From: an uncultured Clostridia bacterium
GTDB lineage: Bacteria > Bacillota > Clostridia > Christensenellales > UBA1242
Length of the DNA: 64,000 bases
Direction of reading: 5' to 3'
Assembly: GCA_944350015.1 (NCBI GenBank)
Contig: CALVNW010000005.1
Span: 12,296 to 76,295, forward strand
Shown: one piece after another, positions 1 through 64,000 of the stretch
Layout of the letters: each line of letters starts with the position of its first letter
How positions within the stretch are numbered: the stretch's first letter is position 1
Translations under genes and position numbers: made by a program
The notes under the pieces: generated by a model
Told to the model about the DNA's origin: nothing
The model's database searches: none
What the model saw: only the letters and a program-made list of their open reading frames with translations

Positions 1-1073
1 GAACGGCGTGGTAGAACTACGAAAATGGATAACCCAAATAAAGGTAAAAAGAAAAAGTTAGATAAGCAAGTTAAAGAGGATTAAATTGCAGAAAATCAAC
101 GACTGAAGGGAGAAAATCAATATTACAAAACTGAGATTGAATACTTAAAAAAATTAGATGCCTTAATTCGTGCGGAAGAGCAAAAGAAAAACAAAAAGCA
201 TTAGTTGTTTCTGAATTAAGGCAAAATTATCCGCTTAACACACTCTTAAAAATTTCTAAATTGCCAAGAAGTAACTTTTACTATCACAATAAAAAATTAA
301 AGATAGATAAATACAAGATTGAGAAACAAGAAATTAAAGAAATATTTGAAATAAATAAAGGTAGATATGGATATAGAAGAGTGCTAGAAGCTTTGAGACA
401 AAAGGGATACACAATAAATCACAAAACAGTATTAAAACTAATGAGAGAGTTAAAATTAAAAGGGAAACAAAGGAAGAATAAGTATAAATCATATAAAGGT
501 GAAGTTGGCAAGATTGTTTCTAATATACTTAATAGAGAATTTAAAGCAAAGGAACCATATGAGAAGTTGGCAACCGATGTAATAGAGTTTTCAGTGTGTG
601 ATGAAAAAGTTTATCTTTCTCCAGTTTTAGATATGTATAACAATGAGATAATTTCTTACTCAATTTCAACTAGTCCCAAATTTTACCAAACTAGAGAGAT
701 GCTAAATGGACTAATATCTCAATTACCAAACGATGTAAAGCCGATATTACATTCAGACCAAGGCTGGCAATACCAAATGAAAGAATATCAAAGTATATTA
801 AAAGAGAATAATATAACTCAAAGTATGTCAAGGAAAGGGAATTGTTTAGATAATAGTGTAATGGAGAATTTCTTTGGGAGACTAAAAACAGAGATGTTTT
901 ATGGAGAAAAATTTGAAAGTGTTAACACTTTCATTGACAAACTAAGAGAATATATATATTATTACAATAACGAACGAATAATACTTAAATTAAAAATGAG
1001 TCCGGTAAAATACCGAACTCAAAATATAGCAATATAATTATTAAATTTTGTCCAACTTTTTGGGTGCACCCCA
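1..1073 (+). mobile_element. IS3-family insertion sequence, right-hand ~1.07 kb (left end lies outside the window)
   Basis: OrfA C-terminal coiled-coil tail in frame 1 (ENQRLKGENQYYKTEIEYLKKLDALIRAEEQKK, stop 202-204). OrfB is in the -1 frame, open from 141. The A-rich overlap 181-197 is a candidate -1 slippery region. The element appears to end ...gggtgcacccCA at 1073. Confidence 0.8.
261..1037 (+). CDS. IS3-family transposase OrfB (rve/DDE integrase core)
   Basis: 258 aa from the first start codon; the frame is open from 141, consistent with an OrfAB frameshift fusion. DDE-type signatures HSDQGWQY and NCLDNSVMENFFGRLKTE. Confidence 0.9.
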   Translation: MPRSNFYYHNKKLKIDKYKIEKQEIKEIFEINKGRYGYRRVLEALRQKGYTINHKTVLKLMRELKLKGKQRKNKYKSYKGEVGKIVSNILNREFKAKEPYEKLATDVIEFSVCDEKVYLSPVLDMYNNEIISYSISTSPKFYQTREMLNGLISQLPNDVKPILHSDQGWQYQMKEYQSILKENNITQSMSRKGNCLDNSVMENFFGRLKTEMFYGEKFESVNTFIDKLREYIYYYNNERIILKLKMSPVKYRTQNIAI

Positions 1074-1076
1074 TTT

Positions 1077-1487
1077 CTATACATTTGTATTTATATTTAA
1101 TTCTAATTTGATATCAATATCATAAGGAATTTTACAATAATCTTCAAAGTCAGGAACAAAAACTAATTTGAATAATAAATTTGATTTTGTTATTGCTGTA
1201 TTAAAATCAATATCTTCGTATGTTCCACTTGCTTGATATTGTTGTAATTTCCAACTACCATACATATTGTTAACTGTTGACATATCAAATATATCACTAA
1301 ATTTGAAACTTTCTCCCTCGGATAAATCGTATGATAAGTTATAAACTCCTTCTTCACCATTATAAATGGTACCATCTATTCCTTTTATATAATCATTATC
1401 TGTTAAATTATATTTTGATATTGCAAATGAAATTTCAGCATCTATATCATTATAATCAAGATTATCACTACTTGCTTGTATGTGCAA
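1077..1487 (-). CDS. hypothetical protein (N/D/Y-rich, possibly a detached C-terminal piece of the upstream lipoprotein family)
   Basis: 136-aa ORF with a TTG start and no clear RBS. Composition resembles the 606-aa lipoprotein upstream. Stop codon lies 3 nt outside the IS end. Confidence 0.35.
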   Translation of the reverse strand: MHIQASSDNLDYNDIDAEISFAISKYNLTDNDYIKGIDGTIYNGEEGVYNLSYDLSEGESFKFSDIFDMSTVNNMYGSWKLQQYQASGTYEDIDFNTAITKSNLLFKLVFVPDFEDYCKIPYDIDIKLELNINTNV

Positions 1488-1517
1488 AACAGCTGTATAA
1501 TATGAATCAGAAACAGT

Positions 1518-3338
1518 TTATAAATTTGCGGTAATAATAATAGCTGTTTTCTGAATTTCATTATCTGATTTAATTTCATATGAAACGTTTATGTTATTCA
1601 ATTCAACGGTTGACATTTGACCACTTTCACTTGTCTTTAATAATTGAGCGGTTAAAGTATTATTATTTGATTCAAATACATTAGTTGGATAAGATGTGCC
1701 GCCCTTGGCATATAAATAGAACTGTGCAGTTATTGAGCCATCTGGCTGGATAACAACATTGTTAAGATAATCATTTTCTAACTCTAATGAAACTGCAGAT
1801 AATTCAAAAGACATATTCTGTTCAGTAATTATAGAAGAATTTGGATTAAGATTTTGAACAATAACTTTATATACTGCAGGCATTATAACATCTTCATTCA
1901 AATTAATATAATGATACAATTGAGATGAATTTACTAAATTGTAATCGGATGCCAATAAAACAGTGTCAGTAGTAGTATTTTTTATTGATATATTGAAAAG
2001 TTCTAATAAATCATTAGTATTTAAGTCTGTTAAATTTTCTTGAAAATTATCTGAAATAGATTTAACTTCAATATTTAAATACAAAGAATTTTTATTTAAT
2101 CTATATTCTGCAGCAGAAAGATTGAGCAATGTACCCGTATTCAAACTAATTGAAACATACCCTATATTTAATTTAACTTTTACAAATAACTCACTAAAAT
2201 CAAAACCTTCAGAATCATAATATACTTGATCGTCTGTAGGAATAGAGCCCGTAAAATTAATACCTATTTCATAAGATGAATTATCATCTGTAGTATAATT
2301 TACATATTTAGGGGTAGTTCCTTCTGTTTTCCATCTCCAATCAGTAAATTGGAAATCATCAGTATTATAAAAAGTATTATTATGTTCATCTGTAATAACA
2401 ATATTATTATTTGTATAACTAAATGAATTAAATTCGTCTAACAAAATACCATTTTTTATTTCATCTAAACTAGTGTACCTTAAATCAATTGTTGCATAAT
2501 CTAAATCTTTAGTATCATTACTTATAAACAACTTTGTTTTTTGAATGGTTATAGGTGCACCAACTGTAATGTATTGTGAAAAATAATTGTCAGATTCATT
2601 AATTTTAACAAAGAAAACATATTCACCAGGATTCATTGGATAATATCCTGAATAAGCATCCATATCCAAATTTGTTAAAGCTTGTTGAATTTCTTCTGTG
2701 TTAGGTAATTCAGTGTTTGTATCTTCAATTCCTAAATTTAATTTTAATTCATTAAATTCGTCTTTGGTAATATAATAAATATTGCTTATATCTGCATTGA
2801 CAATTTGATTGTTCTCTTTGATTTCAATGTAATCATACAATTCAACATAAGAAGGGAAATTTACATAATCCCAGCCTACAAAATTATCAGAAAAAGCAAA
2901 TGTATAGCTAAGTCCGCTTTCAGCCTTTTCAATATAGAAAGGAATTGATGTTTCTTGCTTTTCATATTTTACATATATATAATAATTTCCAACTTTATAT
3001 TCTGTAGGACTTGGTAAATTTGTCAAACTTTCTTCCATCGTTCCATATTTATCCGTATATTTAAACGATATTTTTAATCTATTATCTGAATATTTAATTT
3101 TTTCAGTTGAATCATCTGAATAAGATAATTTTACATATAAATTTTCAGTTGGATTTATATCTAAATATTCACTATATTCATAATATCCTAAATCATAAAT
3201 TACGCTTTCATTTTCATTAATGAATTCCATATATAAAAGTACTTTTTGCGGTGTTTTATCTCCACAAGCCGACAACAAAAATATTGCAGGAACAATAACG
3301 GCAAATGCCAGACAAAAACCTAAAATTTTCTTTTTCAT
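1518..3338 (-). CDS. large lipoprotein, function unknown
   Basis: 606 aa. N-terminal signal peptide with lipobox (MKKKILGFCLAFAVIVPAIFLLSAC). RBS aaaggagga upstream of the ATG. Confidence 0.8.
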   Translation of the reverse strand: MKKKILGFCLAFAVIVPAIFLLSACGDKTPQKVLLYMEFINENESVIYDLGYYEYSEYLDINPTENLYVKLSYSDDSTEKIKYSDNRLKISFKYTDKYGTMEESLTNLPSPTEYKVGNYYIYVKYEKQETSIPFYIEKAESGLSYTFAFSDNFVGWDYVNFPSYVELYDYIEIKENNQIVNADISNIYYITKDEFNELKLNLGIEDTNTELPNTEEIQQALTNLDMDAYSGYYPMNPGEYVFFVKINESDNYFSQYITVGAPITIQKTKLFISNDTKDLDYATIDLRYTSLDEIKNGILLDEFNSFSYTNNNIVITDEHNNTFYNTDDFQFTDWRWKTEGTTPKYVNYTTDDNSSYEIGINFTGSIPTDDQVYYDSEGFDFSELFVKVKLNIGYVSISLNTGTLLNLSAAEYRLNKNSLYLNIEVKSISDNFQENLTDLNTNDLLELFNISIKNTTTDTVLLASDYNLVNSSQLYHYINLNEDVIMPAVYKVIVQNLNPNSSIITEQNMSFELSAVSLELENDYLNNVVIQPDGSITAQFYLYAKGGTSYPTNVFESNNNTLTAQLLKTSESGQMSTVELNNINVSYEIKSDNEIQKTAIIITANL

Positions 3339-3460
3339 AAATCCTCCTTTTTGTTATACGCAGTAAAAGGGTAGTTTGTGAAAAATGTCAACATATAACT
3401 ATAGAATTATAATATCATAAAAATTATAAAATAACAAGCAATTTACTTATCTTTTCATTA

Positions 3461-3961
3461 TCAAACCGTTAAAACAGCAACTGCAATAGCACCAGCAAAA
3501 AGCCCGATTGCTAATAGTATTTGAAAAATTCCGACAAATATGTCAAGTTTTTTATATTTTAAACTTGGAGTTGTCTCAAGTTCTGCTTCCAAATTTTCAA
3601 TTTTCTTTTGATTTTTTTCAAGCAATGCTTTTCTTTTTTCTGCTTTATAAACAACACCCATAATCGCCATTGCAAAAGCAGTGAAGGCATAAACGCCACA
3701 ATATTCAAGTGCTGCAATAAAGGTTGCAACAAAGAAAATGCCAATAAAAATTAGCGCAACAACCTTTGCAATTCCACCGCCAAGCGAACCGCCTGTCATA
3801 AGTGACGACAAAAACCAATATTCAAGCCCGAGCGCAGCACCAATAAAAAGCATTGAAAGGATGATTGCAAAAATTCTTGCACCAACTCCACCTCTTTCAT
3901 ATCTTCGCATATCTCTATAATGCCGACTAGGAATACTAAATAACCAACCTAAAAATTTCAT
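3461..3961 (-). CDS. small integral membrane protein, function unknown
   Basis: Start moved to the internal ATG at 3961 (MKFLGWLF...), which is preceded by aaaggggg. Several hydrophobic segments and a C-terminal coiled-coil stretch. Confidence 0.65.
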   Translation of the reverse strand: MKFLGWLFSIPSRHYRDMRRYERGGVGARIFAIILSMLFIGAALGLEYWFLSSLMTGGSLGGGIAKVVALIFIGIFFVATFIAALEYCGVYAFTAFAMAIMGVVYKAEKRKALLEKNQKKIENLEAELETTPSLKYKKLDIFVGIFQILLAIGLFAGAIAVAVLTV

Positions 3962-4070
3962 AAATCCCCCTTTAACAATTATCCTTATTATCAGTATATA
4001 AAAATAAAAGTAAAAAGTCAAACAAAAATAGATATAATAAGTTTTATTTCTCTCGGATTTATAAATCATC

Positions 4071-4354
4071 TAATATAAACTATGTGATGTTAAAATTTTA
4101 TTATCATAAAATTTTATAAATTCTAACGAATTTGCGTGCTTTGCCCGCCCATCACATAGTGTGAAAAACCCTCAGCCTCACCCTTGCAAGCAAGTTCGGC
4201 TTCCGATAATATAAACTATGTGATGTTAAAATTTTATTATCATAAAATTTTATAAATTCTAACGAATTTGCGTGCTTTGCCCGCCCATCACATAGTATGT
4301 AAAACCATCAGCCTCACCCTTGCAAGCAAGTTCGGCTTCCGATAATATAAACTA
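4071..4354. repeat. 136-bp tandem repeat, 2.1 copies; each copy is a nested-palindrome (cloverleaf-like) unit
   Basis: taatataaactatgtgatg... begins at 4071, 4207 and (partial) 4343. An 11-bp closing stem actatgtgatg/catcacatagt (4079-4089/4150-4160) encloses an 11-bp hairpin, a 6-bp hairpin and a weak hairpin. Confidence 0.9.
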
Positions 4355-4446
4355 ATAAAAAAACCAAAAAAATTTTAGACAAATTCAAAAGTTATGAGAT
4401 AAACTTGAATAACACAATTTTGGTAGAGAATATAAGGAATTTAAGG

Positions 4447-4538
4447 GGATTTGATAGCACTAAAAAGCATAAGAAAAGAAGTGCAGGGTGCACTTCTTAA
4501 TCGAAGGGTCGGGGGTTCGAATCCCTGCAAGTCCACCA
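4447..4538 (+). ncRNA. tRNA-like RNA, non-canonical (acceptor stem, T-arm and encoded CCA, but no normal D or anticodon arm)
   Basis: GGATTTG (4447-4453) pairs with CAAGTCC (4528-4534), followed by A-CCA. T-loop GGTTCGAATCC. The interior holds a 10-bp hairpin aagaagtgca-ggg-tgcacttctt instead of an anticodon arm. An 18-bp hairpin follows immediately. Confidence 0.35.
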
Positions 4539-4539
4539 G

Positions 4540-4578
4540 AACAGAAATCACTTTGCAAAATGCAAAGTGATTTCTGTT
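4540..4578 (+). terminator. perfect 18-bp hairpin directly after the tRNA-like element
   Basis: aacagaaatcactttgca-aaa-tgcaaagtgatttctgtt. No T-run follows, so terminator function is not certain. Confidence 0.4.
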
Positions 4579-4629
4579 AGCACGTAAAAAAGAATCAAGC
4601 AAAAACTTACTTTTAAAAACAATAATTAT

Positions 4630-5855
4630 TTATTTTAATACGATCTTACCTTTATAGAAACTTTCCTCTTTCTCTTCAATTTTTTGTCTTTCAGCTTCAA
4701 GCATTTCATAATTTAGAGACAAGATATTTGTTAAATTTAAGGTGTTTTCATAAATTATAAGCAAACTATTTTTTGTGCTGGTTTTTAGATTAGAAATAGC
4801 ATTTTTCATAGACAAATAGATTTCTTCTTTATTTTTGTGACTTGCAAGGTTGGGGAAATCAATTTTGATGTTTTTTAATTTGCAAAGGTCTTTAACAAGT
4901 TGGAGAAAATCCACGATAACCCTCGAGCCTATTTTTTGTTGAATTACAAGTTCTGGCGTTCCTTTTGGAATGGTCTTATTTTTCTTAGACAAATATTCAT
5001 TTCTTTTAGCTTTGTCAAAAATAATTTCAATCATCTCCAATTTTTCTTCAAATTTTTTAATGATTTCTTCAAATAATTCATCGCTTGTGGGAGCAATGAT
5101 ATTGCATTTTTCAATAAAACTATTTGCATTTTTCTCACGCCAAAACTATTTTTTCAGTTGAGCTATGGTCATTTCTTCATATCTTTGTGTGAATTCCTGT
5201 TTGATTGTGGTTTTATTTTCTTGTATGTAATCATTTGCAAAAACAAATTCCTCACCAAAAGTTTGTAAATAAATTTCGTAAAGTTTATCATAGTCTTCAA
5301 TTATTTTGTTTACTGTATGATGAACGTTGAAAGTTTCTGGAATGATTATGCTTTTCTTTAAATATTTTTCAAATATTTCATCGTCTTGAAAATATAAAGC
5401 TTTAAGCTCAGAAAGCTGTTTAAAGCTTGTATATCTAGCATCAAATTCTATGGGAAATATGTAATTTCCTCTTGTGTAGTCAAATTCTATATTTGCTTTT
5501 CTTAATTTTTCATATATTGTGTTGAAAAGGGCGGTGAATATGAGTACTATACTTTGTGTATCGTTTGGGAATTCTTTTATGTCAAGAAATTTTTTGTAAT
5601 CATCTTGAATAATATGTTCGCATTCGTGATAAATTGTTTCAAGAATCTCGTATTTTTTGTTTTATAACTGCCAACAATGTTAAAATATCGCTGGGCGCCT
5701 ACTTCTTTGTATTTTTTGATAAAATCATATAATATATCTTCAAATTCAGTGTGAGTAGATTTGAAAGGGTAGTTTTTATAAAAAAGTTCTATTTTTACCA
5801 AATGATTTTTGTCTAAATCATCAATTTTTAAATTTGACAACTTTTTCGTTAGCAA
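4630..5855 (-). pseudogene. disrupted gene of unknown function (~408 codons; one frameshift plus one in-frame TAG)
   Basis: Three collinear reading-frame pieces. 5855-5577 shifts frame in the A-run near 5650-5662. The second piece (open from 5661) ends AQLKK-TAG at about 5147. The same frame then continues FWREKNANSF... into the 4630-5040 ORF. Confidence 0.7.
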
Positions 5856-5883
5856 TCATAGGCTCAATTATAAAAAGTGTTTG

Positions 5884-6516
5884 TCAAGCATTGTTTTTAA
5901 TTACTAACTTTTCTAATTTATCACAAAGACTTTTGATTTCACCTTTTGATTGGTAAATATTTTCTAATTCAACCTCATAATTTCTAAAGCTGTCAAGAAT
6001 TTCACGAGTAACATCATTAACTGTCCCTTCAATTTGCTTTTTTGTAACTTTTTTATTAATTCCTGCCTCATAATGTGCAACGAGTTTTTCATTTTCAATA
6101 GCAAACACCCAAGTACCTGCCTTATCGTCACTTATTGTAAGGGAAGAAGATTTGTCCCCGCTATAATAACCAATTAAACCATTTAAAATTAAAGATGGGG
6201 TAGGCTGGTCATCACAATCACAAATGTTAATTTCGCCACCATCGGTGCATTTAAATATATAATTACGTGACACACTGTAAGTTTTATTTTTTATATACAT
6301 TAAAAATATTTTTTTTGTAAGCAAATAATCTTTTATTTTATCCCAAAAAAAATTTAACAATGTCTCTTTGTTTTTAGGATAATCTTTACCAGTGTAAACA
6401 CGAGAAGATAAATAACCCGTCTCTAAATCATAAGATACATTAAGGGTTTGTCCCGTTTGTTTGTTAAAGAACCTTGCAAGTTCTTGCATTCTTTTTCCAA
6501 ATTCAATATTATTCAT
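5884..6516 (-). CDS. hypothetical protein
   Basis: 210-aa ORF with RBS aggagaaaaaat upstream of the ATG. No motif recognised. Confidence 0.65.
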   Translation of the reverse strand: MNNIEFGKRMQELARFFNKQTGQTLNVSYDLETGYLSSRVYTGKDYPKNKETLLNFFWDKIKDYLLTKKIFLMYIKNKTYSVSRNYIFKCTDGGEINICDCDDQPTPSLILNGLIGYYSGDKSSSLTISDDKAGTWVFAIENEKLVAHYEAGINKKVTKKQIEGTVNDVTREILDSFRNYEVELENIYQSKGEIKSLCDKLEKLVIKNNA

Positions 6517-6663
6517 ATTTTTTCTCCTATATTAAGTATTATTTTATATTTTAATCCTTCAAAATCCAAAAATAATCTTCAAGTCTCTACCAAATAAATT
6601 ATAGCAAAACCAAAATATTAAGTCAAAAATTTTTGTTAAGGTTTTTGATTAGTTTTGTTTTGC

Positions 6664-6692
6664 TTGATTTTTTGTTTTTATATGATTATAAT
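6664..6692 (+). promoter_or_regulatory. sigma-70-type promoter of valS
   Basis: TTGATT (6664-6669), 17-nt spacer, TATAAT (6687-6692). Confidence 0.5.
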
Positions 6693-6716
6693 TATCTTTA
6701 TTAGAAGGAGACTACA

Positions 6717-9314
6717 ATGGATAAAAACTACTGCCCAGAATTATTTGAAGGTGAGATTTATAAAAATTGGCTAGATAAAAATTATTTTGCCACTAACCCT
6801 GACTCAAGGGAGCATTATAGTATAGTTATGCCACCACTCAATGTTACAGGTAAGGCGCACATTGGTCACGCCCTTGACAACACTATGCAAGATATACTTA
6901 TAAGAACTAAGAGAATGCAGGGGTACAATACTCTTTGGGTGCCAGGCACTGACCACGCAGCTATTGCTACCGAGCAGGTTTTGGTTAAAGACCTAAAGCG
7001 CAATGGCGAGAGCAAGGAGAGTATTGGCCGTGAGGAGTTTTTAAAACGCGGTTGGCAATGGTATGGGAAATACACACACGTAATTTGCGACCAACTTAAA
7101 AAACTAGGTGTATCTTGCGACTGGAATAGACTTGCCTTTACTATGGATGAAAATTTGAATAGGGCGGTAAGGCAGGTGTTTTGCCAGTATTATAAGGAAG
7201 GGCTTATATATAAAGGGAAGAGGGTTGTAAACTACTGCCCAAGTTGTAAGACTACGATATCTGACAACGAGAATGTGCATATAGACCAAAACACATATCT
7301 TTGGTATATTCGCTATCCTTTTGCTGATGGCAGTGGTGAGGTTGTCGTTGCAACAACGCGTCCTGAGACATTGTTTGGTGATACTGCCGTTGCTGTCAAT
7401 CCAAATGACGCGCGTATTAAAGGTCAGGTCGGCAAGGACCTAATTTTGCCACTCGTCAATAAGAAAATCAAACTTATTGCAGATGACTACTGCGAAATCG
7501 GCTTTGGTACGGGCGCCGTTAAGATTACTCCAGCACACGACCCTAATGACTATGAGGTGGGCTTAAGACACAACCTTGAAGTTGTCAATTGCATTGATGA
7601 TGACGGAAAACTTACAGAATGTGCAGGGCAGTTTGCAGGACTTGATAGAATCGAGGCAAGACCGCTTATAGAAAAGGCTCTTATTGATGGCGGATATCTT
7701 GTAAAGAAAGAAAAGTACAAAAATCAGGTTGGCACTTGTGAGAGATGCGGGGCATTTACCGAGCCAAGAATATCAACACAGTGGTTTGTTAAAATGAAGG
7801 ATTTGGCTCGACCTGCAATAGAGGCTGTAAAGACTGGCAAGTTGACCTTCCATCCAAAACGCTATGAAAAGACATATTTAAATTGGCTTGAAAACATACA
7901 AGACTGGTGTATTTCACGTCAAATTTGGCTAGGGCATCGTATACCTGTGTTTACTTGCGCAAATGGACATACTTTTGCAAGTGAGGACTTCCCGACAGAG
8001 TGCCCGGTATGCAAGAGCACAAAACTTGAGCAAGATAATGACGTGCTTGACACCTGGTTCTCGTCAGCGCTTTGGCCGTTCTCTACACTTGGCTATCCTG
8101 AACAGACTGAGGACTTAAAATATTATTATCCAACATCAACTTTGGTTACCGGGTACGATATTATAACCTTCTGGGTGTCAAAAATGGTGTTTTCTGGCAT
8201 AAAATTTATGGGCGATGTGCCTTTTAAAGATGTTGTAATACACGGGCTTGTTAGGGATATTCACGGCGTCAAGATGTCTAAGCACCTTGGCAATGGTGTT
8301 GACCCAATTGATATGATTGATAAATATGGCGCTGACGCACTTAGACTCAGCCTCATAAATGGTATGAGCGCAGGCACTGACATAAAATATGGTGAAGAAA
8401 AGGCAAAAGAGGCAAAAATATTTATCAATAAACTCTATAATGCTAGCAAATTTGTTTTGCAAAATGTAAAAGATATTGAAATTAAGCCAATTAATAGGTT
8501 TAAATTACAAGAGAAAGATAAATGGATACTGTCCGAACTTGACAAATTAGTTAAGTCAGTCAATAAAAATATAGACAAGTACGCTCTTGGCGTTGCAACA
8601 AGTAACCTAATTGAGTTTACAGTTTCAAAATTCTGCGACTGGTATATTGAGCTTAGCAAGGTTGACCTTTACAGCGGAAACGCCGAAGACAAGCAAAGAA
8701 CGCAAAACATCTTGCTCTATACTTTATCGACGCTCCTTAAGGTGTTCCATCCTTTTATACCATTTGTTACAGAGTATATCTATAGAGAGCTCCCAGGCTC
8801 TGAAGAGACTATAATGTATTGTAGCTATCCTAAAAAGGTTGAATTTAAAGGGCTTAAAAATAATTTTGATAGGGTTATCAACATCATTCGTGCTATAAGA
8901 AACGCAAGAGCAGAGTTTAATGTGCCTGACAATAAAAAGACATCTATTTACATCTTGCCTGACGAGAAGGATGCTTTGATTGAAGAAAATCTTGAAGAGA
9001 TTGCAAAGTTGTCAAGTGGAAGTGACTGCAAGCTTATCGCCAGCGAGCCGGACGAAAAATGCACAAAGATAATCTGCGAAAATGTCAAAATTTATTTGCC
9101 AATGGGGCAACTTGTAGACCAAGAGAAAGAGAAAATGCGTCTTGAAAAAGAGATTGAAAAGTTAAAGTTTGAGGTAGCGCGCTCTGAAAAGATGCTATCA
9201 AACCAAGGCTTTGTATCTAAGGCTCCTGAAAATCTTATTACGCAGGAAAAAGAAAAACTTGAAAACAACCGTGCTTTGCTTGCAAAAGTACAACAAGAAT
9301 TTAATAGTCTATAG
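6717..9314 (+). CDS. valS: valine--tRNA ligase
   Basis: 865 aa. HIGH-type motif GKAHIGHAL, KMSKS motif VKMSKHLGN, and the C-terminal coiled coil typical of ValRS. Confidence 0.97.
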   Translation: MDKNYCPELFEGEIYKNWLDKNYFATNPDSREHYSIVMPPLNVTGKAHIGHALDNTMQDILIRTKRMQGYNTLWVPGTDHAAIATEQVLVKDLKRNGESKESIGREEFLKRGWQWYGKYTHVICDQLKKLGVSCDWNRLAFTMDENLNRAVRQVFCQYYKEGLIYKGKRVVNYCPSCKTTISDNENVHIDQNTYLWYIRYPFADGSGEVVVATTRPETLFGDTAVAVNPNDARIKGQVGKDLILPLVNKKIKLIADDYCEIGFGTGAVKITPAHDPNDYEVGLRHNLEVVNCIDDDGKLTECAGQFAGLDRIEARPLIEKALIDGGYLVKKEKYKNQVGTCERCGAFTEPRISTQWFVKMKDLARPAIEAVKTGKLTFHPKRYEKTYLNWLENIQDWCISRQIWLGHRIPVFTCANGHTFASEDFPTECPVCKSTKLEQDNDVLDTWFSSALWPFSTLGYPEQTEDLKYYYPTSTLVTGYDIITFWVSKMVFSGIKFMGDVPFKDVVIHGLVRDIHGVKMSKHLGNGVDPIDMIDKYGADALRLSLINGMSAGTDIKYGEEKAKEAKIFINKLYNASKFVLQNVKDIEIKPINRFKLQEKDKWILSELDKLVKSVNKNIDKYALGVATSNLIEFTVSKFCDWYIELSKVDLYSGNAEDKQRTQNILLYTLSTLLKVFHPFIPFVTEYIYRELPGSEETIMYCSYPKKVEFKGLKNNFDRVINIIRAIRNARAEFNVPDNKKTSIYILPDEKDALIEENLEEIAKLSSGSDCKLIASEPDEKCTKIICENVKIYLPMGQLVDQEKEKMRLEKEIEKLKFEVARSEKMLSNQGFVSKAPENLITQEKEKLENNRALLAKVQQEFNSL

Positions 9315-9325
9315 ATGGTGAGTAG

Positions 9326-10078
9326 ATGAAATTTAAAGAGCTTTCAAAAAATGACAAGATTTTTAGGGTTATAAACCTAATATTTATGACATTGCAAGCG
9401 CTAGCTTGTCTGGGACTTGCTATCTATTACATTTGCATTGATGACCCTGACAATAGATTGATGGCAAGTTTTGGTATGTTCATTGCTGTACTTTTGCCTT
9501 TCCTATATGAGCTTGCCTTTAGAGTAAGGCTATCTAACATTGTCTTCTTCTTTATTCAATTCTATGCCTTGGTGGCGGGAGTGATAGGTTCGGTTTTAAA
9601 TGTCTACTATCTTGTATCCTGGTATGATATTTTCGTTCACACACTTGCAGGCTATGTTTTTGCTGTGTTTGGAATATTTGTGCTTTCAAGAATGGAAAAT
9701 TATTCAAAATTAAAGAAATGGACGATTGTCGTGTTTTGCTTTTGCTTTACAATGACCTGCGAGCTTATTTGGGAGTTATTTGAGTGGGCTTCTGATAACT
9801 TGTTAGGGCAAACCGCACAGGGCTTGCCACCAGAGGGCTTCGATGTTCCACTTGTTACTGATACAATGGTTGATATATTGTGTAATTTCATAGGCGGAAT
9901 TGTATTTTGCACTCAATATTTACTCGAAAAAACTTTAAAATGCTCCTTCGGAATAAAACTATATGAAAGGGAGCTTGTTTCGCAAGAAAACGTTAGCACA
10001 AATGAATTGCCAGTTTCAGACCCGTTAGAAACAGAAAATCTACCAGCCGAAGAGATTAAACAAGAAGGCAAAGAATAA
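9326..10078 (+). CDS. polytopic membrane protein (possibly YjdF/DUF2238-like)
   Basis: 250 aa with about 6 hydrophobic helices. The motifs WYDIFVHTLAGY and ELIWELFEWASD recalled that family only loosely. Confidence 0.7.
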   Translation: MKFKELSKNDKIFRVINLIFMTLQALACLGLAIYYICIDDPDNRLMASFGMFIAVLLPFLYELAFRVRLSNIVFFFIQFYALVAGVIGSVLNVYYLVSWYDIFVHTLAGYVFAVFGIFVLSRMENYSKLKKWTIVVFCFCFTMTCELIWELFEWASDNLLGQTAQGLPPEGFDVPLVTDTMVDILCNFIGGIVFCTQYLLEKTLKCSFGIKLYERELVSQENVSTNELPVSDPLETENLPAEEIKQEGKE

Positions 10079-10206
10079 ATCCACATTTTTTGTGTGGATT
10101 TTATTGTAAATGTTTTATTTTTTATCGTGTTTTTATGATTAATGCTATGTGTTTTGTAAAAGTTGAGTAGATGATTATATATAAGTTGTTATTTTGGTAA
10201 ATATAT

Positions 10207-10239
10207 AAAAACTGCAAGCCTCGAAGGTTTGCAGTTTTT
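10207..10239. terminator. bidirectional rho-independent terminator
   Basis: aaaaactgcaa / ttgcagttttt 11-bp stem with an A-run and a T-run, between convergent genes. Confidence 0.7.
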
Positions 10240-10290
10240 ATATTATCCTAATTTAAGTTTGTTGAGTGGTGATTTTTGCCTTATTTATAA

Positions 10291-11133
10291 CTATTCTTGG
10301 TCCTTAGAAAAATATCCAAAACCATAGCATTTTGCACCAACGTGAGAACCTACTACGCACCCAATTTCGCCAACGACTATTTCTTGTTCTGATGCGAGCT
10401 TATCTTTAACTTTTTCTTTTAATCTCTCAGCACCTTCAAGTATATCAGAATGCACGATATAGAATGAATGGCTAGTATCCATATTTTCAATTTTGTTTAA
10501 GATATAATTTTCGGCTTTTGGCAATCCTTGACATTTAGCTATATTGAATAGTTTGCCATTTTCAATAGCGATAATCGGTTTAACGCCAAGTAAAGAGCCT
10601 ACGATAGCGCTAGTCGAAGAAAGTCTACCACTATTTTTGAGATATTTAAGGTCATTGATTATGGCGTAGATATGTATATTGCGTCTAAGTCTGTAGAATT
10701 CTTCCTTAATTTTTTCGATGTCCTTTTCTTTTTCTATAAATTTGCAAAGCTCAATAATGATTGCGCCTTGTCCAAGAGTAGTTGAAGCGCTTTCTTCAAT
10801 GAAAACGTTTTTCATACCAAGGTTTTCTGCTGCCATTTGTGCTTGAAGTTTGGTTTGACTAAACTCCATAGATATAACAATTGTTATAACAAAAACATCT
10901 TCTTGATTTACATATGGCTTGTAAAAATTTTCAAATTTATATGCATTAGGCATAGCGGTTTTAGGTATAAGCCCAGTAGACTGCATTTTGCTATAAAACT
11001 CCCTAGTCTCAAGTCCTTCAGGATACATATCATCGCCAAACATTACTTCAATTGGAATGATAGATATATCATATTTTTCCATATACTCCTTAGGTATATC
11101 ACACGAAGCGTCGGCAACTATTTTGTATTTCAT
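10291..11133 (-). CDS. DegV family fatty-acid-binding protein
   Basis: MKYKIVADASCDIP... start at 11133 behind ggagga. Overall DegV-like sequence (SSTSAIVGSLLGVKPII). Confidence 0.9.
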   Translation of the reverse strand: MKYKIVADASCDIPKEYMEKYDISIIPIEVMFGDDMYPEGLETREFYSKMQSTGLIPKTAMPNAYKFENFYKPYVNQEDVFVITIVISMEFSQTKLQAQMAAENLGMKNVFIEESASTTLGQGAIIIELCKFIEKEKDIEKIKEEFYRLRRNIHIYAIINDLKYLKNSGRLSSTSAIVGSLLGVKPIIAIENGKLFNIAKCQGLPKAENYILNKIENMDTSHSFYIVHSDILEGAERLKEKVKDKLASEQEIVVGEIGCVVGSHVGAKCYGFGYFSKDQE

Positions 11134-11253
11134 ATTATCCTCCAAATATAATTATATTAATTAGTTTTAATATACCAAATTTATAAAGATATGTAAAGTA
11201 AAAAAACAATTTTATTATAAATAAAAATATTTTTAAAAATTTTGCAAAAACAC

Positions 11254-11282
11254 TTGATTTTTTCATAAGTAGTGTTTATAAT
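11254..11282 (+). promoter_or_regulatory. sigma-70-type promoter of lexA
   Basis: TTGATT (11254-11259), 17-nt spacer, TATAAT (11277-11282). Confidence 0.55.
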
Positions 11283-11290
11283 ATTGTCAT

Positions 11291-11310
11291 AAAAGAACAA
11301 GGCGTTCTTT
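11291..11310. promoter_or_regulatory. candidate LexA operator with atypical spacing (AAAAGAAC-N5-GTTCTTTT)
   Basis: Perfect 8-nt inverted arms around a 5-nt spacer, lying between the -10 box and the lexA start. Confidence 0.45.
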
Positions 11311-11327
11311 TAAAGTGCAAGGGGGCA

Positions 11328-11927
11328 ATGTTGAAAAAGATCAATGAGAGTTTGTTAAATAGTATACTTGAGTATATAAAGCTGTTTCAGCTTGAGAAGG
11401 GGAGAAGTCCGACTCAACGCGAGATAATGAAGTCGCTAAATATATCAAGTCTTTCGCTTGTCAGCCGGTACGTCAAAATACTTGAGGATAATAGAAGTAT
11501 CAAAAGAGATACAAACGGCACTATTGATATTCAATTTAACGTCAACTTAAGCCAATCAATTTTAGCCCCAGTGGTTGGTGAGGTTAGATGTGGTGAGCCC
11601 ATATTTGCACAAGAAAACATAGAGTCTGTTTATCGACTCCCTACAGAAATCTTTGGACGTGACAATCTCTTTTTGTTGCACGCCAAGGGAGACAGTATGC
11701 AAGATGTAGGAATAAGGGAAGGAGATTTGCTTGTTGTCAAAAAATGTGAAACAGCAGAAAATGGCGACATTGTTGTGGCACTTCTTGATGACTCGGCAAC
11801 AGTCAAGAGGTTTTACAAGAGAAAAGACTATGTTGTTTTGCACCCTGAAAATGATAAATATGACGACATTATCACAAAAGATGTAAAAATTTTAGGAATT
11901 GTCAAGCAGTATATTCATAGTTTGTAA
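11328..11927 (+). CDS. lexA: LexA repressor (S24 peptidase)
   Basis: 199 aa. N-terminal winged-helix region (GRSPTQREIMKSLNISSLSLVSRYVKILE). Cleavage/peptidase domain with GDSM and the VVKK...NGDIVVA pattern. Confidence 0.9.
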   Translation: MLKKINESLLNSILEYIKLFQLEKGRSPTQREIMKSLNISSLSLVSRYVKILEDNRSIKRDTNGTIDIQFNVNLSQSILAPVVGEVRCGEPIFAQENIESVYRLPTEIFGRDNLFLLHAKGDSMQDVGIREGDLLVVKKCETAENGDIVVALLDDSATVKRFYKRKDYVVLHPENDKYDDIITKDVKILGIVKQYIHSL

Positions 11928-11938
11928 GGAGGCAATTT

Positions 11939-12127
11939 GTGAAATTAAAATTATTTTGCCCGCATTGTGGTAGGTGTTTAGGTGAGTGTATAGCCTCAGA
12001 TGACACAAGTGATTGTAGAGTGCTAGTCAAACCGCCAATGAAATCAAAAAGAAAGCGTTTTATACATAATATGAAGTGTTTAAAATGCAAAAATGAGATT
12101 TTTATAGTAATGGAGCTCAAAGATTGA
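11939..12127 (+). CDS. small zinc-ribbon protein co-transcribed with lexA
   Basis: 62 aa. GTG start 11 nt after the lexA stop, behind aaggagg. Two CxxC pairs (CPHCGRC ... CLKC). Confidence 0.55.
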   Translation: MKLKLFCPHCGRCLGECIASDDTSDCRVLVKPPMKSKRKRFIHNMKCLKCKNEIFIVMELKD

Positions 12128-12280
12128 TTAAAGGCAAACTTGCTTTTAATAAAAAGCTTAAAAATTGCTATAAAACAAGGTTTTTAATAATAGAAAGTAT
12201 AAAATTTTATAAATAGTCGACATAGCGAACCCAGCGTTCCAAAAGACATTTTTGTTTTTTGTTACGCTGGTTTTTTAATA

Positions 12281-12308
12281 AAAGCCAGCATTATGCTGGC
12301 TTTTTTTT
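12281..12308 (+). terminator. rho-independent terminator of the lexA operon
   Basis: aaagccagca-tta-tgctggcttt followed by T8. Confidence 0.7.
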
Positions 12309-12431
12309 GTTGTGCTTTTATGTTTTTGTGCGGAAATTTAAATATTTTTTAAAAAACTTTTTCCGTTCGGTCAAATGCTGTCCGATCGGCAATTGTAGAC
12401 TTTAAATATCTTAAAAGGAGGTGGGTAGCGA

Positions 12432-12776
12432 ATGGACATTCGTAGCTGTAGCATTACGGCTGATATTTTGAATGTTCTTACTGACGGCAAAAAGCATACA
12501 ATAGCTGAAATTGCTCAAATAGTCGAAGTCAGTGAAAAGACAGTAAGACGTCACATTCAGTCGCTTTCATATCGCTATCCAATAACCACTTTTAAGGGAG
12601 GCATTGAAAGAGGAGGTGTAATACTTGAAAAGCAATATATTTATCAAGGCAGGGTAAGGACAAAAGACGAAATAGATGTAATTGTCGAGGCATTAAAATG
12701 TTATCAAAAAGAATGCAGTGATGTCGGCAAACAAAACCTTATAAAATCATTGATTGAGGAGTACAGAATGGATTGA
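12432..12776 (+). CDS. HTH (HTH_11/DeoR-N-like) DNA-binding protein
   Basis: 114 aa. HTIAEIAQIVEVSEKTVRRHIQSL helix-turn-helix. RBS aaggaggtgg. Confidence 0.7.
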   Translation: MDIRSCSITADILNVLTDGKKHTIAEIAQIVEVSEKTVRRHIQSLSYRYPITTFKGGIERGGVILEKQYIYQGRVRTKDEIDVIVEALKCYQKECSDVGKQNLIKSLIEEYRMD

Positions 12777-12786
12777 ATACCAGTAT

Positions 12787-13587
12787 CCCCACAAATTTTG
12801 CAATTTGCGGGGGCCCCAAAAAATGCAACACGAAACTAGGCAGAAGCGCAGGGTGCGATGCTTAACAATTTAGTAGATTTTATTATGTAAAATTTGTATT
12901 TCCATCTCAAAGTCGCGCTGAATTCGCAGCTTGCGAGAATTCACGTTTGGTGCGGCTATCACCCCACAAGTTATGTAACTTGCGGGGAACCCCGACAGAG
13001 AAAGAGCGCCCCGCCACGTCACAAACTACACTCAAGTGTTCATCTTACGATGATTCACCATTTCGCTCGTTTGCTTATCACCCCACAGATTAAACAATCT
13101 GCGGGGAACCCCGACCTTTTCCCCACAAATTTCACAATTTGCGGGGACCCCAAAAAATGCAACACGAAACTAGGCAGAAGCGCAGGGTGCGATGCTTAAC
13201 AATTTAGTAGATTTTATTATGTAAAATTTGTATTTCCATCTCAAAGTCGCGCTGAATTCGCAGCTTGCGAGAATTCACGTTTGGTGCGGCTATCACCCCA
13301 CAAGTTATGTAACTTGCGGGGAACCCCGACAGAGAAAGAGCGCCCCGCCACGTCACAAACTACACTCAAGTGTTCATCTTACGATGATTCACCATTTCGC
13401 TCGTTTGCTTATCACCCCACAGATTAAACAATCTGCGGGGAACCCCGACCTTTTCCCCACAAATTTCACAATTTGCGGGGACCCCAAAAAATGCAACACG
13501 AAACTAGGCAGAAGCGCAGGGTGCGATGCTTAACAATTTAGTAGATTTTATTATGTAAAATTTGTATTTCCATCTCGAAGTCGCGCT
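12787..13587. repeat. 334-bp tandem repeat, ~2.4 copies (copies 2 and 3 look identical by eye)
   Basis: Identical landmarks at 12787/13121/13455, and two identical spurious ORFs offset by exactly 334 nt. Each unit carries three 26-nt CCCC...GGGG hairpins. Confidence 0.92.
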
Positions 13588-13815
13588 GGCGTCGCAAACT
13601 ACGCTCAGGCTAAGTTGCAGTAGCAACTCTAGCATTATCGCTCGTTTGCTCCTTTCCCCACAGATTAAACAATCTGCGGGGACCCCGAGAAACTTGCATT
13701 TTCGTTTGGCGCGAGAACACCCCTAAAAATCTAACGATTTTCAGGGAAACCCAAAAGAGGCGAAAACAAATGTTAGGACGTAGCTTTTCGCTTTAAAAAA
13801 GCGAAAACAAGCAAC

Positions 13816-13850
13816 AATGCAGTTTTCGCCTCTGGTGCCGAAGACGGGAG
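13816..13850 (-). repeat. 35-nt duplicate of the tRNA-Leu 3' end plus trailer
   Basis: aatgcagttttcgcctctggtgccgaagacgggag occurs at 13816-13850 and 13937-13971. The second copy overlaps the real tRNA. Confidence 0.85.
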
Positions 13851-13953
13851 CCTTCACCCTTAAAATTTGACAATTTTAAGGGAACCCGAACGAACCCTCG
13901 GGTTCGACTCCCAACAAGTATTTCAAAAAAACTGCTAATGCAGTTTTCGCCTC

Positions 13954-14039
13954 TGGTGCCGAAGACGGGAGTCGAACCCGTATGAAGTTGCCCTCGACAG
14001 ATTTTGAGTCTGTTGCGTCTGCCATTCCGCCACTTCGGC
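13954..14039 (-). tRNA. tRNA-Leu (anticodon CAA), type II with long variable arm, CCA encoded
   Basis: The reverse complement reads GCCGAAG-TG-GCGGAATGGCAGACGC-A-ACAGA-CTCAAAA-TCTGT-(variable arm)-ACGGGTTCGACTCCCGT-CTTCGGC-A-CCA. Confidence 0.9.
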
Positions 14040-14340
14040 TTAAATTAAGTTACTTTTTAATTCTATCATAACTTGAAAAAATTTACAACTACATTTATAA
14101 AATTTTTTATTTTTTATCTATTTTTGTGCGAAAAAGAGAAATTATTTTATCAAAAATAGGTAAAAACTACAACCCCATAATTCAAAAAACAAGAAAATTA
14201 CCAAACTTTTTCAATGTCGAAAAAGGTCGAAAAAGTTATAAATTTATCTAATTTTATCAAATTTTTGGTCATTTTAATCCAAAAAAGTTATAATTTTGTA
14301 AAATTTTTTACAAAAATATACAAAATGTTGGCACAAAGAA

Positions 14341-14370
14341 TTGACTATGGCATTTGGGTGAATTTATAAT
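14341..14370 (+). promoter_or_regulatory. sigma-70-type promoter
   Basis: TTGACT (14341-14346), 18-nt spacer, TATAAT (14365-14370). Confidence 0.5.
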
Positions 14371-14392
14371 TCGTGTTAAAAGGAGAGAAAAT

Positions 14393-14905
14393 ATGAAATT
14401 AAATATATGGACTAAAACTACATTATACATTTACAAATATCTTGATACAATAGCTGATGCCATCGATAAACTCATAGAGAGGCAGGCATTAAATTCATTT
14501 TATTATAATCAAGCGAGCGCAGCCTCAAGTGATGTAGAGACTGTTTCAAATAAAATCATAAAACTTTCTCAGAGGAAAATCAATCTTATAAATATTAAGG
14601 TTGCAATAGACCAATCGCTTATGGAGATGCCACAAGAGCTTGCTCAACTTTTGATTGAAAGGTATATGGATGGCGAGCGTGGCGAAGATATTGCACTTAG
14701 ACATAATTTTACTTTTAGAACATATTTTAGAAGGCTGTTAAAAGCAGAAGATTTTTTCTCTGCGGTTATGGCGAGTAAGGGCATTGATGAAAAGACTTTA
14801 AGCCAAAACCTTAAGCAAGAAAAGTGGGTGGTTGATATTTACAAATCGTTTTTAAGTAGAAAAATAGGGGAAGAGGCGAGCGAAGAGCAACTTATGATGG
14901 CTTAG
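14393..14905 (+). CDS. sigma-70 region-4-like / ArpU-RinA-type phage late-gene regulator (putative)
   Basis: Start moved to the ATG at 14393 behind aaaggagag. C-terminal LIERYMDGERGEDIALRHNFTFRTYFRRL resembles a sigma region-4 HTH. Confidence 0.5.
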   Translation: MKLNIWTKTTLYIYKYLDTIADAIDKLIERQALNSFYYNQASAASSDVETVSNKIIKLSQRKINLINIKVAIDQSLMEMPQELAQLLIERYMDGERGEDIALRHNFTFRTYFRRLLKAEDFFSAVMASKGIDEKTLSQNLKQEKWVVDIYKSFLSRKIGEEASEEQLMMA

Positions 14906-15699
14906 TTTAAGTCGCTATCGTCGAATTCGTAGTAGTCGCCGTGTCTTTTCTTTTTAGGAATTTTCTCTGTCACTTTGCCTAGTTTTTCTTTTGCAAAAGA
15001 TGGCTTAATAAGAAGATAGATGACAACCACACACGGCAGGCTGACACCGATTATAATAAAGGTCATAGCAACAGAAGATAGACCTTGCGGGTTTGTTGAT
15101 GCGGTAAAATTAGGATTTTCTACAACTGTAAAATATTCATTGTTTTCTGTGATGTAAAGCTTGTCACAAAAGACCGAGTAAACATAACCAAAGGTGTCAT
15201 TTGAAAGCTTGCTATAATACCAAAGATTGCTCTTGTCTGGTATGGAATCGCCGTAGGCATATCCATAAAATACAACCGACTCTGTGAGGTAGGGAATATA
15301 CGCCATCTCGTATTGGTCTTGAAGATAGGGCTGTGAGTACATATTCATACCATTTAATGCAAAAATCCTAAAATAGAGGGTGGGATAGGGCATAGAGGGC
15401 GTGCCTTCCATCGCAACAACTTCGCTTTTCTTGACATAACCAAATATGTCGTCATACTGGGCATAATAAAAATCTTGATTTTCATCGTTAAGCAGTAAAA
15501 CAAAATAGCTCTCAGGAATAGAAAAAAGTTGATAGTCACTGCTGTCAATAGGCTCTGAATAAAAATAGATGTCCTCTTGCTCTATTTTGGCAAAATATTT
15601 GCGGTCAGCTCGAGAAGTTGCGGGGGTGCTTGAAAATATAACAAAGGTCAAACAAAAAATTAAAGATAATATTAATAATGATGACATTGATTTTCTCAT
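14902..15699 (-). CDS. secreted/membrane-anchored protein with SH3b-like repeats
   Basis: 265 aa with an N-terminal signal and a C-terminal TM helix plus basic tail. Two units with the FGYV(KK/YS) pattern resemble bacterial SH3 domains. Confidence 0.6.
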   Translation of the reverse strand: MRKSMSSLLILSLIFCLTFVIFSSTPATSRADRKYFAKIEQEDIYFYSEPIDSSDYQLFSIPESYFVLLLNDENQDFYYAQYDDIFGYVKKSEVVAMEGTPSMPYPTLYFRIFALNGMNMYSQPYLQDQYEMAYIPYLTESVVFYGYAYGDSIPDKSNLWYYSKLSNDTFGYVYSVFCDKLYITENNEYFTVVENPNFTASTNPQGLSSVAMTFIIIGVSLPCVVVIYLLIKPSFAKEKLGKVTEKIPKKKRHGDYYEFDDSDLN

Positions 15700-15786
15700 A
15701 GTTTCATTTTAAATTTTTAATTTGCGCTATGCAAGAAATAATTTGTCGATAAATTTAATTTTTAAAGGTATTTTGGTGGTTTAATT

Positions 15787-17214
15787 ATGAGTGATTTAAT
15801 GTATAAACTTAAACTTGTAAAAAATGAGCTTGAAAAAAGAAAAAAGGATGATTTTTTGTCCCGCTATAATACAGGTGAAAAAATACATAAAAAACAACTT
15901 GAATTTCACAAATGCAACAAGAAAAATAGATGGGTTTTTGGTGGCAATAGAAGTGGTAAAACCGAGTGTGGCGCCGTTGAGACAATCTATCTTGCTCGTG
16001 GCATACATCCATATAAAAAGAATAAGCCGATTTCTTGCTGGGTGGTGTCTTTATCTAAACAAGTGCAAAGAGATGTTGCGCAAGAAAAAATTTTGCACTA
16101 CCTGCGAAAAGATTGGATAGAAAAAGTTGTTATGGCAAGCGGTAGGTCAGACAGCGCCGAGAGTGGTATCATTGATTTTATCTTGGTTAGAAATGTGTTT
16201 GGGTCGCTAAGTAAGATTGGCTTTAAAAGTTGCGACCAAGGCAGAGAGAAGTTTCAAGGCTCATCTCTCGATTTTGTTTGGTTTGATGAAGAACCGCCAT
16301 ATGATATTTATCAAGAGTGCCGTATGCGTGTGCTTGACAAAAAAGGTATGATTTTTGGCACAATGACACCGCTTAAAGGACTTACCTGGGTTTACAATGA
16401 AATTTATTTGAACGAGAATAATGATAGCGAGGTGTGGCATATCGAAATGGAGTGGGCGGATAACCCATACCTTGATAAAGATGAGATTGAAGCAATGACT
16501 AAATCACTCTCACAAGATGAACTTGAAAGCAGAAGGTATGGCAAGTTTATGCAGTGTGGCGGGCTTGTCTATAGCGAATTTGATGAAAACGTAAATGTAA
16601 TTGACCCTTTTGACGTTCCGAAAGAGTGGCAAGACAATATCTCTATAGACCCAGGACTCAATAACCCGCTCTCTGCGCATTGGTATTGCGAGGATTATGA
16701 TGGCAATGTCTATGTGGTTGCCGAACACTATGCGCAAGGCAAAGATGTCTACTATCACGCAAATAAAATTAAAGAGATTTGTCAAAAATTAGATTGGCAT
16801 TATACAAATGGCAAGATTTCGGCACTGATTGATAGCGCCGCTATGCAAAGGACCCTTGCAAGCTCAAAAAGCGTGGTAGATTTGTTCTATGAAAATGATA
16901 TTTTGGTCAATCCTAGGGTAAATAAAGATATGTTCAGCGGGATAAACACTGTTAAGAGATACTTAAAAGACGGCGAAGGTAAACCGCATCTATTTATTTT
17001 TAGAAACTGTACAAACCTTATCAGAGAGATAAAATCTTATTGGTGGGGTGATAATGACCTTCCTATTAAAAGAGATGACCACTGCCTAGACGAAATGAGG
17101 TATTACCTTATGGATAAACAGCTTACGCTTAGAATAAAGGACAAAAAGAACGAGATACAAAAGGATAAACAGCGCCTTATCAAACAACTTAAAACAAGTA
17201 AGTATCATTTATAG
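15787..17214 (+). CDS. phage terminase large subunit (orphan)
   Basis: 475 aa. Walker A GGNRSGKTECG, Walker B-like VWFDEEP, and a C-terminal nuclease-type region (ISIDPG ... DDHCLDEMRY). Confidence 0.88.
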   Translation: MSDLMYKLKLVKNELEKRKKDDFLSRYNTGEKIHKKQLEFHKCNKKNRWVFGGNRSGKTECGAVETIYLARGIHPYKKNKPISCWVVSLSKQVQRDVAQEKILHYLRKDWIEKVVMASGRSDSAESGIIDFILVRNVFGSLSKIGFKSCDQGREKFQGSSLDFVWFDEEPPYDIYQECRMRVLDKKGMIFGTMTPLKGLTWVYNEIYLNENNDSEVWHIEMEWADNPYLDKDEIEAMTKSLSQDELESRRYGKFMQCGGLVYSEFDENVNVIDPFDVPKEWQDNISIDPGLNNPLSAHWYCEDYDGNVYVVAEHYAQGKDVYYHANKIKEICQKLDWHYTNGKISALIDSAAMQRTLASSKSVVDLFYENDILVNPRVNKDMFSGINTVKRYLKDGEGKPHLFIFRNCTNLIREIKSYWWGDNDLPIKRDDHCLDEMRYYLMDKQLTLRIKDKKNEIQKDKQRLIKQLKTSKYHL

Positions 17215-17300
17215 CAAACTTAGCCAGCCTTACGCTGGGCGATTATCGTTTGTGGAATCTGATATTTTATTGTATTCAGTCGGTGTAAACCCAAAAGGAA

Positions 17301-17922
17301 AAGGTGCTGACGTCACTTTTAATCGCCGAAAGGCGCGTATTTTAGTTGCCGAAGGCAACCAAAATACCCCTTAGAAACCCTAAAGCTTAGAAAGACCCCA
17401 CATTTTTTGTCTGAAAAATTTTTTCGAAGTACGTAAATTTGCTTGACAAAAAATGCGGGGGGGGTAGAATAGGGTATCGAAAAAATTGTGGAGACACCAA
17501 AACACTATACGCGGACACGCCTTACAAGTAAGGCTAACCGCTAGTGTACGCATTTTTCGGAATATAGATTCCTCAAATGCTTTTGGTTTCTCTCCCATAC
17601 CCTCTTCCACCCCCTAGAAAATTCCTCTGGAATTTTCGTCGTAAAGAGGAGCCTTACCGGCTACGCTTTTATGACGCAGGGTGAGAGGGGTCGATAAAGG
17701 TGACACCCCTAGTTTAAGTTTTAACTTTATATTTTTAATATGTTTTACTTTAATTTTCCCTTAAAACAACAAATTGAAAATATTTTAAAATTTGTTATTA
17801 AATTTGACGCAATTGTGACGACACGCTTGTGACAAAGGGTAAATTAAAGGTTAAAATAGGGGTATAAACTAGATGATTTTACACAAAGTAATATAAAAAA
17901 TTAAATAAAGGAGTAAGAAAAA
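17301..17922 (+). repeat. conserved upstream expression cassette, copy 1 (contains a copy-specific 248-bp insertion at 17479-17726)
   Basis: Near-identical to 26401-26829 and, from the promoter onward, to 52423-52705. Confidence 0.9.
17443..17470 (+). promoter_or_regulatory. promoter P1 with a G8 tract in the spacer (copy 1)
   Basis: TTGACA (17443-17448), 16-nt spacer aaaaatgcGGGGGGGG, TAGAAT (17465-17470). Confidence 0.5.
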
Positions 17923-19929
17923 ATGAGTCTAAAGATGAAATTAGTATCAATGATATCTGCGTTTGTACTTGTAATAGGAATGCTATTAATAGGAGTATTT
18001 GCAGTAAACCAAGCTCAAGTGGATATGGGTGGAAGCATTACCTTTAACGCAGATGATGTCTACGCTCGTGTTACAGGAAATGTAACAAAGGCGCAGGTTG
18101 CACCAGAGGATTTGGATGTAACCTATTCTGCCACTGGAACAACAGGCAACCCTACAGCGTGGGAAAACCTTAACCTTGAGTTTGATAGTTATGCCACACC
18201 AATAGTGATATCAATCACAGTAGAGAACCTAAGTACAGAGAGGAGCTTAACAGTAAACTTAACAGACGCTCTTACCTCTAGTGTGCCAAACTTAGGTAAA
18301 GCACTACAAAGAGATAATGGCGCGTATACAAGTGGAACAAATATAACCTTAGACCCTAAGGATAATGGCACAAGCACCACAACCTTTACCATAACCTTGT
18401 CAGTTACCGACAAAAACCAATCTCTCACCAACGCTCAGTTTGACTATGACCTTAATCTCTATGACGAGAGCGTAGCGCCAAAAGAAATTTTAGAAGGTTT
18501 TATATTTGACGATAGTGGCAATTTAACCTCATATACAGGTACAGATAGTGAAGTTACAGTCCCATCCTCATATTCTATGATAGGAGAGCCTACAACAAAA
18601 TCTCTATATTTTGAAACGGTTGATAGCACAGAAGAATATATGATGACATTAGTAGGCATAACTAATTTTAAGTTAACAACAGACGATGGCGAAGAATATA
18701 TATTAGATGACTTCGGAGATATGGTTTTTTCTCCAGATTTTGAAAGCAAGTTCCCTTGCACGCTAGAGTATAAAGATTATTCTAATGTTACTTTCACAAC
18801 AGGCAGTGACTATCAAGTAGAAGGGGTGGTAGGTGCATTTATAATGAATCAGACTATTCAAACAGTTAATCTTCCTGATACTATTAAAAATATAGGGATT
18901 TATTCGTTTACTACATCTACTTTGAATAATATAACCTTGCCAGAAGGTTTAATAAGTATAGGGGGTAGTGCATTCTATGGTTGCAGTAGCCTTACAAGTA
19001 TAACCTTGCCATCAAGTTTAACAAGTATATATTATGGTGCATTTTGGGATTGTGAAGGACTTACAAGTATAACCTTGCCATCAAGCTTAATAAGTATAGG
19101 TAAGGGTGCATTTAAGGATTGCAGTGGACTTACAGGGAAGTTGGATTTTAGCAATTGTACAAGTTTAACAAGTATAGGGGAATGGGCATTCTATGGTTGC
19201 AATGACCTTACAAGTATAACCTTGCCAGACAGTTTAATGAGCATAGGGGAGCGGGCATTCTATCAATGCAGTGGACTTACAAGTATAACCTTGCCAGACA
19301 GTTTAATGAGCATAGGGGAATATGCATTCTATGGTTGCAGTAATTTACAGCCATCAACAACTGATGATAACGGAGTAAAATATTTAGGCAGTGAACAAAA
19401 CCCATATTTAGTATTATGGGATGGAACAGGTATAACAAACTCGTCTTATACAGTCAATCCAGATTGTAAAATTATTTGCCCTAGCGCATTCTCTGGCTGC
19501 GATGTACTTACAAGCATAACCTTGCCAGAAGGTTTAAAAAGTATAGGAGATTATGCATTCCAAGATTGCAGTGGACTTACAACTGTAGATTTAAGTAATT
19601 GCACAAGTTTAACAAGTATAGGGATGCATGCATTCAGATATTGCAGTGGACTTACAAGTATAACCTTGCCAGAAAGGTTAACAAGTATAGGGGAGTATGC
19701 ATTCTCTAGTTGCAGTAAATTAACAGAAGTCATTATAGATAGCGAGTATGTATATACCAATGCAACATCGAGATCGGCGTGTGGTTATTTGTTTGGTAAC
19801 TCATCTACCACCACTGTTAAGGTTTTGACCAGTTTGGATGATGGAACTAATAGTTATATCACCACAAACTTCACGAAGGGTCCAACCGAGGTAATTAACG
19901 GAAAGAATTATACTGTTTACTCTAAATAA
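17923..19929 (+). CDS. BspA-type leucine-rich-repeat surface protein (paralog 1)
   Basis: 668 aa. N-terminal signal/anchor MSLKMKLVSMISAFVLVIGMLLIGVFAV. More than 8 repeats of LTSITLPxxLxSIGxxAFxxCxxL. Confidence 0.9.
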   Translation: MSLKMKLVSMISAFVLVIGMLLIGVFAVNQAQVDMGGSITFNADDVYARVTGNVTKAQVAPEDLDVTYSATGTTGNPTAWENLNLEFDSYATPIVISITVENLSTERSLTVNLTDALTSSVPNLGKALQRDNGAYTSGTNITLDPKDNGTSTTTFTITLSVTDKNQSLTNAQFDYDLNLYDESVAPKEILEGFIFDDSGNLTSYTGTDSEVTVPSSYSMIGEPTTKSLYFETVDSTEEYMMTLVGITNFKLTTDDGEEYILDDFGDMVFSPDFESKFPCTLEYKDYSNVTFTTGSDYQVEGVVGAFIMNQTIQTVNLPDTIKNIGIYSFTTSTLNNITLPEGLISIGGSAFYGCSSLTSITLPSSLTSIYYGAFWDCEGLTSITLPSSLISIGKGAFKDCSGLTGKLDFSNCTSLTSIGEWAFYGCNDLTSITLPDSLMSIGERAFYQCSGLTSITLPDSLMSIGEYAFYGCSNLQPSTTDDNGVKYLGSEQNPYLVLWDGTGITNSSYTVNPDCKIICPSAFSGCDVLTSITLPEGLKSIGDYAFQDCSGLTTVDLSNCTSLTSIGMHAFRYCSGLTSITLPERLTSIGEYAFSSCSKLTEVIIDSEYVYTNATSRSACGYLFGNSSTTTVKVLTSLDDGTNSYITTNFTKGPTEVINGKNYTVYSK

Positions 19930-20253
19930 TTCCTTAAGGGTTATTATTTTGTGGCGTTAAAAGTTAATAATGTTGAAATACACGTGATAAATTGTATTTA
20001 ACGTTTCATATAAAATTATTACAAACTATCATAATAAAAAGAAGAGGGTTAGTGGAGTTTTACAAAACTATCCTTCTTTTTTGATATGTTTATATGCTAA
20101 TATGAAAAAATGTTGAGATAAAATAAAAAATTATTGATTAAAAAATATTAATAATTAAAATATTTTAAAAATATTTGCAAAAAATATAATTATATGTTAA
20201 ATTAAATATAGGATTTTACTTTACAATTTTGCCTGCATTTTTTAAGGTGAGTT

Positions 20254-22614
20254 ATGAAAAAAGTTTTTGTTTTTCTTTTTGCATTTTTATTTTGTCTATC
20301 GGGTGGCATATTATTGACATCTTCTTTTAATATGGACAAGGTGGCAAGTGCCGAAGATATCAACTATAGCGAAATAAATGTATCAAATGGTCAACAGCTA
20401 TTATCAACGCTTTCGGCAAATTCAACCTACAACAATGCAAATGTAAAAATCGTTTTAACAGATGATATAGACCTTGAGGGGATAGACCTTTCGCCTGCCT
20501 ATCTTGAAAGGCGGGTATTTACCGGCTTTTTTGAAGGCAATGGTTATGAAATTTCAAACTTTACTCTTTCGTCAAACACAAATGTCTATGGTCTTATACC
20601 TTACGCCTCTGGAGCAATTTTTCAAAACATAAGGATAACTGGCGCGGTAAATTTCTCTTTTGCTGAGAATAGTTTGCCAATCTATGCAGGTGTTTTAGTA
20701 GGTCAAGGCGAGAATGTGACGATTAAAAATTGTGAACTTTACAATGTAACCGTAAATATGGTTGACGAGGGTGGCGAGCAGGTTGAAGAGCGTAGTGAGC
20801 AGACTATAAGCATTCCTGTCAGCTCAAATTTGACCTTTGGAGGAATTATAGGGCTTGCAACAAGCTATTCAAGCGCTCTTGAGTCAAGTTTGACAACCAT
20901 ACAAAATTGCATAAACTATTATGACCTTCAAATTACATTGAACGCAAATAGTCGCATTGCAGTTGGCGGTATTGTTGGCGCGCTCAATAGCGGAAGTAGG
21001 GTTATAAACTGCCTAAACTATGGGAATATCAACATTACGAAAACCTCTCAAGTGACTGAGGCAAGCACTTCAAGTCAATATGTTGGCGGTATAGCAGGAG
21101 AGATAAGTGGCAATTCAACCACAATCAAGAATACAGCTTATGGTGGCACCATATCTTCTAATATTACAGATGCAAACTTCTACGCTGGCACACTTGTGGG
21201 CTACCTAAACTGCGCGCAGGCAAGCACAAATTACAATATTAACTTTTCATATTGGTCACAAAGCGCGTTAAATTATTATGGCACTGGCTATAAAATTTCG
21301 TCAGACTACCTTAAGCAACAAGGACTAATCAATAGGGCGTTTTTATCAAATGCCGACAACTTTGACAGCGTGGAGCCTAGCTTTGATTTCAACTATGACT
21401 TTACTATGATTGAAGGCGAAATTTTACTCCAAAGATTTCAAAATTATACGTTAGAATTTAATTCTCCTTTAGATAACGGGAATATTATAGCGAGTGCGAC
21501 CTTTAAAAGCGACACTCAATCTGTTACTAGCAATGCAATTAATGTTCGATATGGCGAAGAGATAACGATAACTATAACTTTTGCCGATGACTATATTGGC
21601 TACTATACATTATCTTCAACTACAGCGCCAATTTCAACTACGACAGGTCAGTTGTCAGCCGAATATTACACGGCAACACCACTTACAGACACGCGTGGTA
21701 TTTATGGGTACGAAATTTTATTGACTGCGTGTGACAGAACAGAAGGAGTATACTCTTTTACCCTAGATGAAGAGCAATATCTCTGCGAATTTGAAATTTC
21801 CGAGCAGGCAGACGCTGAAAGTCAAGGGATGCTTAGAAGAATAGGTGCAGAGCGTTCTACTACTCATATAAGTTTCCCATTTTCATATAGAAGTAGGTCA
21901 TTAAGCGTCAGAGCAGAGGGCAGTGGGTTCTATAGTTTTTCACATTGGGAATTATATTACAAGGACTCAAGCGGACAGTTTACTGAGCAAGCTTCTTTAA
22001 ATGACGAAATTAGAACAAGCGCGGTAGTAACTGTTGAGTATGGTACAGCACCTTGGTCAGAAGAGTTTAAGCTTGTTGCATACTTCACCGATGAAGAGGC
22101 GGTTAAATTAACAATAGGGAACTATTCAAGTGAGGCTGTAAGTTCAATCACTATTGATGAAGCACCATACACTGGGGAAGAGATGAGAATTCCGCCAAAC
22201 GGTACAATCACTCTTGAGGTTACAACAAATTCTGGCTACGTTATGGACGTCAATGCTTTCACCGTTTTAATTCAAAGGCTGTATGGTGACAATACAACTG
22301 ACGGGCTAGTATCTGACCCAATTGTCAATGAAGGCACAGGGCAAACGACCTATAGATTTAGAATTAATATGACCTATCTGCGTCCAAATATTACTGACAA
22401 TCAACTTCCACTTACTTTGATTATCACAGAGGATGGCTCTGGAAACAGTGATGATCTGCTATGGGTTTATATCGTTGTGCCAATAGTTGCCGTTTTGATA
22501 ATAGGTTTGATTATCTTCCTTATAATTAGACATCATCGTGGTGGCGGTGGCAAAAAAGCAAAAGCTGTTAAAGGGGGCGGAAAGAAAGAAAATTATAGAG
22601 ATTATTACGTATAA
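20254..22614 (+). CDS. GLUG-motif surface protein with C-terminal membrane anchor
   Basis: 786 aa with a signal peptide. Repeated GGI(I/V/A)G motifs (FGGIIGLA, VGGIVGAL, VGGIAGEI). C-terminal TM helix plus a G/K-rich tail. Confidence 0.75.
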   Translation: MKKVFVFLFAFLFCLSGGILLTSSFNMDKVASAEDINYSEINVSNGQQLLSTLSANSTYNNANVKIVLTDDIDLEGIDLSPAYLERRVFTGFFEGNGYEISNFTLSSNTNVYGLIPYASGAIFQNIRITGAVNFSFAENSLPIYAGVLVGQGENVTIKNCELYNVTVNMVDEGGEQVEERSEQTISIPVSSNLTFGGIIGLATSYSSALESSLTTIQNCINYYDLQITLNANSRIAVGGIVGALNSGSRVINCLNYGNINITKTSQVTEASTSSQYVGGIAGEISGNSTTIKNTAYGGTISSNITDANFYAGTLVGYLNCAQASTNYNINFSYWSQSALNYYGTGYKISSDYLKQQGLINRAFLSNADNFDSVEPSFDFNYDFTMIEGEILLQRFQNYTLEFNSPLDNGNIIASATFKSDTQSVTSNAINVRYGEEITITITFADDYIGYYTLSSTTAPISTTTGQLSAEYYTATPLTDTRGIYGYEILLTACDRTEGVYSFTLDEEQYLCEFEISEQADAESQGMLRRIGAERSTTHISFPFSYRSRSLSVRAEGSGFYSFSHWELYYKDSSGQFTEQASLNDEIRTSAVVTVEYGTAPWSEEFKLVAYFTDEEAVKLTIGNYSSEAVSSITIDEAPYTGEEMRIPPNGTITLEVTTNSGYVMDVNAFTVLIQRLYGDNTTDGLVSDPIVNEGTGQTTYRFRINMTYLRPNITDNQLPLTLIITEDGSGNSDDLLWVYIVVPIVAVLIIGLIIFLIIRHHRGGGGKKAKAVKGGGKKENYRDYYV

Positions 22615-22637
22615 AAATTGACAACTGGAGGACAAAG

Positions 22638-24704
22638 ATGGGTTTGATTGACCAGTTATTTGAACAAATAAAAAACTCTAAAGATTCTGAGAAAGAGGCG
22701 GTTGATTTTTTAAACCACACCTATTTTGGTGATGAGGAGGTTAAATCTCAAGCCGAGCAATATGTTTCACATATTTTAAATGATGTTGTAAAACAAAACA
22801 AAGAGTTGTCGCCTCTTGAGGCTAAAATTATTCATTGCATACTTGCAAAGATGACGCTTGCACAGTTAAATTTGGATAATATAGAAGTTAATTACTTAGA
22901 TAGACCAAATAATAGTAATGCAGGGGCATTTTATAGAAACAATACCATCAACTTTTTTAATCAATCGGTCTGCAATAAAGAAGAGTTTCTTTTGCCTTAT
23001 GGCAAAGACTCAGAAAGAGGGGGAAGAAGTAGACTCAATTATTTTGTGAATGAGTTGTTTAAACTTGAACACGAAATTCAACACGCAGTGCAGTTTGAAA
23101 GTATGAATGCAAGCACTTCTAACCCCGAACAATTATCTGTTGACGATTACATAATCAGCAGGCAGTATGTAGCTCGACTTTTTGCAACAGCAGAAAATTC
23201 AAAATACTATAAGCAAGGACTTAATGCCGATAGGTTGTATTACGATAATCACAATCAATTTTATTATGAGATTGATGCAGATTTAAAGGGAATGGAAAGA
23301 ACATTATCCCTACTAAATAATCTTTCAAAACCTGCCTATGACCTGGCTGTAGATGAAAAAATTGGCTGGAAATTCTTATCTAAGATTGAAGAGAAACAAG
23401 AGCAGATTGACAACTATGGCGATGTTGCTTGGTCTCACAACACTAATCCTAAAAACTTAAAAGTCAGTGCAAATCATAAGGCAAGTATGATAGTCGACAA
23501 TATTCTTCCACTCTTAGATAACAAGCAAAGGGAAGAATTTATGCGAACATATCCAGCCTTGCATATAACATATAATCGTGATGGCTCGAAGAAAAGCTTA
23601 GAACAAATAGAAAGAGAATTTTTTGAGAAGAAGAACAAAATACTAACAAATGGGACCGATGAGCAAGTAAGCGTTGAAGTGCCGAAGCTTGAGAAATTAC
23701 AAGTTGCTGTAATTGAGAGTGACCCTCTTCTTTCTTTTGAAAAGTGTTTACAGCATATTGCTAGAATGACTTGGGATGAACAGAGATATTATACAGACTC
23801 TGGGATAGAAGAAAAATACAATCCTAAGTGTATAGGTACTGAGATAAAAATGGCAAGAGAAAAAGCTACAAAAATTGCCGAGTATTTTGAAGAATCACAA
23901 GCAAAATCAGCAACGAAAATACTAGACAAGTACAAAAAAGAAATATTGAACAGCCGAAAGCATAATGCAAGAGATTTGCGTTTCTTTGAGCAAAAAAAGT
24001 TGGCAATTTTTGATATCGAGGGCGAGATAAACGCAAACAAGATTGTTCACGATGTCATTAAAAAGGATTCTCTAGAGGCCCAAACAAAAAGGCGAAGGCA
24101 ACGTCAAGACCAAACCCAAGCTCGACAAATTATTGAAAAAGTTTTCCCAACATTTCAACCTTCTCCACAAGTTGGCACTTTAAAAGATAGCTCGGTGGAA
24201 TTGTTAAATAACAGTAAGGAACAACTTATGCTTATGGAAGCTTATAGGGAATATATTAAAACTATTATTTCGCAAAAGAAATCTTTTGATAAAGACAAAG
24301 ACTTTGTTCCATCTGGTGTTTTGTTGTCTGCTATAAAAACTCTTTATAACTTTACGCCAAGCGAAGAAGAAAAATCTGAATTTATGAAAGCTTTAAATAA
24401 TGGTGAAATTGATGTAATAGAAAATAAGTATCAGAGCAGACAAAACAAAGGTGCCTACTCGCAATCAGAGGTTGAAAGCGTGGAAGGTAGAAGTTATAGC
24501 TTTAAATCTATCACTCCACAAACAAAAAAGCAAGAGAAGAGTACGGATTTTAAAGACCCTGAGGCTGACGGGGAACAGGGGTTTTATAGGAGCCAGCGAA
24601 AAGAAAATGAAGAGGTTGAATTAGATGAATATGGTGTTCCAATACCAAAGACAAAGGGATTTAATGATAAAAATTTTAATCAGGATATAGAGTTTAACAG
24701 ATAA
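22638..24704 (+). CDS. large hypothetical protein with an HExxH motif
   Basis: 688 aa. RBS ggagga, 23 nt after the GLUG gene. LEHEIQHAV is a possible zincin motif. No signal peptide; K/E-rich. Confidence 0.65.
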   Translation: MGLIDQLFEQIKNSKDSEKEAVDFLNHTYFGDEEVKSQAEQYVSHILNDVVKQNKELSPLEAKIIHCILAKMTLAQLNLDNIEVNYLDRPNNSNAGAFYRNNTINFFNQSVCNKEEFLLPYGKDSERGGRSRLNYFVNELFKLEHEIQHAVQFESMNASTSNPEQLSVDDYIISRQYVARLFATAENSKYYKQGLNADRLYYDNHNQFYYEIDADLKGMERTLSLLNNLSKPAYDLAVDEKIGWKFLSKIEEKQEQIDNYGDVAWSHNTNPKNLKVSANHKASMIVDNILPLLDNKQREEFMRTYPALHITYNRDGSKKSLEQIEREFFEKKNKILTNGTDEQVSVEVPKLEKLQVAVIESDPLLSFEKCLQHIARMTWDEQRYYTDSGIEEKYNPKCIGTEIKMAREKATKIAEYFEESQAKSATKILDKYKKEILNSRKHNARDLRFFEQKKLAIFDIEGEINANKIVHDVIKKDSLEAQTKRRRQRQDQTQARQIIEKVFPTFQPSPQVGTLKDSSVELLNNSKEQLMLMEAYREYIKTIISQKKSFDKDKDFVPSGVLLSAIKTLYNFTPSEEEKSEFMKALNNGEIDVIENKYQSRQNKGAYSQSEVESVEGRSYSFKSITPQTKKQEKSTDFKDPEADGEQGFYRSQRKENEEVELDEYGVPIPKTKGFNDKNFNQDIEFNR

Positions 24705-24798
24705 AAATTGAATAGTATTAATGATAAAATTTATATGGATAAAATTAATTTTATAAGTGGTTTGTCGTAATTTTTATAAAATTTTCTATAACAAGCAA

Positions 24799-24830
24799 AA
24801 ATGTTAGTTCTGCAATTAGAACTAACATTT
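24799..24830. terminator. bidirectional terminator
   Basis: 13-bp perfect stem aaatgttagttct/agaactaacattt between convergent genes. Confidence 0.7.
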
Positions 24831-24865
24831 ATTTTTATAGCAATAATTTTAGTTTAAAGACGCTG

Positions 24866-25876
24866 TTATGCAAGCTTATTTGCGATGGTGTTGTCGACTG
24901 CTTGAGAATAAGTTACATTGTACTGCTCTTCGGTTGTTGTTGAGTTGATAATTTCCATCATCTTATTGAAGGACTCTTCGGTCATTACAGGACTTGAGCA
25001 CCAAGCGTCAATTGCAAGGTACTGCTCAACTGCTATCTGCAAATCTTCAATAGTCATACCTGCAAATGATGGCGCAAGCGCTTGAGCTACAAGAAGCGAA
25101 GATTGGGTAGAAATGTACTTGTATCCTTTTTGTACCGCTCTTAAAAACTTTTCAGCCTGCTCACTCTTTTCATCAAGGAAAGATTGCTTGGTGGCAAACA
25201 CGGTGTATGGAAGGTAGCCTGAGAACTCTCCAACGGCATCTAACACATAGCCATTACCTTCTTTTTGAAGGTTTGTAGCAGTTGGCTCAAACAAGGTACA
25301 GTATTCACAACCGCTTGTTATGAACTCACTTCCTATCATTGGGAAGGCTACGTCTGTTCTTAGGTTAACCTCGCCATTTGCAGTGTTTGTGCCTATTGTC
25401 ATTCCTGCTTGCTCTATGATATACTCAAGAGTCATAGCAGGCATACCGCCTTGTCTGCCGGCAATGATTGTCGTGCCTTTAAGGTCGTCAAGAGTGAATT
25501 CGCTGACTTGGTCACGTGAAACAAAGAATGAACCATCCTTTTGAGTAAGTTGACCGAAAACTACGGGACTATCTTTAGTGCCTTGTGAGTATACAACGGT
25601 TTCAGGACCAACAAGTACAACGTCAGCACTACCGCTAAGGAGGGCAGTCATTGAGGCGTCGGAGCCAGTAGCACTTTCAATAGTGACCTCAAGCCCTTCA
25701 TCTTCAAAGTAGCCAAGGTTTGCAGCTGCGTAAAGCGGAGCATAGAAGATACTATGAGTAACTTCGTTTAGTCTTATTTTGTTGTCATCTCCTCCACAGC
25801 CGACAAGCATCAAGCTTGAAGCAAGTACGATAGCAAGGCAGACTATGAATATAGAGATACTTTTTAATTTTTGCAT
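24866..25876 (-). CDS. ABC-transporter substrate-binding lipoprotein (NMT1/THI5-like, NitT/TauT type)
   Basis: 336 aa with lipobox LVGCGG. Overall resemblance to sulfonate/HMP-type binding proteins. No permease or ATPase gene is adjacent. Confidence 0.75.
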   Translation of the reverse strand: MQKLKSISIFIVCLAIVLASSLMLVGCGGDDNKIRLNEVTHSIFYAPLYAAANLGYFEDEGLEVTIESATGSDASMTALLSGSADVVLVGPETVVYSQGTKDSPVVFGQLTQKDGSFFVSRDQVSEFTLDDLKGTTIIAGRQGGMPAMTLEYIIEQAGMTIGTNTANGEVNLRTDVAFPMIGSEFITSGCEYCTLFEPTATNLQKEGNGYVLDAVGEFSGYLPYTVFATKQSFLDEKSEQAEKFLRAVQKGYKYISTQSSLLVAQALAPSFAGMTIEDLQIAVEQYLAIDAWCSSPVMTEESFNKMMEIINSTTTEEQYNVTYSQAVDNTIANKLA

Positions 25877-26400
25877 TATTCCTCCTTACAACAATCAATT
25901 TATGTGAAAATTTGCACATATGTGATAATTTGGGTGTCCTAAGGGGATTTTTATCAAGGTTTTATTAGAACGCCTTTTATTTTTTGTTTTAAAAATCAAA
26001 ACAGCCAGCCAATCGCTCCTTCGCTCGCACACACGCTCGCGCTGACGCACTTGCATATACGCTCGTGCTGACGCACTCGCTCTTCTTGCTCCGCTCGCGC
26101 CCGCGGGACCATAGACCCCGCGAGGCACGTCGCTCCGCTATCTCTCCGAACGGGCGAGTAGAAAGTAGTAGCATAACCTTTCTCTTCTATTAATAGAAGA
26201 CCAGCCTTACGCTGGGCGAAGTATCGTTTAGTTTTACTGTTGTTTAGTTGTACCTTGGTCCACCAACCTTAGGTTGGACCAGTATCGTTGAGTGTATCCA
26301 TTGTTTTATTGTATCTTGGTCCAGCAAACTTAGTTTGCATCATTATCGTTTATTGTACTTGTAATTTAGTTGTACTTTGGTCCGTCGGAATAACCTAAAA

Positions 26401-26829
26401 AAGGTGCTGACGGCACTTTTAATCGCCGAAAGGCGCGTATTTTAGTTGCCTTCGGCAACCAAAATACCCCTTAGAAACCCTAAAGCTTAGAAAGACCCCA
26501 CATTTTTTGTCTGAAAAACTTTTTCGAAGTACGTCAATTTGCTTGACAAAAAATGCGGGGGGGGTAGAATAGGGTATCCAAAATAAATTTTGGATACCCT
26601 ATTCTATATTTTTAAATGTTTTAACCTTAATTCTCTTTAAAAACAACAAATTAAAAATATTTTAAAATTTGTTATTAAATTTGACGCAATTGTGACGGCA
26701 CGCTTGTGACAAAGGGTAAATTAAAGGTTAGAATAGGGGTGAATAATGCAAAAATCGTCGATTTTTGTATATTACTAGATTATTTTACACAAAGTAATAT
26801 AAAAAATTAAATAAAGGAGTAAGAAAAAA
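26401..26829 (+). repeat. conserved upstream expression cassette, copy 2
   Basis: Aligns with 17301-17922 and 52423-52705. Confidence 0.9.
26543..26570 (+). promoter_or_regulatory. promoter P1 with a G8 tract in the spacer (copy 2)
   Basis: TTGACA (26543-26548), G8 at 26557-26564, TAGAAT (26565-26570). The -10 box is part of a 19-bp perfect palindrome, 26565-26606. Confidence 0.5.
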
Positions 26830-28650
26830 ATGAGTCTAAAGATGAAATTAGTATCAATGATATCTGCGTTTGTGCTTGTAATAGGTATGCTATTAATAGG
26901 TGTATTTGCAGTAGAAAGGGTGCAAGTGGATATGGGTGGAAGCATTACCTTTAACGCAGATGATGTCTATGCTCGTGTTACGGGAAGTGTAGTAAATGCA
27001 CAGGTTGCACCAGAGGGCTTAGATGTAACCTATTCTGCCTATGAGACAACAGGCAACCCTACAGCGTGGGAGAGCCTTGACCTTGAGTTTGATAGTTATG
27101 CCACACCAATAGTGATATCAATCACGGTAGAGAATCTAAGTACAGAGAGGAGCTTAACAGTAAACTTAACAGACGCTCTTACCTCTAGCGTGCCAAACTT
27201 AGGTAAGGCACTACAAAGAGATAGCGGTGCGTATACAAGTGGAACAAATATAACCTTATACCCTAAGGATAATGGTACAAGCACAACAACCTTCACCATA
27301 ACCTTGTCAGTTTCCGACAAAAACCAATCTCTCACCAACGCTCAGTTTGACTATGACCTTAACCTCTATGACGAGAGTGTAGCACCAAAAGAAATTTTAG
27401 AAGGTTTTATATTTGACGATAGTGGCAATTTAACCTCATATACAGGTACAGATAGTGAAGTTACAGTCCCATCCTCATATTCTATGATAGGAGAGCCTAC
27501 AACAAAATCTCTATATTTTGAAACGGTTGATAGCACAGAAGAATATATGATGACATTAATAAACATAACTAATTTTAAGTTAACAACAGACGATGGTGAA
27601 GAATACATATTTGATGACTTCGAAGAAGTGGCTTTGTCTTCAGATTATGTTAACTATTTCCCTTGTACGCTAGAGTATAAAGATTATTCTAATGTTACTT
27701 TCACAACAGGCAGTGACTATCAAGTAGAAGGAGTGGTAGGTGCATTTGCATTTAATCAAACAATTCAAACAGTTAATCTACCTGATTCTATTAAAAATAT
27801 AGGGTTTTATTCTTTTTTTGGTTCTACTTTAAAGGAGATAACCTTGCCATCAAGTTTAACAAGTATATGGGAAGCTGCATTCGATGATTGCGACAATTTA
27901 CAACCATCAATAACTGACCAAGGAGTAAAATATTTAGGTAGTGAGCAAAACCCATATTTGGTATTATGGGATGGAACTGGTATAGAAACATCAACATATA
28001 TAGTCAATGAAAAATGCAAATTTATATATTCAGATGCATTCGAGGCTCACTATTCGCTTAGAACAGTAACAATCCCAGCTAGTGTAACCGAGATAGGAGA
28101 CAATCCTTTTGCAGAATGTAGTAACCTAGAGAGTATAATAGTAGAGGCAGGGAATAGTAGTTACTACGTTGAAGGTAATTGTTTGATAGAGGAATCAACC
28201 AAAACCTTAATAAAAGGATTAAATAATTCCACTATACCTAGTGATATTAAAATAATAGGGGATAAAGCATTCTCTTATTGCGAAAGACTTACAAGTATAA
28301 CTCTGCCAGAAGGTTTAATAAGTATAGGACTCTGGGCATTCCTATATTGCAGAGGACTTACAAGTATAACCTTGCCAGAAGGTTTAACAAGTATAGGGGC
28401 AGGTGCATTCTATTATTGCGACGGGCTTACAAGTATAACCTTGCCAGAAAGTTTAACAAGTATAGGTGGTGGCGCATTCTCCAATTGTAGGAGTTTAACC
28501 TCAGTAACATTTAAAAATACTACGGGATGGCAAGTATCAACTTCGTCATCTATGACAAATCCAATTCTTGTTGATGTGACAAATTCAAGCACTAACGCAA
28601 GTACTTTTAGAGGGGAGTATGGTAATTACTACTGGAAACGCAATGTGTAG
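26830..28650 (+). CDS. BspA-type leucine-rich-repeat surface protein (paralog 2)
   Basis: 606 aa. The first ~245 aa are nearly identical to paralog 1. The C-terminus (...VDVTNSSTNA...YYWKRN) matches paralog 3. Confidence 0.9.
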   Translation: MSLKMKLVSMISAFVLVIGMLLIGVFAVERVQVDMGGSITFNADDVYARVTGSVVNAQVAPEGLDVTYSAYETTGNPTAWESLDLEFDSYATPIVISITVENLSTERSLTVNLTDALTSSVPNLGKALQRDSGAYTSGTNITLYPKDNGTSTTTFTITLSVSDKNQSLTNAQFDYDLNLYDESVAPKEILEGFIFDDSGNLTSYTGTDSEVTVPSSYSMIGEPTTKSLYFETVDSTEEYMMTLINITNFKLTTDDGEEYIFDDFEEVALSSDYVNYFPCTLEYKDYSNVTFTTGSDYQVEGVVGAFAFNQTIQTVNLPDSIKNIGFYSFFGSTLKEITLPSSLTSIWEAAFDDCDNLQPSITDQGVKYLGSEQNPYLVLWDGTGIETSTYIVNEKCKFIYSDAFEAHYSLRTVTIPASVTEIGDNPFAECSNLESIIVEAGNSSYYVEGNCLIEESTKTLIKGLNNSTIPSDIKIIGDKAFSYCERLTSITLPEGLISIGLWAFLYCRGLTSITLPEGLTSIGAGAFYYCDGLTSITLPESLTSIGGGAFSNCRSLTSVTFKNTTGWQVSTSSSMTNPILVDVTNSSTNASTFRGEYGNYYWKRNV

Positions 28651-28728
28651 GCATTGTTTGTAATAGGAAAAGATGAAAATTCCATTTAAAAGCTTGATAT
28701 GCGTTATAAAATTTGATATACTTTTTCT

Positions 28729-29259
28729 ATGAGAGTTACGTCGGGGGAATTTAGAGGTAGGGTGCTGTGCGAAAATAAATATGAGCATATTAGGCCTACT
28801 GCCGATATGGTTAAACAAGCTATATTTAACAAGCTTCAAGATAGAATTGTTGGTGCAAGAGTGCTTGACCTATTTTGTGGCACAGGCGCGCTAGGCATTG
28901 AGGCGGTTAGTCGAGGGGCTGGCAAGGTTATTTTTGTCGATAAAGACTATAGAAGCGTGGAGCTTACAAAAGCAAACCTTAAAAAGCTTGGCATAGTTGC
29001 AAAGGTTGTTAAAGCAAGTTATGAGCAGGCTATAAAAAGCCTTGCAGGGCAGAAGTTTGACATCATTATCTTAGACCCACCATACAAAAGCGGAGTCTAT
29101 GAAGATTGCATCCAAAAACTTTATCAAAATGAACTTCTTGCAGAAGACGGTATCATAGTTTGTGAGCACGACCGCAAAGACCAATTTGATTTTTCGCCAT
29201 TTAATGTTGCTAGTGAAAAGAGATATGGCATAAAGATGGTGACATATTTAGAACTATGA
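28729..29259 (+). CDS. rsmD: 16S rRNA (guanine966-N2)-methyltransferase RsmD
   Basis: 176 aa. MRVTSGEFRGR start, SAM-binding DLFCGTGALGIEA, and the DPPY motif. Confidence 0.85.
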   Translation: MRVTSGEFRGRVLCENKYEHIRPTADMVKQAIFNKLQDRIVGARVLDLFCGTGALGIEAVSRGAGKVIFVDKDYRSVELTKANLKKLGIVAKVVKASYEQAIKSLAGQKFDIIILDPPYKSGVYEDCIQKLYQNELLAEDGIIVCEHDRKDQFDFSPFNVASEKRYGIKMVTYLEL

Positions 29260-29295
29260 AAATTATTTAATTTAAGTTTTTTATCATTATTATTG

Positions 29296-29324
29296 AAAAA
29301 AGCCAATCAAACGATTGGTTTTTT
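29296..29324. terminator. bidirectional terminator
   Basis: aaaaaagccaatc-aaac-gattggtttttt. Confidence 0.65.
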
Positions 29325-29397
29325 GCGTTTATCTTATTTATTAATTTACGCTATATAGTGAAGTTTGTTAATATGGCGAAAAATTATTATAAAATTG

Positions 29398-30135
29398 TTA
29401 TATTTTAGGCTCAAAGTTTTCAAAGATTACATTGTCGCAATATTTTACGACTTTAAGGTATTCGCTTTGGCTTGTAACTGTCCAAACAAGCAGTGGAAGA
29501 GACTTAAATTTTCTTACAAATCTATTTGGCACGCGCTTTGCTTTATAGCTTATAAAGTCAGGTTTTGAAATCTTTTTATTGAGCATCATACGCTTTAGTG
29601 CGTATTTTTTTATAAATGAAAGCTTTTCACCTCTAAAGAAACCGGCAAGTTGACCTCTTAGTATATTAGGTGCGTGCTTATAGAAATATTCAAGCACATA
29701 AGGGTTAAAAGATTGCACAGCGTATTGACCTTTGTAGTCTTTAAGAAGGTCTATGACCTTTTTCTCAAGTTCGCCAACTTTGCCTTGATTTTTAATTTCA
29801 ATCAAAAGTGGAACTCTGCCATCAACGAACTTTAATGTCTCTTCAAAGGTTGGTATTTTTTCTTTGCTATCTTTAAGCTCAAGCATATCAAGGTCTGACT
29901 TATTCAAAAATTTGATATAGCCGTCATTATTAGTCAGTCTTGATAAACTCTCATCGTGAAAAACAACGACAGTGCCGTCGGCGATAAGCTGGACGTCAAG
30001 TTCAATAGGGTAGCCTTCATCAATTGCCCTTTCAAAAGCAGATAGTGAGTTTTCGGGATGTTGTTTATCGTGAAGCCCTCTGTGAGCAATAGGAGTTTCG
30101 ACCAGCCAAGAATTAAATATATCGTCCATAAGCAC
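29398..30135 (-). CDS. glycerophosphodiester phosphodiesterase family protein
   Basis: 245 aa. HRG...ENS...AF...ELDV signature of GDPD enzymes. Confidence 0.85.
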   Translation of the reverse strand: MLMDDIFNSWLVETPIAHRGLHDKQHPENSLSAFERAIDEGYPIELDVQLIADGTVVVFHDESLSRLTNNDGYIKFLNKSDLDMLELKDSKEKIPTFEETLKFVDGRVPLLIEIKNQGKVGELEKKVIDLLKDYKGQYAVQSFNPYVLEYFYKHAPNILRGQLAGFFRGEKLSFIKKYALKRMMLNKKISKPDFISYKAKRVPNRFVRKFKSLPLLVWTVTSQSEYLKVVKYCDNVIFENFEPKI

Positions 30136-30327
30136 CGCCTTTTATCAATTTATTTTATGCAAAAATAGCAAAATTTACGACAAAAAATAACAATATTTTT
30201 AAATATAAAACTCTATTTATACGTAATTATAACATAACTATCTAAAAAATCAAAACAAAAACAAAACTAAAAATAATAATTCGAACAAATAATTGATTTA
30301 TTTGCAGTTTTTGTATATAATTTTAGA

Positions 30328-32136
30328 ATGGATAGAATTAAGAAGATAAGAAATTTTTGTATAGTTGCACATATTGACCACGGTAAATCTACGCTTGCAG
30401 ACCGCCTTATTGAAAAGACGGGCACACTTGCCAAACGTGATATGCAAGACCAGCTTTTAGACAGTATGGAGCTTGAGCGTGAAAAGGGTATAACAATTAA
30501 GCTTACGCCAACGCGTATGAATTACACCTACGAAGGTGAGGAATATGAACTTAACCTCATCGACACACCAGGGCACGTAGACTTTACATACGAGGTTTCG
30601 CGTTCACTTGTCGCCTGCGAGGGTGCGATACTTATTGTTGATGCATCACAAGGTGTGGAGGCGCAAACGCTTGCCAATGCCTATCTCGCCATAGATAACA
30701 ACTTAGAGATACTGCCTGTTATTAATAAGATTGACCTTCCTAGCGCAAGACCAGAAGAAGTTAAAAAGGAAATTGAGGATATTGTTGGCATCCCAGCAAT
30801 GCATGCGCCTTGTATCTCGGCAAAGGACGGAACAAATATAGACGAAGTGCTACAGATGATAGTCAAGGAGTTTCCTTGCCCGAAAGGTGATGAAAACGGC
30901 AAACTCAAGAGCCTTATTTTTGATAGCTATTATGATAATTTTAAGGGTGCAATATGCCTTATTCGTGTCTTTGATGGAAAGGTCAAAGTTGGCGATAAGA
31001 TAAAGATGATGCAAACAGGCAAAGTCTTTGATGTTACAGAGGTTGGCATCTTTGTGCCATATGCAAAACAGACAGGACAGCTTCTTGCTGGCGATGTTGG
31101 CTATCTTGCAGGCTCAATTAAAAATATCAGCGATATTGAGGTTGGCGACACGATTACAAATTTTTATGACCCAATCGACACGCCACTGCCTGGCTATAAA
31201 AAGGTGCAACCTGTTGTTTTTTGTGGTATATTTCCAGTCGACGGGGCAAAGTATAACGAGCTTAAGGACTCACTTGAAAAACTAAAGCTCAATGACGCCT
31301 CACTAGAATATCAGCCCGAGGTATCACAGGCGCTAGGCTTTGGTTTTCGCTGTGGCTTTTTAGGACTGCTTCATCTTGAAATCATAACCGAAAGGCTTGA
31401 GAGAGAGTTTAACCTTGATATTATCACGACAGCGCCAAGCGTCTACTATCGCGTTCACAAGACAAACGGACAGATGATAGAAATCTCCAACCCTTCGTCA
31501 CTTCCAAGCCCGGTAGAGATTGACTATATAGAGGAGCCTATAGTCAAGGCGTATATATACGCTCCGCCTGAATATGTTGGCGCCATTATGGAACTTTGCC
31601 AAGAAAAGCGCGGTATTTATAAAGATTTGACTTACATTGATACAAATAGGGTTAGACTTTATTACATCTTGCCACTTGGCGAAATTATATATGACTTTTT
31701 CGACAGCTTAAAGTCTCGTACTAAGGGCTATGCATCACTTGATTATGAGATAGCGGGCTTTGAGAAGAGTGACCTTGTGCGCGTTGATATCCTTCTAAAT
31801 GGCGAGAAATGTGACGCACTTTCAATAATAGTTCATAAGGACAAGGCATATTCAAGAGGGAGAGCGCTAACTGAAAAGTTAAAAAAGATTATACCAAGAC
31901 AGCTTTTCGAAGTGCCAATTCAAGCGGCTATAGGCAGTAAAATAATTGCACGTGAAACTGTTTCGGCAATGCGCAAGGATGTGCTTGCAAAGTGCTACGG
32001 CGGTGACATAACAAGAAAACGCAAGCTTCTTGAAAAGCAAAAAGAAGGCAAGAAGAGGATGAGAAAAATTGGCTCAGTTGAGATACCATCTGAGGCATTT
32101 ATGTCAATATTAAAACTTGATGACGAAGACAAGTAG
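30328..32136 (+). CDS. lepA: translation elongation factor 4 (LepA)
   Basis: 602 aa. GTPase motifs [18 protein letters not shown]. LepA-specific C-terminal domain. Confidence 0.97.
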
Positions 32137-32201
32137 TCGATAAATATAAATAAAAATTAGAAAAAGTCTTTCAAATCAAAAAGGGGACAAAAGGAATAAT
32201 T

Positions 32202-33359
32202 ATGAACGGAATATATATTCACTTTCCATTTTGCGAAAAAAGGTGCACATATTGCGCCTTTTCTTCTTTTTGTAACTTGCAAGAAAAGGATAGATACATC
32301 GATAAACTTTTAGAGGAAATTGATGAATTTAACACAAAAAACCTAAAAATTAACGAAAATTTGCCTATTTTTCATAAAAATAATGATAATTTTGATAAAA
32401 ATAATATTTTGAATATTGATAGTATTTATATAGGTGGCGGTACTCCCAGCTTGCTTGAGATAAAAGATTTAGAGAAAATATTTGCCTCTTTAAACAAAAA
32501 ATTTAAGGTTGCACGTGACAGCGAAATAACAATAGAGAGTAATCCGAATTCGCTAACCGTAGAAAAGCTTGCTTATTATAATAATCTTGGCATAAATAGA
32601 CTATCGCTCGGAGTGCAATCACTAGATGATGAAAAACTGAAGTTTTTAGGTAGGCTTCATAGCTCCTCGCAGGCACTAGAGGCAATAAGGCTTGCAAAAA
32701 AATATTTTGACAATATTAGCGTGGATATGCTCATAGGCATTAAAGGGCAAGAAGAGCAAGCTTTTATAGATGAACTAGATAGGCTAATTGAAGAAGGGGT
32801 AAATCACATCTCTACATATATGTTACAGGTTGAAGAGGGGACCGAACTTGCAAGACAATATCAAAAAAATCCTTTTTTACTTCCTGACGAAGATGAAACA
32901 GTCAAAATTTATGAAAAAACGCGTGAATTTCTAATAAATAGAGGGTTTATTCAATATGAAATATCAAATTTTGCGCAAAAAAATAAAGAAAGTAGACATA
33001 ATATAAAATATTGGACGGGCGAGAATTATGTAGGCTTTGGTCTGTCCGCACATTCATATATTTATGGTTTTCGCTCTGCTAATGCAAATAATTTTAGTGA
33101 TTATTATAGTGGTAAAAAAGTGCTATATGAAAAACTTGATAAAGGGCAACTTATTGAAGAGGCTGTTATGTTGGGGCTAAGGTGTTACTGCGGGGTTGAT
33201 ATTACATATTTGAAAAAACTTGGCTATGATATAGAAAAAAACGAGAATTTTTCTTATTTTTGCGATAAAAACATTATAAAAAAAGAAAATAACAGAGTTT
33301 TCTTAAATCCAAAGTATTATGGCGTAAGCAATTATATTATAGTAAAACTGCTCGGATGA
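32202..33359 (+). CDS. hemW: radical SAM heme chaperone HemW (HemN-like)
   Basis: 385 aa. CxxxCxxC cluster CEKRCTYCAF. HemN-like C-terminal domain. Confidence 0.88.
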   Translation: MNGIYIHFPFCEKRCTYCAFSSFCNLQEKDRYIDKLLEEIDEFNTKNLKINENLPIFHKNNDNFDKNNILNIDSIYIGGGTPSLLEIKDLEKIFASLNKKFKVARDSEITIESNPNSLTVEKLAYYNNLGINRLSLGVQSLDDEKLKFLGRLHSSSQALEAIRLAKKYFDNISVDMLIGIKGQEEQAFIDELDRLIEEGVNHISTYMLQVEEGTELARQYQKNPFLLPDEDETVKIYEKTREFLINRGFIQYEISNFAQKNKESRHNIKYWTGENYVGFGLSAHSYIYGFRSANANNFSDYYSGKKVLYEKLDKGQLIEEAVMLGLRCYCGVDITYLKKLGYDIEKNENFSYFCDKNIIKKENNRVFLNPKYYGVSNYIIVKLLG

Positions 33360-33432
33360 TATTAAATTTTAATAATTATTGACAAATTATGATAAATGTA
33401 TTATTATAATAAAAAGTTTGTTTGGAGGATGA

Positions 33433-35499
33433 ATGGAAGACAATAATTTAAACGGACAGCCACCTATTAGCGATGAAGAGTATGTCTATGATAAAGAGGG
33501 GATAGACAGAGTTATTGCTCAATTTAAAAATGATAATGGGAAGAAAGATAAGAAAAAAGATAAAGGAAATAACAATTATGATTATAATGAAGGCAAGGAA
33601 AGAAAGTTTAGTTTAAAAAGCTTTTTGATTGCATTTTTTATCATCATTGTACTTGCAGTTGCAGGCTTTTGTATATATTATTTTGCCTTTAGAGAAGAGG
33701 ATGAGGCGCCTTCTAATGTGCTAAGCAACAATGAGGTGCTTGGCACTGTTAGAGTGCTAGAATCAGAGGGCAGTGGGAACAAAGTGGCAACGGCAATTCC
33801 AAACGGCGTAAGTCAGTTTATCGGCTGGGCAAAAGATAGTATGTATGATACGACTATTATATCGCAGGATTTAAACTTGACGATTGACCTTGATGATGAT
33901 TCTACGTACTATGCAATCTTTAATATGGAAATTGATCCTTCTTTTACTTACAAAGGCATAGAGTATCGTCTTTATGAGGACGCTAAGAGGGCTGTAGTTA
34001 TAGGAAGTGATACATTGACCAATCCAATATTAGATGTGCCAAGAGTGCTATCTTTGTCGGATGGAAATTATCAGGTCTATATGATAGAGAGCGGTGCCTT
34101 TAGTGACTGTAATAATGTTGAACAACTGCGAATCTCACGTGATGTAATAAAGATTGAAGAAGGTGCATTTAATCGCTGGAGTAACTTAAACAGTATTGTA
34201 ATTGACCCGCAAAATCTTTACTATACTAGCCCTGAGAATCAATTTATTATAGAAAACGAGACTAACAAACTGATTTTGGGCTTGAATGGCAATATTCCAG
34301 AAGGTGTTTTGTCTTATGCAACTGATGCTCTTAAAAATGCAAATATAACAGAAATTACAATACCTGAAAATATAACTGAAATACCCGATAGACTATTTTA
34401 TCAAAACAGTTCTTTAAAAAGGGTGGTTTTGCCTTCCACTGTTAAATCTATTGGACTTGCATCATTTGCTTATTGTAATCTAGAAGAAGTTGTATTAAGC
34501 GAAAATCTAGAAACTATAGGAAGACATGCGTTTGCCTTTACAAATATTACAAGTATAACTATACCATCTTCTGTTAAGGTTATCGATGAGCAGGCATTTT
34601 GGGGGAGTGAGCTTGCGTCAGTAAGTTTTGCTCAAAACTCAATGCTTGAAATTATTGGATACAAAGCCTTTGCCGAAACAGAACTTTCTTCTATCACTAT
34701 TCCTAATAGCGTTATACAGTTAGGTGATAATGTGTTTGATAGTAGCGACCTTTTAAAAGAGGTAATATTTGAAAATAATAGCCAAATTCAAAACATAGAT
34801 AGGCAATTTGCAAATGTAGCTAATATTGAAAGCATAGATTTTGGTGATAACAACTCATTGTTAACAATTGCAGACTATGCATTTGCTGACTATGGAAGCC
34901 TTACAAATGTCGATTTTGGTCAAAACAGCAGTTTGTATAGTCTTGGAGAGGAGTGCTTCAGAGGTTGTGGCATTACAAGCATTGTTTTGCCAGCCACTCT
35001 TGCCGAGGTTGGAACTAACACCTTCCTTAATTGCAATGCTTTAACTGCAATTACTTTTGAAGATGGAAGCAGGCTTGACACAGTTACAATCGGTATGTTT
35101 TCATATATCACCTCACTTCAATCAATCGACTTTGGTGACAATAGCAGTGTAACCAAAATTAGAGAGTCAGCGTTTGAAGGGCTTAGCAACTTGCTAGAGG
35201 TTGACTTTGGGCAAAACAGCATATTAAGTAACATCTATGAAAGCGCATTCAGCGGAACATCAATAACAAGCATAACAATTCCTGCAAGCGTTGGCTATAT
35301 TGGTCAAAGCGCATTTGATTGTGATTATCTTGTATATGCAACCTTTGAAAGTGAAAAAGGTTATGATATTTATCAAAGAGTTGATGAAGAGCTAGTCAAA
35401 GCAACGACGATTGAGTCATCTTCTTTTGCAGACACCTCTGCTATGGCAAACAACTTGAAAAACAACTATTGTAACTACGTTTGGATGATTGCTTCATAA
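33433..35499 (+). CDS. BspA-type leucine-rich-repeat protein with an N-terminal membrane anchor (paralog 4, divergent)
   Basis: 688 aa with a TM helix near residues 60-85. Many LRR_5-like repeats (ITSITIPxSVxxIxxxAF). Confidence 0.85.
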   Translation: MEDNNLNGQPPISDEEYVYDKEGIDRVIAQFKNDNGKKDKKKDKGNNNYDYNEGKERKFSLKSFLIAFFIIIVLAVAGFCIYYFAFREEDEAPSNVLSNNEVLGTVRVLESEGSGNKVATAIPNGVSQFIGWAKDSMYDTTIISQDLNLTIDLDDDSTYYAIFNMEIDPSFTYKGIEYRLYEDAKRAVVIGSDTLTNPILDVPRVLSLSDGNYQVYMIESGAFSDCNNVEQLRISRDVIKIEEGAFNRWSNLNSIVIDPQNLYYTSPENQFIIENETNKLILGLNGNIPEGVLSYATDALKNANITEITIPENITEIPDRLFYQNSSLKRVVLPSTVKSIGLASFAYCNLEEVVLSENLETIGRHAFAFTNITSITIPSSVKVIDEQAFWGSELASVSFAQNSMLEIIGYKAFAETELSSITIPNSVIQLGDNVFDSSDLLKEVIFENNSQIQNIDRQFANVANIESIDFGDNNSLLTIADYAFADYGSLTNVDFGQNSSLYSLGEECFRGCGITSIVLPATLAEVGTNTFLNCNALTAITFEDGSRLDTVTIGMFSYITSLQSIDFGDNSSVTKIRESAFEGLSNLLEVDFGQNSILSNIYESAFSGTSITSITIPASVGYIGQSAFDCDYLVYATFESEKGYDIYQRVDEELVKATTIESSSFADTSAMANNLKNNYCNYVWMIAS

Positions 35500-35689
35500 T
35501 AAAGTTGAAAAAATTAAAAAAGGATGCAAGCGTTAAAAACACCTTTTTGTGTGTCTAACTAAAAGGGTATAAAATTTGTTTGCCTCCTTTTTTTGTTAAT
35601 TTTTATTAAATTATTAAAAAACACTTGATTTGTTTTTAAGTTTGTGTTATACTCACAGCGTAAAGCATTTTTGCTTTACAAGGATAGTT

Positions 35690-35983
35690 ATGAAAGTTGA
35701 AGAAAATTTGAAATTTTGCAAACTCTTTGATATCTATGGCAAACTTTTAAGCAGTGGGCAACAAGAGATTATGTCATATTATTTGAATGATGATTTGACA
35801 ATCAGCGAAATTGCCGAAAACTTAAAGGTCTCGCGTCAGGCGGTAATGGACAGCATTACCAAGGCAGAGAAGAAACTTAATCTTCTTGAAAATAAGCTGA
35901 CTTTGCTTGCAAGGATAGAGGGCTACGAAAAGACAATAGAAGATTTGCAAAAACAACTTTTAAAAGAGCATAAGGAGGATTGA
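35690..35983 (+). CDS. ylxM: YlxM/UPF0122 putative DNA-binding protein (SRP operon)
   Basis: Start moved to the ATG at 35690 (MKVEENLKF...). HTH TISEIAENLKVSRQAV. Overlaps the ffh start. Confidence 0.8.
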   Translation: MKVEENLKFCKLFDIYGKLLSSGQQEIMSYYLNDDLTISEIAENLKVSRQAVMDSITKAEKKLNLLENKLTLLARIEGYEKTIEDLQKQLLKEHKED

Positions 35984-37293
35984 TGGCACTTTTCTCATCG
36001 TTATCTGATAGATTTAACCATATTTTTTCAAAGTTAAAAAATAGAGGAAGGCTTACAGAGCTTGAAATAAAAGAGGCTATGCGTGAAGTGCGAATAGCGC
36101 TATTAGAGGCCGATGTAAACTATATGGTTGCAAAGGACTTTGTAAAAAATGTCTCAGAAAAAGCGGTTGGCGACGAGGTGCTTAAGAGTTTGACTCCTGC
36201 TCAGCAGGTTATCAAGATTGTCAGAGATGAACTTACAAGTTTGATGTCCTCAAACAATCAAAAACTTTCAGTTTCACCAAATCCGCCAACAATCATTATG
36301 ATGTGCGGTCTTCAAGGTGCGGGCAAAACTACAATGTGTGCAAAACTTGGCGCATATTTAAAGAAATCGGGCAAGCGCCCACTGCTTGTGGCTTGTGACA
36401 TCTATAGACCAGCAGCCATAAACCAGCTTCAAGTTGTAGGAAAGCAGGCGAATGTTGAAGTATTTGAAAGGGGAACGCAAAACCCAGTCAAGACTGCAAA
36501 GCAAGCGGTTGAGCACGCGATAAAGCAAGGTCTTGATACGGTCATTATCGATACAGCAGGGCGACTTCATATAAATGAAGAGCTGATGGACGAACTTAAA
36601 AATATAAAGAAAGAGGTGAGTCCAACAGAAATACTTTTAGTTGTCGATGCTATGACTGGCCAGGATGCAGTAACCGTTGCAGACGCTTTTAATAAGGACC
36701 TTGACATTACCGGTGTTATTCTTACCAAACTTGATGGTGACACGCGTGGTGGTGCAGCACTTTCAATAAAGGCAATCACGGGCAAACCTATTAAGTTTAC
36801 AGGTGTAGGCGAAAAGATAGGTGATATTGAGCCTTTCTATCCAGACAGAATTGCCAGCCGAATACTTGGAATGGGAGACGTGTTATCACTTATTGAAAAG
36901 GCACAAGAGGCAGTAACCGAAGAAGAGGCAAAAGAGCTTGAAAAGAAGTTTAGAGAAAACTCATTTACCTTTGATGACTACCTTCAACAGATTGATAGCG
37001 TAAAAAAGATGGGCAATATTAAGGATTTGCTTGCTATGATACCAGGGCTTGGTGGAAAAGTTAAAAATCTTGATATTGATGAAAGACAGATGGTTGTCAA
37101 TAAGGCGATTATTCAGTCTATGACACCACAGGAGCGCCGAAATCCTGATATTATCAAGGCAAGCAGGCGCCAGAGAATTGCTAAAGGAAGTGGAACAAGC
37201 GTTCAGCAAGTAAATCAACTTATAAAGCAGTTTGAACAGTCAAAAGAGCTTATGAAACAAATGAAAAGCGGAAAATTTAAAAAGATGTTTTAA
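35980..37293 (+). CDS. ffh: signal recognition particle protein Ffh
   Basis: 437 aa. GLQGAGKTT, DTAGR, TKLDG motifs. Met-rich M domain. Confidence 0.97.
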   Translation: MMALFSSLSDRFNHIFSKLKNRGRLTELEIKEAMREVRIALLEADVNYMVAKDFVKNVSEKAVGDEVLKSLTPAQQVIKIVRDELTSLMSSNNQKLSVSPNPPTIIMMCGLQGAGKTTMCAKLGAYLKKSGKRPLLVACDIYRPAAINQLQVVGKQANVEVFERGTQNPVKTAKQAVEHAIKQGLDTVIIDTAGRLHINEELMDELKNIKKEVSPTEILLVVDAMTGQDAVTVADAFNKDLDITGVILTKLDGDTRGGAALSIKAITGKPIKFTGVGEKIGDIEPFYPDRIASRILGMGDVLSLIEKAQEAVTEEEAKELEKKFRENSFTFDDYLQQIDSVKKMGNIKDLLAMIPGLGGKVKNLDIDERQMVVNKAIIQSMTPQERRNPDIIKASRRQRIAKGSGTSVQQVNQLIKQFEQSKELMKQMKSGKFKKMF

Positions 37294-37345
37294 GCTATAT
37301 CCCGCCAAAAAGGCGTAAAGATATAAATATTTAAAGGAGGAAAAA

Positions 37346-37594
37346 ATGGCAGTTAAAATTAGACTTACAAGAATGGGAGATAAAAAATCACCTTTTTACA
37401 GAGTAATCGTTGCTGATTCAAGAGCTCCAAGAGATGGAAAGTTTATTGACATACTTGGAACTTACAATCCTCTCACTGACCCAGCTGAGATAAAGATTGA
37501 CAAAGAAAAAGCAAGCAAATGGCTCAAGAATGGTGCAACTCCTACAGATACAGCAAAGAGTCTTCTTGTAAAGAGTGGCGTTATTGAAAAGTAA
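37346..37594 (+). CDS. rpsP: 30S ribosomal protein S16
   Basis: [26 protein letters not shown]... Confidence 0.97.
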
Positions 37595-37612
37595 AAAATT
37601 CAAGGAGAAATT

Positions 37613-37843
37613 ATGAAAGAACTTGTAGAGTATATAGTTAAAAACCTAGTTATAGACAAGGACAGCGTCAATGTCACAGAGGAAGATGATGATGGCGTTA
37701 AAATAATTCACGTATTTGTCGCTCCAGACGATATGGGTAGAGTTATCGGCAGGTCTGGCAAGATTGCCTCTGCAGTGAGAGCCATTATAAATTCTATATC
37801 TTCAAGACAACACCAAAAAGTCGTTGTAAAATTTGGAGAATAA
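37613..37843 (+). CDS. KH-domain RNA-binding protein (YlqC/UPF0109)
   Basis: 76 aa. GRVIGRSGKIASAVRAI KH motif. Conserved position between rpsP and rimM. Confidence 0.9.
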   Translation: MKELVEYIVKNLVIDKDSVNVTEEDDDGVKIIHVFVAPDDMGRVIGRSGKIASAVRAIINSISSRQHQKVVVKFGE

Positions 37844-38330
37844 TGTGATAGAGATAGCTAAAATCTTAAAACCGCAAGGAATTAAGGGGGAGGTTAAAGC
37901 GCAACCTTCCACTAATATCCTTGCTGTTTTTAAATCTGTTAAAAGTGTAAGGGTGGGCGTAAAAGATTACGAAATTGAAAAGGTATCTTTTAGGCAAGGT
38001 TTTTTATACATCAAATTTAAGGGTGTAAACACTCGAAATGACGCAGAGCTGCTGCGTAATCACTCCATTGAAATAGATAAAGAGCTTCTTGAAGAGATAA
38101 AAGGTGAGGAAGGCTTTTTGATTGACGACCTTATCGGTATGGTACTTTACGGCACGAACGGCGAACTCGTTGGACAGATAGTCGACGTTGTCAATTATGG
38201 CTCTTGCGATATCTTTATAATTGAAAATGAAGATAGGCAATATCAAGCACCATATGTTGAAGATGTCTTTATCAAAGAGGGCGACAGACTCATCGTTGAT
38301 AGCGAGAAACTTAAAGAGGTGCTCATATGA
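37833..38330 (+). CDS. rimM: 16S rRNA processing protein RimM
   Basis: 165 aa. IAKILKPQGIKGEVK N-terminus and a PRC-barrel C-terminus. The GTG at 37845 is an alternative start. Confidence 0.9.
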   Translation: MENNVIEIAKILKPQGIKGEVKAQPSTNILAVFKSVKSVRVGVKDYEIEKVSFRQGFLYIKFKGVNTRNDAELLRNHSIEIDKELLEEIKGEEGFLIDDLIGMVLYGTNGELVGQIVDVVNYGSCDIFIIENEDRQYQAPYVEDVFIKEGDRLIVDSEKLKEVLI

Positions 38331-39001
38331 GAATAGATATATTGACGCTTTTCCCAGAAAGTTTCTCCTATTTAAACTCAAGCATTTTAAAAAGAGCTCA
38401 AGAAAATGGTCTACTTGAGATAAATCTTATAGATATTCGAGATTTTTCTTTAGATAAACATAAAAAATGTGATGATTATCCTTTTGGTGGCGGTGCAGGG
38501 ATGCTTATGAGCGCTCAGCCAATTTATGACGCAATAAAAAGTGTACAAGATGATAATTCTTTTATTGTCTTCCCATCTCCAAGTGGTGAGAAATTTAATG
38601 TAGATATTGCAAAAGAGCTGTCTAAAAAGGAGCATTTAATATTTATTTGTGGCCATTATGAAGGTATAGACCAGCGTATAATTGATATCTTTTCACCGCT
38701 CGAGGTGTCCATTGGTGACTATGTGCTTACGGGCGGAGAGCTTCCAACTATGGTGATAGTAGACTGTCTTTCACGTTTCATCGATGGCGTGATAAGTAGG
38801 GAAAGCTTGCTTGAAGAGAGCTTTTCATCAAATAATCTAGAGTATCCACAGTACACAAGACCGGCAGACTTTAAAGGTTACAAGGTGCCCGAGGTGCTTT
38901 TATCTGGCAATCACGCCGAGATTGAAAGGTATAGAAAGGAGCAGTCGGAGCTTATAACAAAAAAGAGACGCCCTGATTTACTAGAAAAAATAAAAAATTA
39001 A
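38327..39001 (+). CDS. trmD: tRNA (guanine37-N1)-methyltransferase TrmD
   Basis: 224 aa. MRIDILTLFPE start, YDDYPFGGGAGM-like loop, SIGDYVLTGGELP motif. Confidence 0.96.
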   Translation: MRIDILTLFPESFSYLNSSILKRAQENGLLEINLIDIRDFSLDKHKKCDDYPFGGGAGMLMSAQPIYDAIKSVQDDNSFIVFPSPSGEKFNVDIAKELSKKEHLIFICGHYEGIDQRIIDIFSPLEVSIGDYVLTGGELPTMVIVDCLSRFIDGVISRESLLEESFSSNNLEYPQYTRPADFKGYKVPEVLLSGNHAEIERYRKEQSELITKKRRPDLLEKIKN

Positions 39002-39145
39002 AGATATAAAATTAAAAAATTAATAAAAAAGATTGGTGATTTTTACTTTTAGTAAAAAATCTAGTTTTGCAGGAGACGCATAACCGCATTATATTAGATT
39101 ATACAAACATCATTTTAGATAGTTTTAACTAAAAAAGAGGTAAAA

Positions 39146-39961
39146 ATGAAGATAAACTGGTTTCCAGGACATATGAAAAAAGCGTTAAGAGAGATTGAAG
39201 GTCAACTTAAAAATGTTGACGTTATTTTGTATGTCTTAGATAGTAGGGCGCCACTATCTTCAATCAATCCAAGCCTAAATAAACTTACAAAGGATAAGGC
39301 AATTTTATATATTTTTAATAAATATGACTTGTCTGATAAGGAGCGAGTAAGTCGGCTTGCAAAGGATTTCAAAACCCAAAACAGCGATTACGTTTTTATG
39401 AACAGTACAAGCTCTGGTGCAAGTAAAGTCATAAAGAGTAAAATTTTAAGTTTATCAAAAGAAAAGCTAGATAAGGCAAAGGCAAAAGGTGTTAGGGCAA
39501 TAATTCGCGCTATAGTGATAGGCGTTCCAAACTCCGGCAAAAGCACCCTTGTCAATAATCTATGTGGAAAAGCAAAAGCAGTTGTGGGTAACCGTCCAGG
39601 AGTTACTAAAACTACAAAATGGCTAAGTATTGGAGATAATATTGAGGTTTGTGACACGCCAGGAACACTTTATCCAAACCTTGAAAATCAAGATACTGCT
39701 AAAAAGCTTTACTTTATAGGCAGTATAAAGGACGAGATTATATCCGATGTCACCTTGCTTGCTCAAGATTTTATCGATATGACAAAGGAAAAATACTATA
39801 AAAATCTTGTTTCTAGATATGGCGAAGACCTTACAATCGAGACAATAGCAAAAAAGCGTGGTTACCTTTTGTCTAAGGATGAGTATGATTTAGAGCGTGC
39901 ATCTTCTGCTGTTCTAGACGATTTTAGGAAGGGTAGACTTGGCGGAATTACATTAGATTAA
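39146..39961 (+). CDS. rbgA: ribosome biogenesis GTPase A (YlqF/RbgA)
   Basis: 271 aa. MKINWFPGHMKKA start. Circularly permuted GTPase (NKYDL ... GVPNSGKST ... DTPG). Confidence 0.92.
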   Translation: MKINWFPGHMKKALREIEGQLKNVDVILYVLDSRAPLSSINPSLNKLTKDKAILYIFNKYDLSDKERVSRLAKDFKTQNSDYVFMNSTSSGASKVIKSKILSLSKEKLDKAKAKGVRAIIRAIVIGVPNSGKSTLVNNLCGKAKAVVGNRPGVTKTTKWLSIGDNIEVCDTPGTLYPNLENQDTAKKLYFIGSIKDEIISDVTLLAQDFIDMTKEKYYKNLVSRYGEDLTIETIAKKRGYLLSKDEYDLERASSAVLDDFRKGRLGGITLD

Positions 39962-39969
39962 GGGATGTT

Positions 39970-40314
39970 ATGAAGGAATATAACAAGCTAAAAGGTGATT
40001 TAGGCGAGCTTGGGGCGGTCAATTACTTAAAGAAAGAAAAATACAAAATTCTTGAGACCAATTATAGAAATTTAATAGGCGAGATAGATATAATCGCGAA
40101 AAAAGACAAGTTTATTGTATTTGTCGAGGTCAAAGCGAGGGAGACCTATACTTTTGGCAACCCTAGCGAGGCGGTAAATCGTACCAAACAGTATAAAATT
40201 AGACGCACTGCCGAAGGGTATTTAAAAGAAAAACATTGCTATGATAGCCCTTGTAGATTTGATTGCATAGAGATTGTTGGAGATAAAATAAATCATATAG
40301 AGGACGCTTTTTAA
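39970..40314 (+). CDS. YraN family endonuclease-like protein (UPF0102)
   Basis: 114 aa. GELGAVNYLKKEKYKILETNYR..GEIDIIA...VFVEVKAR pattern. Confidence 0.85.
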   Translation: MKEYNKLKGDLGELGAVNYLKKEKYKILETNYRNLIGEIDIIAKKDKFIVFVEVKARETYTFGNPSEAVNRTKQYKIRRTAEGYLKEKHCYDSPCRFDCIEIVGDKINHIEDAF

Positions 40315-40438
40315 TGCAAAAATCAATAGTTTTATAAATTTGCACGAATATAAGTGCTTTTTTATTATAAATAAGATAAAAGTGTATTAAAAATATTTTT
40401 TTGTCAATAATTTTATCAAAGCTTAGATAGGAGAAATT

Positions 40439-40945
40439 ATGGCAAAAAGGCGAAGTTTACTTATTATTTTTATATTACTTGCAATGATTTTTATGACGGC
40501 GTGCGAAAATTCGACTCAACTTAGATGTGCGACAATCTCGGAGATAACAAGCGCAGGCAGTGATAACTATGCAGTTAGAATAACTCCCCTAAATGACACG
40601 CGCATAAAGGATAAATATGTTGATGTTCAAATAAAATTTGATAAGGCAAGCGAGGTGGTCTTTTGGGAGGAAAATAAAGACAGGCTAACCCTTAAGATTG
40701 ACGATTACGATGAGTGGTACTCTCTGACTTCGCTGATTGCCACCGCAGAAGATAGACAAGGCTATGAAGAATTTGAAAAGTTTTCGCAAAGTAGTGCCAA
40801 AACCTATCTATTTAACTATGACGGCAATCTTGAGATAACTTTTAGGGTGGTTGTTGGCGATGTTGAAGAAAATAGCGCGGGTACTGGGCAGATTTTGGTT
40901 GGAAGCGAGCCAATAAGTGACCAGTTTACATTAAAAATCAAATAA
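40439..40945 (+). CDS. lipoprotein, function unknown
   Basis: 168 aa with lipobox IFMTAC. Confidence 0.75.
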   Translation: MAKRRSLLIIFILLAMIFMTACENSTQLRCATISEITSAGSDNYAVRITPLNDTRIKDKYVDVQIKFDKASEVVFWEENKDRLTLKIDDYDEWYSLTSLIATAEDRQGYEEFEKFSQSSAKTYLFNYDGNLEITFRVVVGDVEENSAGTGQILVGSEPISDQFTLKIK

Positions 40946-41006
40946 AGGCAAAAAATTGCTTTTATTTTTTTTAATTTTATAGTAATATATTATTACGAGG
41001 TGACAA

Positions 41007-41672
41007 GTGATAAGGATAAAGAATTTATTTTTGAGATATACTAGGGAGTTTTATGCCCTCTACGATATTAATATTAACATTGCAAGTGGTGAGAGCGTCG
41101 CTTTTGTTGGCGAGGATGAAAGTGGTAAGACAAGCTTACTTCGAATACTTGCCAAGCTTGAAAAGCTAACAAAAGGTGAAGTTTATATAAAAGACATCCC
41201 TCTTGAAAAACTTAATTACAAGACCGACATCAACGCAGGCTATGTTCCAGCAACTCCAGTATTTTTAGAGAAAAAATCTGTATATGAAAATTTTAGGTAT
41301 ATCTTAAAGGGATGGGAGTTGACTGAAAAAGAAATAGAAAACAAGATAAACAATACAATTATTGAGTATTCGCTTGAAAAGATTAAGGATACCAAGTTAA
41401 AAGATTTGACTTTGGAAGAAAAGTATGTGCTATCTCTTATAAGGCTATCACTTCGCGATAACTTAGAACTTCTTATGATTGACAATATCTTTGATAGGTT
41501 AAGCGAGCCGACTAAAGAGGTTGTATTTAATCTTATAAAGCAGTTAAAGACCAAAAAGACCACTTTAATAGTTGCAACGACAAAAGAGGATATTGCAAAT
41601 GCTCTTTGCAAACGCAAAATTTACTTCAAATATGGCTCCGTTGTCGATAAGCTTGAGGATAAAGATAAATAA
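41007..41672 (+). CDS. ABC-type ATPase-like protein with degenerate motifs
   Basis: 221 aa with a GTG start. Walker A GEDESGKTS. The signature and Walker B are degenerate (LLMIDNIFD, with no catalytic Glu after the Asp). Confidence 0.65.
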   Translation: MIRIKNLFLRYTREFYALYDININIASGESVAFVGEDESGKTSLLRILAKLEKLTKGEVYIKDIPLEKLNYKTDINAGYVPATPVFLEKKSVYENFRYILKGWELTEKEIENKINNTIIEYSLEKIKDTKLKDLTLEEKYVLSLIRLSLRDNLELLMIDNIFDRLSEPTKEVVFNLIKQLKTKKTTLIVATTKEDIANALCKRKIYFKYGSVVDKLEDKDK

Positions 41673-41792
41673 TTTGTTTGCCAAAAATTGTTGTATAAAA
41701 AATTGTTATATATTAATATGAAAATATTTTTGATAAAATAAGTCGATAAAATTTAAAAAATTAATAAATTTTAAAATATCAAGTTAAAAACA

Positions 41793-41825
41793 AAAACTTA
41801 AGACAGAGCGTCTTAAGTTTTTTTT
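41793..41825. terminator. bidirectional terminator
   Basis: 12-bp stem aaaacttaagac/gtcttaagtttt plus a T-run. Confidence 0.7.
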
Positions 41826-42288
41826 ATAGCAGTAGTTCATCACTTGGCGGAGGAGTTTCGCTCTTTTCGCTTGAATTATCTTCTTTTGGCGTTGACATCA
41901 TCTGGGCAAAGCTAGGGAGATTTTTTCCGCCCATCATCGAAAGTAGCATAGATAAAAAATTTTGATTTAAGTTATTATTCATATTTTGATTAAAGGGTGA
42001 ATTTTGATTAAAGTTTGCATTCTGCTCAAAGAAATTATTAGTGTTTTGGTAGTTTTGTTGACCTTGCCCGCTTGGATTATATGTTTGATTATTAAAATTT
42101 TGATTGCCAGAGTTTGGGTAGGCGTTTTGACTAAAACTGCTGTTTGCGTTTAAGTTATTTTCCTTTGTTTGTAGCTCTGACGGATAATTGTCAAAAGCCG
42201 GGTTTTTAGGTGGCGGTTGCATATTTTGAGCGCCTCCTTGAAATCCATTAAACATCTTTGAAAGCATTTCCAAAAAAGAGTTATCCAT
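41824..42288 (-). CDS. Q/N-rich low-complexity protein
   Basis: 154 aa. The central ~90 residues are dominated by N, Q, F and P (QNFNNQTYNPSGQGQQNYQNTNNFFEQNANFNQ). Confidence 0.55.
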   Translation of the reverse strand: MDNSFLEMLSKMFNGFQGGAQNMQPPPKNPAFDNYPSELQTKENNLNANSSFSQNAYPNSGNQNFNNQTYNPSGQGQQNYQNTNNFFEQNANFNQNSPFNQNMNNNLNQNFLSMLLSMMGGKNLPSFAQMMSTPKEDNSSEKSETPPPSDELLL

Positions 42289-42386
42289 ACTAAAGTTTAT
42301 TCACTTATCTTGTAAAAGTTGAATAATATTTTTAAATAGTGTTACCTTTAGCACAGTTTGCATATATTGAAAATAGGAGATATATA

Positions 42387-42668
42387 ATGAAGCTATCAGA
42401 TTACAAGCCAAACACTAATCAAAGTAATGCAAGTACAAGCGCTAAAAAAGAAGAGTTTTTAGAAAAAGACCTGCAAGATAAGTACAATCAATATAAGGAT
42501 ATGTCACAGTCCGAACTTAACAGCGAACTTTTCAAAGAGGTTGCACGCCAAAAAAGTCAAGGCACATTTGACTATCAAAAACTTGCCAGTATGCTAGAGA
42601 GCCTTCGCGGGTCATTAAGCGAAGAAAATTATCAAAATATAAAAAGGATAATGGAAAGCCTCAAATGA
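42387..42668 (+). CDS. small hypothetical protein translationally coupled to the S8 protease
   Basis: Start moved to the ATG at 42387 behind aggaga. The stop overlaps the next start (ATGA). Confidence 0.55.
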   Translation: MKLSDYKPNTNQSNASTSAKKEEFLEKDLQDKYNQYKDMSQSELNSELFKEVARQKSQGTFDYQKLASMLESLRGSLSEENYQNIKRIMESLK

Positions 42669-43813
42669 TAAATCAAAAGATAGATAGGGTGCTATTTAAT
42701 ATTGTTCAGACTTTAGAAGATGGAAAAAGGTCAGAATGTATAATAAAAGCATATGATTACAAAAGATTAAAAAACATTTTAATACATAGAAATATAGAGA
42801 TTTTAAATGAATATTTATTCATAAATTCCTTTCGCGTGCTTGCAAACAGAAGGCAAATCTCCGCGCTTTGCAAACTTAGCCAGGTTAAGTATATCTCATC
42901 TGTAAGCACTGCGTCAACGCTTATGAATATTGCAAAAAAGATTTTAAAAGTCTCTGATATTTCCTTGACGGGAGAGGGCGTAAACATAGCCTTTATTGAC
43001 ACTGGCATCTCTCAGCACGGCGATTTTTGTATAGGCGGGAAAAGAATAAAGTATTTTAAAGATTTTGTAAACGACAAACCTCAGCCCTATGATGATAACG
43101 GACACGGCACATTTGTCGCAGGGGTATGTTCGGGTAATGGTGCAATGTCGGCGGGCAAGTATAGCGGGGTTGCGCCTAAGTCTAATATAATATCACTCAA
43201 AGCACTCGATGGCAGTGGCGAGGCAACCGCAGACAAAATCTTGAACGCGATGGAATGGGTCTATGAAAATCATAAAGATAAAAATATAAAGATTGTTTGT
43301 ATGAGTTTTGGCAGTGACCCGCTAGGGGTTAATGACCCTATTATGTCGGGCGCTGAGGCTCTTTGGAAGGAGGGCGTCGTAGTTGTTGCCGCCGCTGGCA
43401 ATAGCGGGCCTGAGTTTCAAACTATAAAAAGCCCGGGAGTATCAAGTCAAATCATAACAGTAGGCGGTTTTGATGACAATAGAATAGATATTGAAGATTT
43501 TGACGAGAGTTTTTTTGAGGTTGCCGACTTCTCTTCTCGCGGTCCTGCATTCTCGCGGTTTAAGCCCGACCTTGTCGCGCCATCGGTCGACATAATCTCT
43601 TGCGGAAGGGCAAAGCCATACACAAGTTTAAGTGGAACCTCGGTTGCAACGCCGATGGTGGCTGGACTATGCGCCCTTCTTCTTGAAAAAGAACCGAGTT
43701 TAAAACCAATTGAAGTAAAAAGACTTCTTCTTAATTGTTGCACTCCCATTACATACAATAAGAATTTGGAAGGCTTTGGCTATCCAGTAATTTCAAAACT
43801 TTTTAAACAATAA
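42665..43813 (+). CDS. subtilisin-like serine protease (peptidase S8), no signal peptide
   Basis: 382 aa. Catalytic triad motifs AFIDTGI, HGTFVAG, SGTSVATPMVAG. Confidence 0.85.
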   Translation: MINQKIDRVLFNIVQTLEDGKRSECIIKAYDYKRLKNILIHRNIEILNEYLFINSFRVLANRRQISALCKLSQVKYISSVSTASTLMNIAKKILKVSDISLTGEGVNIAFIDTGISQHGDFCIGGKRIKYFKDFVNDKPQPYDDNGHGTFVAGVCSGNGAMSAGKYSGVAPKSNIISLKALDGSGEATADKILNAMEWVYENHKDKNIKIVCMSFGSDPLGVNDPIMSGAEALWKEGVVVVAAAGNSGPEFQTIKSPGVSSQIITVGGFDDNRIDIEDFDESFFEVADFSSRGPAFSRFKPDLVAPSVDIISCGRAKPYTSLSGTSVATPMVAGLCALLLEKEPSLKPIEVKRLLLNCCTPITYNKNLEGFGYPVISKLFKQ

Positions 43814-44031
43814 AAATAATTAAAAAATAAATATAATTATTAAAAATTAATCAAAATTGGCAAAAATTTCAAATAAAAACCATAAAAAATAGCAAAAATA
43901 TGATATTTTGCTATTTTAAAAAAATATTTAATTTAATTTTTTAATATTTATTTAATTTTCTATTAATTTTTTAATTTTAATTAAAATAAAACATCAAAAA
44001 CTCTTTAAAATACAAAAATTAATCAAAAAAT

Positions 44032-45078
44032 TTATTTGCAATCTGATTTAATTATTTTAATAATATTGTCACAAGCGTTATTTGTTTGTGATTTTTTCAT
44101 ATTTTTAATGTATTTTTCTCTATTTTTATATAAATTATTGATTTTAATCAAAAATAAGTTATCATCATAGTCTTCTTCTGTCAGCACATCCGCATAGCCT
44201 AATTTATTGAATAGTTTTGCATTTTCTATCTGGTCGCCACGAGAGCATTTTTTAGAAAGTGGTATCAAAAGCATTGGTTTTTTGACGGCTAAAAATTCAT
44301 TTATTGCACCTGACCCAGCCCTTGAAAGCACTATATCGGCAAGCGACAAAAAGTCGCCTATATTTTCGGCATAGTCAATTTGAATATAGTTTTTCTTATC
44401 TAATGTTTTGACTTGTTGCTTTCCTGTTAGATGGATTACATTGAAGGTTTTAAGTAAACTATCAATATTATTTAGAACTTTGTTATTTATAAATTTGGCA
44501 CCGCTAGACCCACCAACAACTAGCAAATTTGGCTTATTTTTATCGAGTTTGTCTAAAAAGTTTAAATTTTTCTTATTTCCGCAAAGCACCGCTTTTCTAA
44601 TTGGTTGACCTGTAAAGATGCACTTGCTATCAATTTTGGTCGTCTGTTCAAAACTGCAACACATATGCGTGCAACACTTTAATATGATTTTGTTAGCAAG
44701 CCCCATCGACAAATCTGACTCGTGACTGACAATAGGCAGTCTTAGCATCTTGCCTGCAATGGCTACAGGCACAGACACAAACCCGCCTTTTGAAAATATA
44801 ATGTCTGGCTTAACCTCTTTTAAAATCTTTCTTGCTTCTCTAATAGATTTTAAAAGTTTAAAGGGTATAAGCAGATTTGATAAGGTCAATTTCCGCTCGA
44901 GCTTCACCGGATGAATAGTGTGGTATGTTATATCGTCAAATTTAGAAATTATCTTTTTTTCCATACCATCACCGCCGATATAGTGATAGGAAAACCCATC
45001 ACCAAGCCCTTCTTTGATTGCTAGGTTTGGATAGATATGTCCTGCTGTACCGCCTCCCGTAAAAACAATAGTCTTCAT
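44032..45078 (-). CDS. murG: undecaprenyldiphospho-muramoylpentapeptide beta-N-acetylglucosaminyltransferase MurG
   Basis: Start moved to 45078 (MKTIVFTGGGTAGHIYPN) behind aggaga. C-terminal GT28 domain. Confidence 0.9.
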   Translation of the reverse strand: MKTIVFTGGGTAGHIYPNLAIKEGLGDGFSYHYIGGDGMEKKIISKFDDITYHTIHPVKLERKLTLSNLLIPFKLLKSIREARKILKEVKPDIIFSKGGFVSVPVAIAGKMLRLPIVSHESDLSMGLANKIILKCCTHMCCSFEQTTKIDSKCIFTGQPIRKAVLCGNKKNLNFLDKLDKNKPNLLVVGGSSGAKFINNKVLNNIDSLLKTFNVIHLTGKQQVKTLDKKNYIQIDYAENIGDFLSLADIVLSRAGSGAINEFLAVKKPMLLIPLSKKCSRGDQIENAKLFNKLGYADVLTEEDYDDNLFLIKINNLYKNREKYIKNMKKSQTNNACDNIIKIIKSDCK

Positions 45079-45403
45079 TTTGTCTCCTAAAGTTATCTTA
45101 CGCAAATGACGATGATTTTATGCCAAAATTCGACAACTTTCTCAAATGTATAAATATTGAAATTTGCGTATAAATATACAACGAAGTAAACAATTATCCG
45201 CTTTAATCTCTATCTTTGCAATCAAGATATGCTCATAGATAAAACTTTAAAATCCTGCTATAATTTGTTTTTATAAAAATCGCCATTAACTTTAATTTTA
45301 AAAGCAGTTAAATATGTTTAGAATTATAAAAAGGACAATTTTGATTTTGGAAAAATAACAATTTATGCTATAATAGTAGTGAAATTGATATTTAGGAGAT
45401 TTT

Positions 45404-47356
45404 ATGGCAGAGAAGAATTATGACGCAAAAGATATAGTTGTACTTGAAGGACTTGAAGCGGTTAGACTTAGACCTGGTATGTATATAGGCACGACAGGCT
45501 CAAAAGGTATGCATCATCTTCTTTGGGAAATTGTTGACAATGCTATAGACGAGATTGCCAACGGCTATGGCGACACAATCACGATAACATTAAACGCCGA
45601 TGGTTCGGCAACGGTTGAGGACAACGGTCGTGGTATACCAGTTGACGAGCATCCCACTCTTCACAAATCGGGTGTCGAGGTTGTTTATACCACACTTCAC
45701 GCTGGCGGTAAATTCAATACCGACAACTACAAGTTCTCGGGCGGACTTCACGGTGTTGGTGCGTCTGTTACCAATGCGCTTTCCAAATGGTGCAATGTTA
45801 CCGTTTATAAGGGCGGGAAGGAATATTATATCGGCTTCCACTCTTACACAGATGAGGATGGTAAAACTCATAGCGGTGTGCCAGTTGAACCGTTAAAGAT
45901 GATAGGCAAAACAAAAAAATCTGGTACAAAAGTGACATTTTTGCCTGATAGTGATATGTTTGGCAATATCAAGTTTAATTTTGAGACTATTTGTTCTCGT
46001 GCAAGAGAGCTTGCCTTTTTAAATAAAGGACTTAAAATTGTTTTAAAAGATTTGAATACTGACAAAGAGGAAAGTTATCATTATGAGGGTGGCATTTCAG
46101 ACTTTGTTGAGTATTTGGTTGAAGGCAAAAGCAAATTATTTAGCAAACCTGTATATTTTGAGGCGGAAGATAAGAATTTTGACTTGCAGGTGGCTTTTAT
46201 CTATACCGATGGCTATACTGAAAATTCGTTCTCATTTGTAAATAATATTCCAACTATCGAAGGCGGTACTCACGAGACAGGTTTTAAGAGCGCCTTTACC
46301 AAGGTGATGAATGAGTATGCTCGTAGTAGTAATCTTTTAAAAGAAAAAGAGCAAAATCTACTTGGCGAGGACTTTAGAGAGGGTATAACCGTTGTTCTCA
46401 ATGTCAAGATGAACAATGTTCAGTTTGAAGGGCAGACAAAGACCAAACTTGGTAATCCCGAGGCTAAAACCCTTGTTGAAAATCTTACAATAAAACAGCT
46501 CTCTCAATATTTTCAAGATAAAAAGCATTCAACTATTGCAGAGATTATAGTAAACAAAGCAAAAGGTGCGGCTAAAGTTAGAGAGGCGGCAAAGAAGGCT
46601 AAGGAGCTTACTCGCGCTAAGAATTCAGCCGAAAACTTTAATCTTGTCGGCAAACTTGCTCAGGCAACTTCAAAAAATAGAGAGAATGCTGAGCTATTTA
46701 TAGTTGAGGGAGACTCGGCAGGAGGCTCGGCAAAGCAAGGACGAGATAGGCGTTTTCAAGCCATCTTGCCACTTCGAGGCAAACCACTTAACGCCGAGAA
46801 AAAGAGAATTGACCAAGTTCTTGCTAACGAAGAGATTAGAACGATTATTTCGGCGCTAAACACTGGTATCGGCGAAGATTTTGACCTGTCAAGTTTAAGA
46901 TATAATAAAGTTATCATCTTGAGCGATGCCGACCAAGACGGCGCACATATTAGGGCAATACTTTTGACCTTCTTCTTTAGGTATATGCGAGAGCTTATCA
47001 ATGACGGACACGTATTTATCGGCTTGCCACCACTTTATCGTGTTTATAAGAAGGATTATAACGAGTATGTCTATTCTGACAATGAACTGCCTTCAGCAAT
47101 TGCAAGGGCAGGACGAGGCTATAGCCTTCAAAGATATAAAGGTCTTGGGGAGATGAACCCAGAACAGCTTTGGGAGACGACAATGGACCCTGAGAAACGT
47201 AGTCTTGTGCAGGTGACTATCGAGGATGCAACCGAGGCTGAAAAAATGGTTACAACGCTTATGGGTGACGATATTGAATCGCGAAAGAGATATATAAACG
47301 AGCACGCAAACTTTGATAGAGAGGACGAATTCTTAAAAAATTATAAGAAAATTTAA
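45404..47356 (+). CDS. parE: type IIA DNA topoisomerase subunit B (GyrB/ParE family; ParE inferred from its partner)
   Basis: 650 aa. GHKL ATPase (LWEIVDNAIDE, GGLHGVGAS), Toprim (EGDSAGG), PLRGK. Confidence 0.6.
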   Translation: MAEKNYDAKDIVVLEGLEAVRLRPGMYIGTTGSKGMHHLLWEIVDNAIDEIANGYGDTITITLNADGSATVEDNGRGIPVDEHPTLHKSGVEVVYTTLHAGGKFNTDNYKFSGGLHGVGASVTNALSKWCNVTVYKGGKEYYIGFHSYTDEDGKTHSGVPVEPLKMIGKTKKSGTKVTFLPDSDMFGNIKFNFETICSRARELAFLNKGLKIVLKDLNTDKEESYHYEGGISDFVEYLVEGKSKLFSKPVYFEAEDKNFDLQVAFIYTDGYTENSFSFVNNIPTIEGGTHETGFKSAFTKVMNEYARSSNLLKEKEQNLLGEDFREGITVVLNVKMNNVQFEGQTKTKLGNPEAKTLVENLTIKQLSQYFQDKKHSTIAEIIVNKAKGAAKVREAAKKAKELTRAKNSAENFNLVGKLAQATSKNRENAELFIVEGDSAGGSAKQGRDRRFQAILPLRGKPLNAEKKRIDQVLANEEIRTIISALNTGIGEDFDLSSLRYNKVIILSDADQDGAHIRAILLTFFFRYMRELINDGHVFIGLPPLYRVYKKDYNEYVYSDNELPSAIARAGRGYSLQRYKGLGEMNPEQLWETTMDPEKRSLVQVTIEDATEAEKMVTTLMGDDIESRKRYINEHANFDREDEFLKNYKKI

Positions 47357-47470
47357 GTTGTGCTATTCTATTTAAAAATAGATTAAATATTGAAAATTAA
47401 CATAAAAACAGTGTAAAATTGATAAAAAATAAGCAAAAAACCTTAAAAAACTAAATATTTAGGAGAAATT

Positions 47471-49960
47471 ATGCAATACGAAAACGATTTTGAGCAAGAG
47501 CGAATGAACTATGGCGACGAGGATGTGACCGAGGAGGAAGAAACCTTTGCGCAGTCAGGTGATGGTGGTGAGGGCGAAAAGGGGATAATCTATAAGAGTA
47601 TGAGCGAAGTGCTTCACGACTCTATGATACCTTATACCGAAACCGTTGTTATGGATAGAGCTCTTCCAAGAGTTGAAGATGGTCTAAAGCCTGTTCAGCG
47701 AAGGATATTGTATTCAATGCTTGAGCTAGGAGTAACACCAGACAAACCGCATAGAAAATCGGCAAGAATTGTCGGAGACTGTCTTGGTAAATATCACCCA
47801 CACGGAGATAGTTCTGTTTATGATGCAATGTGTCGTATGGCGCAGGACTGGGTGCTTCGCGCTCCGCTTGTTGATGGACACGGAAACTTTGGCTCGGTTG
47901 ATGGAGATTCTCCAGCCGCTATGCGTTATACAGAGGCAAGGCTTACTCCGCTTGCTATGGAGCTGATGCGTGACCTTGAAAAAGACACGGTTAGATGGAG
48001 CCTAAACTTTGACGACTCGTTAAAAGAGCCTGATATGATGCCAGGCAGATTTCCAAACTTGCTCGTAAATGGCGCGACTGGTATTGCGGTTGGCGTTGCA
48101 ACCAATATTCCACCTCACAATCTTGGCGAGACAATAGATGGTGTGGTAGCATATATTGACAATCCAAATATCAAGCCTGAGCAACTTATGAAGATAATTA
48201 AAGCCCCAGACTTTCCATCAGGCGGTGAGATAATTGATGTTGATGGCGGACTTGAGCAGGCATATAAGACAGGCAAAGGTAAGATTATTATTCGCGCCAA
48301 AGTTGCCATAGAAAAGAATGGCGACAAGATAAGTTTGGTGATAACCGAACTTCCATACCAGGTAAACAAAGCCCAGCTTCTGCAAAAGATAGCCGAGCTT
48401 AAAGAGCAAAATAAAGACAAACTCTCTGCCATTACTGAAATTAGAGACGAGTCTGACCGAAATGGTATGAGGGCGGTCATTCGCTTGAAAAAGGATGCAG
48501 ATCCTAAAAAACTTCTTGAATATCTATATAAATCAACCAATCTTCAAATATCATATGGTATAAATATGGTTGCAATAGCTGGTGGTAAACCGAAACAATT
48601 AAGTCTACTAGATATTGTTTCATATTATGCTCAATATCAAAGAGAGATTATCGTAAGGCGAACTAAGTATGACCTTAATATCACCAAAGAGCGTGCTCAT
48701 ATAGTTGAAGGTCTTTTAATAGCCATTAAAAATATTGATGAAGTTATCAAGATAATCAAAAAGTCGGCAACAGTAGGTGAGGCAAAGCAAAAACTTAAAG
48801 ATAAGTTTGCATTGTCTGATAAGCAGGCTCAAGCCATCCTTGATATGCGCCTTGCAAGACTTGTTCACCTTGAAGTCAACAAACTTCAAGAGGAGCTTGC
48901 CGAGCTTAAGAAGAAGATTGCTGAATATGAGGGCATCCTTGCTTCTAAAAAAGCACAATTTGATGTTGTAAAGAAAGAAATACTCGAGATAAAAAAGGGT
49001 TATAACTCGCGCAGACGCTCGGTTATATCTGGTAGCAGTGAGATAGTGGTTGAGACTGTAAAGGATGAAAATGCTGATATTGACAAGAATTTTGTCGTTG
49101 CAATAACTGCTGGCAATACCATCAAGAATGTCACGGCGAAGAATTATTCGATGAGTCAAAAGTCTCTCACTGACAACTCAACCATAACCGACGTGCCACT
49201 TCAGATTGAGAACCTCTCAGGTGGCGATACAATCTTTATCTTTACAAGCCAAGGCAATGTGATTAAAACCAATGTTGCAAACCTTAAGGAATGCAAATGG
49301 CGTGATAAGGGGCAATCGCTTTTATCTATTGAAAAGGGCGTTGTATTAAATGAAATACCTATTAAGATTATGAAGCTTACGCCAGAAGGTTCACTGTTGT
49401 TTATGACAAAACAAGGTATGGTTAAGAAGAGTAATATCAGTGACCTTATCGTCAACAAAGCCTTCTATCAAGTGTGCAAGCTGAATGAGGGTGACGAGGT
49501 TAAGAATGTTGAGATTGATAAAAACGGCAAGAGCATTTTAATGCTTACGCGCAAGGGTATGTCGCTCAATTTTGAAAAGTCAGACGTGCCAACTCAAGGC
49601 AGAATTTCGGCGGGTGTTCGTGGAATAAACCTAGATGAAGGTGATAGCGTTATCTTTGCAAAACAAGTAGATTTTTCAGCCGTTGTAGTTGTAACAGATA
49701 ATGGTTATATCAAGAAACTTTCGGTAAGCGAGTTTCCAACCTCGCAACGATATAGAAAGGGCTTAAAATATATCAATTTTGCTAAGAATTGTCAAAATGT
49801 ATTCTATGCTTGTGATGTTGATGGCAGTGCAACACTCGCTGTTGATTTTGGGCTTAAAATTCTTCCAATGGATACCAAGAAAATCCCAGAGAGTGAACGC
49901 CTAACGACCGGCAGTGAAGTCATAAAAAAGAACTTCTTTACAATCAATAAGATGGCATAG
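47471..49960 (+). CDS. parC: type IIA DNA topoisomerase subunit A, ParC-like
   Basis: 829 aa. It has [13 protein letters not shown] (Gln where GyrA usually has His) and MAQDWVLR (the QDW..LR pattern of Gram-positive ParC). No GyrA box (QRRGGKG) is visible in the C-terminal domain. Unusual ~40-aa acidic N-terminal extension. Confidence 0.65.
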
Positions 49961-49981
49961 AAGGCATATGTTGATGAAAGT

Positions 49982-50077
49982 GGGCGAAAGTCAAAAATTT
50001 TAAAAGCTTTTAAAATTTTTTGAAAAAGTTTTTGCAAAACTTTTTCGGCAAACATTAAAATGTTTGCACTTTCGCCC
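49982..50077. repeat. cloverleaf-like nested palindrome cluster (10-bp closing stem plus three hairpins)
   Basis: gggcgaaagt (49982-49991) pairs with actttcgccc (50068-50077). Inside: a 26-nt perfect palindrome aaaattttaaaagcttttaaaatttt, hairpin gaaaaagtttt-tgc-aaaactttttc, and hairpin gcaaacat-taaa-atgtttgc. Confidence 0.85.
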
Positions 50078-50174
50078 TAGTTAAAATAAAAACATTTGAC
50101 AATAAAAATAAGCCACAATTTATGGTGCTACATTCAGTGATTAAATTGAAAACATAATTATATACAAGATATTT

Positions 50175-50203
50175 AAGATAGAGCGCACCCTCTATCTTTT
50201 TTT
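50175..50203 (+). terminator. rho-independent terminator downstream of parC and the cloverleaf
   Basis: aagatagag-cgcacc-ctctatctt plus a T-run. Confidence 0.65.
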
Positions 50204-50308
50204 GTTAGGAAGTTTAATTAGTTAAATCTTTTAAATTATTAAAAAAATATTAAAAAATCACTTGACAATTGTGTATTTTGTACGCATAATAGATATAGAA
50301 GGTGAAAA

Positions 50309-50974
50309 ATGCAAAAGGAAAACCCATTGTATAAAAATCAGGGGATACACGTGATTACGGCTCTATTTACTGTTGAAGATGGCAAATTTAAGGTGCTTTT
50401 GATTAAAAGAGGTAACGAGCCTTTTAAAAACAAATGGATACTTGTTGGTGGCGCTTGTTATAATAACGAAACAGTCGAAGAGGCAATGAAAAGAGAAATG
50501 TACGAAAAAACAGGATTAAAGGATGTCAAGACAACATTCTTTAGGATTTATTCAGAGCCAAATCGTAGTCCTGTTATGCGTATGCTTGCAGTGGTATATA
50601 TTGGCGTAATTGACTGTAAAAAGGTTAAAATTCTTAAAAAAACTACAAAAACGAAGGATGCAGACTGGTTTTTGATAGATAGAGTGCCTCCGCTTGGCTA
50701 TGACCATAGTGAAATTTTGGTTGATGCAATAGAGTTTTTGAAAGAGAAAATTTTTGACTCTCAGATTTTGAAGGCGCTGTTTCCAGAGACGTTTACTTTG
50801 CCTGATATCTGTAATGCCTACAAAAGCATACTTGATAAAGATATCGATAGACGTAATTTTAGAAAAAAGTTGTTATCAAATAAGATTATAGAGCCAACGG
50901 GAACTTTTGAGACGGTTGAGGGCAAAAAACCTGCAAAATTATATAGATTTTGTAAAGATATAGTAGCGCCATAA
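50309..50974 (+). CDS. nrtR: NrtR-type regulator (Nudix domain fused to a C-terminal winged helix)
   Basis: 221 aa. N-terminal Nudix fold region (WILVGGACYNNETVEEAMKREMYEKTGL). C-terminal FTLPDICNAYKSILDKDIDRRNFRKKL, typical of NrtR. Confidence 0.75.
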   Translation: MQKENPLYKNQGIHVITALFTVEDGKFKVLLIKRGNEPFKNKWILVGGACYNNETVEEAMKREMYEKTGLKDVKTTFFRIYSEPNRSPVMRMLAVVYIGVIDCKKVKILKKTTKTKDADWFLIDRVPPLGYDHSEILVDAIEFLKEKIFDSQILKALFPETFTLPDICNAYKSILDKDIDRRNFRKKLLSNKIIEPTGTFETVEGKKPAKLYRFCKDIVAP

Positions 50975-51077
50975 ATTAAAACAACTTAAAGTAAAAAAAT
51001 GTTTAAAAAATGCTTTTAGCATTTTTAAAAACACTATAAAAGCGTATTTTGTACACATTCATTAAAAGGAGAAAGTT

Positions 51078-52088
51078 ATGAAAAAGAAAACAATTGTTAT
51101 CAATTTTACGGGTGGGCCTGGAGCTGGTAAGTCATTTATGGCAACAAGGCTTGTATCAAATTTAAAGGAAAGGGGGATATGTTGCGAGTATGTTCCTGAG
51201 TTTGCTAAGGACCTTGTTTGGGAAGGGCGAATAAGCGAACTAGGCGATCAGTTATACGTACTTGCAAATCAGGCACATAATATAAGAAGAGTGAGCGACA
51301 AGGTAAATGTAATCATAACCGATAGCCCTATAATACTAAGTATGTATTATAATGAAATTAATAAGTGTTTTAATAGTGAAGATTTTAATAAAATTGTTTT
51401 AGATACATATAAAGGTTATGACAATATTGTATATTTTGTTGAGCGCAATCATCCTTATGAGCAAGAGGGGCGATATCAGACGGAGGAGGAAAGCAATCTA
51501 GTAAGCAAACGAATAAAAGAAATTTTAGATAATAACAATATTAAGTATAGGAGTATTATTAGCTCTGGACAGTCCGCTGAAGAGATTACTGACTTTGTAG
51601 AAAGATTTTTAAAATTATATGGTGAAGAAAAACCTGTTTTTGAGTATGAAAGAAAATTCTTATTAAAGAGCAGAAATATTTTAAGATTAGGTTTTGGCAA
51701 GAAACATATCACGCAGTGCTATCTTGATATTGGGCAAAGCGAGAAGCGAATAAGATGCGTGGATAATAAAAGGTATTTTTTTACAGAAAAAAGGGGTACG
51801 GGCTCATCGCGCCTTGAGTACGAAAAGGAAATTAGTCGCGAAGAATATGAGTATCTAAGAGCAAGTTATCAAAAAGGCAAAACAATAGAAAAAGATAGAT
51901 ATTATTTCAATTTAGAAGGCACAAAGGCTTGCGAGGTAAATAGTTTTATAAGCCCAAGACCAATAAAACTTATTGAAGTTGAATTTGCGGACGAGAAAAG
52001 TATGCAGTCGTTTACACCACCTAAATGGTTTGGCAGGGAAGTGACAAATGATGCAAATTATTTAAACTATAATATCGCGGTAGAGTAG
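51078..52088 (+). CDS. P-loop kinase-like domain (nicotinamide-riboside-kinase/AAA_28-like) fused to a CYTH triphosphate-tunnel domain
   Basis: 336 aa. Walker A GGPGAGKS. The C-terminal half starts with the CYTH-type ExExK signature (FEYERKFLLK). Confidence 0.65.
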   Translation: MKKKTIVINFTGGPGAGKSFMATRLVSNLKERGICCEYVPEFAKDLVWEGRISELGDQLYVLANQAHNIRRVSDKVNVIITDSPIILSMYYNEINKCFNSEDFNKIVLDTYKGYDNIVYFVERNHPYEQEGRYQTEEESNLVSKRIKEILDNNNIKYRSIISSGQSAEEITDFVERFLKLYGEEKPVFEYERKFLLKSRNILRLGFGKKHITQCYLDIGQSEKRIRCVDNKRYFFTEKRGTGSSRLEYEKEISREEYEYLRASYQKGKTIEKDRYYFNLEGTKACEVNSFISPRPIKLIEVEFADEKSMQSFTPPKWFGREVTNDANYLNYNIAVE

Positions 52089-52422
52089 GATTAAAGGAAA
52101 AGCTTGCAAAATGATTGTTTAAGGGATATTAAAAAAATAGGATTTTTGAGTCTAGCAAGCAATCAACCGCTCATACTGTCGTCAGTTGTACGCTGGGCGA
52201 AGTATTAAATTAATCCTCTTTTTGGGGACACAGATAGCGTGTCGCATTTTTTGGCAACCTTAGGTTGCACCATTTTTAATCATCCTCATTGGCAGAAATT
52301 GCGGAGAGATAAGCGATCGTAGCATTTTTTGGCAAGCCCAGGGACTTGGCGAAGCATTAAAATTAATCCTCATATGTGGGACACAGATAGCGTGCCGCAT
52401 TTTTTGTGATAAAAATTAAACG

Positions 52423-52705
52423 AAGTACGTCAATTTGCTTGACAAAAAATGCGGGGGGGGTAGAATAGGGTATCCAAAATAAATTTTGGATACCCTATTC
52501 TATATTTTTTATATGTTTTAACCTTAATTTTCTTTAAAAACAACAAATTAAAAATATTTTAAAATTTGTTATTAAATTTGACGCAATTGTGACGACACGC
52601 CTGTGACAAAGGGTAAATTAAAGGTTAAAATAGGGGTGAATAATGCAAAAATCGTCGATTTTTGCATAATACTAGATTATTTTACGCAAAGTAATATTAA
52701 AAACA
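52423..52705 (+). repeat. conserved upstream expression cassette, copy 3
   Basis: Aligns with 26523-26810 and includes the same promoter, palindrome and leader hairpins. Confidence 0.9.
52439..52466 (+). promoter_or_regulatory. promoter P1 with a G8 tract in the spacer (copy 3)
   Basis: TTGACA (52439-52444), G8 at 52453-52460, TAGAAT (52461-52466), followed by the same palindrome. Confidence 0.5.
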
Positions 52706-52756
52706 AATGCCGAAAGGTGCCTCTTACTACGAGAGGGTTTTTAAAAGGAGAAAGGT

Positions 52757-53920
52757 ATGAAAAGTTTAAAAGTTAAATTAGTGTCAATAGTGTCGGCGTT
52801 TATACTAGCCTTGTCATTACTCATAATCGGCGTATGGGCGGTAGGTGAGACGCAAACAATTACTATGAGTGGTAGTGTTAACTTTGAGATTGCTGACAAA
52901 AGCCTATATGTCCAAGATGTGCGTATGCAAGAGGATAACAACTCTGCACCATATAGTCTAAAAGACCAAGGCAGGTTTATGCCAGGCTACATAAACGGCA
53001 ATTTTGATATGGATTTAGGTGATTTTACAAATAGTTACGGCTCTTTCGCGTTGTATTTTGACATAATAAACACTATGGATGAAACAACAAGTGAGACGTT
53101 TGCCTACATCGTGGAACAGCCAACGGCACCAAGCGGAACAACCGTCAGCGTGTCCATTCTAGGCACGGACGGCACAACACTAGAGCAAATACCACAAGGT
53201 ACAGTTAAGCCATCAGAGATTTCTGATAGTACTCTCGTCACTGCAACAATAAAACTTACAATTGCCACAACTTCGTCATCGACTGTTGATTTAGGTAATA
53301 TTACATTAACAATAAATCAATTTATACCACAAATTTATGACTATTTTACCTTTGAAGTAAATGGTGATGGAAAGACAGTAACACTTACTGACTATAACAA
53401 AAACTTATCAGATAGCACAGACGTGGTAATTCCAGCGACAGTAGATTTAGTTGGTGGTGTTTGGCAGGATGGTACCACCTACACAGTCACAGCAATAACT
53501 GATGGAAATTATAGAACTGGAGTGTTTTATGATAGTGGGATAACAAGTGTAACATTTCCATCAAGCTTAACAAGTATAGGAAGTTATGTATTCTATGGTT
53601 GCAGTGGACTTACAGGAAAGTTAAACTTAGGAGGATGTACAAGTTTAATAAGTATAGGAGGTTTTGCATTCGATGGTTGCAGTGGACTTACAAGTGCAGA
53701 TTTAAGCGGATGTACAAATTTAACAAGTATAGGGAGATATGCATTCTATCGTTGCAGTGCTTTAAAGTCAGTTGTTTTTCCTGAAGGTTCAACTGGGTGG
53801 TATGTGACACAAGACGAAACTGCAACAAGTGGGGATGCTGTTGACGTAACAAATTCTAGCACCAACGCAAACAATCTTACTGGGCAGTATAGCACTTACT
53901 ACTGGAAGCGCAATGCTTAA
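52757..53920 (+). CDS. BspA-type leucine-rich-repeat surface protein (paralog 3)
   Basis: 387 aa. Related signal/anchor MKSLKVKLVSIVSAFILALSLLIIGVWAV. LRRs (LTSIGSYVFYGCSGLTG...). C-terminus YYWKRNA, like paralog 2. Confidence 0.88.
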   Translation: MKSLKVKLVSIVSAFILALSLLIIGVWAVGETQTITMSGSVNFEIADKSLYVQDVRMQEDNNSAPYSLKDQGRFMPGYINGNFDMDLGDFTNSYGSFALYFDIINTMDETTSETFAYIVEQPTAPSGTTVSVSILGTDGTTLEQIPQGTVKPSEISDSTLVTATIKLTIATTSSSTVDLGNITLTINQFIPQIYDYFTFEVNGDGKTVTLTDYNKNLSDSTDVVIPATVDLVGGVWQDGTTYTVTAITDGNYRTGVFYDSGITSVTFPSSLTSIGSYVFYGCSGLTGKLNLGGCTSLISIGGFAFDGCSGLTSADLSGCTNLTSIGRYAFYRCSALKSVVFPEGSTGWYVTQDETATSGDAVDVTNSSTNANNLTGQYSTYYWKRNA

Positions 53921-54151
53921 GTATAGTCTTATTGGAGAGAGGCTAAAGTTAACGTAATTTTTATAGGTACAAAAAATTTGTTTTTAATATTTTAGAGGGT
54001 GGCTTTAAAACTGTAAAATATATTTAATCAATAAACCCAAATAGTAAATAAAAAATCATTAATATTTTTTCTCTAGTGTAGGTTAAATTACGCTAGAGAT
54101 TTTTTTATGTTTAGTAATTTTTTGGTGAAAGCGTAAATATACATATGATAA

Positions 54152-54197
54152 TGTTGAAAATTCAACACAATTCAACATAATTCAACATAATTCAACA
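54152..54197. repeat. four tandem 10-bp repeats (TTCAACAyAA) preceded by an inverted half-site
   Basis: tgttgaa-aa-ttcaacacaa-ttcaacataa-ttcaacataa-ttcaaca, about 55 nt upstream of the deacetylase gene. Confidence 0.85.
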
Positions 54198-54251
54198 ATT
54201 TTATTTTTTGTAAATTTCCTAAATTATTTTATTATTAAAAGTGAGGTTTGT

Positions 54252-55016
54252 ATGCCGTTCTGTGTTATCAAATCAAGGACTATAAAAATCTTCTTAGCTA
54301 TGCTTGCGGTGGTAATACTGCTTTGCATCTCTTTTGAGGGAGGCGCGTGCGCTCAAGTTTGGTTTGGCTCGTCATCAAGGCTTGTACCAATTTACCGAGT
54401 TGACACCGAGGAGAAGCAAGTTGCGATATCTTTTGACGCTGCGTGGGGCGCGGATAAAACGCAAGAGATAATTGATATACTTGCCGAGTACAATGCCAGT
54501 GCAACCTTCTTTTTGGTGGGCTTTTGGGTGGATAAATATCCTGAAATGGTCAAGGCAATAGATGATGCCGGACTTGAGATAGGCACTCACTCAAACACTC
54601 ATCCTGATATGGCGAAACTCGACAAAGCCACCATACGAAGCGAGCTTGAAACATCAATGTCGAAGATAAAGGACATCACCGGCAAGGATATAACTGTTTT
54701 TCGCCCGCCTTATGGCTCATATAACAATACGCTACTCAATGTTTGCTCTGATTTGGGCTTAAAGGCAATTCAATGGGATGTTGACTCGCTCGACTGGAAG
54801 GGCTTGTCTGCGGGAGAGGTTACCGACAGAGTTATGCAAAAAACTCAAAATGGTTCAATAATATTGATGCACAACAATGCCGACAATGTTTGCGACTCAT
54901 TAAGGTTGACGCTTGACTGGCTGACGAAAAAAGGATACAAAGTTACAAGCGTGGGGGAGCTTATTTATAGTGACAATTACACGATAGACGCAAATGGTGA
55001 ACAACACCAAAATTAG
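54252..55016 (+). CDS. polysaccharide deacetylase (NodB homology domain, PdaB-like)
   Basis: 254 aa with an N-terminal TM/signal. ISFDAAWG, THSNTHP and RPPYG motifs. Confidence 0.82.
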   Translation: MPFCVIKSRTIKIFLAMLAVVILLCISFEGGACAQVWFGSSSRLVPIYRVDTEEKQVAISFDAAWGADKTQEIIDILAEYNASATFFLVGFWVDKYPEMVKAIDDAGLEIGTHSNTHPDMAKLDKATIRSELETSMSKIKDITGKDITVFRPPYGSYNNTLLNVCSDLGLKAIQWDVDSLDWKGLSAGEVTDRVMQKTQNGSIILMHNNADNVCDSLRLTLDWLTKKGYKVTSVGELIYSDNYTIDANGEQHQN

Positions 55017-55029
55017 AGGAGGAAGAAAA

Positions 55030-55710
55030 TTGAATAGTACTACAGAATTACGTTGTTCAAACAATAGAGGGCAACTGATAGGCACATTGATTGAGCCAAC
55101 AAGTTCATTCGTCATTGAAGGCGACAGATTTATTGAAGGCAAACTAAAAGTTGAGAGATTGTCTGAGACGGTGGATATACTTCCATTTACAATTTCAGAG
55201 CGACTTGTCAAAGCGAATGGACTTACACTTGAAGAGGGCGAAAGACTGGCACTTGGTGGCGAGCTTCGTTCATACAACAGGATGGTTGACGGAAAAAGTA
55301 GGTTAATTCTTTCATTTTTTGTCAAGGATGTCTTAAGAGAGAACAATCTTGTTGATGAAAACACCAATTTGTTAAAACTTACGGGCTACATTTGTAAGCC
55401 ACCAAATTATAGAGTTACGCCATTTAATCGCGAGATTTGCGATGTGCTTTTGGCGGTAAATCGACCAAGTTTCAATAAGTCCGACTATATACCTTGTATT
55501 TTGTGGGGTAGAAATGCACTACTTATGCAGGAGCAGAAGGTTGGTACAAAGGTAAACTTATTAGGAAGAATACAATCAAGAGTTTACAAAAAAGAAATAG
55601 AAGAAGGAGTATACGAAGAGCGCACTGCCTATGAGGTTTCAGCTCAACGCCTTCAAATTTTAGAAAAAGAAAGCGAAGTGTCCAGCACTGAGGGAGAACT
55701 TGGTGCGTAA
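55030..55710 (+). CDS. tandem OB-fold, SSB-like protein
   Basis: Start moved to the TTG at 55030, 7 nt after GGAGG. Two similar halves with an SSB-like pattern (LGGELRSYNR..., LLGRIQSRVYKK...). Confidence 0.55.
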   Translation: MNSTTELRCSNNRGQLIGTLIEPTSSFVIEGDRFIEGKLKVERLSETVDILPFTISERLVKANGLTLEEGERLALGGELRSYNRMVDGKSRLILSFFVKDVLRENNLVDENTNLLKLTGYICKPPNYRVTPFNREICDVLLAVNRPSFNKSDYIPCILWGRNALLMQEQKVGTKVNLLGRIQSRVYKKEIEEGVYEERTAYEVSAQRLQILEKESEVSSTEGELGA

Positions 55711-55734
55711 TCTTTAAATATATTTAGAAGTTTT

Positions 55735-56146
55735 AAAGCAACAATAATGTGAAAGCAGGCAAGTAATCAGACTGTACAAAAACAAGCGAGGCAAGGCTCG
55801 GAAAAGTGGCTTAGCCACTCCTTATGGGGTTCCCCTAAAATCGTAAGATTTTTGGGGGTTAGGAATAAACGAGCGTTGCCGCGATAAATTACATAGTAAT
55901 TTTCGCTTGAGCGTAGTTTATGACGCAAGCAGGAGTTTAGTAGACCTAAATGACTGTTTTTAGGCGTTATTTGGGTTACCCTAAAAACACATTTATGTTT
56001 TTAGGGAAAAGGAAAAGACGAGCGATATTGCAATTATTGCACTTAGCAATATTGCCTGAGCGTAGTCTTTGACGCGGCGAAGCAAGAAAAATTAAAAAAA
56101 TTTTTCGGTCGCGACGTTTTTCTACAGTCTGAAATATTGTTGCTTT
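55735..56146. repeat. ~410-bp mosaic hairpin-repeat element bounded by inverted repeats
   Basis: Outer IR aaagcaacaata (55735-55746) / tattgttgcttt (56135-56146), followed by a T-run. Inner IR cagactgta (55768-55776) / tacagtctg (56123-56131). The interior carries two copies each of the modules seen at 12787-13700, in opposite orientation. Confidence 0.85.
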
Positions 56147-56189
56147 TTTTTATATTGACTAATCTCATAAAATATGTTATTATCAAGCT

Positions 56190-58046
56190 ATGGTAAAAAA
56201 AGATATAGAAAATATTGAAAATAAAAAGAAAAAGCCCACTCGTGAAGAGAAAAAACAGTTAAAACAATACAAAAAAGAAAATAATATACCATCTATTTGG
56301 GATTATTTTAAAGATTATAAAGCATATATCTTTTGGTACATATTTTTTACTATTGTAGTTATGCTGATAGGCGTGGCTGTAACACTTTTGTTTGCCGAGG
56401 TCATATCGCTTATTATAGATGGCTTTTATACCAAGGCGGTAATTTTGTCGGCAATCATCTTAGGGCTATATATCATAGAGAGGTTGTCATATATTCTTCT
56501 CAATGTCATCTATATGAAATTCTCTACAAAAGTGGTTGCAAGGCTCAATAATGACCTATCTTATCAAGCCTTCAAGTTTAGCGCAAGCACATATGCCAAT
56601 AACTCGACAGGCACCTTTGTTCAAAGGATAGTGACCGACCCTAACAGACTTGTCGGACAACTTGCCTCATTTGTCGATATGGTTGGGAACCTTTTATATC
56701 AACTGATTATTTGCATCTATATTTTTGTAATCAACTACATTGTTGGGCTTATACTTCTCGGTGGCGTCGTTGTATGTTTTGTGTTTGACAGATTTAGGCT
56801 TAAATTAAGGCGAAAAAATATTAAGATTGCAAACAAAAAATATGATAAAGTCAATTCTCTTACAACAGAAATTATCAAGAGCGAAAGGGATATAAAATCA
56901 CTTGGGCTTGAAGATAAACTGCGCTATACCACAGAGAACTATTATAATGAATATAACAAATTCCAATATAAAAGCTCAATTCAACAAACCTCAATCACGC
57001 AGTTTAGAAATATTGCAAACAGAGTTTTTGGTATGGCAATGCTGATTGTTGCGATAATTATGCTTGAAAAGGGTTTGCTTGTATATGCATCATTTATGAT
57101 AATTTACTCAAATAGAGGTAGTTTTGGCAGTCTTTCGATGTTAACTGGTATGCTTGGCGACATAGTCAGCGATGTCAAGGTGTACTCTGACCGCATATTC
57201 GAGATGTTTGACCCTAAGAAATTCCCTGTTGAGAAGTTCGGTAGCTTTGCCCTTGAAAATGTTAAAGGCAAAATAGAGTTTAAGAATGTAAGTTATGCCT
57301 ATATTGATAAACTCCTTGCAAAAGATGAACTTGACAGTGCCGAAGAAAATAGCGAGATTGTCAAACGCGACAAAGTGCTTGAAAACCTGTCCTTTGTGAT
57401 AGAGCCAAACACCACAGTTGCTTTTGTTGGAAAGTCTGGTAGTGGCAAGTCAACGATACTTTCGCTTATGTCAAAGATGTATGAAGTTGACGAGGGTGAA
57501 GTTTTAATAGATGATGTAAATATAAACGATTTAAACAAAGAAAGTTTAAGAAAAAACATATCGCTTGTAAATCAATTTCCTTACATATTTGATATGTCGA
57601 TACTTGACAATCTTTTGATGGCAAAGAAGGATGCAACAGAAGAGGAGATAAATGACGCCATAGAAAAAGCCGATTTGAAGGGGTTTATAGACGGGCTAAA
57701 AGAGGGCATCAATACAGTTGTTGGTGAAAGTGGAATAAAACTTTCAGGCGGACAAAGACAACGCCTTGCGATTGCGAGGGCGCTTTTAAGAAAGTCAAGC
57801 ATAATTATATTTGACGAAAGCACAAGCTCTCTTGACAACATCGCGCAAGAACATATAAAAAATAGCATCGACAACTTAAAGGGTAGCAGCACTATTGTCA
57901 TCGTTGCACACAGATTATCAACTATAAAGAATGTTGATAAGATATTCTTCTTGGATGAAGGCAAAATTATAGATAGTGGCACATTTGATGAGCTATTTGA
58001 AAATAACGAGCGTTTTAATCATATGTTCCTTGCAGAAAATATTTAA
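56190..58046 (+). CDS. ABC exporter, fused permease/ATPase (MsbA/type I exporter-like)
   Basis: 618 aa. Six-TM N-terminal half. Walker A GKSGSGKST, LSGGQRQR, Walker B IIIFDE. Confidence 0.9.
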   Translation: MVKKDIENIENKKKKPTREEKKQLKQYKKENNIPSIWDYFKDYKAYIFWYIFFTIVVMLIGVAVTLLFAEVISLIIDGFYTKAVILSAIILGLYIIERLSYILLNVIYMKFSTKVVARLNNDLSYQAFKFSASTYANNSTGTFVQRIVTDPNRLVGQLASFVDMVGNLLYQLIICIYIFVINYIVGLILLGGVVVCFVFDRFRLKLRRKNIKIANKKYDKVNSLTTEIIKSERDIKSLGLEDKLRYTTENYYNEYNKFQYKSSIQQTSITQFRNIANRVFGMAMLIVAIIMLEKGLLVYASFMIIYSNRGSFGSLSMLTGMLGDIVSDVKVYSDRIFEMFDPKKFPVEKFGSFALENVKGKIEFKNVSYAYIDKLLAKDELDSAEENSEIVKRDKVLENLSFVIEPNTTVAFVGKSGSGKSTILSLMSKMYEVDEGEVLIDDVNINDLNKESLRKNISLVNQFPYIFDMSILDNLLMAKKDATEEEINDAIEKADLKGFIDGLKEGINTVVGESGIKLSGGQRQRLAIARALLRKSSIIIFDESTSSLDNIAQEHIKNSIDNLKGSSTIVIVAHRLSTIKNVDKIFFLDEGKIIDSGTFDELFENNERFNHMFLAENI

Positions 58047-58200
58047 TAATTTAATAATAATCGCAAAAAAATCGTTTTATTAAAGATATTTTGATATATT
58101 TTTAATAAAACTTTTTTTATTTTTGCATTATTTTAAAATATATCACAAATTATCTTTTAATGTTGATTTTTTGAGATATTTTTGTTAAAATGAAAGAAGT

Positions 58201-59472
58201 ATGAAAATTTGCGTAATGACACTTGGGTGCAAAGTCAATAAATATGAAAGTGATGCACTAATATATAACCTATCACTAAAAGGGTATGATGCGACAGACA
58301 AACTTGAGCTTGCCGATGTTTATGTTATTAATACTTGCGCGGTAACTCAAGAGGCTGAAAAGAAGTCAAGGCAGATGATAGCGCGTTGCAGAAAATTTAA
58401 TAAGGATGCTAAATTTTTTGTTTGTGGTTGCGCAAGTCAGAAAAATAGTGAGCAGTTTTTTGAAAAAGGGGTCGACTATGTTAGTGGAGTTGCTGGCAAG
58501 ATAAAAATTTCAGAGTATATCGACAAACTTGCAAAGCACGATAAGAGGTATTTAAGAAAACACGATAGAACGCAAAAACTTCCAAAGGCATATGAAGATG
58601 ACCTGTTTGCCAAGCAGTCAAGAACGAGGGCGTATATTAAAATTCAAGATGGTTGCAACAACTTTTGCTCATATTGCATAATTCCCTACCTACGAGGGCG
58701 TAGTCGCTCAAGAGGGATATTTTCAATCATCAATGAGGTGTCAAAACTTGACGTAGGCGTCAGAGAGATTGTCTTGACGGGTATAAATGTCACAGATTAT
58801 AAAATTGACGGCAAGCCATCACTTCTCACACTTTTAGAGGAACTTGACACCTTTGGTAAAAGATTAAGGCTCTCTTCAATGGAAGAGACACTTATAACCG
58901 AGCAGTTTGCAGAAGGTCTAACAAAACTCAATAATTTTTGTCCGCATTTTCATCTTTCATTGCAAAGTGGGTCAAATTCCGTTTTAAAGAGGATGAATAG
59001 GCATTACAGCGCCGAAGAATTTAAAAAGTCGGTAGAAACTATAAGAAAATACTTTCCGCTTGCCGGCATTACCACCGATGTGATAGTGGGCTTTCCAGGC
59101 GAGAGCGAAGAAGAATTTAACGAAACGCTTAACTTTATCAAAGATATAGGTTTTTCTCAACTTCATATTTTCCAGTATTCAAATAGGGAAGGCACTGTCG
59201 CCTCAAAACTATATAAAGATTTGCCTCACAATATAAAACAACAGCGATTTGAGGCATTAAATGAGCTAAATCAATCCTTAAAGCAAGCTTTTATCAAAAA
59301 GAATAAAAAGGGTAAAGTTTTGGTAGAAGAAAAGGTGGATGACTTCTATGTTGGCTATAGCGAAAACTATATAAGGTGCTATATTAAGAGTGATAGGGAC
59401 TTGATAGATAGCATCGTCGAGGTAAAAATAGATAAACCTTTTGAGGACGGGGCGCTTGCAAAGCTTATTTAA
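58201..59472 (+). CDS. mtaB: tRNA methylthiotransferase MtaB (MiaB-like radical SAM)
   Basis: 423 aa. MKICVMTLGCKVNKYES N-terminal domain. Radical SAM CNNFCSYC. Confidence 0.85.
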   Translation: MKICVMTLGCKVNKYESDALIYNLSLKGYDATDKLELADVYVINTCAVTQEAEKKSRQMIARCRKFNKDAKFFVCGCASQKNSEQFFEKGVDYVSGVAGKIKISEYIDKLAKHDKRYLRKHDRTQKLPKAYEDDLFAKQSRTRAYIKIQDGCNNFCSYCIIPYLRGRSRSRGIFSIINEVSKLDVGVREIVLTGINVTDYKIDGKPSLLTLLEELDTFGKRLRLSSMEETLITEQFAEGLTKLNNFCPHFHLSLQSGSNSVLKRMNRHYSAEEFKKSVETIRKYFPLAGITTDVIVGFPGESEEEFNETLNFIKDIGFSQLHIFQYSNREGTVASKLYKDLPHNIKQQRFEALNELNQSLKQAFIKKNKKGKVLVEEKVDDFYVGYSENYIRCYIKSDRDLIDSIVEVKIDKPFEDGALAKLI

Positions 59473-59561
59473 TTTGAAAAAATAGGCAAAAATCATTGAC
59501 AAATGGCAGTAAAATCAATATAATAGTAAGGAACTTTAGAAATTAGAAGGTGGTGAGAAAA

Positions 59562-59744
59562 TTGACAACTGTTAAAGTAGGCGAAAACGAAAGTCTTGAA
59601 AGCGCTTTAAAAAGATTTAAAAGAAAATGCCAAAGAGACGGAATAATCGGCGATATCAGAAGAAAAGAAGCCTATGATAAACCTAGCGTTGCTAAGAAGA
59701 AAAAGAGAGAAGCAGCTAGAAAAAGAGCTAGAAAGAGAGGATAA
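59562..59744 (+). CDS. rpsU: 30S ribosomal protein S21
   Basis: [29 protein letters not shown] start at 59562 behind gaaggtggtga; the upstream GTG at 59550 is the alternative given in the ORF track. Confidence 0.9.
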
Positions 59745-59787
59745 CTCGCCATAAGCAATAAAAAATTTATTAAAAGGAGATAGAAAA

Positions 59788-60138
59788 GTGGCTAACATAA
59801 TTGACCAAGTAGAAAAAGAATATATGAAAGACGCTTTACCTGCATTCAATGTCGGCGACACTGTCAAAGTTGGTGTTAAGATTAAAGAAGGCGACAAAGA
59901 AAGAGTGCAAAACTATGAAGGCGTTGTAATAGCTCGTAAAAATGGTGGCGCTAGAGAAAGCTTTACAGTAAGAAAGATATCTAACGGCGTTGGCGTTGAA
60001 AGAACATTTCCTCTTCATTCACCACTTATTGCAAGTATAGAAGTGGTAAGAAAGGGTAAGCCAAGAAGAGCTAAATTATATTATGTAAGAGAGCTTACAG
60101 GCAAAGCTGCTAAGATTAAATCAGCAGACAACCAATAA
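59788..60138 (+). CDS. rplS: 50S ribosomal protein L19
   Basis: 116 aa with a GTG start behind aaaggaga. [35 protein letters not shown]. Confidence 0.96.
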
Positions 60139-60151
60139 TAATTCACAAAAA

Positions 60152-60178
60152 CCTTATGCTTTGTACATAAGGCTTTTT
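60152..60178 (+). terminator. rplS terminator
   Basis: ccttatg-ctttgta-cataagg followed by T5. Confidence 0.7.
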
Positions 60179-60247
60179 GTTAATTAGGTCTTTTATATGA
60201 TTTCTAATCAATAAAATATCATTTCAGCTCAATAAAATATTGTTTCC

Positions 60248-60367
60248 GCGAGACTTGCAAAAAAGCCAAGCATATTTATGCTTGACTTTTTAGGTTTATT
60301 AAATCTAAATTTAATAAACCATTATACCCACCTGTAAACAATAGGTGGGTATAATTGCAAGTCTCGC
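60248..60367. repeat. cloverleaf-like nested palindrome cluster (13-bp closing stem plus three hairpins)
   Basis: gcgagacttgcaa (60248-60260) pairs with ttgcaagtctcgc (60355-60367). Inside: caagcat-attt-atgcttg extended by aaaag/ctttt, a 12-bp ggtttattaaat/atttaataaacc stem, and an 11-bp tatacccacct/aggtgggtata stem. Confidence 0.85.
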
Positions 60368-60524
60368 CTATTTTATTTTCAAGATATCATTGGCAAGCAA
60401 ACGATAATTTCACAAGGTTTAGAGGAAGTAGGGAAGAAGCTGTAAATTCAACCACTATACACTTTAGCATAGATGAAACGGGATATTTTTACAACTATTT
60501 TGATATAAATTTTATAAAAACTAT

Positions 60525-60552
60525 TTGAAAAAAAATTCTGATATGATATAAT
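60525..60552 (+). promoter_or_regulatory. extended -10 promoter upstream of the tRNA-Arg region
   Basis: TTGAAA (60525-60530), 16-nt spacer, TGaTATAAT (60544-60552). Confidence 0.5.
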
Positions 60553-60588
60553 GTTGACTGAGAAGCAAAAATACGCCCAAAAAATTAC

Positions 60589-60632
60589 GTTCCCATAGTA
60601 AAGTGGATATTACAAGCCCCTCCTAAGGGATT
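60589..60632 (+). pseudogene. tRNA 5'-half-like fragment 1 (acceptor strand, D-arm, anticodon loop CTCCTAA)
   Basis: GTTCCCA-TA-GTAA-AGTGGATA-TTAC-A-AGCCC-CTCCTAA-GGGAT. No matching T-arm or acceptor 3' strand follows. Confidence 0.55.
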
Positions 60633-60761
60633 GTCTTACCCGAAACACGAGAGCCCTGAAACCCTTTGAAATAGGGCGGTCAAGAAAATCTCAAAATCGT
60701 GCAACTTTCAAAAAACCATACTTTCGCCATTTTTACCCCTAAAATTTAATAATTTTTATAT

Positions 60762-60805
60762 GTTCCCGTGGCGTAACTGTATAACGCAGCGCCCTCCTAA
60801 GTACC
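60762..60805 (+). pseudogene. tRNA 5'-half-like fragment 2 (acceptor strand, D-arm, anticodon loop CTCCTAA)
   Basis: GTTCCCG-TG-GCGT-AACTGTATA-ACGC-A-GCGCC-CTCCTAA-G... Similarity stops right after the anticodon loop. Confidence 0.55.
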
Positions 60806-60926
60806 GACTTGTACTAAAATAAAACTGCTACATATCCTTAAAATACGGACATTTCACAATCACACAAAACTCACAAAACTACAAATTGCACCCAAAGTGC
60901 ACCAAAACCAATAAAGAACTAAATAT

Positions 60927-61003
<77 letters not shown>

Positions 61004-61039
61004 ATTTTAAATGAAAAAAGGCATCTCTTACGAGATGTC

Positions 61040-61825
61040 TTATTTCTTTAATATGCCATTTCTAAGTATTGTATAATTAGAAGAATTATACACAATATCA
61101 ATAAATTTTCTTAAGTCTACACCTTTTGGAGATTTTTCTTCAATAATTTTTACAATATTGTTTCTTGGAAATTCTCTTAACCAACTAGATACATATTTTT
61201 TAGCTTCGTCAAATGATAATATGTTATTGCTTTTTAATAAATAATAGCAGGAATAACAATCAAATGAATTTATGTTTTCATGCAAAGATAAAACGCATCT
61301 TCGTGCTGATGAGTCGTGAGAAAGCAAGGAAATAACCTTAACATTTTCCAATCTGTTACATAGCGAAATATTTAGCAACGTAACAATCTCTCCAATATTA
61401 TTATCCTTTGAAATATTTGTCACAATTAACTCGAACTCATTAATAAAGTGATCTATATCATATTGCATTATACTTAAAGCTTCTAACTTATAAAAGTTAG
61501 ATTGATAAAACGATTGATCTTCTTGTATGTTCTCACAAATGTCTTTCAAAGTTGATAATAATAAAGATTGTATGGCACTATCTGATAAAAAATCTTTTAA
61601 TGCACTTATACATTCTGAACTTTTAATAAGTTTGATTTTACCTTTAATTATTAGATCAACCAATTGCTTTTTTAATGAACTATTTTTAATTTCATTAAAT
61701 ACTATATTAGTTATTCTAAACGAATATGGCAGCTCCATAATTTTATCAAATAACGTGGAAGAGTTGTTTTTTATTTTAGAAGTTTTGATTATGAAATCTG
61801 CATCAAGATAAACAATATTAATCAT
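61040..61825 (-). CDS. hypothetical protein, possible PIN-like N-terminus; third gene of the XRE-ImmA module
   Basis: 261 aa. Overlaps the ImmA-like gene by 8 nt. The N-terminus MINIVYLDADFII resembles the first acidic motif of PIN/DUF4411-type domains (weak evidence). Confidence 0.6.
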   Translation of the reverse strand: MINIVYLDADFIIKTSKIKNNSSTLFDKIMELPYSFRITNIVFNEIKNSSLKKQLVDLIIKGKIKLIKSSECISALKDFLSDSAIQSLLLSTLKDICENIQEDQSFYQSNFYKLEALSIMQYDIDHFINEFELIVTNISKDNNIGEIVTLLNISLCNRLENVKVISLLSHDSSARRCVLSLHENINSFDCYSCYYLLKSNNILSFDEAKKYVSSWLREFPRNNIVKIIEEKSPKGVDLRKFIDIVYNSSNYTILRNGILKK

Positions 61826-62639
61826 TTTCTTTCTTTAATAATTTTTGTATAATTTCTTCCACTTTATTTTTACATCTAGACGCCTTATTCGACGAAATAA
61901 ATTCATAATTTTCATTTTCATTAATTAATTCACTTAAATCATCTAAATCCACATAATTTTTAATAGGATGTTCCCATCTAGATCTATGATGAGCAAAATT
62001 TAATTTTTCTAAGTCGTTTCGAGTTTTTGAGTTTATAGATTTAATAAATTCTTGTGCATCTTCAAAAGTTAATTTTCCTAGCTCGTATAATCTTATAACA
62101 GCCGTCTTATATGGTACAACAAAGATATCCATTAGTGCTTTTATAGAAACTATTTTTTCTTCTAGTGTTGAAATCTCTTTTGTAAAAACTAAATTTATTA
62201 AATCTGCTGGCATTAATAAGCAAGAACTAAATGCGTTTGCTTTCTGGTCTTCTAATGACAACTGTACTTTTCCACCAATATCCTTTAATATGTCCATAGC
62301 ATACACAAAATCTTCTTCTAAAGCTACAATAAAATGATAAAATTCATGCGCCAATGCAACATTTTGTTTATTTATTGAAATTTCACTATTTATTACTATA
62401 AAATAAATTCCGTTTCTTTGATAAAACAAACCCCATACTTGCTCATCATTAAAAGGTAAGTACAAGATTTTTAAATGCACGCCATGTTGAGTTGCGTAAT
62501 TTTTAATAAAAGCTTTTAAATTTGAACCTATCAATCTAAACATGGGTGCTGTTAGTAAAACATTATTTGCCTTATTTTCAATTTCCTTAAAAGATTTATA
62601 GTCTTTACTAAATAAACATTCTGATAATTGAATAGCCAT
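61818..62639 (-). CDS. ImmA/IrrE family metallo-endopeptidase (COG2856-like)
   Basis: 273 aa. HExxH motif ALAHEFYHF. Lies immediately downstream of an XRE HTH gene, which is the typical pairing. Confidence 0.8.
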   Translation of the reverse strand: MAIQLSECLFSKDYKSFKEIENKANNVLLTAPMFRLIGSNLKAFIKNYATQHGVHLKILYLPFNDEQVWGLFYQRNGIYFIVINSEISINKQNVALAHEFYHFIVALEEDFVYAMDILKDIGGKVQLSLEDQKANAFSSCLLMPADLINLVFTKEISTLEEKIVSIKALMDIFVVPYKTAVIRLYELGKLTFEDAQEFIKSINSKTRNDLEKLNFAHHRSRWEHPIKNYVDLDDLSELINENENYEFISSNKASRCKNKVEEIIQKLLKKEND

Positions 62640-62641
62640 AT

Positions 62642-62989
62642 CTACTCCTTATTGTCATTTAAGTATTGTTGTTCTACATACAAATCTGATAATTCAAAAA
62701 TGTTATTTAAAACATTCTCTGTTTCCGGCTTTGAAATTTCTCCCATGAAAAAAGCAACCATATTTTCATTTGATATTGGTGTTTTCTTAGTTAAATCTTC
62801 AATTTTACAATTAAAAAATTCAGCAATGCTTGCGAATTCATTTGCCAACAAGTTTCTTTTGCCTGCAAGAATTTTATTAACTGTTTGTCTAGGTAATTTT
62901 AAAAATTTTGCCAAATCTGACTGCTTTTTTTCTTGAATATTTAACATTTCTGATATATTCTGTGCAACCATTAAATCAAAATTTTCCAT
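62642..62989 (-). CDS. XRE-family HTH transcriptional regulator
   Basis: 115 aa. QSDLAKFLKLPRQTVNKILAGKR helix-turn-helix. Confidence 0.85.
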   Translation of the reverse strand: MENFDLMVAQNISEMLNIQEKKQSDLAKFLKLPRQTVNKILAGKRNLLANEFASIAEFFNCKIEDLTKKTPISNENMVAFFMGEISKPETENVLNNIFELSDLYVEQQYLNDNKE

Positions 62990-63077
62990 ATTACATACTC
63001 CTTTGCGTATATATTTTACATATTATTTTAGTCATTGTCAATATATTTTATTCAAATTGTCAACAAATTGGTGACAA

Positions 63078-64000
63078 TTATTCAAATATTTTATTTAATA
63101 TCTCACTTGCATGGATATCTGAGTTCTTTATAAAGTGGCTGTAGAAGTCGCTTGTGGTTGATGCTTTTGAGTGTCCTGCACGAGCAGATACTGTTTTCAT
63201 ATCTACACCTGCTACTAGTTGTAGTGTTATGTTTGTGTGTCTTAATGAGTGTAATGTTACCTTTGGCAAGTCAACTTTTGCCAGTGTCTTTTGTAGCCAT
63301 ACTCTAAATAATCCAGGTGAAATATCTGTGCCATCTTCTGTGCAGAATAATCTATCTGTATCTCCGAGCCTATCTCCAAGATATTTCTTTTGATTTAGCC
63401 ACCATACTTCATATTCTTTTAAGTAGTCAATTAGTTTATCTGGCATAGATATTGTTCTTTTTGAGTTTTCTGTTTTAGGTTCTTTGGTTATTAGCCCGAA
63501 TCCTATAATATCTTGAACAGATCTCGCTATTGTCATTGTCTTGTTTTCGTAGTCTATATCTTTCCATTCTAACCCTGCGAGTTCGCCACGCCTTAACCCC
63601 ATAAATAGCACTGTAAGTAGTGCTATCTTCCATCTTGGATTTGGTTCTGTGTGTAAGTAGTTGGCAAGTATCTTAGCTTCTTTATCATTTAGTATTTTGA
63701 CTTCTTTTTTATAGCCTTGTATTGGTGCTATATAGTCACGGGATGCGAAGTTGTGTTCAACCAGTCGTTGTCGCTTTGCATCTGCCAGTATTGTTGCAAG
63801 TGTTCGTTTTAGTTTCATTATGGTTTCTTTTGCATAAGCATGGCTTTGTACCTCTGTTGTAAAGTAATCTTCATACTTTAAACCTAATGCATTACATATC
63901 TTTTCTGCATTTTCTGTTCGTATGCAATAACCAGCATTTGCTGATGCTAGTATTGATTTAGATATTCCAATCTTTTTTAGAGCATCTACTTGTTTGATGC
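63078..64000 (-). CDS. tyrosine site-specific integrase (5' end runs off the window)
   Basis: The frame stays open upstream of the listed ATG to position 64000. Catalytic motifs LRRGELAGL, HSLRHT and GHSKASTTSDFYSH. Confidence 0.88.
   Translation of the reverse strand, partial: IKQVDALKKIGISKSILASANAGYCIRTENAEKICNALGLKYEDYFTTEVQSHAYAKETIMKLKRTLATILADAKRQRLVEHNFASRDYIAPIQGYKKEVKILNDKEAKILANYLHTEPNPRWKIALLTVLFMGLRRGELAGLEWKDIDYENKTMTIARSVQDIIGFGLITKEPKTENSKRTISMPDKLIDYLKEYEVWWLNQKKYLGDRLGDTDRLFCTEDGTDISPGLFRVWLQKTLAKVDLPKVTLHSLRHTNITLQLVAGVDMKTVSARAGHSKASTTSDFYSHFIKNSDIHASEILNKIFE

Follow-up and report, generated by a model that had tools for sequence, protein, structure and literature searches.

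The fold of H1, a 26-nt, mostly intergenic hairpin (GGGG-N-CCCC-G-CA-NNNN-loop-NNNN-UG-U-GGGG), is maintained, as covariation shows, in over 100 genomes from several phyla and in phages, and scanning for further copies places it at more than 120 loci in Clostridia, Bacteroidales, Saccharibacteria and phages outside the window, i.e. outside the whole 64,000-nucleotide stretch of DNA that was analysed. We see about an even chance that H1 is the core module of a widespread group of modular, noncoding structured repeats, REP/BIME- or BOX-like and yet outside those families, that spread via tRNA 3′ flanks and mobile elements and are reshuffled by recombination.

The pattern CCCCNC-N14-GNGGGG has eight exact matches in the window (starts at 12787, 12962, 13081, 13121, 13296, 13415, 13455 and 13656), as against none in 100 dinucleotide shuffles of the window. 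A preliminary description of this DNA had listed eight copies of one shared geometry at these positions, and all are present; what it missed is that those at 13296, 13415 and 13455 are simply duplicates created by tandem repetition of a 334-bp stretch; five strict copies are therefore independent, and these have three different stems, with four looser relatives besides (Table 1). The looser relatives it had named fared unevenly: a covariance model detects those at 13857-13882 and 55832-55857, detects the one at 13720-13746 (relative D) only partly, and misses the one at 55979-56006 (relative G), which is homologous in the unit alignment. Run over the whole 64 kb, the model returned nothing beyond the hairpins of cluster 1 and cluster 2. 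The hairpin of relative D is also present in L042 and L088.

Features of the two hairpin clusters in the window (Table 1). Positions are those of the window; R1 is the covariance model, and units are named after their H1 hairpin.
Feature	Position	Strand	Description and basis
H1 hairpin copy A	12787-12812	-	Minus strand CCCCGCAAATTGCAAAATTTGTGGGG, loop GCAA; pattern match; R1 46.9 bits
H1 hairpin copy B	12962-12987	-	Tandem duplicate 13296-13321; pattern match; R1 42.4 bits
H1 hairpin copy C	13081-13106	-	Tandem duplicate 13415-13440; pattern match; R1 37.1 bits
H1 hairpin copy A′	13121-13146	-	Loop GTGA; tandem duplicate 13455-13480; pattern match; R1 51.7 bits
H1 hairpin copy C′	13656-13681	-	C stem, other flanks; pattern match; R1 51.4 bits
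Looser H1 relative D	13720-13746	-	CCCTGAAAATCGTTAGATTTTTAGGGG; G·U kept; seen in sequence
Looser H1 relative E	13857-13882	-	Perfect 11-bp stem; inside the 121-bp presence/absence unit; R1 14.7 bits
H1 relative F	55832-55858	+	Cluster 2; U·U at stem position 5; R1 19.4 bits; unit alignment
H1 relative G	55979-56007	+	Cluster 2; CCC...GGG, 6-nt loop; unit alignment and fold
M2 of unit C	13017-13074	-	GCAAAC-GAGCG-hairpin-UUGAGUGUA-GUUUGU-GACG; duplicate 13351-13408; alignment, fold
tRNA-3′-end-like tag after M2 of unit C	13004-13016	-	Minus strand UGGCGGGGCGCUC; junction analysis
M2 of unit C′	13590-13652	-	G-GA-GCAAAC...GUUUGC-GA-C; alignment, fold, P2 covariation
M2 of unit F	55861-55926	+	Alignment, fold, P2 covariation
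M2 of unit G	56007-56075	+	Alignment, fold, P2 covariation
334-bp tandem repeat	12786-13588		2.4 copies, 99% identical (TRF); carries units A′/B/C; copy number strain-variable
Promoter-like site	13216-13244; also 12882-12910, 13550-13578	-	TTGAGA-17-CATAAT in each 334-bp repeat; consensus match only
35-nt direct repeat (family D3)	13816-13850 (copy 1); 13937-13971 (copy 2)		18 nt of tRNA-Leu 3′ end plus 17 nt downstream; 100% identical
121-bp presence/absence unit	13851-13971		86 bp plus one 35-nt repeat
tRNA-Leu(CAA) gene	13954-14039	-	ARAGORN; Rfam tRNA 59.7 bits; hairpin array on its 3′ side, same strand

The compensatory changes reported earlier at stem positions 8/19 and 9/18 are as described and, taken alone, too few for significance. 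The A opposite C at 5/22 is indeed kept in every strict copy, and reads as a G·U on the minus strand; the (A)ACCCC following the hairpins was likewise confirmed and becomes, on the minus strand, a conserved GGGG-N(1-2) that precedes the hairpin on its 5′ side. Minus-strand folds in cluster 1 gain 3.5-6 kcal/mol over plus-strand folds in relative D and all five strict copies, and 1.4 kcal/mol in relative E (RNA folds of -15.6 kcal/mol on the minus strand vs -10.7 kcal/mol on the plus strand for copy A, and of -15.2 vs -9.1 kcal/mol for relative D). Because on that strand the mismatch becomes a G·U wobble and hairpin stability rises, we take the minus strand to be the folded strand of cluster 1; that of cluster 2 is the plus strand, the two clusters lying on opposite strands although GC skew is uniform. 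The proposal that the GGGG arm might pair instead with the downstream CCCC did not survive folding: the GGGG-AA-CCCC fold reaches only -4.9 kcal/mol, vs -15 to -18 kcal/mol for the long hairpin, and, with that fold so weak and the spacer being 1 nt in most relatives, the hairpin is unlikely to act as a two-state switch.

Covariation, as claimed from the window, becomes overwhelming once relatives from other genomes are added. The external sample was gathered by a pattern that fixes 18 bases, so that conservation within it is partly by construction and only the by-catch is unbiased; with that limit, 87 distinct copies from other genomes show 126 double-sided changes vs 28.8 ± 5.8 in shuffles (0 of 500 reach the observed value), with 99% of cells paired. 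The four unconstrained stem positions are all Watson-Crick (4/4) in 110 of 137 instances from the viral and genome scans combined, and all 11 viral matches fold. On the folded strand the hairpin has an 11-12-bp stem with invariant CCCC/GGGG feet, a G·U(T) at position 5 and a freely covarying top. The G·T at position 5 stays when adjacent pairs change and is found in 8 of the 20 unbiased by-catch hairpins; the foot is GGGG plus 1-2 nt in the window copies and in 87/87 aligned relatives, where the collecting pattern contributes to it, and GGGG or GGG in the by-catch. It is thus structure rather than sequence that is conserved, as had been argued from the window, and it is plausible that H1 acts as a single strand, RNA or ssDNA, now with a direction, that of the G·U strand (minus in cluster 1). 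Copies are arranged in several ways: one termite-gut MAG alone contributes at least 12 loci, whose flanks are lineage-specific, mosaic arrays are found in L091, L078 and L042, tandem H1-only arrays with 8-nt spacers in L091 and L109, and occasional inverted hairpin pairs in L019 and L033. Many loops are C-NN-G palindromes, and those of the window copies include GNRA-like ones.

A trivial origin, as chance palindromes, terminators, degenerate CRISPR, attC or an assembly artefact, is already refuted. It is true that three of the eight are mere tandem duplicates and that GC-rich hairpins often follow genes; yet no match is expected by chance, and a T-rich tail (at least 6/9) follows just 5 of the 124 copies when they are read in the G·U orientation and 12 when they are read in the A·C orientation, which rejects an intrinsic terminator; a terminator scan found none at the hairpins. 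The R″/R′ boxes of integron attC sites (RYYYAAC / GTTRRRY) are absent from both strands of 12700-14000 by regular expression. The window locus recurs in eight independent metagenome assemblies, and independent assemblies of it contain the same hairpins, which disposes of the artefact that the preliminary description had allowed for. It was right, too, that this is no CRISPR array: the repeats vary, with differing stems, and start-to-start spacings are irregular (175, 119, 40, 175, 119, 40 and 201 nt). Resemblance to the Type I-E CRISPR repeat (GTTCCCCGC...GCGGGGATAAAC) was also rejected, the stems being longer and variable and array or cas context being absent.

A point overlooked earlier is that H1 belongs, as a single module, to a larger unit, and that such units are linked to tRNA 3′ ends. 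H1 is often followed, in many cases across a purine linker (AGA), by M2, a second conserved long imperfect hairpin with tandem G·A motifs, the H1-M2 unit measuring ~115 nt. The base of M2 consists of a G-C pair and tandem G·A pairs, G-GA-[P2...P2′]-GA-C-G, and its P2 stem covaries (42 double changes vs 13.1 in shuffles). Twenty-five folds agree on the two-hairpin architecture, purine-rich internal loops (CGGAAUGA / GAUAUGAAG) are conserved in the unit, and H1 and M2 are unlike in length and sequence.

The window array expands, contracts and reshuffles between strains at its repeated modules. Across strains its spacer measures 871-1578 nt and holds 2-10 hairpins; one copy of the 334-bp repeat is absent in L130, and the order differs in L131, L133 and L134, though short-read assembly may have collapsed copies of this repeat. 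The 121-bp unit, whose 86-bp part carries hairpin E, an inverted T-arm fragment (13899-13912, pair I1) and a small terminator-like hairpin, is precisely absent in L134, absent in L132 and tandemly repeated in L042. Bounded by the 35-nt repeats, this E unit provides the sole filled/empty pair, which homologous recombination could equally produce; for the H1-M2 unit itself neither a filled/empty pair nor a clean target-site duplication was found. Cluster 2 showed no polymorphism among five strains and yielded no insertion boundaries; thus not every copy is dynamic, which counts against the reading we prefer.

Copies are concentrated on the 3′ side of tRNA genes, and partial tRNA 3′ ends are duplicated around some of them. 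Of 128 copies, 18 have a tRNA gene no more than 1.5 kb away, and in all 18 cases the copy is on the 3′ side of that gene; the window, L014, L060, L093 and L088 contain tRNA 3′ ends as direct repeats of 14-35 nt (35 nt in the window; 31, 25 and 21 nt in L014, L060 and L093, respectively). At seven different tRNA genes the H1-M2 unit ends 0-4 nt from the CCA end, always antisense to the tRNA, with the M2 end abutting the CCA of tRNA-Met, Pro, Lys, Ser (twice), Thr and one further tRNA in L128. CCA is encoded by 26 of the 31 tRNA genes in the loci, a figure that is uninformative as a comparison with the element-bearing tRNAs. Beyond M2 comes sequence complementary to the 3′ ends of tRNAs. Within one MAG, near-identical units abut tRNA-Pro, Lys and Ser, sharing with the next 'core' only CCA or 5-6 nt. 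The remaining ~86% of copies have no tRNA gene within 1.5 kb, which also weighs against our preferred reading.

These junctions invite the view that the units are att-proximal arms or decayed scars of tyrosine-integrase elements (prophages, ICEs, IMEs) in tRNA 3′ ends, with arrays built by successive integrations and deletions and with copies elsewhere being secondary, and we regard this as unlikely. It would account for the position of every tRNA-linked copy, for the 14-35-nt tRNA 3′-end repeats that bracket small inserts in the window, L014, L060, L093, L088 and L042, and for the 121-bp unit that is precisely present or absent between 35-nt repeats. The order in L126 is the classical tRNA-attL-int one, with H1-M2 lying between, and an integrase gene converges there on H1-M2-tRNA-Ser; H1-M2 is also found in phage contigs and next to a relaxase gene in L041 and L043. 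One sequence-specific integrase, however, is insufficient for near-identical units at the Pro, Lys and Ser tRNAs of one MAG; the inserts of 120-350 bp are far below the size of any autonomous element; the copies distant from tRNA genes sit between housekeeping genes; and to our knowledge att arms do not need covarying hairpins. In the window, the insert between the 35-nt repeats is 86 bp with no gene; a lone terminase gene is present in the window, but no prophage is recognisable around the array.

We are more doubtful that H1-M2 is the conserved core of a hitherto undescribed type of mobile, non-autonomous element or of structured RNA, joined precisely to the CCA end whatever the tRNA. One route would be tRNA-primed reverse transcription of an H1-M2 RNA, giving tRNA-CCA and then the reverse complement from the ...GACG 3′ end; this would yield exactly the observed CCA junction and would make the UGGCGG... 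tags of dispersed copies remnants of primer-binding sites. Structure-guided insertion of ssDNA would be a second route.

Relative to genes, the copies have neither a constant neighbour nor an orientation preference (33 sense, 25 antisense), and Pfam assignment of 193 flanking ORFs revealed no recurrent family, Baseplate_J and HNH each coming from single phage lineages. This near-random orientation and want of gene association count against a further reading, to which we give a low but real likelihood: that H1-M2 is a functional ~115-nt structured RNA (an sRNA or UTR module) transcribed in the G·U orientation, in the window from the promoter-like sites in each 334-bp repeat, with its many copies reflecting carriage on mobile elements, and that it acts at the RNA level, e.g. 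by binding a protein, blocking nucleases or pairing as an antisense RNA with the 3′ ends of tRNAs. Several features look RNA-like rather than selfish and weigh against our preferred reading, namely the conserved G·U wobble, the two tandem G·A motifs, the conserved purine-rich internal loops, and the sense-strand copies upstream of rpsH (downstream of rplE, in the ribosomal-protein operon) and 3′ of tuf, which lack a U-tract and would be transcribed and tolerated. The same reading draws on the GNRA-like loops of the window copies, the sense orientation of H1 in 4 of 5 phage families, the complementarity to tRNA 3′ ends after M2, and the promoter-like site, upstream of a conserved leader (CTGCGCTTCTGCCTAGTTTCGTG..GCATTTTTT) that precedes H1 in the window, L078 and L088. 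Nevertheless, G·T and tandem G·A pairs are stable in ssDNA too, the many C-NN-G loops are typical of DNA palindromes, the tandem H1-only arrays of L091 and L109 resemble repeat DNA and not genes, and the promoter match is to a consensus only.

The preliminary description had suggested a RAYT or an IS200/IS605 tnpA as partner, and none lies beside any copy. No transposase is found beside paired hairpins, where the genes encode DUF4364, an ABC-F protein, EF-Tu, ribosomal protein L5 and a relaxase; none of the 30 flanking proteins scanned individually has a Y1_Tnp or OrfB domain; and no transposase is among the 25 top families of the 193 nearest neighbours. A regular-expression scan for HUH/Y motifs over the window and 128 loci (~1 Mb) gave one match, in L086, a Y1-like gene between mutS and miaB that is 3.5 kb from H1, is not flanked by it and is unrelated to the hairpins. 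With no mobilising enzyme found beside the copies, and the integrase, found only in L126, being anecdotal as one gene by one copy, these searches too count against our preferred reading.

They also count against the idea that H1 and M2 are true REP or IS200/IS605 PATE-type elements, ssDNA hairpins mobilised by a once-per-genome Y1 HUH transposase (RAYT/TnpA) with GGGG as guide tetranucleotide, which we consider very unlikely. The architecture is parallel, with a conserved 5′ tetranucleotide, one conserved non-Watson-Crick pair, extragenic clusters and inverted pairs, and the IS608 subterminal hairpin also has CCCC/GGGG feet. Gene direction in Firmicutes tracks replication and Y1-driven insertion is strand-biased, yet H1 has no orientation bias relative to gene direction, the only proxy for strand bias used here; REP families are normally lineage-specific, yet the same core is found in several phyla. 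A PATE derived from IS200/IS605 is further rejected in that such elements have similar left and right ends, whereas H1 and M2 differ. As in REPs, H1 is an imperfect palindrome of 20-40 bp (26 nt), extragenic and multicopy (at least 12 loci in one MAG and two clusters in 64 kb); as a canonical REP it was rejected, its foot being GGGG, and no H1-flanked Y1 gene (REPtron) being present in the window and 128 loci. REPs are defined in the REP literature by a GT[AG]G tag (PMC6006769) or a CGTC tag, and Bacillota are absent or barely represented in the REP literature examined. In favour of the idea, IS200/IS605 transposases are common in Clostridia (PMC6006769).

A role as an ssDNA signal of mobile elements, such as an Frpo-like promoter or a single-strand origin that primes the complementary strand after conjugative or phage entry, with the chromosomal copies as relics, appears highly unlikely. 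It is suggested by the two adjacent strand-specific hairpins within ~115 nt and by their neighbours: relaxase (L041, L043), HNH and TerS on either side of H1-M2 and a ParB-methylase nearby in phage L007, an ORF resembling by eye a Y-family polymerase downstream of H1-M2 in L174 and L199, and an SSB-domain gene that cluster 2 follows, Frpo elements being accompanied by ssb, umuDC and methylase genes (PMC11541004). By inspection, however, the M2 arms have no correctly spaced -35/-10 pair, their best hexamer pairs being ~12 nt apart or in the wrong order, vs ~17 bp in Frpo; most copies lie in ordinary chromosomal spacers, including the ribosomal operon; and tandem arrays and tRNA junctions are unexpected of single-strand origins.

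Under the reading we prefer, that of modular structured repeats, the modules would be non-autonomous passengers that fold as single strands, either as ssDNA during replication or transfer or as RNA. An enzyme encoded elsewhere would mobilise them in trans, chiefly into the 3′ flanks of tRNA genes and onto phages and integrative elements; candidates are a tyrosine integrase like the one in L126 or some other recombinase that recognises structure. Local arrays would then be remodelled by homologous or unequal recombination. A benefit to the host, e.g. stabilisation of RNA 3′ ends or insulation of transcription, would be secondary and is a candidate only. If the family is as it appears, it is an abundant structured repeat of gut Clostridia and mobile elements that is missing from Rfam and the searched literature, and for which a covariance model is ready to annotate hundreds of 'empty' intergenic regions. 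It marks strain-variable hot spots of recombination at tRNA genes, which can serve strain typing and are a warning for assembly, and it raises a mechanistic question: which factor recognises the G·U hairpin and positions the two-hairpin unit at precisely the CCA end in unrelated tRNA genes? Answering this might uncover a new way of mobilisation or a new RNA-protein system common to bacteria, CPR organisms and phages.

Comparison with Rfam 15 at the gathering score returned only the tRNA and matched neither H1 nor M2, and at E ≤ 10 over 12700-14100 nothing relevant fell on the hairpins (best overlap 17 bits, a plant-virus pseudoknot); the H1 hairpin is not described in the literature searched, including the REP literature and sequence-string searches. 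Each known system shares some of its features. Like tRNA-targeting integrative elements, the units are located at tRNA 3′ ends with 14-35-nt direct repeats and, in one case, an adjacent tyrosine integrase, but they are 120-350 bp, occupy several tRNAs per genome and mostly lie off tRNAs. Like attC sites and CALINs they would be recognised by structure and fold as a single strand around a variable centre, and they form arrays, but H1 measures 26 nt vs 57-141 nt and has no cassettes or integron integrase. Like Frpo and sso they would act as strand-specific ssDNA with more than one hairpin, and they occur on mobile DNA with ssb, umuC, methylase and relaxase genes close by, but inspection found no -35/-10 geometry in the stems, and most copies are chromosomal and repeated. 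The subterminal hairpins of IS200/IS605 and PATEs are comparable as imperfect GC-foot ssDNA hairpins with a conserved short sequence 5′ of the foot, and an IS200/IS605-type insertion, being adjacent to a specific short sequence, would look like the ...CCA| junction; unlike them, the unit has two unlike hairpins and tandem H1-only arrays, with no nearby tnpA/tnpB.

Closer likenesses are to the modular repeats. BOX (boxA-boxB(n)-boxC of Streptococcus pneumoniae), RUP and SPRITE are similarly modular, with a variable number of internal modules and predicted stable single-strand folds, and BOX-type repeats are likewise intergenic with strain-variable copy number; unlike BOX, to which it has no known sequence relationship, H1 displays deep covariation instead of sequence identity, a tRNA-CCA junction and a wide taxonomic range. 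With REP/BIME, H1 has in common the short imperfect palindrome with a conserved 5′ foot and one conserved stem irregularity, and the extragenic, multicopy, noncoding copies clustered with other motifs into mosaic arrays. It departs from the REP/BIME of Enterobacteria and Pseudomonas in its GGGG-N foot, in having no RAYT found, in its mostly direct rather than alternating orientation, and in a core that is common to several phyla and phages and is coupled to M2 and to tRNA 3′ ends.

The 26-nt CCCC...GGGG hairpin (H1) recurs in the window in two clusters, the second of which, near 55.8 kb, contains the same units in opposite orientation. The pattern CCCCNC-N14-GNGGGG has 8 matches in the window and none in 100 window shuffles; these fall exactly at the positions claimed for eight hairpins in the preliminary description, and the paired substitutions it reported at 8/19 and 9/18 are present, as is the A·C at 5/22. 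All eight copies are real, but three, those offset by 334 nt, are merely tandem duplicates, since Tandem Repeats Finder resolves 12786-13588 into 2.4 copies of a 334-bp unit that are 99% identical; the independent strict copies number five (A 12787, B 12962, C 13081, A' 13121, C' 13656), with three different stems. The looser copies at 13720, 13857, 55832 and 55979 (D to G) are genuine relatives. A covariance model scan of the 64 kb matches 13849-13893 (14.7 bits) and 55821-55865 (19.4 bits) and nothing else beyond the strict copies; the 55979 copy is grouped with the family by unit alignment.

Hairpin array, genes and other features of the window
Feature	Position (nt)	Strand	Remark
Cluster 1 region	12787-13882		flanked by the small HTH-protein gene and tRNA-Leu(CAA)
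Small HTH-protein gene	12432-12776	plus	
tRNA-Leu(CAA)	13954-14039	minus	
Terminase large-subunit gene	15787-17214		Terminase_6N/6C, phrog_2; alone, 1.7 kb from tRNA-Leu
BspA-type leucine-rich-repeat proteins	17923-19929, 26830-28650, 52757-53920		
SSB-domain protein	54994-55710		~115-aa N-terminal extension; directly upstream of cluster 2
Tandem repeat	4071-4354		136 bp, 2.1 copies, 97% identical; low-GC intergenic; unrelated to the hairpin family
Low-GC stretches	1-7000, 61000-63000		25-31% GC vs ~36% elsewhere in the window
tRNA-Arg(CCT)	60927-61003		adjoins the 61000-63000 stretch

On the minus strand the A·C mismatch turns into a G·U wobble, and in cluster 1 it is this strand that folds better, at -15 to -17 vs -9 to -14 kcal/mol for the plus strand, a gain of 3.5-6 kcal/mol (only 1.4 for E); in cluster 2 copy F favours the plus strand. 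Loops on the folded strand are GNNA in A (GCAA), A' (GUGA), D (GUUA) and E (GUCA), all minus, and in F (GUAA, plus), while those of B and C on the minus strand, ACAU and GUUU, are not. On the folded strand the trailing AACCCC reads as a conserved GGGG-N(1-2) that precedes the hairpin on its 5' side; the CGGGGAACCCCG mini-hairpin formerly proposed as a competing fold reaches only -4.9 kcal/mol, no match for the long hairpin.

Searching with a pattern in which the feet alone were fixed and the loop and four stem pairs could vary retrieved 11 IMG/VR loci, all 11 of which fold, and at least 117 loci in the GTDB genome collection; a few high-GC matches that do not fold were rejected as chance. The free stem positions are all Watson-Crick in 110 of 137 listed instances, with three Watson-Crick and one G·U in 10 more. 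Among 87 distinct sequences, 99% of cells are paired, falling to 41-59% when partner columns are slid, and 126 double-sided changes are seen vs 28.8 ± 5.8 in shuffles, none of 500 reaching 126, which supports the proposal of covariation under conserved geometry. A covariance model of H1 adds ~35 further variants within the same loci, in which the G·T at stem position 5 persists despite changed adjacent pairs, A-T or G-C sometimes standing in for it; hairpins collected as unbiased by-catch keep the G·T in 8 cases, are perfect in 9 and have other irregularities in 3. Most hosts among the matches listed are Oscillospiraceae or other Clostridia sampled from gut, rumen and termites, with Bacteroidales, a closed Saccharibacteria chromosome, Patescibacteria, Eremiobacterota and Dehalococcoidales besides; in one termite-gut MAG, H1 sits inside a lineage-specific ~170-nt repeat at 12 loci or more, partly tandem. 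When metagenomes were scanned for H1 plus AGAGGAG, 58 loci came out, with 29 distinct downstream sequences, among which one common human-gut variant predominates. No Rfam family matches these hairpins.

Unit alignment and folding give the folded-strand order as GGGG-N, H1, a short purine linker and then M2, ending GA-C-G. M2 is a long imperfect hairpin, based on a G-C pair and tandem G·A pairs, that runs G-GA, stem P2, internal loop, apical hairpin, closing P2', GA-C-G. P2 covaries, occurring for instance as GCAAAC/GUUUGC, GGCGCAA/UUGCGCC, GCAGUCC/GGACUGC and GUGACAU/AUGUCAC, with 42 double-sided changes vs 13.1 in shuffles (0 of 500 as high), a result that carries some bias because the alignment anchors were picked by the analyst. 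The commonest gut variant conserves purine-rich internal loops, CGGAAUGA and GAUAUGAAG, and has a second tandem-GA motif. Mosaics also include a 'K' hairpin with CAAACG on one side and GCGCGAC on the other, a 'T' hairpin of the form GGAGGCGAAAAC...GUUUUCGCCUCC, and a promoter-like, AT-rich segment that has a conserved leader.

H1 is oriented practically at random with respect to the genes around it: 33 copies are sense and 25 antisense, with a further 21 between convergent genes and 16 between divergent ones. The 193 neighbouring ORFs, which cover housekeeping functions of all kinds, include no recurrent Pfam family. Sense-orientation H1-M2 units stand in a ribosomal-protein operon, 3' of rplE and 5' of rpsH, and 3' of tuf; others lie 3' of relaxase genes and, on phages, between HNH and the small terminase subunit, after the major capsid gene, or duplicated around a tail-region ORF. 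The chief rival reading, that H1-M2 is a functional RNA, draws on the G·U wobble, on both tandem G·A motifs and on the conserved internal loops, together with the tolerance of sense-strand copies in essential operons; it is hard to square with random orientation and with tandem arrays of H1 alone, and we consider it unlikely. That the unit is an ssDNA promoter or origin seems very improbable. No transposase adjoins any listed copy, and a Y1 HUH motif scan of the window and all loci for the suggested RAYT or IS200/IS605 tnpA gave one, unrelated, match.

Several ORFs near such hairpins were also observed. In a high-GC phage, a 191-aa ORF just upstream of a Baseplate_J gene is bracketed by a ~60-nt repeat that includes H1; this arrangement (L001 7365-7988; also L008 and L011) resembles a hairpin-bounded cassette. 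A conserved short ORF of ~25 aa (MRSLGTVQ.PTEAFMAVLK...) lies just 3' of H1 on three unrelated contigs (L020, L105, L009), and in L174 and L199 the M2 3' end coincides with the GTG that opens an ORF (VERVILHCDLNSFYASVE), which by eye looks like a Y-family (UmuC/DinB) polymerase. Flavonifractor porci (L086 3619-4116) has a 165-aa Y1 HUH transposase-like gene (NHVH...YIDQNP) between mutS and a miaB-like gene, with a 9-bp-stem hairpin, GGGCCGATG-4-CATCGGCCC, just upstream and again within it, a related hairpin, GGGGCGATG/CATCGCCCC, also within it, and no H1 close by.

The window itself is ordinary chromosome, encoding ValRS, DegV, LexA-like and BspA-type LRR proteins, ABC transporters and a lone terminase. 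Of the two ORFs immediately upstream of the terminase, neither has a phage structural match, one resembling a transcriptional regulator and the other matching nothing; the nearest downstream ORFs tested have no annotated phage function, and the arrangement is kept in other strains (L129-L134). The 69-75-nt periodic DNA repeats of the BspA-type genes dominate the tandem-repeat list, and the low-GC stretch at 61000-63000 may be an island.

A precise, recurring junction links the unit to tRNA genes. Within 1.5 kb of a tRNA gene lie 18 of the 128 listed copies, every one on the tRNA 3' side. On the G·U strand the unit ends ...GACG(N0-4), followed by TGG, which is the CCA of a genuine tRNA gene read antisense: tRNA-Met (L014), Pro (L039), Lys (L044), Ser (L098, L126), Thr (L061) and one tRNA on a Patescibacteria contig (L128). 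L039, L044 and L098 come from one MAG, so near-identical units stand at the CCA end of three tRNAs in one genome. Dispersed units carry short tRNA-3'-end-like tags after GACG (TGGCGGGGCGC in the window, TGGCGGTGGCGC in L078 and L091), and in 11 of 26 M2 units a TGG is no more than 9 nt away from GACG, against a roughly estimated ~12% by chance. Direct repeats of tRNA 3' ends surround small inserts near hairpins (35 nt in the window; 31, 25 and 21 nt in L014, L060 and L093), and in L126 a tyrosine-integrase gene is convergent with H1-M2-tRNA-Ser. Reading the unit purely as an att scar would account for these repeats and the L126 integrase, but leaves three tRNA targets in one genome and the 86% of copies away from tRNAs without an account; we think it quite unlikely. 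The junction of tRNA-CCA with the reverse complement of H1-M2 from its 3' end could conceivably be a trace of tRNA-primed copying or structure-guided insertion, though this is quite unlikely.

In L042 a ~146-nt unit that combines an 18-nt tRNA 3' end with a small terminator, an inverted T-arm hairpin and a hairpin resembling H1 is present as three tandem copies, and 13851-13971 of the window is one such unit. Within this 121-bp variable unit the tRNA-Leu T-arm recurs as a perfect inverted copy of 14 nt (CGGGTTCGACTCCC; 13899-13912 vs 13967-13980, 54 nt from the gene), a feature shared with L088 and L042. In termite-gut Oscillospiraceae MAG WQWM01 (L023, L055) another repeated module, CCTGCGG..GCTCC.TCGC, abuts the CCA of tRNA-Val, tRNA-Leu and tRNA-Arg; modules abutting CCA may thus be a general habit of these genomes.

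An identical HTH protein is encoded on 23 contigs of other metagenome assemblies, 8 of which were compared at the window array. The spacer from the HTH gene to the next gene spans 871-1578 nt and 2-10 hairpins among strains, tandem copy number being possibly too low in short-read assemblies. One strain (L130) has one 334-bp repeat fewer; L131, L133 and L134 have the A' and B units in different order; L134 precisely lacks the 121-bp unit and retains a single 35-nt repeat copy; and in L132 ~700 bp are gone between homologous K-type segments. These differences show that the array is real and remodelled at repeated sequences, with rapid turnover between strains; the assembly artefact envisaged earlier is ruled out by the presence of the array in other assemblies. 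Cluster 2 has the same length in five strains.

Together, these results describe a deeply conserved single-strand fold of H1, often with M2, that is multicopy, modular, non-coding and gene-independent, and present on phages and beside mobility genes; the first reading was correct in essence but incomplete. The structured repeat family is genuine, statistically solid and outside every curated RNA family. As to its spread, we infer, at about even confidence, non-autonomous modules that would fold as single strands and enter new sites by insertion or recombination in trans, chiefly by way of tRNA 3' ends and integrative elements, after which homologous recombination would reshape the arrays. The CCA junction, conserved wobble, G·A motifs and cross-phylum reach are unexplained, and the family therefore merits follow-up.

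Compared with known systems, the CRISPR reading, already dismissed in the preliminary description, fails outright, as do the attC and terminator readings. Two of the features that define the REP family were tested, the GT[AG]G foot and a RAYT gene alongside, and H1 fails as a member on both; a true REP/PATE element is very unlikely. The class that fits best is that of structured extragenic repeats, REP/BIME- or BOX-like, and on present evidence the family is a variation on this known type of element rather than something categorically new.

Follow-up and report, generated by a model that had tools for sequence, protein, structure and literature searches.

What is a short module of conserved flanks around a variable, hairpin-forming insert, and why does it occur at two distant loci of one contig in opposite orientations? 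The module lies in 64,000 nt of DNA from an uncultured Clostridia bacterium (GCA_944350015.1, contig CALVNW010000005.1, positions 12,296-76,295 of the forward strand), and this whole stretch is referred to here as the window. The original prediction, made from the letters alone, offered a multi-copy structured RNA, a BIME-like mosaic repeat and a recognition element with a variable specificity loop as candidate identities. We find that the repeat is real, that the unit to which it belongs, here named D+E, folds into two hairpins, and that this unit is gained and lost blockwise between strains.

Copies and distribution of the repeat

When the module was searched for as ACGAGCG-N20-45-GAGYGTAGT, exactly five matches were found in the window: 13025-13070, 13359-13404 and 13598-13645 on the minus strand, and 55869-55917 and 56018-56066 on the plus strand. 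None of 100 shuffled windows contained a match, so the five real copies, which are those originally listed, compare with none by chance. The first two had been counted as separate copies, but positions 12786-13085 and 13120-13419 are the halves of a 334-bp tandem duplication with 99% identity; therefore, the independent copies number four, not five. A CCCC…GGGG hairpin adjoins every copy, as had been proposed. Copies were also sought beyond the window, as the original prediction had called for, and 18 more loci were found, in approximately nine Clostridia/Firmicutes MAGs.

The module is the core of a noncoding unit of approximately 108 nt (D+E), inside which there is no ORF. Only a small number of MAGs, from uncultured Clostridia of gut and rumen, contained the family. 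A scan of a viral collection gave 0 loci, and a metagenome scan gave only six short contigs, all from the same clade. In Rfam 15, only tRNAs reach the gathering score at either locus, and the lists at E <= 10 hold weak unrelated matches. Similarity searches of phages with two whole modules (units 3 and 1, below), of plasmids with the whole tRNA-flank array, and of plasmids and phages with the 55-kb element all returned no match.

Fold of the D+E unit

The D+E unit consists of an 11-bp hairpin (hp1), the purine linker AAAGGAG and a rod, in that order. The rod is built from an outer helix P1 (GGAGCAAAC / GTTTGYGAC), an invariant internal loop with the strands CGAGCG… and …YUGAGCGUA (the right-hand strand is also written UGAGCGUA), and a distal stem P2, which is what had been described as the variable insert.

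Covariation supports all three helices. The pairs of P1 vary among GCAAAC/GTTTGY, ATAAAC/GTTTAT, GTAAAC/GTTTAC, AAAGAC/GTCTTT and AAAGGC/GCCTTT, and this covariation, which joins the left flank to the right flank, is already visible in a plain MAFFT alignment. The small GCGT-8nt-ACGC hairpin, whose closing helix had been predicted to covary, is not supported: its covariation score of 0.134 is close to the shuffled value of 0.131 and was equalled or exceeded in 197 of 500 shuffles. In the model-fitted alignment (A4), paired cells amount to 94.8% versus 76.4% in shuffles, compensatory changes occur at 21 of the 32 pairs, and the covariation score is 0.50 versus 0.16 in shuffles (0/500 reach 0.50) and 0.06-0.11 in slid controls, all of these counts leaning towards the model from which the alignment was built. 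Because the copies share descent, the independent compensatory events come to only about 5-8 per helix.

Within the helices, G·U or U·G pairs occur 67 times and A·C or C·A pairs 10 times. Therefore, a single strand folds, the minus strand at 13 kb and the plus strand at 55 kb, and foldability is kept on that strand only; the strand originally written for the 13-kb locus is the complement of the folded one. The invariant positions are the loop bases CGAGC and the AG·GTAG positions of GAGCGTAG, and the C between AG and GTAG is kept in at least 90% of the copies. The innermost triplets of P1 are AAC/GTT in most copies and GAC/GTC or GGC/GCC in 8 of 31.

The prediction that each insert folds by itself holds (z between -1.7 and -4.6 for 23 distinct inserts). 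Their description as unrelated does not hold; they group into subfamilies that are conserved from one MAG to another (one example, CCGCGTAAAATTAC-AAA-GTAATTTTCGC, is present at more than 10 loci), and all have one architecture, in which about 5 free nucleotides and 3-5 bp are followed by a 1-nt bulge in the 5′ strand, a further 5-8 bp and a loop. The whole unit folds with z = -3.3 to -4.5, and the folds are just as significant with DNA parameters. The loops of hp1 are often of the GNRA type (GTAA, GTGA, GCAA, GAAA), and the P1 extension GGAG/UGAC can form tandem sheared G·A pairs, which are A-U pairs instead in two copies of locus L012.

Two sets of candidate functions were considered for these motifs and rejected. 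The linker AAAGGAG might be read as the Shine-Dalgarno sequence of a short peptide, but the start codon and frame are not conserved across copies. Resemblances to a K-turn, domain V of group II introns, ssoA CS-6 and the Tn3 inverted repeat fail in motif order or in sequence.

The array behind tRNA-Leu

A tRNA-Leu(CAA) gene is found by ARAGORN and Rfam at 13954..14039 on the minus strand, and three D+E units, two of them from the tandem duplication, lie on the same strand in a strain-variable array in its 3′ flank. Unit 1 (13012..13119, minus, 84 bits) is the first tandem copy and is identical to unit 2 (13346..13453, minus, 84 bits), the second copy of the 334-bp repeat; unit 2 carries GAGTGTAG instead of GAGCGTAG. 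Unit 3 (13585..13694, minus) scores 100.3 bits against the covariance model and folds with z = -4.05; its hp1 is CCCCGCAGATT-GTTT-AATCTGTGGGG and its P1 is GCAAAC/GTTTGC. The block 13587-13694 of unit 3 stands in place of the loop and 3′ arm of a hairpin termed B, and strains L086 and L088 have an empty site, where B reads AAAATGCAtccGCATTTT. An hp1-only unit of 40 nt (TTTTGGGTTTCCCTGAAAATCGTTAGATTTTTAGGGGTGT; 13717..13756, minus) is a further presence/absence block, absent from the same two strains.

The two tandem copies of the 334-bp composite unit occupy 12786..13453 (minus). In sense order, the composite contains hp1, hp1, the rod, a GGCGGGGCGCTC block, hp1, the B block, the promoter-like sequence TTGAGA-17-CATAAT and a GCGCTTCTGCCTAG block; the promoter-like sequence is found on the sense strand of every array unit. 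The window holds two copies of the composite, strain L085 one and strain L015 none. The GCGCTTCTGCCTAG block was considered as a terminator or small RNA and rejected, as its fold is no better than that of shuffles (z = -0.04).

The locus also has a 35-nt direct duplication (13816-13850 and 13937-13971, minus) that comprises the T-loop end of the tRNA, the acceptor arm, CCA and a 17-nt trailer. It brackets an 86-nt insert (13851-13936) with an inverted T-arm copy and an hp1-type hairpin in it, and strains L087 and L088 lack both insert and duplication. The units are spaced 100-330 nt apart without a credible ORF between them, and terminators separate the tRNA from the units. Terminal inverted repeats of the IS type (CAGACTGTAGA-type) were not found in 12000-14500 with up to 3 mismatches allowed, and none were seen around the tRNA-linked loci elsewhere.

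A lone terminase-like gene adjoins the tRNA-Leu gene. A prophage attachment site was rejected because the window is chromosomal and carries housekeeping ORFs: Pfam marks the 865-aa ORF at 6717-9314 as a class I (Val-type) tRNA synthetase, and from their N-termini we take other ORFs to be lepA, ffh, gyrB and gyrA.

The IS1182-type element at 55 kb

The two 55-kb units are the cargo of one 386-bp MITE with IS1182-family ends (55747..56132, plus), which has no ORF and was aligned in 9 other loci. The prediction was correct in that the module is shared by two distant loci, but the two 55-kb copies are halves of one element rather than separate loci, and the main point was missed, namely that one locus is an IS1182-type MITE and the other a tRNA-flank repeat array. 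From left to right, the element contains a degenerate outer copy of its left end (55747-55767), the inner left terminal inverted repeat CAGACTGTACAAAAAC (55768..55783, plus), which equals the ends TCAGACTGTAGACAAA of IS1182-family ISs, two D+E units, and the right terminal inverted repeat (56116..56131, minus; GTTTTTCTACAGTCTG on the plus strand), an end that is also found on ISs with an IS1182 transposase. Unit 4 (55819..55930, plus) is the first internal module (112.2 bits against the covariance model, z = -3.3, P1 = ATAAAC/GTTTAT), and unit 5 (55966..56079, plus) is the second (96 bits, z = -4.45, P1 = AAAGAC/GTCTTT).

The target of the MITE is the palindrome of an intrinsic terminator, with an SSB-like gene on one side and an ABC-transporter gene on the other. 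Read from the sequence, its left half is GCAACAATA (55738..55746, plus) and its right half is AATATTGTTGC followed by T8 (56133-56151), and in the window only AATA is duplicated. According to previous work on IS1272, insertion targets hairpins, and the stem-loop is replaced, wholly duplicated or duplicated in its loop only; in addition, the left end of this IS is doubled (IS1272L) (PMC5678879). The window insertion corresponds to the loop-only duplication pathway of that study.

Several features identify the element as a MITE derived from an IS1182-family IS. The first is its terminal inverted repeats (also written TCAGACTGTAGAC). An IS with a gene for an IS1182 transposase (NF033551, E = 1e-131) has identical ends and is flanked by the duplicated hairpin GGGTGCTTCAAGCACCC, and the end GTTTGTCTACAGTCTGA / TCAGACTGTAGACAAA bounds ISs with NF033551 transposases at L026, L043 and L065. 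The second is that an element of approximately 364-386 bp with CAGACTGTAGAnAAAC inverted repeats, small and without a transposase gene, occurs in 10 unrelated gene contexts and in both orientations, sense and antisense to the flanking genes about equally often. The third is insertion into hairpins, which is seen in the split palindrome of the window and in the terminator hairpins duplicated on both sides of the MITE at L017 (17 bp), L003 (23 bp), L011 (28 bp) and L008 (20 bp). No IS1182 transposase was found in the window or in L001-L018, and approximately 200 kb examined from the same genomes yielded no autonomous partner or mobilising enzyme. There was also no empty site for the MITE of the window, as all five contigs with an identical SSB-like protein are filled.

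Gain, loss and mobility

The strain comparison that had been suggested proved informative: three clean presence/absence indels distinguish strains with near-identical flanks. At three different tRNA loci, a D+E unit lies inside the B hairpin with the same polarity, and at L013/L014 the unit is inverted relative to its neighbours. Among the tRNA-linked loci, 8 of 10 have the unit downstream of the tRNA and on its strand. Insertions are flanked by direct duplications with their start in the tRNA T-loop (35 nt in the window, 115 nt at L010), inverted duplications of local sequence, such as inverted T-arm and trailer-arm copies, are found at these loci, and gene conversion between copies is evident.

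The genes beside the units are housekeeping genes. Among 89 neighbouring proteins, the 25 most recurrent Pfam families include no mobility family and no HUH family, and each is found in just 2-3 neighbours, which reflects synteny; a crude motif screen of the 89 proteins found no HUH motif, and no integrase recurs among them. Because the tRNA-array copies have neither terminal inverted repeats nor a consistent target duplication, a DDE transposase is no simple explanation for them. Strand-specific folding is likewise unexpected for a DDE substrate, which would be double-stranded DNA or a cruciform, and RNA fits it at least as well. Furthermore, gene conversion between paralogous arrays could give the same presence/absence patterns without transposition.

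Discussion

On balance, we believe that D+E is probably a lineage-specific, non-autonomous, structured mosaic repeat of the BIME/BOX kind, located in or beside other hairpins and gained or lost as one discrete block. Among the identities first proposed, the BIME-like mosaic lies closest to the evidence, as the order and orientation of blocks vary and strains differ by their gain and loss. In its active form, the unit would be a folded single strand of RNA or DNA, and its invariant loop may be a handle for recognition by a protein, through which a putative enzyme encoded elsewhere in the genome might propagate or retain it. The MITE at 55 kb was inserted into its terminator palindrome by hairpin targeting in the manner of IS1272.

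It is possible, although rather unlikely, that D+E is in essence a structured RNA with a function for the host or the element, either a multi-copy small RNA or a cis-acting element of tRNA trailers and 3′ UTRs that binds a protein through its internal loop, and that its genomic spread is secondary, by hitch-hiking in the MITE and in tRNA trailers. In favour of such an RNA are the fold on one strand, in which a G·U pair is invariant, many other G·U pairs vary and z values reach -3.3 to -4.5, the frequent GNRA-type loops of hp1, the sheared G·A potential of GGAG/UGAC with its A-U replacement in the two L012 copies, the sense-strand position downstream of the tRNA at 8 of 10 loci, and the TTGAGA-17-CATAAT sequence in every array unit. 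However, the folds are equally significant with DNA parameters, Rfam has no match to the unit even at E <= 10, terminators intervene between the tRNA and the units, no convincing conserved promoter precedes the unit in the MITE, and the MITE copies show no preference between sense and antisense. Copy number and position also differ among near-identical strains, which is unusual for an RNA gene that is needed.

A bolder idea, which we regard as improbable, is that D+E could be a non-autonomous element of a new kind, mobile in the form of a folded single strand and inserting specifically into hairpin loops elsewhere, in tRNA T-loops, terminators and other repeats. The moving strand might be RNA, copied back by a reverse transcriptase as in a SINE-like element, or else single-stranded DNA, and the IS1182-type MITE would be only a secondary vehicle. 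The junctions, precise on the 3′ side at the foot of the hairpin and variable and T-rich on the 5′ side, would be consistent with such movement, as would the loss of one hairpin arm, the long and variable target duplications of 35-115 nt, and the apparent snap-back inverted copies of the target.

More doubtful still is a recombination site of folded single-stranded DNA, similar to integron attC or the attP(+) of CTX phage. P1 and P2 would then be boxes for protein binding on either side of an unpaired centre, one base would be extrahelical, and the unit would be recombined by a tyrosine recombinase or HUH enzyme into other hairpins, for example tRNA T-loops, terminators and other repeats. The rod has a matching layout, with an AAAC/GTTT paired box, an unpaired centre, a second paired box with a conserved 1-nt bulge and a variable terminal part; foldability on one strand only, insertion into hairpin loops in either orientation relative to the neighbours, and the direct duplications that start in T-loops (35 nt in the window, 115 nt at L010) all agree with it. 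Nevertheless, the AAC/GTT that defines attC is replaced by GAC/GTC or GGC/GCC in 8 of 31 copies, there are no cassette ORFs between sites, no integrase or HUH gene is recurrent among the 89 neighbouring proteins, and the two window loci are oppositely oriented with respect to the replication direction that GC skew suggests.

We consider it very improbable that the copies are merely the unconstrained decay of one ancestor, with hairpins due to chance or to palindrome-forming replication errors. Local inverted duplications do arise at these loci (the T-arm and trailer-arm copies), and gene conversion is evident. However, random decay without conservation of the fold, one part of the outcome that would have undone the original prediction, is contradicted by pairing far above the shuffled and slid controls, by a three-helix architecture with a fixed bulge position across stems that are unrelated in sequence, and by the invariant internal loop. 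The notion of the insert as a guide or variable specificity loop that matches a genomic, phage or plasmid target, superficially suggested by a constant scaffold around a variable centre, deserves almost no credence, since the variable bases are paired together with compensatory changes and so are not free to pair with a target, it is instead the internal loop that is invariant, MAGs of different species have the same inserts, and a check for targets found no match of at least 13 nt elsewhere in the window and none in phages (searched with units 3 and 1) or plasmids (searched with the whole array).

Small mosaic repeats such as REP/BIME, BOX and Correia are common, and the route by which they spread is rarely clear. 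With a strand-specific fold backed by covariation, an invariant loop, and filled and empty sites, the D+E module is a tractable case for finding the recogniser of such a repeat. For IS1182-type ends, hairpin-targeted insertion with duplication of the whole hairpin is now seen in further ISs and in a MITE. For annotation, there is a risk that tRNA-flanking arrays of this type are taken for attachment-site scars or small-RNA genes. If D+E does move into hairpin loops in the form of RNA or single-stranded DNA, a new class of bacterial mobility would follow.

Comparison with known systems

The 55-kb element shares with the IS1182 family (for example, IS1272) an inverted repeat of approximately 16-17 nt, TCAGACTGTAGACAAA, a location in hairpins of terminators or inverted repeats, where either the whole hairpin or only its loop is duplicated, and a doubled left end, as in IS1272L. 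It differs in having no transposase and no autonomous partner seen in the same clade (the window and L001-L018), and in an interior of two structured units that are also present outside any IS, in tRNA-flank arrays.

The attC site and the attP(+) of CTX phage resemble D+E in the rod-like fold of one strand, where paired boxes are combined with an unpaired centre, one extrahelical base and a distal part that varies, and in having sequence conservation chiefly in the base and centre but covariation in the stems. The R″ and R′ boxes of attC have the form RYYYAAC … GTTRRRY. In D+E, the outer positions of P1 do not fit RYYY/RRRY, and the AAC/GTT core is not invariant, as 8 of 31 inner triplets differ. 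Instead of cassettes, the units are found 100-330 nt apart without a credible ORF, with housekeeping genes as neighbours and no integrase nearby, and the rod is always accompanied by an extra upstream hairpin.

REP sequences are imperfect palindromes of 20-40 nt with a conserved GTAG head at the 5′ end, and the gene of their RAYT, a Y1 HUH transposase, is flanked by repeats. Like REP/BIME, D+E is a short, noncoding, hairpin-forming intergenic repeat that forms mosaics in both orientations, often at gene ends, and in both cases movement in trans by a single-copy enzyme is supposed. However, D+E is larger, with two hairpins and an invariant internal loop; its GTAG is located 3′ of P2, at the junction of the internal loop and P1, its copy number is apparently low, no RAYT gene is known for it, and its host is a Clostridia lineage.

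The pneumococcal BOX elements (boxA-boxB(n)-boxC) are likewise modular noncoding repeats of Firmicutes, in which modules vary in number and combination and the predicted folds are stable. The likeness is one of architecture; D+E differs in its association with tRNA 3′ flanks and an IS1182-type MITE, and its structure is backed by covariation, beyond predicted folding energy.

Copies and distribution of the module

The original prediction described a module of conserved flanks around a variable, hairpin-forming insert, and all five copies that it listed are present. The pattern ACGAGCG-N20-45-GAGYGTAGT matches five times in the window, with zero matches among shuffled sequences, and a CCC(C)…GGG(G) hairpin of 11 bp adjoins each copy. 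Copies 1 and 2 cannot be counted separately, as both lie inside a tandem duplication of 334 bp (12786-13085 and 13120-13419, 99% identical).

When one genome per species was scanned for the exact pattern, 18 more loci emerged, spread over approximately nine MAGs of uncultured gut and rumen Clostridia/Firmicutes, and a metagenome collection contributed just six short contigs with the module, from the same clade. The module and the MITE had zero matches in the viral collection, plasmids and phages, and no Rfam family matched the two loci at either threshold (gathering score; E ≤ 10). On these results, the family is narrow and undescribed in these resources. It is a non-coding, modular and strain-variable repeat family.

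Fold of the D+E unit

Thirty units were aligned with MAFFT, and RNAalifold was run on the alignment. A helix overlooked in the original prediction, P1, is formed by the left flank (G)GAGCAAAC and the right flank GTTTGYGAC, and its compensatory variants are GCAAAC/GTTTGY, ATAAAC/GTTTAT, GTAAAC/GTTTAC, AAAGAC/GTCTTT and AAAGGC/GCCTTT. The repeat of approximately 108 nt, termed D+E, thus begins with a hairpin (hp1), continues with a linker of the AAAGGAG type and ends with a rod. The rod comprises P1, an internal loop (5′ side, GAGCG plus approximately 5 nt; 3′ side, YU-GAGCG-UA) and P2, which is the "variable insert". One fold is shared by all 23 distinct versions of P2: approximately 5 free nt, 3-5 bp, a bulge of 1 nt on the 5′ strand, 5-8 bp and a loop.

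A covariance model, R1, was then built, and 32 full D+E units were realigned with it. Paired cells reached 94.8% compared with 76.4% in shuffles, compensatory change was found in 21 of 32 pairs, and the covariation score was 0.50 compared with 0.16 in shuffles (0/500 reached 0.50) and 0.06-0.11 in slid-partner controls; such an alignment is biased towards R1, and the P1 counts were instead taken from the plain alignment. The GCGT-8nt-ACGC hairpin, predicted to have a covarying closing helix, did not differ from shuffles (0.134 vs 0.131). G·U/U·G cells (67; 36 when one invariant pair is left out) outnumber A·C/C·A cells (10); therefore, a single strand of D+E is kept foldable, which is the minus strand for the 13-kb copies and the plus strand for those at 55 kb. 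Single-sequence folds reproduce hp1 plus rod; their z-scores are -3.3 to -4.5 when folded as RNA, and DNA folds score similarly. D+E is a structured unit in which the loop is invariant and the stems covary.

Hairpins of the hp1 type, GGGGTT-CCCCGCAAATT-GNNA-AATTTGTGGGG, also occur alone, at times in tandem runs (12787-13882, minus strand; 55832-56006, plus strand), and are probably the "first repeat module" of the original prediction. Read on the D+E sense strand, their stems always contain G·U, which becomes A·C on the complementary strand. The prefix GGGGTTC is similar to the 5′ half of the tRNA T-arm.

The 55-kb element

The two copies at 55 kb do not constitute separate insertions of the module; both are internal D+E units of one MITE (55747-56132). 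MITE copies in different MAGs have approximately 364 bp in common, bounded by CAGACTGTAGAnAAAC inverted repeats, and unrelated sequence outside these ends. At several loci, an identical intrinsic-terminator hairpin flanks both sides (17 bp in L017, 23 bp in L003, 28 bp in L011 and 20 bp in L008; L-numbers denote compared loci or contigs), and in the window the target palindrome GCAACAATATTGTTGC-T8 is split in two, with AATA duplicated. A scan with the terminal 17-mer identified ISs of 1.5-1.6 kb whose ends are identical to those of the MITE and whose transposases belong to the IS1182 family (NF033551, E = 1e-131 and 6.5e-136); around one of these ISs, the hairpin GGGTGCTTCAAGCACCC is duplicated. 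Inverted-repeat stem-loops were shown to be the targets of IS1272, an IS1182-family member for which three outcomes were proposed (replacement, whole-stem-loop duplication and loop-only duplication) and a variant whose left end is doubled in tandem was described (Wan et al., 2017, PMC5678879). The MITE shows all of these features. An IS1182 transposase was not found in the window or in L001-L018, and MITE orientation relative to neighbouring genes is mixed. By the criteria tested, the 55-kb element is a MITE, of the IS1182 type and carrying two D+E units.

Directly upstream of the MITE lies a gene for an SSB-domain protein with an N-terminal extension of approximately 125 aa (54994-55710); five other contigs encode the identical protein, and the MITE is present in 5/5. 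In the second unit, the conserved 3′-terminal sequence (CTTTGACG) is a possible -35 box, and some MITE copies have an outward-pointing TATAAA 18 nt downstream. In IS1182-family ISs of viral contigs (L026, 685-2252; L043, 12398-14005; L065, 631-2373), subterminal hairpins overlap the inner part of the inverted repeats. The L026 hairpin, which lies immediately inward of the right end and reads CAAACTA…TAGTTTG, is similar to P1 plus the conserved TAGTTTG of D+E, a sequence likeness that may reflect common origin.

The tRNA-flank arrays

All non-MITE copies adjoin a tRNA gene on its 3′ side, the tRNAs being Leu-CAA, Leu-TAG, Glu-CTC and Glu-TTC. The 13-kb copies are not MITEs because terminal repeats are absent, and no tRNA-flank array has IS1182-type ends. 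These arrays are mosaics of common blocks: a strong trailer hairpin, block B (CGCGCCAAACG-[hairpin]-GCGCGACTT), a promoter-like TTGAGA-17-CATAAT site, GCGCTTCTGCCTAG, hp1-only units and D+E units. The promoter-like site (TTGAGA/TCGAGA-17-CATAAT) occurs in every array unit, just past the GCGCGACTT flank and in the sense direction (13550-13578, 13216-13244 and 12882-12910, minus strand).

Strain variants were fetched via the identical 114-aa HTH protein adjoining the array, and their arrays measured 517 to 1263 nt. When L086, L088 and L015 were aligned to the window, three clean presence/absence blocks stood out. The first, beside tRNA-Leu (13816-13971), combines a direct duplication of 35 nt, starting in the tRNA T-loop, with an 86-nt insert in which the T-arm and a trailer arm are repeated in inverted form. 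The second is a 40-nt hp1-only unit. The third is the D+E unit at 13587-13694, which takes the place of part of the B hairpin AAAATGCAtccGCATTTT, namely its loop and its 3′ arm. D+E also lies inside a B hairpin, with the same polarity, at two other tRNA loci, and in L013/L014 it is inverted relative to its neighbours. The 334-bp composite is a single copy in L085 and absent from L015. Compared with its L015 counterpart, one hp1 of the window shows a compensatory pair and loop changes, which looks like conversion from another copy. Block gain may have been either transposition-like or gene conversion between paralogous arrays.

The 86-nt insert begins with the inverted trailer arm (AGCAGTTTT) and T-arm (GGGAGTCGAACCCG) copies. 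The same direct-inverted-direct design is seen at other tRNAs (L010/L077, L007, L009), with duplications of up to 115 nt.

Gene neighbourhood

The neighbours of D+E include clear housekeeping genes, and no mobility family is among the 25 most recurrent Pfam families (89 flanking proteins). Adjoining tRNA-Leu (14354-17214) are two ORFs (183 and 265 aa) without Pfam matches and, at 15787-17214, a gene resembling the terminase large subunit (Terminase_6N/6C); the trio keeps its synteny across MAGs from several species (L010, L012, L015, L084-L088), surrounded by chromosomal housekeeping genes. On the other side of the array (11328-12776) are an S24-peptidase/LexA-like repressor (199 aa) and the 114-aa HTH gene; at least 23 contigs with arrays of varying length encode this HTH protein without a single difference.

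Elsewhere, the ORF at 261-1037 is a candidate IS3-family transposase, which we take to be OrfB-like from its N-terminal sequence (…GRYGYRRV…). Three paralogous genes (17923-19929, 26830-28650 and 52757-53920) share a near-identical N-terminal signal or anchor (MSLKMKLVSMISAFVLVIGMLLIGVFAV…) and look like a surface-protein family; an identical counterpart of one (387-aa gene, L079) has a precomputed LRR_5 Pfam match. The stretch 60927-63998, with tRNA-Arg(CCT) followed by small opposite-strand ORFs, at least one HTH-like, has a lower G+C (~0.30) and may be an integrated element.

Interpretation and comparison with known systems

We propose that D+E would be recognised as a folded single strand, either RNA or DNA, by a trans-acting protein, and that this recognition could underlie its spread or retention. 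A single-strand, possibly RNA-mediated element inserting into hairpin loops, including tRNA T-loops, appears to us improbable. The idea of a guide or specificity loop fails because the variable bases are paired among themselves and have zero matches in the rest of the window, in phages or in plasmids.

The D+E unit falls outside the definitions of attC and REP. The likeness to an IS1182/IS1272-type hairpin-targeting element holds for the 55-kb copy, and the D+E element works in a manner like that of the BIME/BOX mosaic repeats.

Follow-up and report, generated by a model that had tools for sequence, protein, structure and literature searches.

To our knowledge, repeat-driven phase variation of promoters has been documented mainly in a few pathogens, namely Neisseria, Haemophilus, Treponema, Helicobacter, and the mycoplasmas. 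In porA (and in opc, which carries poly-C), slippage by one base alters the promoter spacer and provides a volume control with three steps; the porA tract measures G9 to G11. Poly-A occupies the spacer of the vlp promoters of Mycoplasma hyorhinis, and TA repeats occupy that of the Vmm and Vmc promoters of Mycoplasma mycoides/capricolum. These are multigene surface families in which every gene has its own conserved promoter and the spacer repeat toggles each gene independently. In sabA, the T-tract adjoins the -35 box and acts via the geometry of the DNA, not via -35/-10 spacing.

In Neisseria meningitidis porA and Treponema pallidum tp0126, transcription depends on the length of a poly-G tract between the -35 and -10 elements and is best with a spacer of 17 nt (PMC7864442). 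T. pallidum carries poly-G tracts of ~7–11 nt in the promoters of a paralogous surface-protein family (tp0126, tprE/G/J, tprL), and their length varies both within and between isolates (PMC7864442). Candidatus Mycoplasma girerdii encodes at least 28 BspA-like leucine-rich-repeat (LRR) surface proteins, and eight genes show length variation of simple sequence repeats in metagenomic reads; the repeats are mostly dinucleotides that frameshift the affiliated reading frame (PMC5476646). A study of Helicobacter pylori sabA describes a T-tract near the core promoter that tunes expression stepwise and not as a strict on/off switch (PMC4081817).

The cassette described here lies in a 64-kb stretch of DNA, called the window throughout, from an uncultured low-GC bacterium with Gram-positive-type genes that is known only from metagenomes. 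In mechanism its closest counterparts are porA, tp0126, and the tpr genes, and in organisation vlp, Vmm, and Vmc. Like porA and tp0126, it has a G tract between the -35 and -10 elements of a surface-protein promoter. Unlike that of porA, the tract is short (G7–G9) and its host is low in GC with Gram-positive-type genes, whereas the porA host is a proteobacterium; a single cassette, with two flanking inverted repeats and a second promoter downstream, stands before at least five paralogs per genome, and its effect on expression is a prediction. The contrast with T. pallidum is of another kind. Gene family and phylum differ, most tpr tracts lie just upstream of the transcription start and not clearly in a spacer, and the T. 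pallidum cases are backed by fragment-length and reporter evidence, the present one by assemblies. The repeat is of G, as opposed to the A or TA of vlp, Vmm, and Vmc, whose products are lipoproteins of wall-less Mollicutes; the window organism is not a classical mycoplasma, because it uses the standard genetic code and encodes murG. With Candidatus Mycoplasma girerdii it shares repeat-length variation in a BspA-like LRR surface-protein family, but switching there is translational, whereas a promoter-spacer homopolymer would act on transcription. Unlike the sabA tract, finally, the one found here changes the -35/-10 spacing.

New relative to these systems are the host itself and a multi-locus, cross-lineage cassette that sits between two conserved inverted repeats and also precedes a structured RNA candidate. 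Judged by where the tract lies, how much more often than its surroundings it changes length, and what kind of gene follows, the cassette is a well-supported member of the phase-variable promoters that carry a homopolymer in the spacer. The more specific reading that we favour, with reasonable but not high confidence, is that slippage of the poly-G would tune the promoter (P1) by setting its spacer at 15, 16, or 17 nt. Each of no fewer than five surface-protein loci would be tuned independently and, in this species, on top of a non-variable second promoter (P2).

A duplicated promoter cassette in two lineages

The original prediction placed one and the same promoter, of the form TTGACA-spacer-TAGAAT, before three BspA-like genes, and this holds exactly. 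The 28-mer TTGACAAAAAATGCGGGGGGGGTAGAAT has three mismatch-free sites in the window, all on the + strand, and none is expected (100 shuffles). P1 is of the kind read by the housekeeping sigma factor (sigma-70/sigma-A type), and a slippage-prone poly-G sets the distance between its -35 and -10 elements. It consists of TTGACA, an exact consensus -35 element, a 16-nt spacer made of AAAAATGC and G8, and the -10 element TAGAAT. It matches the sigma-70 consensus at 11 of 12 positions and is the top-scoring match in the 12.5 kb scanned. The claim that a spacer ending in G8 would be conspicuous in AT-rich DNA is likewise borne out, the three P1 tracts being the sole G or C runs of at least 7 nt in the window (~35% GC). 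The features of the cassette copies and the genes behind them are as follows.

17443–17470, + strand: P1 copy 1, G tract at 17457–17464
17829–17857, + strand: P2 copy 1, a promoter-like element, GTGACA-17-TAAAAT
17923–19929, + strand: BspA-type LRR surface protein, paralog 1, 668 aa, with N-terminal signal anchor MSLKMKLVSMISAF...
26543–26570, + strand: P1 copy 2, G tract at 26557–26564
26706–26734, + strand: P2 copy 2, with TAGAAT as its -10 element
26746–26770, + strand: 5'-UTR hairpin ATGCAAAAATCG/TCGATTTTTGTAT, downstream of P2
26830–28650, + strand: BspA-type LRR surface protein, paralog 2, 606 aa
52439–52466, + strand: P1 copy 3, G tract at 52453–52460
52603–52631, + strand: P2 copy 3, GTGACA-17-TAAAAT type
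52757–53920, + strand: BspA-type LRR surface protein, paralog 3, 387 aa

The three P1 copies are not independent occurrences, because they are part of one duplicated upstream cassette of about 150–350 nt, as alignment and the repeat families D5, D8, and D9 show. Across 198 nt of the cassette, copy 2 shares 95% identity with copy 3, and in the window the cassette is much better conserved than the genes downstream of it. This near-identity may reflect gene conversion instead of selection; conversion between cassettes is seen directly in one assembly (L041). From 5' to 3', the cassette comprises the left arm of a first inverted repeat (IR1), a conserved stretch of ~32 nt, P1 with its G8 tract, TAGAAT as the start of a second inverted repeat (IR2), an AT-rich stretch, and P2. 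Sequence specific to each copy is reached about 45–60 nt upstream of the -35. A 5'-UTR hairpin, the Shine-Dalgarno sequence, and the ATG follow 3' of P2; the hairpin listed above for copy 2 recurs in copy 3 (52643–52667), and copy 1 is without it.

All three genes behind P1 in the window match PF13306 (BspA-type LRR_5), with paralogs 2 and 3 showing 68% and 34% identity to paralog 1, respectively. Surface exposure of the products is further indicated by a signal anchor, M(K)SLKxKL, at the N-terminus of most genes behind cassettes, in the window species and in its relatives. LRRs are found in many of the cassette-linked genes, not in all. The product at L068 is lipoprotein-like and that at L058 is a membrane protein.

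In the window species, P1 lies about 260–450 nt from the ATG, and a terminator-like hairpin and P2 stand between the two. The proximal GTGACA-17-TAAAAT element that the original prediction named near 17829–17857 as another possible start is present and conserved in every copy in the window, and P2 could carry most of the expression in this species. A P2-like module also occurs ~90–110 nt from the ATG in the long-leader loci of a related lineage, again with a conserved motif of the TGACGGCAC type upstream.

In that related lineage the cassette is diverged yet recognisable. A related species (L049) carries TTGACA-AAAAAGGC-G7-TAAAAT, and a relaxed promoter pattern yielded 17 further loci with G7–G9 tracts in three metagenomes, at 3 to 8 loci per sample and similar coverage. 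The species-specific promoter pattern had no matches in a first scan of JGI metagenomes nor in IMG/VR. When GTDB, represented by a single genome for each species, was scanned for a degenerate form of P1 (W-coded A-run, at least four G, variable gap), six matches resulted, none of them in a genome with the three copies of the window; one of them, L028, is an unrelated promoter. Across 33 cassette instances, the layout of a homopolymer between the -35 and -10 elements of a recognisable promoter is constant: a perfect TTGACA and TARAAT at a spacing of 15–18 nt are kept in all 33, and the poly-G is uninterrupted in 30 of them, although the flanks have diverged (TGC to GGC, TAGAAT to TAAAAT). The tract is G8 in 21 instances, G7 in five, G9 in four, and interrupted in three (TG7, GAG5, and G8AG). 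Its length also differs between similar loci within the lineage, with G9 in L056 versus G8 in L067 (93.6% identity) and G7 in L049 versus G8 in L060 (91.5% identity). Uninterrupted tracts thus come in three lengths only, G7, G8, and G9, a narrower spread than at many contingency loci, and the modal G8 gives a spacer of 16 nt, not the 17-nt optimum. At five or six related-lineage loci (L062, L068, L056, L059, and L058; also L067), an ATG with a Shine-Dalgarno sequence lies 46–103 nt past the P1 match. P1 must be the working promoter in these short-leader relatives, because such a distance leaves no room for another.

These loci bear on the foremost alternative to tuning by slippage, namely that the poly-G, though prone to slippage, is carried along neutrally in a cassette spread by duplication and conversion, with expression set by P2 and regulators and with no adaptive switching. 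Such a passenger would sit comfortably with a P2 that every window copy and the long-leader relatives have conserved, with an upstream motif of the TGACGGCAC type that could bind an activator, with the conversion event in L041, and with the predominance of G8. It is harder to square with the five related-lineage loci at which P1 is the only possible promoter, with a homopolymer left unbroken in 30 of 33 instances despite its diverged flanks, and with the expectation, from porA and tp0126, that a spacer change in a consensus promoter alters activity. On balance we regard neutrality as doubtful, and tuning of P1 by slippage as the better account.

Inverted repeats on either side of the tract

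The poly-G sits between the two conserved inverted repeats, whose arms overlap the promoter elements themselves.

17396–17411, + strand: IR1 left arm, copy 1, CCCCACATTTTTTGTC, pairing with the -35/spacer segment GACAAAAAATGCGGGG at 17445–17460
26496–26511, + strand: IR1 left arm, copy 2, CCCCACATTTTTTGTC
52393–52408, + strand: IR1 left arm, copy 3, TGCCGCATTTTTTGTG
26565–26606, + strand: IR2, copy 2, palindrome TAGAATAGGGTATCCAAAAT aa ATTTTGGATACCCTATTCTA with arms of 19–20 nt, followed by TATTTTT
52461–52502, + strand: IR2, copy 3, same sequence as copy 2

The right arm of IR1 is formed by the P1 -35 box together with the A-rich part of the spacer, so that GC[A/C]TTTTTTG pairs with CAAAAAA[T/G]GC; in 23 of 23 loci the two arms agree on either the A:T or the C:G version, and the loop is constant at 31–33 nt. 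TAGAAT, the -10 hexamer, is also where the 5' arm of IR2 starts. The IR2 fold has a predicted energy of -27.5 kcal/mol (z -7.8) and contains 20 pairs, only six of them G-C. IR2 is retained in most cassettes, with changes that affect both arms (TAGAAT/ATTCTA versus TAAAAT/ATTTTA, and TATCC/GGATA versus TATCAA/TTGATA). The concordant changes in the two repeats probably go back to one or two independent events, and hence the covariation is suggestive and not strong.

Arm spacing sheds some light on what IR2 might be. Across cassettes the loop measures anywhere between 8 and 48 nt, which argues for pairing of nucleic acid rather than for a dimeric operator of fixed geometry; an operator for a dimeric repressor, for which arm spacing should be fixed, is unlikely. 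A promoter on the minus strand within the 3' arm was also considered and rejected, there being no acceptable -35 box in it. An inverton was discarded as well: P1 faces the gene in 33 of 33 instances, the promoter is not enclosed as a unit by IR1 and IR2, and a scan of 30 window proteins revealed no recombinase domain.

A scan labels 26564–26607 a terminator, and in our reading IR2 would act as a terminator or insulator against read-through from upstream. Transcripts arriving from upstream would stop at the hairpin and its T-run, while transcripts started at P1 would begin within the arm and read on, so that output would depend on P1 itself. Escape of the P1-initiated transcript is predicted because a start inside the 5' arm leaves a hairpin of only -5.1 kcal/mol, versus -27.5 kcal/mol for the full structure. 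The insulator idea is not general, since many IR2 tails in the related lineage are not T-rich and the hairpins there often have no clear T-run. A promoter that overlaps a terminator-like hairpin is, nevertheless, a specific and directly testable arrangement.

If the cassette were instead primarily a structured nucleic-acid module, whether terminator/insulator, REP-like repeat, or recombination site, its likeness to a promoter would be incidental, and a REP-like hairpin (CCCCACA...TGCGGGG type) would have the G run as its base. Eight CCCCACA-N12-TGCGGGG hairpins with this same stem base are indeed present at 12787–13681, but an upstream C-run with which the G run could pair is missing from copies 3 to 5 and from the related lineage. 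The conservation of IR1 and IR2 with concordant changes on both arms and the terminator call at 26564–26607 are what a module of this sort would leave behind; perfect promoter hexamers at 15–18 nt in every one of the 33 instances, and a cassette that always points to the downstream gene (at five loci from 46–103 nt away and with a Shine-Dalgarno sequence), are not. We consider this explanation improbable, and retain P1 as a promoter, probably one tuned by its spacer.

Tract length in near-identical genomes and the proposed switch

The original prediction would look to sequencing reads for G7/G8/G9 heterogeneity. The comparison was made by proxy, on public assemblies chosen for encoding proteins identical to the neighbours of the cassettes, so that the lengths given are those of consensus assemblies; all three lengths were found. 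The N-terminal domain of paralog 1, used as a query, added a fourth and a fifth paralog, which lie outside the window behind the same cassette and bring its copies in the window species to at least five.

Copy 1: G8 in L022 (BRZ_B)
Copy 2: G7 in L005 (BRZ_Q)
Copy 3: G7 in L012 (BRZ_C) and L017 (BRZ_Q); G8 in L011 and L013
Fourth paralog (P0015): G8 in L043 (BRZ_C); T+G7 in L044 (BRZ_Q), with the spacer still at 16 nt
Fifth paralog (P0005): G8 in three assemblies; G9 in L047 (BRZ_CF)

Copy 1 could be sampled only via terminase contigs, most of which end before the cassette, because no gene in the searched collection encodes the exact paralog 1 product; P0013 is likewise absent from it.

In these close genomes, the tract is far more variable in length than its surroundings. 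Deletion of one G is the sole difference between L012 and the window over 7420 nt, with 0 mismatches, and the G tract is the sole indel in L005 (5 mismatches) and in L017 (1 mismatch). In the BRZ_C sample, copy 3 carries G7 and the fourth paralog carries G8, which indicates that the loci vary independently. As a control, all homopolymers were compared in 151 kb of near-identical alignments covering 39 contigs. A change in length was seen at 4 of 10 G8 tracts, with one substitution in addition, versus 2 of 94 A/T runs of at least 7 nt (Fisher p = 6e-4); with a duplicate contig set aside, the independent count for the G8 tracts is 4 of 9. Comparing independent assemblies of one species in this way can flag contingency loci without culture.

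It is very improbable that the length differences are sequencing or assembly errors at poly-G: some sequencing platforms are prone to errors in G homopolymers, metagenome assemblies are the whole of the evidence, and contigs break inside the run in two cases (L021 ends ...TGCGGGGGGG, and L041 starts GGGGGGGTAGAAT), but G7 is found at two loci in ~33x contigs (L005 and L017, both BRZ_Q), G7 and G8 both occur within one study (BRZ_B, BRZ_C, BRZ_Q), A/T runs of the same length are stable in the same contigs, and the substitution variants TG7, GAG5, and G8AG represent real sequence diversity at the site. The two breaks inside the run, like the presence of both G7 and G9 around the G8 mode, may also hint indirectly at reversible length heterogeneity within a population.

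Two other runs had been put forward as length-variable, and here the prediction stands only in part. The A-run before the ATG does differ between paralogs 1 and 2 (5 versus 6 nt), but it is not hypervariable: its sole change, in L041, falls in a larger conversion tract that carries copy-1-type sequence into copy 2. The T7 run of paralog 2 is present at 27813–27819, but is invariant in every contig that covers it.

For the tuning of P1, the following sequence of events may be envisaged. Replication slippage would gain or lose one G and thereby set the spacer at 15 nt (G7), 16 nt (G8), or 17 nt (G9), and this change should alter the strength of P1 separately at each copy. We infer such an effect of length on transcription from these three spacer lengths and by analogy with porA and tp0126. 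With five or more copies, each before a different surface protein of one family (mostly BspA-type LRR), independent switching would turn a clonal population into a mix of surface coats. In the window species, P1 would probably add a stochastic layer over P2 and not be the sole switch. The switch would govern a whole family of BspA-type adhesin-like proteins, whose natural G7/G8/G9 variation is visible in public assemblies. If this is confirmed, strain-level analyses must take the surface repertoire as stochastic, not fixed.

A more far-reaching picture can be offered only tentatively. The cassette may be a portable, self-insulated contingency promoter, with its poly-G held between two inverted repeats and its -10 element placed in a terminator arm, such that only transcripts started at the switch reach the gene. 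It would have spread by recombination before many surface-protein genes (at least five per genome, up to 8 loci per metagenome, and at least two lineages), with loci that toggle singly and so produce combinatorial coats, and it would also drive a previously undescribed structured RNA of ~180 nt.

A structured RNA candidate downstream of copy 1

Copy 1 has ~240 nt of other sequence where the 3' arm of IR2 would be, with a predicted fold of -87 kcal/mol (z -5.65). The replacement has no match in the phage collection and contains no convincing ORF. It includes one further candidate feature.

17487–17666, + strand: structured RNA candidate, a core of ~180 nt directly 3' of P1 (wider fold at 17471–17730)

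Searched against Rfam at gathering scores, the whole window yields only two tRNAs; at E<=1, the region 17200–17950 gives nothing credible, with two matches to microRNA models, far below threshold, over the promoter hairpin. A covariance model finds no further copies of the element in the window or in 35 loci, which amounts to one per genome in the sequence covered. Homologs of the core lie directly 3' of P1 in L054 and L065, and Rfam has no match on either. In L042, the element is in the opposite orientation and adjoins a BspA gene without P1 and P2. RNAalifold gives a consensus of 32 pairs, nine of them with compensatory changes, and no pair is broken except for three in the terminal helix, beyond the end of the L042 contig. 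Both strands of the element fold about equally well.

Exchange and variation between cassette copies

The duplicated cassettes, which include the poly-G promoter (P1) and the second promoter-like element (P2) ahead of the BspA-type genes, carry signs of exchange. In another strain (sample BRZ_BE), contig L041:1-300, compared with window 26558-26830, holds a copy 2 with a copy-1-type P2/UTR segment; the 29-nt UTR hairpin is missing from this copy, and the run ahead of its ATG is A5, not A6. The presence of the copy-1-type segment in copy 2 shows that gene conversion takes place between cassettes. Two paralogous upstream regions (17345-17359 and 26445-26459) share a hairpin stem, GTTGCC/GGCAAC, whose 4-nt loop is reverse-complemented (GAAG in the former, TTCG in the latter), the pattern expected of template switching or hairpin flipping.

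In copy 3, the T-run directly 3' of IR2, the terminator-like palindrome starting at the P1 -10 box, occupies window 52505-52512. Relative to the window, it is shorter by one T in L011 and is rearranged in L013 and L015, with a T-to-A change and a one-base deletion. This run is a second variable site within the cassette, weaker than the first. Repeated TGAC motifs (TTGACGCAATTGTGACGACACGCTTGTGACA; window 17805-17835, 26682-26712 and 52579-52609) lie upstream of P2, and a regulator of this promoter may bind there; at the matching place, a related lineage has ATGACnnCATTATGACGGCAC.

A candidate structured RNA after P1

Directly downstream of the poly-G promoter lies an element of ~180-240 nt, present in one copy per genome in the sequence examined.

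Structured RNA candidate and homologs
Window 17487-17666 (wider 17471-17730), candidate
L054:680-857, minus strand, homolog
L065:280-455, plus strand, homolog
L042:1-203, minus strand, homolog

RNAalifold analysis of four sequences predicts 32 pairs, nine with compensatory changes, and comparison with Rfam returned no credible match. The element is a candidate new structured RNA. The L042 homolog has the reverse orientation and adjoins a BspA gene with neither P1 nor P2.

Neighboring genes and repeats

Features around the cassettes
Window 12786-13753, three tandem units, 334 nt each
Window 13818-13850 and 13939-13971, 33-nt direct repeat adjoining tRNA-Leu(caa)
Window 13954-14039, minus strand, tRNA-Leu(caa)
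Window 15787-17214, terminase large-subunit gene, between the direct repeat and cassette copy 1
Window 20254-22614, 786-aa protein gene
Window 22638-24704, 688-aa protein gene
Window 24799-24830, bidirectional terminator-like hairpin
L045:4413-6344, 643-aa protein gene, 3' of the fifth paralog

Both large genes lie downstream of paralog 1 and share its strand; their products have no match in Pfam or NCBIfam. Because the terminator-like hairpin closes this group, they may form one operon under the copy-1 cassette. The 643-aa protein, with weak matches to sigma-70 regions 2 and 4, could be a regulator linked to the paralog family.

The 3' end of tRNA-Leu falls within the direct repeat, which looks like an integration scar. 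All public contigs with this terminase are <5 kb, 14 of the 15 measuring 2-5 kb, so the gene is flanked by repeats; the region may be what is left of a prophage or satellite. The tandem units carry eight CCCCACA-N12-TGCGGGG hairpins, possibly a REP-like repeat family, whose stem base is shared with the hairpin of the P1-upstream sequence and P1 spacer.

Follow-up and report, generated by a model that had tools for sequence, protein, structure and literature searches.

What kind of genetic element consists of one perfect stem closed around three consecutive hairpins, with nearly every base paired, and does it carry its structure as RNA or as DNA? The question is raised by the spacer behind parC in a stretch of 64,000 nucleotides (hereafter the window) from an uncultured Clostridia bacterium, where such a structure lies between the parC stop codon and its terminator, and by two further loci of the same design. 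The three loci had been pointed out in a preliminary description, which left the choice between RNA and DNA undecided; all of them, each with its closing stem and three hairpins, are present at the positions listed in Table 1, where they are designated W1, W2 and W3, the last as a pair of copies (W3a and W3b).

Table 1. Coordinates and anatomy of the nested-palindrome elements in the 64-kb window.
Feature	Position	Strand	Description
W1	49982-50077	.	type A element
W1 closing stem	49982-49991 / 50068-50077		10 bp
W1 first hairpin	49993-50020		AAATTT hairpin, 12 bp
W1 second hairpin	50021-50047		11-12 bp
W1 third hairpin	50048-50067		8 bp
W2	60248-60367	.	type A element; closing stem GCGAGACTTGCA, 12 bp
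W2 first hairpin	60260-60291		6+7 bp; A5...T5, terminator-like
W2 second hairpin	60293-60320		12 bp; A/T hairpin
W2 third hairpin	60321-60355		15 bp
W3a	4079-4160	+	type B four-way-junction module; closing stem ACTATGTGATG / CATCACATAGT, 11 bp
W3a hairpins	4091-4116, 4118-4133, 4134-4148		11, 6 and 3+2 bp
W3a tail (module 2)	4161-4214	+	helix AGCC...GGCT at 4174-4201 around a small variable hairpin
W3a tail, conserved 3′ end			TTCCGATAATATAAA; with the next unit gives the dif-like 28-mer 4199-4226
W3b	4215-4296	+	second type B four-way-junction module, head-to-tail copy
W3b tail	4297-4350	+	ends in ...CCGATAATATAAA, followed by the flank CTAATAAAAA
Possible decayed type A element	13756-13833	.	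closing stem AGAGGCGAAAAC; membership uncertain

In all three loci, the helices abut with 0-1 unpaired nucleotides between them (at most 1 nt in W1). W3a and W3b are identical and spaced 136 bp apart, so that the tandem repeat reported earlier is an exact copy. The architecture ascribed to W2 also stands, but its last hairpin measures 15 bp rather than the 11 bp given before, and the conserved, separately structured 55-nt tail of the W3 unit had escaped notice. A possible fourth locus, 13756-13833, has one good internal hairpin only, and its right arm lies within a duplicated tRNA-Leu 3′ flank; it was not counted with the other loci but taken for a decayed or coincidental structure that goes with the duplication of the tRNA-Leu end.

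For W1, W2 and W3 alike, the minimum free energy fold is the described architecture on both strands under RNA parameters, with z-scores for the two strands of -7.2/-7.1 (W1), -15.5/-13.2 (W2) and -6.5/-8.2 (W3), and none of 200 dinucleotide shuffles per locus folded as well as the native sequence. DNA parameters applied to the + strand return the same fold, with z-scores of -8.0, -15.9 and -8.5, respectively. A descriptor that demands three or more branches, 78% or more of the bases paired and a perfect closing stem no shorter than 8 bp picks out exactly four sites in 64 kb, namely W1, W2 and both copies of W3, and not a single site in 15 block-wise dinucleotide shuffles of the window. The two checks proposed in the preliminary description, folding against shuffled controls (z from -6.5 to -16, the native fold never equalled) and a descriptor search, thus bear out its judgement that the pattern is very unlikely to have arisen by chance. 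W1 and W2 have identical copies in independent assemblies from other samples and are therefore not assembly artefacts. Because the palindromes are nested and perfect, either strand takes the form of a fully paired four-way junction once it is single-stranded or a cruciform is extruded; the folding models agree with the earlier proposal in that such a junction would form in single-stranded RNA as well as DNA.

The relationship between the loci becomes apparent from a survey of 78 parC loci of related species (about 740 kb, some 10 kb per relative), which together with the window make up about 800 kb; these relatives, here given L numbers, are labelled in databases as uncultured Clostridia, Christensenella or Catabacter. 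A hairpin-chain descriptor gives 21 hits in this sequence, approximately one per 40 kb. When the settings were tightened so that the closing stem had to be perfect and 8 bp or longer, stems 6 bp or longer and linkers no longer than 2 nt, 16 chains were obtained. Every one of them contains exactly three hairpins, none two, four or five, and the shuffled clade loci yield no chains. In about 600 kb of metagenome loci, mostly unrelated, every hit was either low-complexity sequence or a further family member, and a metagenome scan with a 9+9-nt pattern returned 120 loci, about 12 of which are family members and the rest mostly chance matches. Nothing more than low-complexity sequence underlies the descriptor hit L012:6670 and several of the metagenome hits.

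Most members share an A/T-rich AAATTT first hairpin adjoining the left closing arm; it comes first in W1 and W3 and takes the middle position in W2, which departs from the usual order. The middle hairpin is often built as an A-run, a stem and a T-run, and the third is richer in G+C. The closing arms are perfect and 10-16 bp long in every copy and fall into two types. In type A (W1, W2, L009, L011, L013, L015, L179:8946), the stem is GGCGAGA/GCGAAA-like, with GCGA(A/G)A common to W1, W2 and most type A copies in relatives, and a stem similar to that of W2 is found at L179:8946-9048. In type B, the closing stem is CTATGTGAT(G), represented in W3 by CTATGTGATG, which is invariant over at least 11 distinct variants; members of this type are W3, L016 and L044 and, from metagenomes, L126, L140, L148, L149, L163, L172, L175, L179:769, L192, L200, L202 and L204. 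Both types occur on one contig in L179, and copies residing on the same contig share blocks only (L009:566 versus L009:10317). The three loci had been regarded as unrelated in sequence, a view that has to be given up: W1, W2 and W3 are members of one clade-wide family in uncultured gut Clostridia, with recognisable shared sequence in the closing stems and the AAATTT hairpin.

This family of 80-120-bp repeats is previously undescribed, and searches of open-access full texts brought up no relevant description of four-way, nested-palindrome or cloverleaf repeats in bacteria. The earlier failure to recognise the structure as a described repeat class is borne out as well, there being no match in Rfam, tRNA models or plasmid, phage or viral collections. 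More specifically, Rfam gives no hit at the gathering threshold, and permissive scans of the three loci give sub-threshold chance hits only; ARAGORN and Rfam find only two true tRNAs in the window, neither of them at these loci. The family also differs from the tRNA cloverleaf, with its 7-bp acceptor stem and conserved D and T loops, in its stems, which are 6-15 bp long, and in that no loops are conserved. BLAST of the W3 array against plasmids and phages gave chance A/T matches or nothing, and scans of viral contigs for the type B tail and closing stem found none.

Many type B units carry, in addition to the junction module, a tail of about 55 nt, which reads TATGTATGACCATC-AGCC-TCAC-[small variable hairpin]-TTC-GGCT-TCCGATAATATAAA. 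The tail helix covaries, with AGCC/GGCT replaced by AGTC/GACT, GGTC/GACC or AGTTTTGC/GCAAAACT. The ends of the full unit (junction module plus tail) are not inverted repeats, and units follow one another head-to-tail in the window, L044, L140 and L175. Over a stretch of varying length (4-11 nt), the left flank is similar to the 3′ end of the unit itself, as in ...GATAATATAAA, in AATATTGC of L044 and in GATAATATAGA of L140; judging from the sequences, this looks like site-specific insertion beside a recognised sequence and not like a target duplication of fixed length. For type A, neither a target-site duplication or flanking direct repeat nor conserved flanks were found.

As to genomic context, the copies occupy permissive intergenic sequence, are mostly located just 3′ of genes, and most of them lie between ordinary core genes of conserved order. 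W1 starts 21 nt 3′ of the parC stop codon and about 100 nt upstream of the terminator-like hairpin 50175-50198, and is probably part of the parC 3′ UTR. W2 is situated 3′ of the rplS terminator hairpin, upstream of or bordering a tRNA-Arg integration hot spot whose downstream content varies among strains. W3 lies within a low-GC island together with an IS3-type transposase ORF and unannotated genes. The parC locus has 100% protein identity to the MAG CAMLSW01. W1 is invariant across the strains sampled, and W2 is present in 10 of 10 strain contigs with a single SNP in a loop; for neither of them was an empty and a filled allele seen within one species among these strains, the sample containing no relatives between 99% and 89% parC identity. 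One strain contig, L007, lacks 3.5 kb (window 50076-53548) starting exactly at the right end of W1, but this breakpoint may be a misassembly, since other contigs end exactly at the borders of W2. Palindromes of this kind break metagenome assemblies at their borders, which is relevant to the reading of rearrangements in MAGs.

Between species, occupancy of the same sites differs. Relatives whose parC is 86-87% identical have no W1 in the parC-nrtR spacer, which is about 175 nt shorter, and their homology to the window ends at the loop of their parC terminator hairpin. The parC 3′ region is occupied by W1 in the window, by a different type A copy in L012, and by two tandem type B units in L044, where the pair overwrites the last parC codons. 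Similarly, the rplS 3′ region bears W2 in the window and a type B copy in L126, and no element was found there in 20 contigs from two related species. W3 and L163 have an identical 80-nt core, while other DNA shared by L163 and the window is approximately 71-93% identical, mostly 71-78%. Sites that are empty or replaced from one species to another require repeated insertion or replacement. The check for insertion or deletion polymorphism in related strains, proposed in the preliminary description, shows no variation among the strains sampled, all of which carry W1 and W2; occupancy varies at the species level. The idea that a pre-existing hairpin had served as a target in L022 was rejected, as the spacers of its relatives are short and unstructured and the long outer stem belongs to the element.

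While the sequence turns over, the structure is kept. Covariation was measured on stems aligned from the junction outward, and arms show 97-100% Watson-Crick pairing with their own partner as compared with 25-57% with a swapped one. The orthologous copies L012:8529 and L013:8376 differ in their closing stems and second hairpins by substitutions that compensate each other; a two-sequence alignment gives 70% mean column identity overall, and by eye, identity is about 80% in the element and about 55% in the flanks, where indels are numerous. Type B copies have an invariant closing stem and similar first hairpins and diverge in the sequence of the second and third; when MAFFT alignments of this type were given to RNAalifold, the closing stem alone was recovered, the hairpins being out of register in the alignment. 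In the third hairpin, the loop may be inverted on an unchanged stem (GTT in L016 and L202, AAC in L148), a change typical of intra-strand template switching at palindromes. The strict number of three hairpins and the better conservation, by eye, of the orthologous copy relative to its flanks suggest a host-level function over a purely selfish repeat.

The evidence on the level of constraint comes from 27 elements with about 980 base pairs, among which G.T/U pairs number 14 on the strand that has the first hairpin first and 8 on the other (about 1%). The folding energies of the two strands are equal, and the orientation relative to flanking genes is mixed; the first hairpin comes first on the parC strand in 11 non-redundant copies as against 4, a difference that is not significant. 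No loops or unpaired bases are conserved among the copies, and no promoter or terminator flanks them consistently, W1 preceding a terminator and W2 following one. Because G.T pairs are as rare as 1% and symmetric, energies are equal, orientation is mixed, loops are not conserved and Rfam gives no match, the balance leans to a constraint acting on DNA, or on both strands, over one acting on a strand-specific RNA. The near-perfect pairing could, instead of a DNA-level constraint, reflect the young age of the copies.

The same observations bear on the possibility that the loci constitute a structured RNA family, either sRNA genes or cis-acting 3′-UTR elements, whose junction is a functional RNA fold serving, for instance, to protect mRNA 3′ ends or to be recognised by an RNA-binding protein or RNase. 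Such a family would account for the great stability of the predicted RNA folds, the covarying helices and the position of W1 between the parC stop codon and its terminator. Most copies, being situated 5-170 nt past a stop codon or, as in the parE-parC spacer of L015 and L022, between genes of the same orientation, are probably transcribed, and by inspection a weak promoter-like motif, TTGCAA-17-TAATAT, is seen in the type B tail ahead of the next unit. An RNA family would, however, be expected to show the strand preference that is missing from the fold, the energies and the G.U pairs, and it fits neither the mixed orientation with respect to flanking genes nor the inconsistent promoters and terminators around the copies, nor the placement of W2 downstream of the rplS terminator. 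Moreover, many middle hairpins resemble bidirectional terminators, which would cut a full-length RNA, and the lack of conserved loops and unpaired nucleotides and of any Rfam match points the same way. On balance, we hold this explanation to be unlikely.

The reading that we favour, and consider fairly probable, is that W1-W3 are copies of a lineage-specific, dispersed, non-coding family of nested palindromes acting at the DNA level and REP/MITE-like in its lifestyle. Each copy consists of a terminal inverted repeat of 10-16 bp around exactly three abutting perfect palindromes. New copies would be inserted by a trans-acting enzyme to which the folded junction, together with conserved blocks, serves as the recognition signal; these blocks may be the closing stem and the AAATTT hairpin and, in type B, also the ...TTCCGATAA-TATAAA-CTATGTGATGT junction. 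Two enzymes can be put forward as candidates, a tyrosine (Xer-like) recombinase and an HUH single-strand transposase. The palindromes might then be held perfect by selection and/or by intra-strand template switching. Copies that are transcribed, such as W1 in the parC 3′ UTR, would produce a very stable RNA junction and may incidentally affect termination or mRNA decay, and RNA-level side effects of this sort are compatible with a constraint at the DNA level. Against the favoured reading stand the lack of an enzyme partner or autonomous element in the loci examined, the missing target-site duplications and conserved flanks of type A, the fixation of W1 and W2 in the strains sampled, the post hoc and modest dif resemblance described below, insertion at many sites where a classical Xer-exploiting element would need a single dif locus, the possible young age of the copies, and the signs of a host-level function.

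Comparison with described repeats shows both affinity and distance. REP sequences of Enterobacteria and Pseudomonas, which are mobilised by RAYT (Y1 HUH) transposases whose genes often have REPs on their flanks, are single imperfect hairpins of about 35 nt with a conserved 5′ tetranucleotide of the GTAG type, and BIMEs are pairs of REPs without a closing stem. Like them, the present elements are short, non-coding DNA-level palindromes that occur mostly 3′ of genes or between convergent genes, in both orientations, are restricted to a lineage and are probably co-transcribed into mRNAs; unlike them, they have a perfect closing stem around exactly three hairpins, a unit of 80-120 nt and four helices, and the GTAG motif is absent from all family copies, the closing stems being GGCGAGA-like or CTATGTGATG; for these genomes, no RAYT gene is known. 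Pneumococcal BOX elements (boxA-boxB(n)-boxC), whose A and C modules pair with each other and so enclose the boxB hairpins, together with MITEs such as RUP, Correia, ERIC and bcr1, resemble the family as non-autonomous intergenic repeats of about 100 bp that have terminal complementarity and a strong predicted structure and are often transcribed. BOX and MITE-type families are characterised by conserved sequence modules that vary in number and by target duplications that are fixed (TA for Correia), whereas here the sequence is largely free, the hairpins are fixed at three, the helices stand 0-1 nt apart and there is no duplication of fixed length. Thus, of the features by which MITEs are recognised, terminal inverted repeats are found in every copy as perfect arms of 10-16 bp, and a target-site duplication of fixed length is not, the flank similarity of type B varying from 4 to 11 nt. 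MITEs are further expected to occur as many near-identical copies per genome and to have a related autonomous IS that bears their ends; in this family, copies on one contig share blocks only, W3 and L163 have the same 80-nt core, and no autonomous copy was found in the loci examined. The inverted terminal repeats of parvoviruses (AAV), too, consist of an outer stem enclosing small palindromes and show a loop flip/flop like that of L016/L202 versus L148; they are three-way and T-shaped and terminate a linear viral genome, unlike the four-way family, which is internal to the bacterial chromosome.

Type B would be the clearest case for recognition of a folded junction by a recombinase or transposase acting in trans. 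The tail/head junction of its units, GCTTCCGATAA-TATAAA-CTATGTGATGT, comprises the most conserved blocks of the unit and has the 11-6-11 layout of dif sites, in which a 6-bp central region separates an 11-bp XerC arm from an 11-bp XerD arm. It matches dif of B. subtilis at 20 of 28 positions and those of E. coli and F. alni at 18 of 28 each (dif sequences taken from PMC3025954). In these genomes, a 20/28 match to dif turns up by chance about once in every 100-200 kb; the resemblance, which was noticed post hoc in the sequences, is statistically modest and may be called suggestive. A second, poorer copy of the junction site lies inverted on the other side of the four-way junction, which recalls CTX-phi, in which two att sites in inverted orientation, separated by 90 bp, pair with each other on a single strand (PMC4246890). 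These features lead to a more speculative proposal, which is possible but which we would not expect to prove right, that in Firmicutes a site-specific recombinase or single-strand transposase acts on the elements by virtue of their structure, recognising, cutting and rejoining a built-in, fully paired four-way fold of DNA that is like a Holliday junction, and that type B units are miniature integrative elements of about 136 nt with a dif-like Xer junction in their circular or tandem form. If this were true, the family would be a Gram-positive counterpart of attC/CTX-phi attP biology, and type B would represent the smallest Xer-exploiting elements known.

An alternative enzymology for type B is provided by single-strand transposases of the IS200/IS605 kind. 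Elements of this group have subterminal hairpins at both ends and neither terminal inverted repeats nor target-site duplications, insert 3′ of a specific short sequence and are moved by TnpA (Y1) in trans. Their non-autonomous derivatives (PATEs) are similar to type B in lacking an inverted repeat that spans the unit, in having hairpins near both ends, in forming head-to-tail copies, and in their oriented insertion immediately 3′ of a short sequence resembling the element's 3′ end; by analogy, hairpins near both ends, oriented 3′ insertion and tandem copies make type B compatible with such an enzyme. PATEs differ from the family in that the left end of type B is a four-way junction and not a simple bulged hairpin, and type A has neither a tail nor a flank signature. 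The sequence examined contains no TnpA or TnpB gene and no omega-RNA-like or IS605-related Rfam hit. More broadly, it yielded no candidate gene for a recombinase or transposase partner, and no autonomous element with type B ends was found in the loci examined. None of the 20 window ORFs searched with Pfam (10 of them also with PHROGs) is a Y1 transposase; the window has only one integrase gene, which is of phage type and lies at 63078-63818. Pfam and PHROGs were uninformative for the island proteins next to W3, and tblastn of these proteins against all type B loci revealed no shared neighbour genes.

A related explanation treats the loci as folded single-stranded recombination sites that delimit exchangeable DNA and are not self-moving repeats. 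Integron attC sites and CTX-phi attP(+) are its models, as they are recombination substrates set by the fold of one strand and not by sequence (PMC4246890), and the conservation of structure without sequence and the position just 3′ of genes, where attC follows each cassette gene, agree with them. So do the missing 3.5 kb that begins in L007 exactly at the right end of W1, the location of W3 in a low-GC island, of W2 at the tRNA-Arg hot spot and of 13756 beside the duplicated tRNA-Leu end, the dif-like type B junction, and the intra-strand pairing of the CTX-phi att sites. But inspection of all copies shows none of the RYYYAAC/GTTRRRY cores, extrahelical bases or bulged, unpaired central spacer of attC, and the fold is a four-way junction where attC and attP(+) form a single bulged hairpin. 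There is no integron integrase (intI) or cassette array, the flanking genes being parC/nrtR, rplS/tRNA-Arg and similar, and most copies sit amid core genes in conserved order. Insertions occur at many sites and not at one dif locus, in contrast to CTX-phi and the classical Xer-exploiting elements (IMEX), and the L007 breakpoint may be due to assembly. We therefore consider delimiting recombination sites quite improbable.

It could also be supposed that the structures are immobile and evolved locally at the ends of genes as compound intrinsic terminators or insulators, their hairpins halting transcription from either side and the closing stem being incidental. Five copies do fill convergent gaps (L008, L009:566, L011, L012:524 and L082), and in L082, L011 and L012:524 they occupy the greater part of the gap; L082 has a textbook bidirectional terminator as its middle hairpin, and W2 has a first hairpin of the form A5-stem-T5. 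By eye, some middle hairpins of relatives, like that of L082, and the first hairpin of W2 appear terminator-like. Nevertheless, a scan for intrinsic terminators, which are G+C-rich hairpins with a T run behind them, flags 50175-50198 and 4476-4498 and no hairpin of W1 or W3; the real parC terminator lies 100 nt further on, and rplS has its own terminator ahead of W2. Copies also reside in divergent promoter regions (L026, L072) and in the parE-parC spacer. Identical closing stems and AAATTT hairpins at non-orthologous sites of different species, tandem arrays and the overwritten parC end cannot arise by local evolution, and an origin as terminators is accordingly very hard to credit. Finally, chance clustering of palindromes in A+T-rich intergenic DNA has next to no standing as an explanation, for although A/T-rich spacers readily give A-run/T-run hairpins, as in the low-complexity hits mentioned above, it is refuted by the shuffled loci, window and clade sequences, by the fixed number of three hairpins and by the recurrence of the motifs across species.

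If the loci are, as we favour, copies of a dispersed DNA-level repeat family, they join the interspersed palindromic repeats such as REP, BOX and Correia, which have been informative on genome plasticity, mRNA stability and the mechanisms of transposition. To our knowledge, the palindromic repeat families described so far are all sequence-defined. The present one is defined by a strict topology of one closing stem, exactly three hairpins and no linkers, and its fold outlasts an almost complete turnover of sequence in an abundant uncultured gut lineage. Such a pattern points to a protein that reads a four-way DNA junction, or to a self-correcting palindrome mechanism, and the conserved closing stems, the AAATTT hairpin and the dif-like junction offer handles for deciding between the two.

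The right end of W1, the four-way-junction palindrome 3′ of parC, is the exact breakpoint of a segment that is missing from L007, a contig of a strain 97.7% identical. When positions 6605-6835 of this contig are set against 50076-53548 of the window, L007 is seen to lack nrtR and the AAA_28/CYTH gene as well as the beginning of the LRR_5 gene. The gap either reflects a real deletion bordered by the element or was created by a misjoin at the palindrome during assembly. At the rplS locus, the strain contig L091 stops at the first bases of the second such palindrome, W2, and L094 at its last bases; therefore, assemblers break at such palindromes. In L094, the 21 nt directly to the left of W2 are tandemly duplicated (GCTCAATAAAATATTGTTTCC).

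A type B element is found at the end of parC in L044 (5486-5513), where the parC frame extends 21 nt into the element and terminates at a TAA within its first hairpin. In the closest relative, L056, ParC has its native C-terminal residues; in L044, they are replaced.

Within the window, the type B array W3 lies in a low-GC island (positions 1-6500, about 28%), in which the gene strand is reversed. Apart from an IS3-type transposase, the island carries six ORFs, including one for a 606-aa lipoprotein-like protein, for which Pfam and PHROGs gave no confident family assignment; there were only two marginal PHROGs matches (E about 0.003), whose function is unknown.

The 3′ end of tRNA-Leu(CAA) is duplicated together with its downstream flank (13818-13851 is the same as 13940-13973), and an inverted T-arm fragment is located at 13899-13915. 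This arrangement, within 13756-14039, looks like leftover att sites of an integrative element. One closing arm of the weak nested palindrome at 13756-13833 is supplied by this duplicated sequence. Upstream of tRNA-Arg(CCT), within 60560-61003, there are two tRNA-like 5′ fragments with a CCT anticodon loop. The island past this tRNA (61040-63818) encodes an integrase, an HTH protein, and an ImmA-like peptidase, and its gene content varies among strains: L086, L088, and L090 carry genes for UvrD-like helicases, and L087 has an SMC/AAA_21 gene.

Besides the four-way-junction elements, the window bears a second repeat family, a block of about 110 nt at three places.

Coordinates of the repeat blocks, tRNA genes, and transposase ORF in the window
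Feature	Position	Strand	Location
Second-family repeat block	17370-17560		
Second-family repeat block	26470-26610		
Second-family repeat block	52395-52510		
tRNA-Leu(CAA)	13954-14039	minus	
tRNA-Arg(CCT)	60927-61003		
IS3-type transposase ORF	261-1037		low-GC island

The block ends in a near-consensus promoter (TTGACA-17 nt-TAGAAT). Two copies lead into a 42-nt perfect palindrome, identical at 26565-26606 and 52461-52502, and the first copy continues into a G+C-rich structured stretch (17470-17560, containing CGCGGACACGCCTTACAAGTAAGGCTAACCGC). No Rfam family matched these repeats at the gathering threshold. The same promoter and structured stretch are found again 3′ of rplS in related species (L229-L238), and the family looks like an unannotated promoter/ncRNA cassette.
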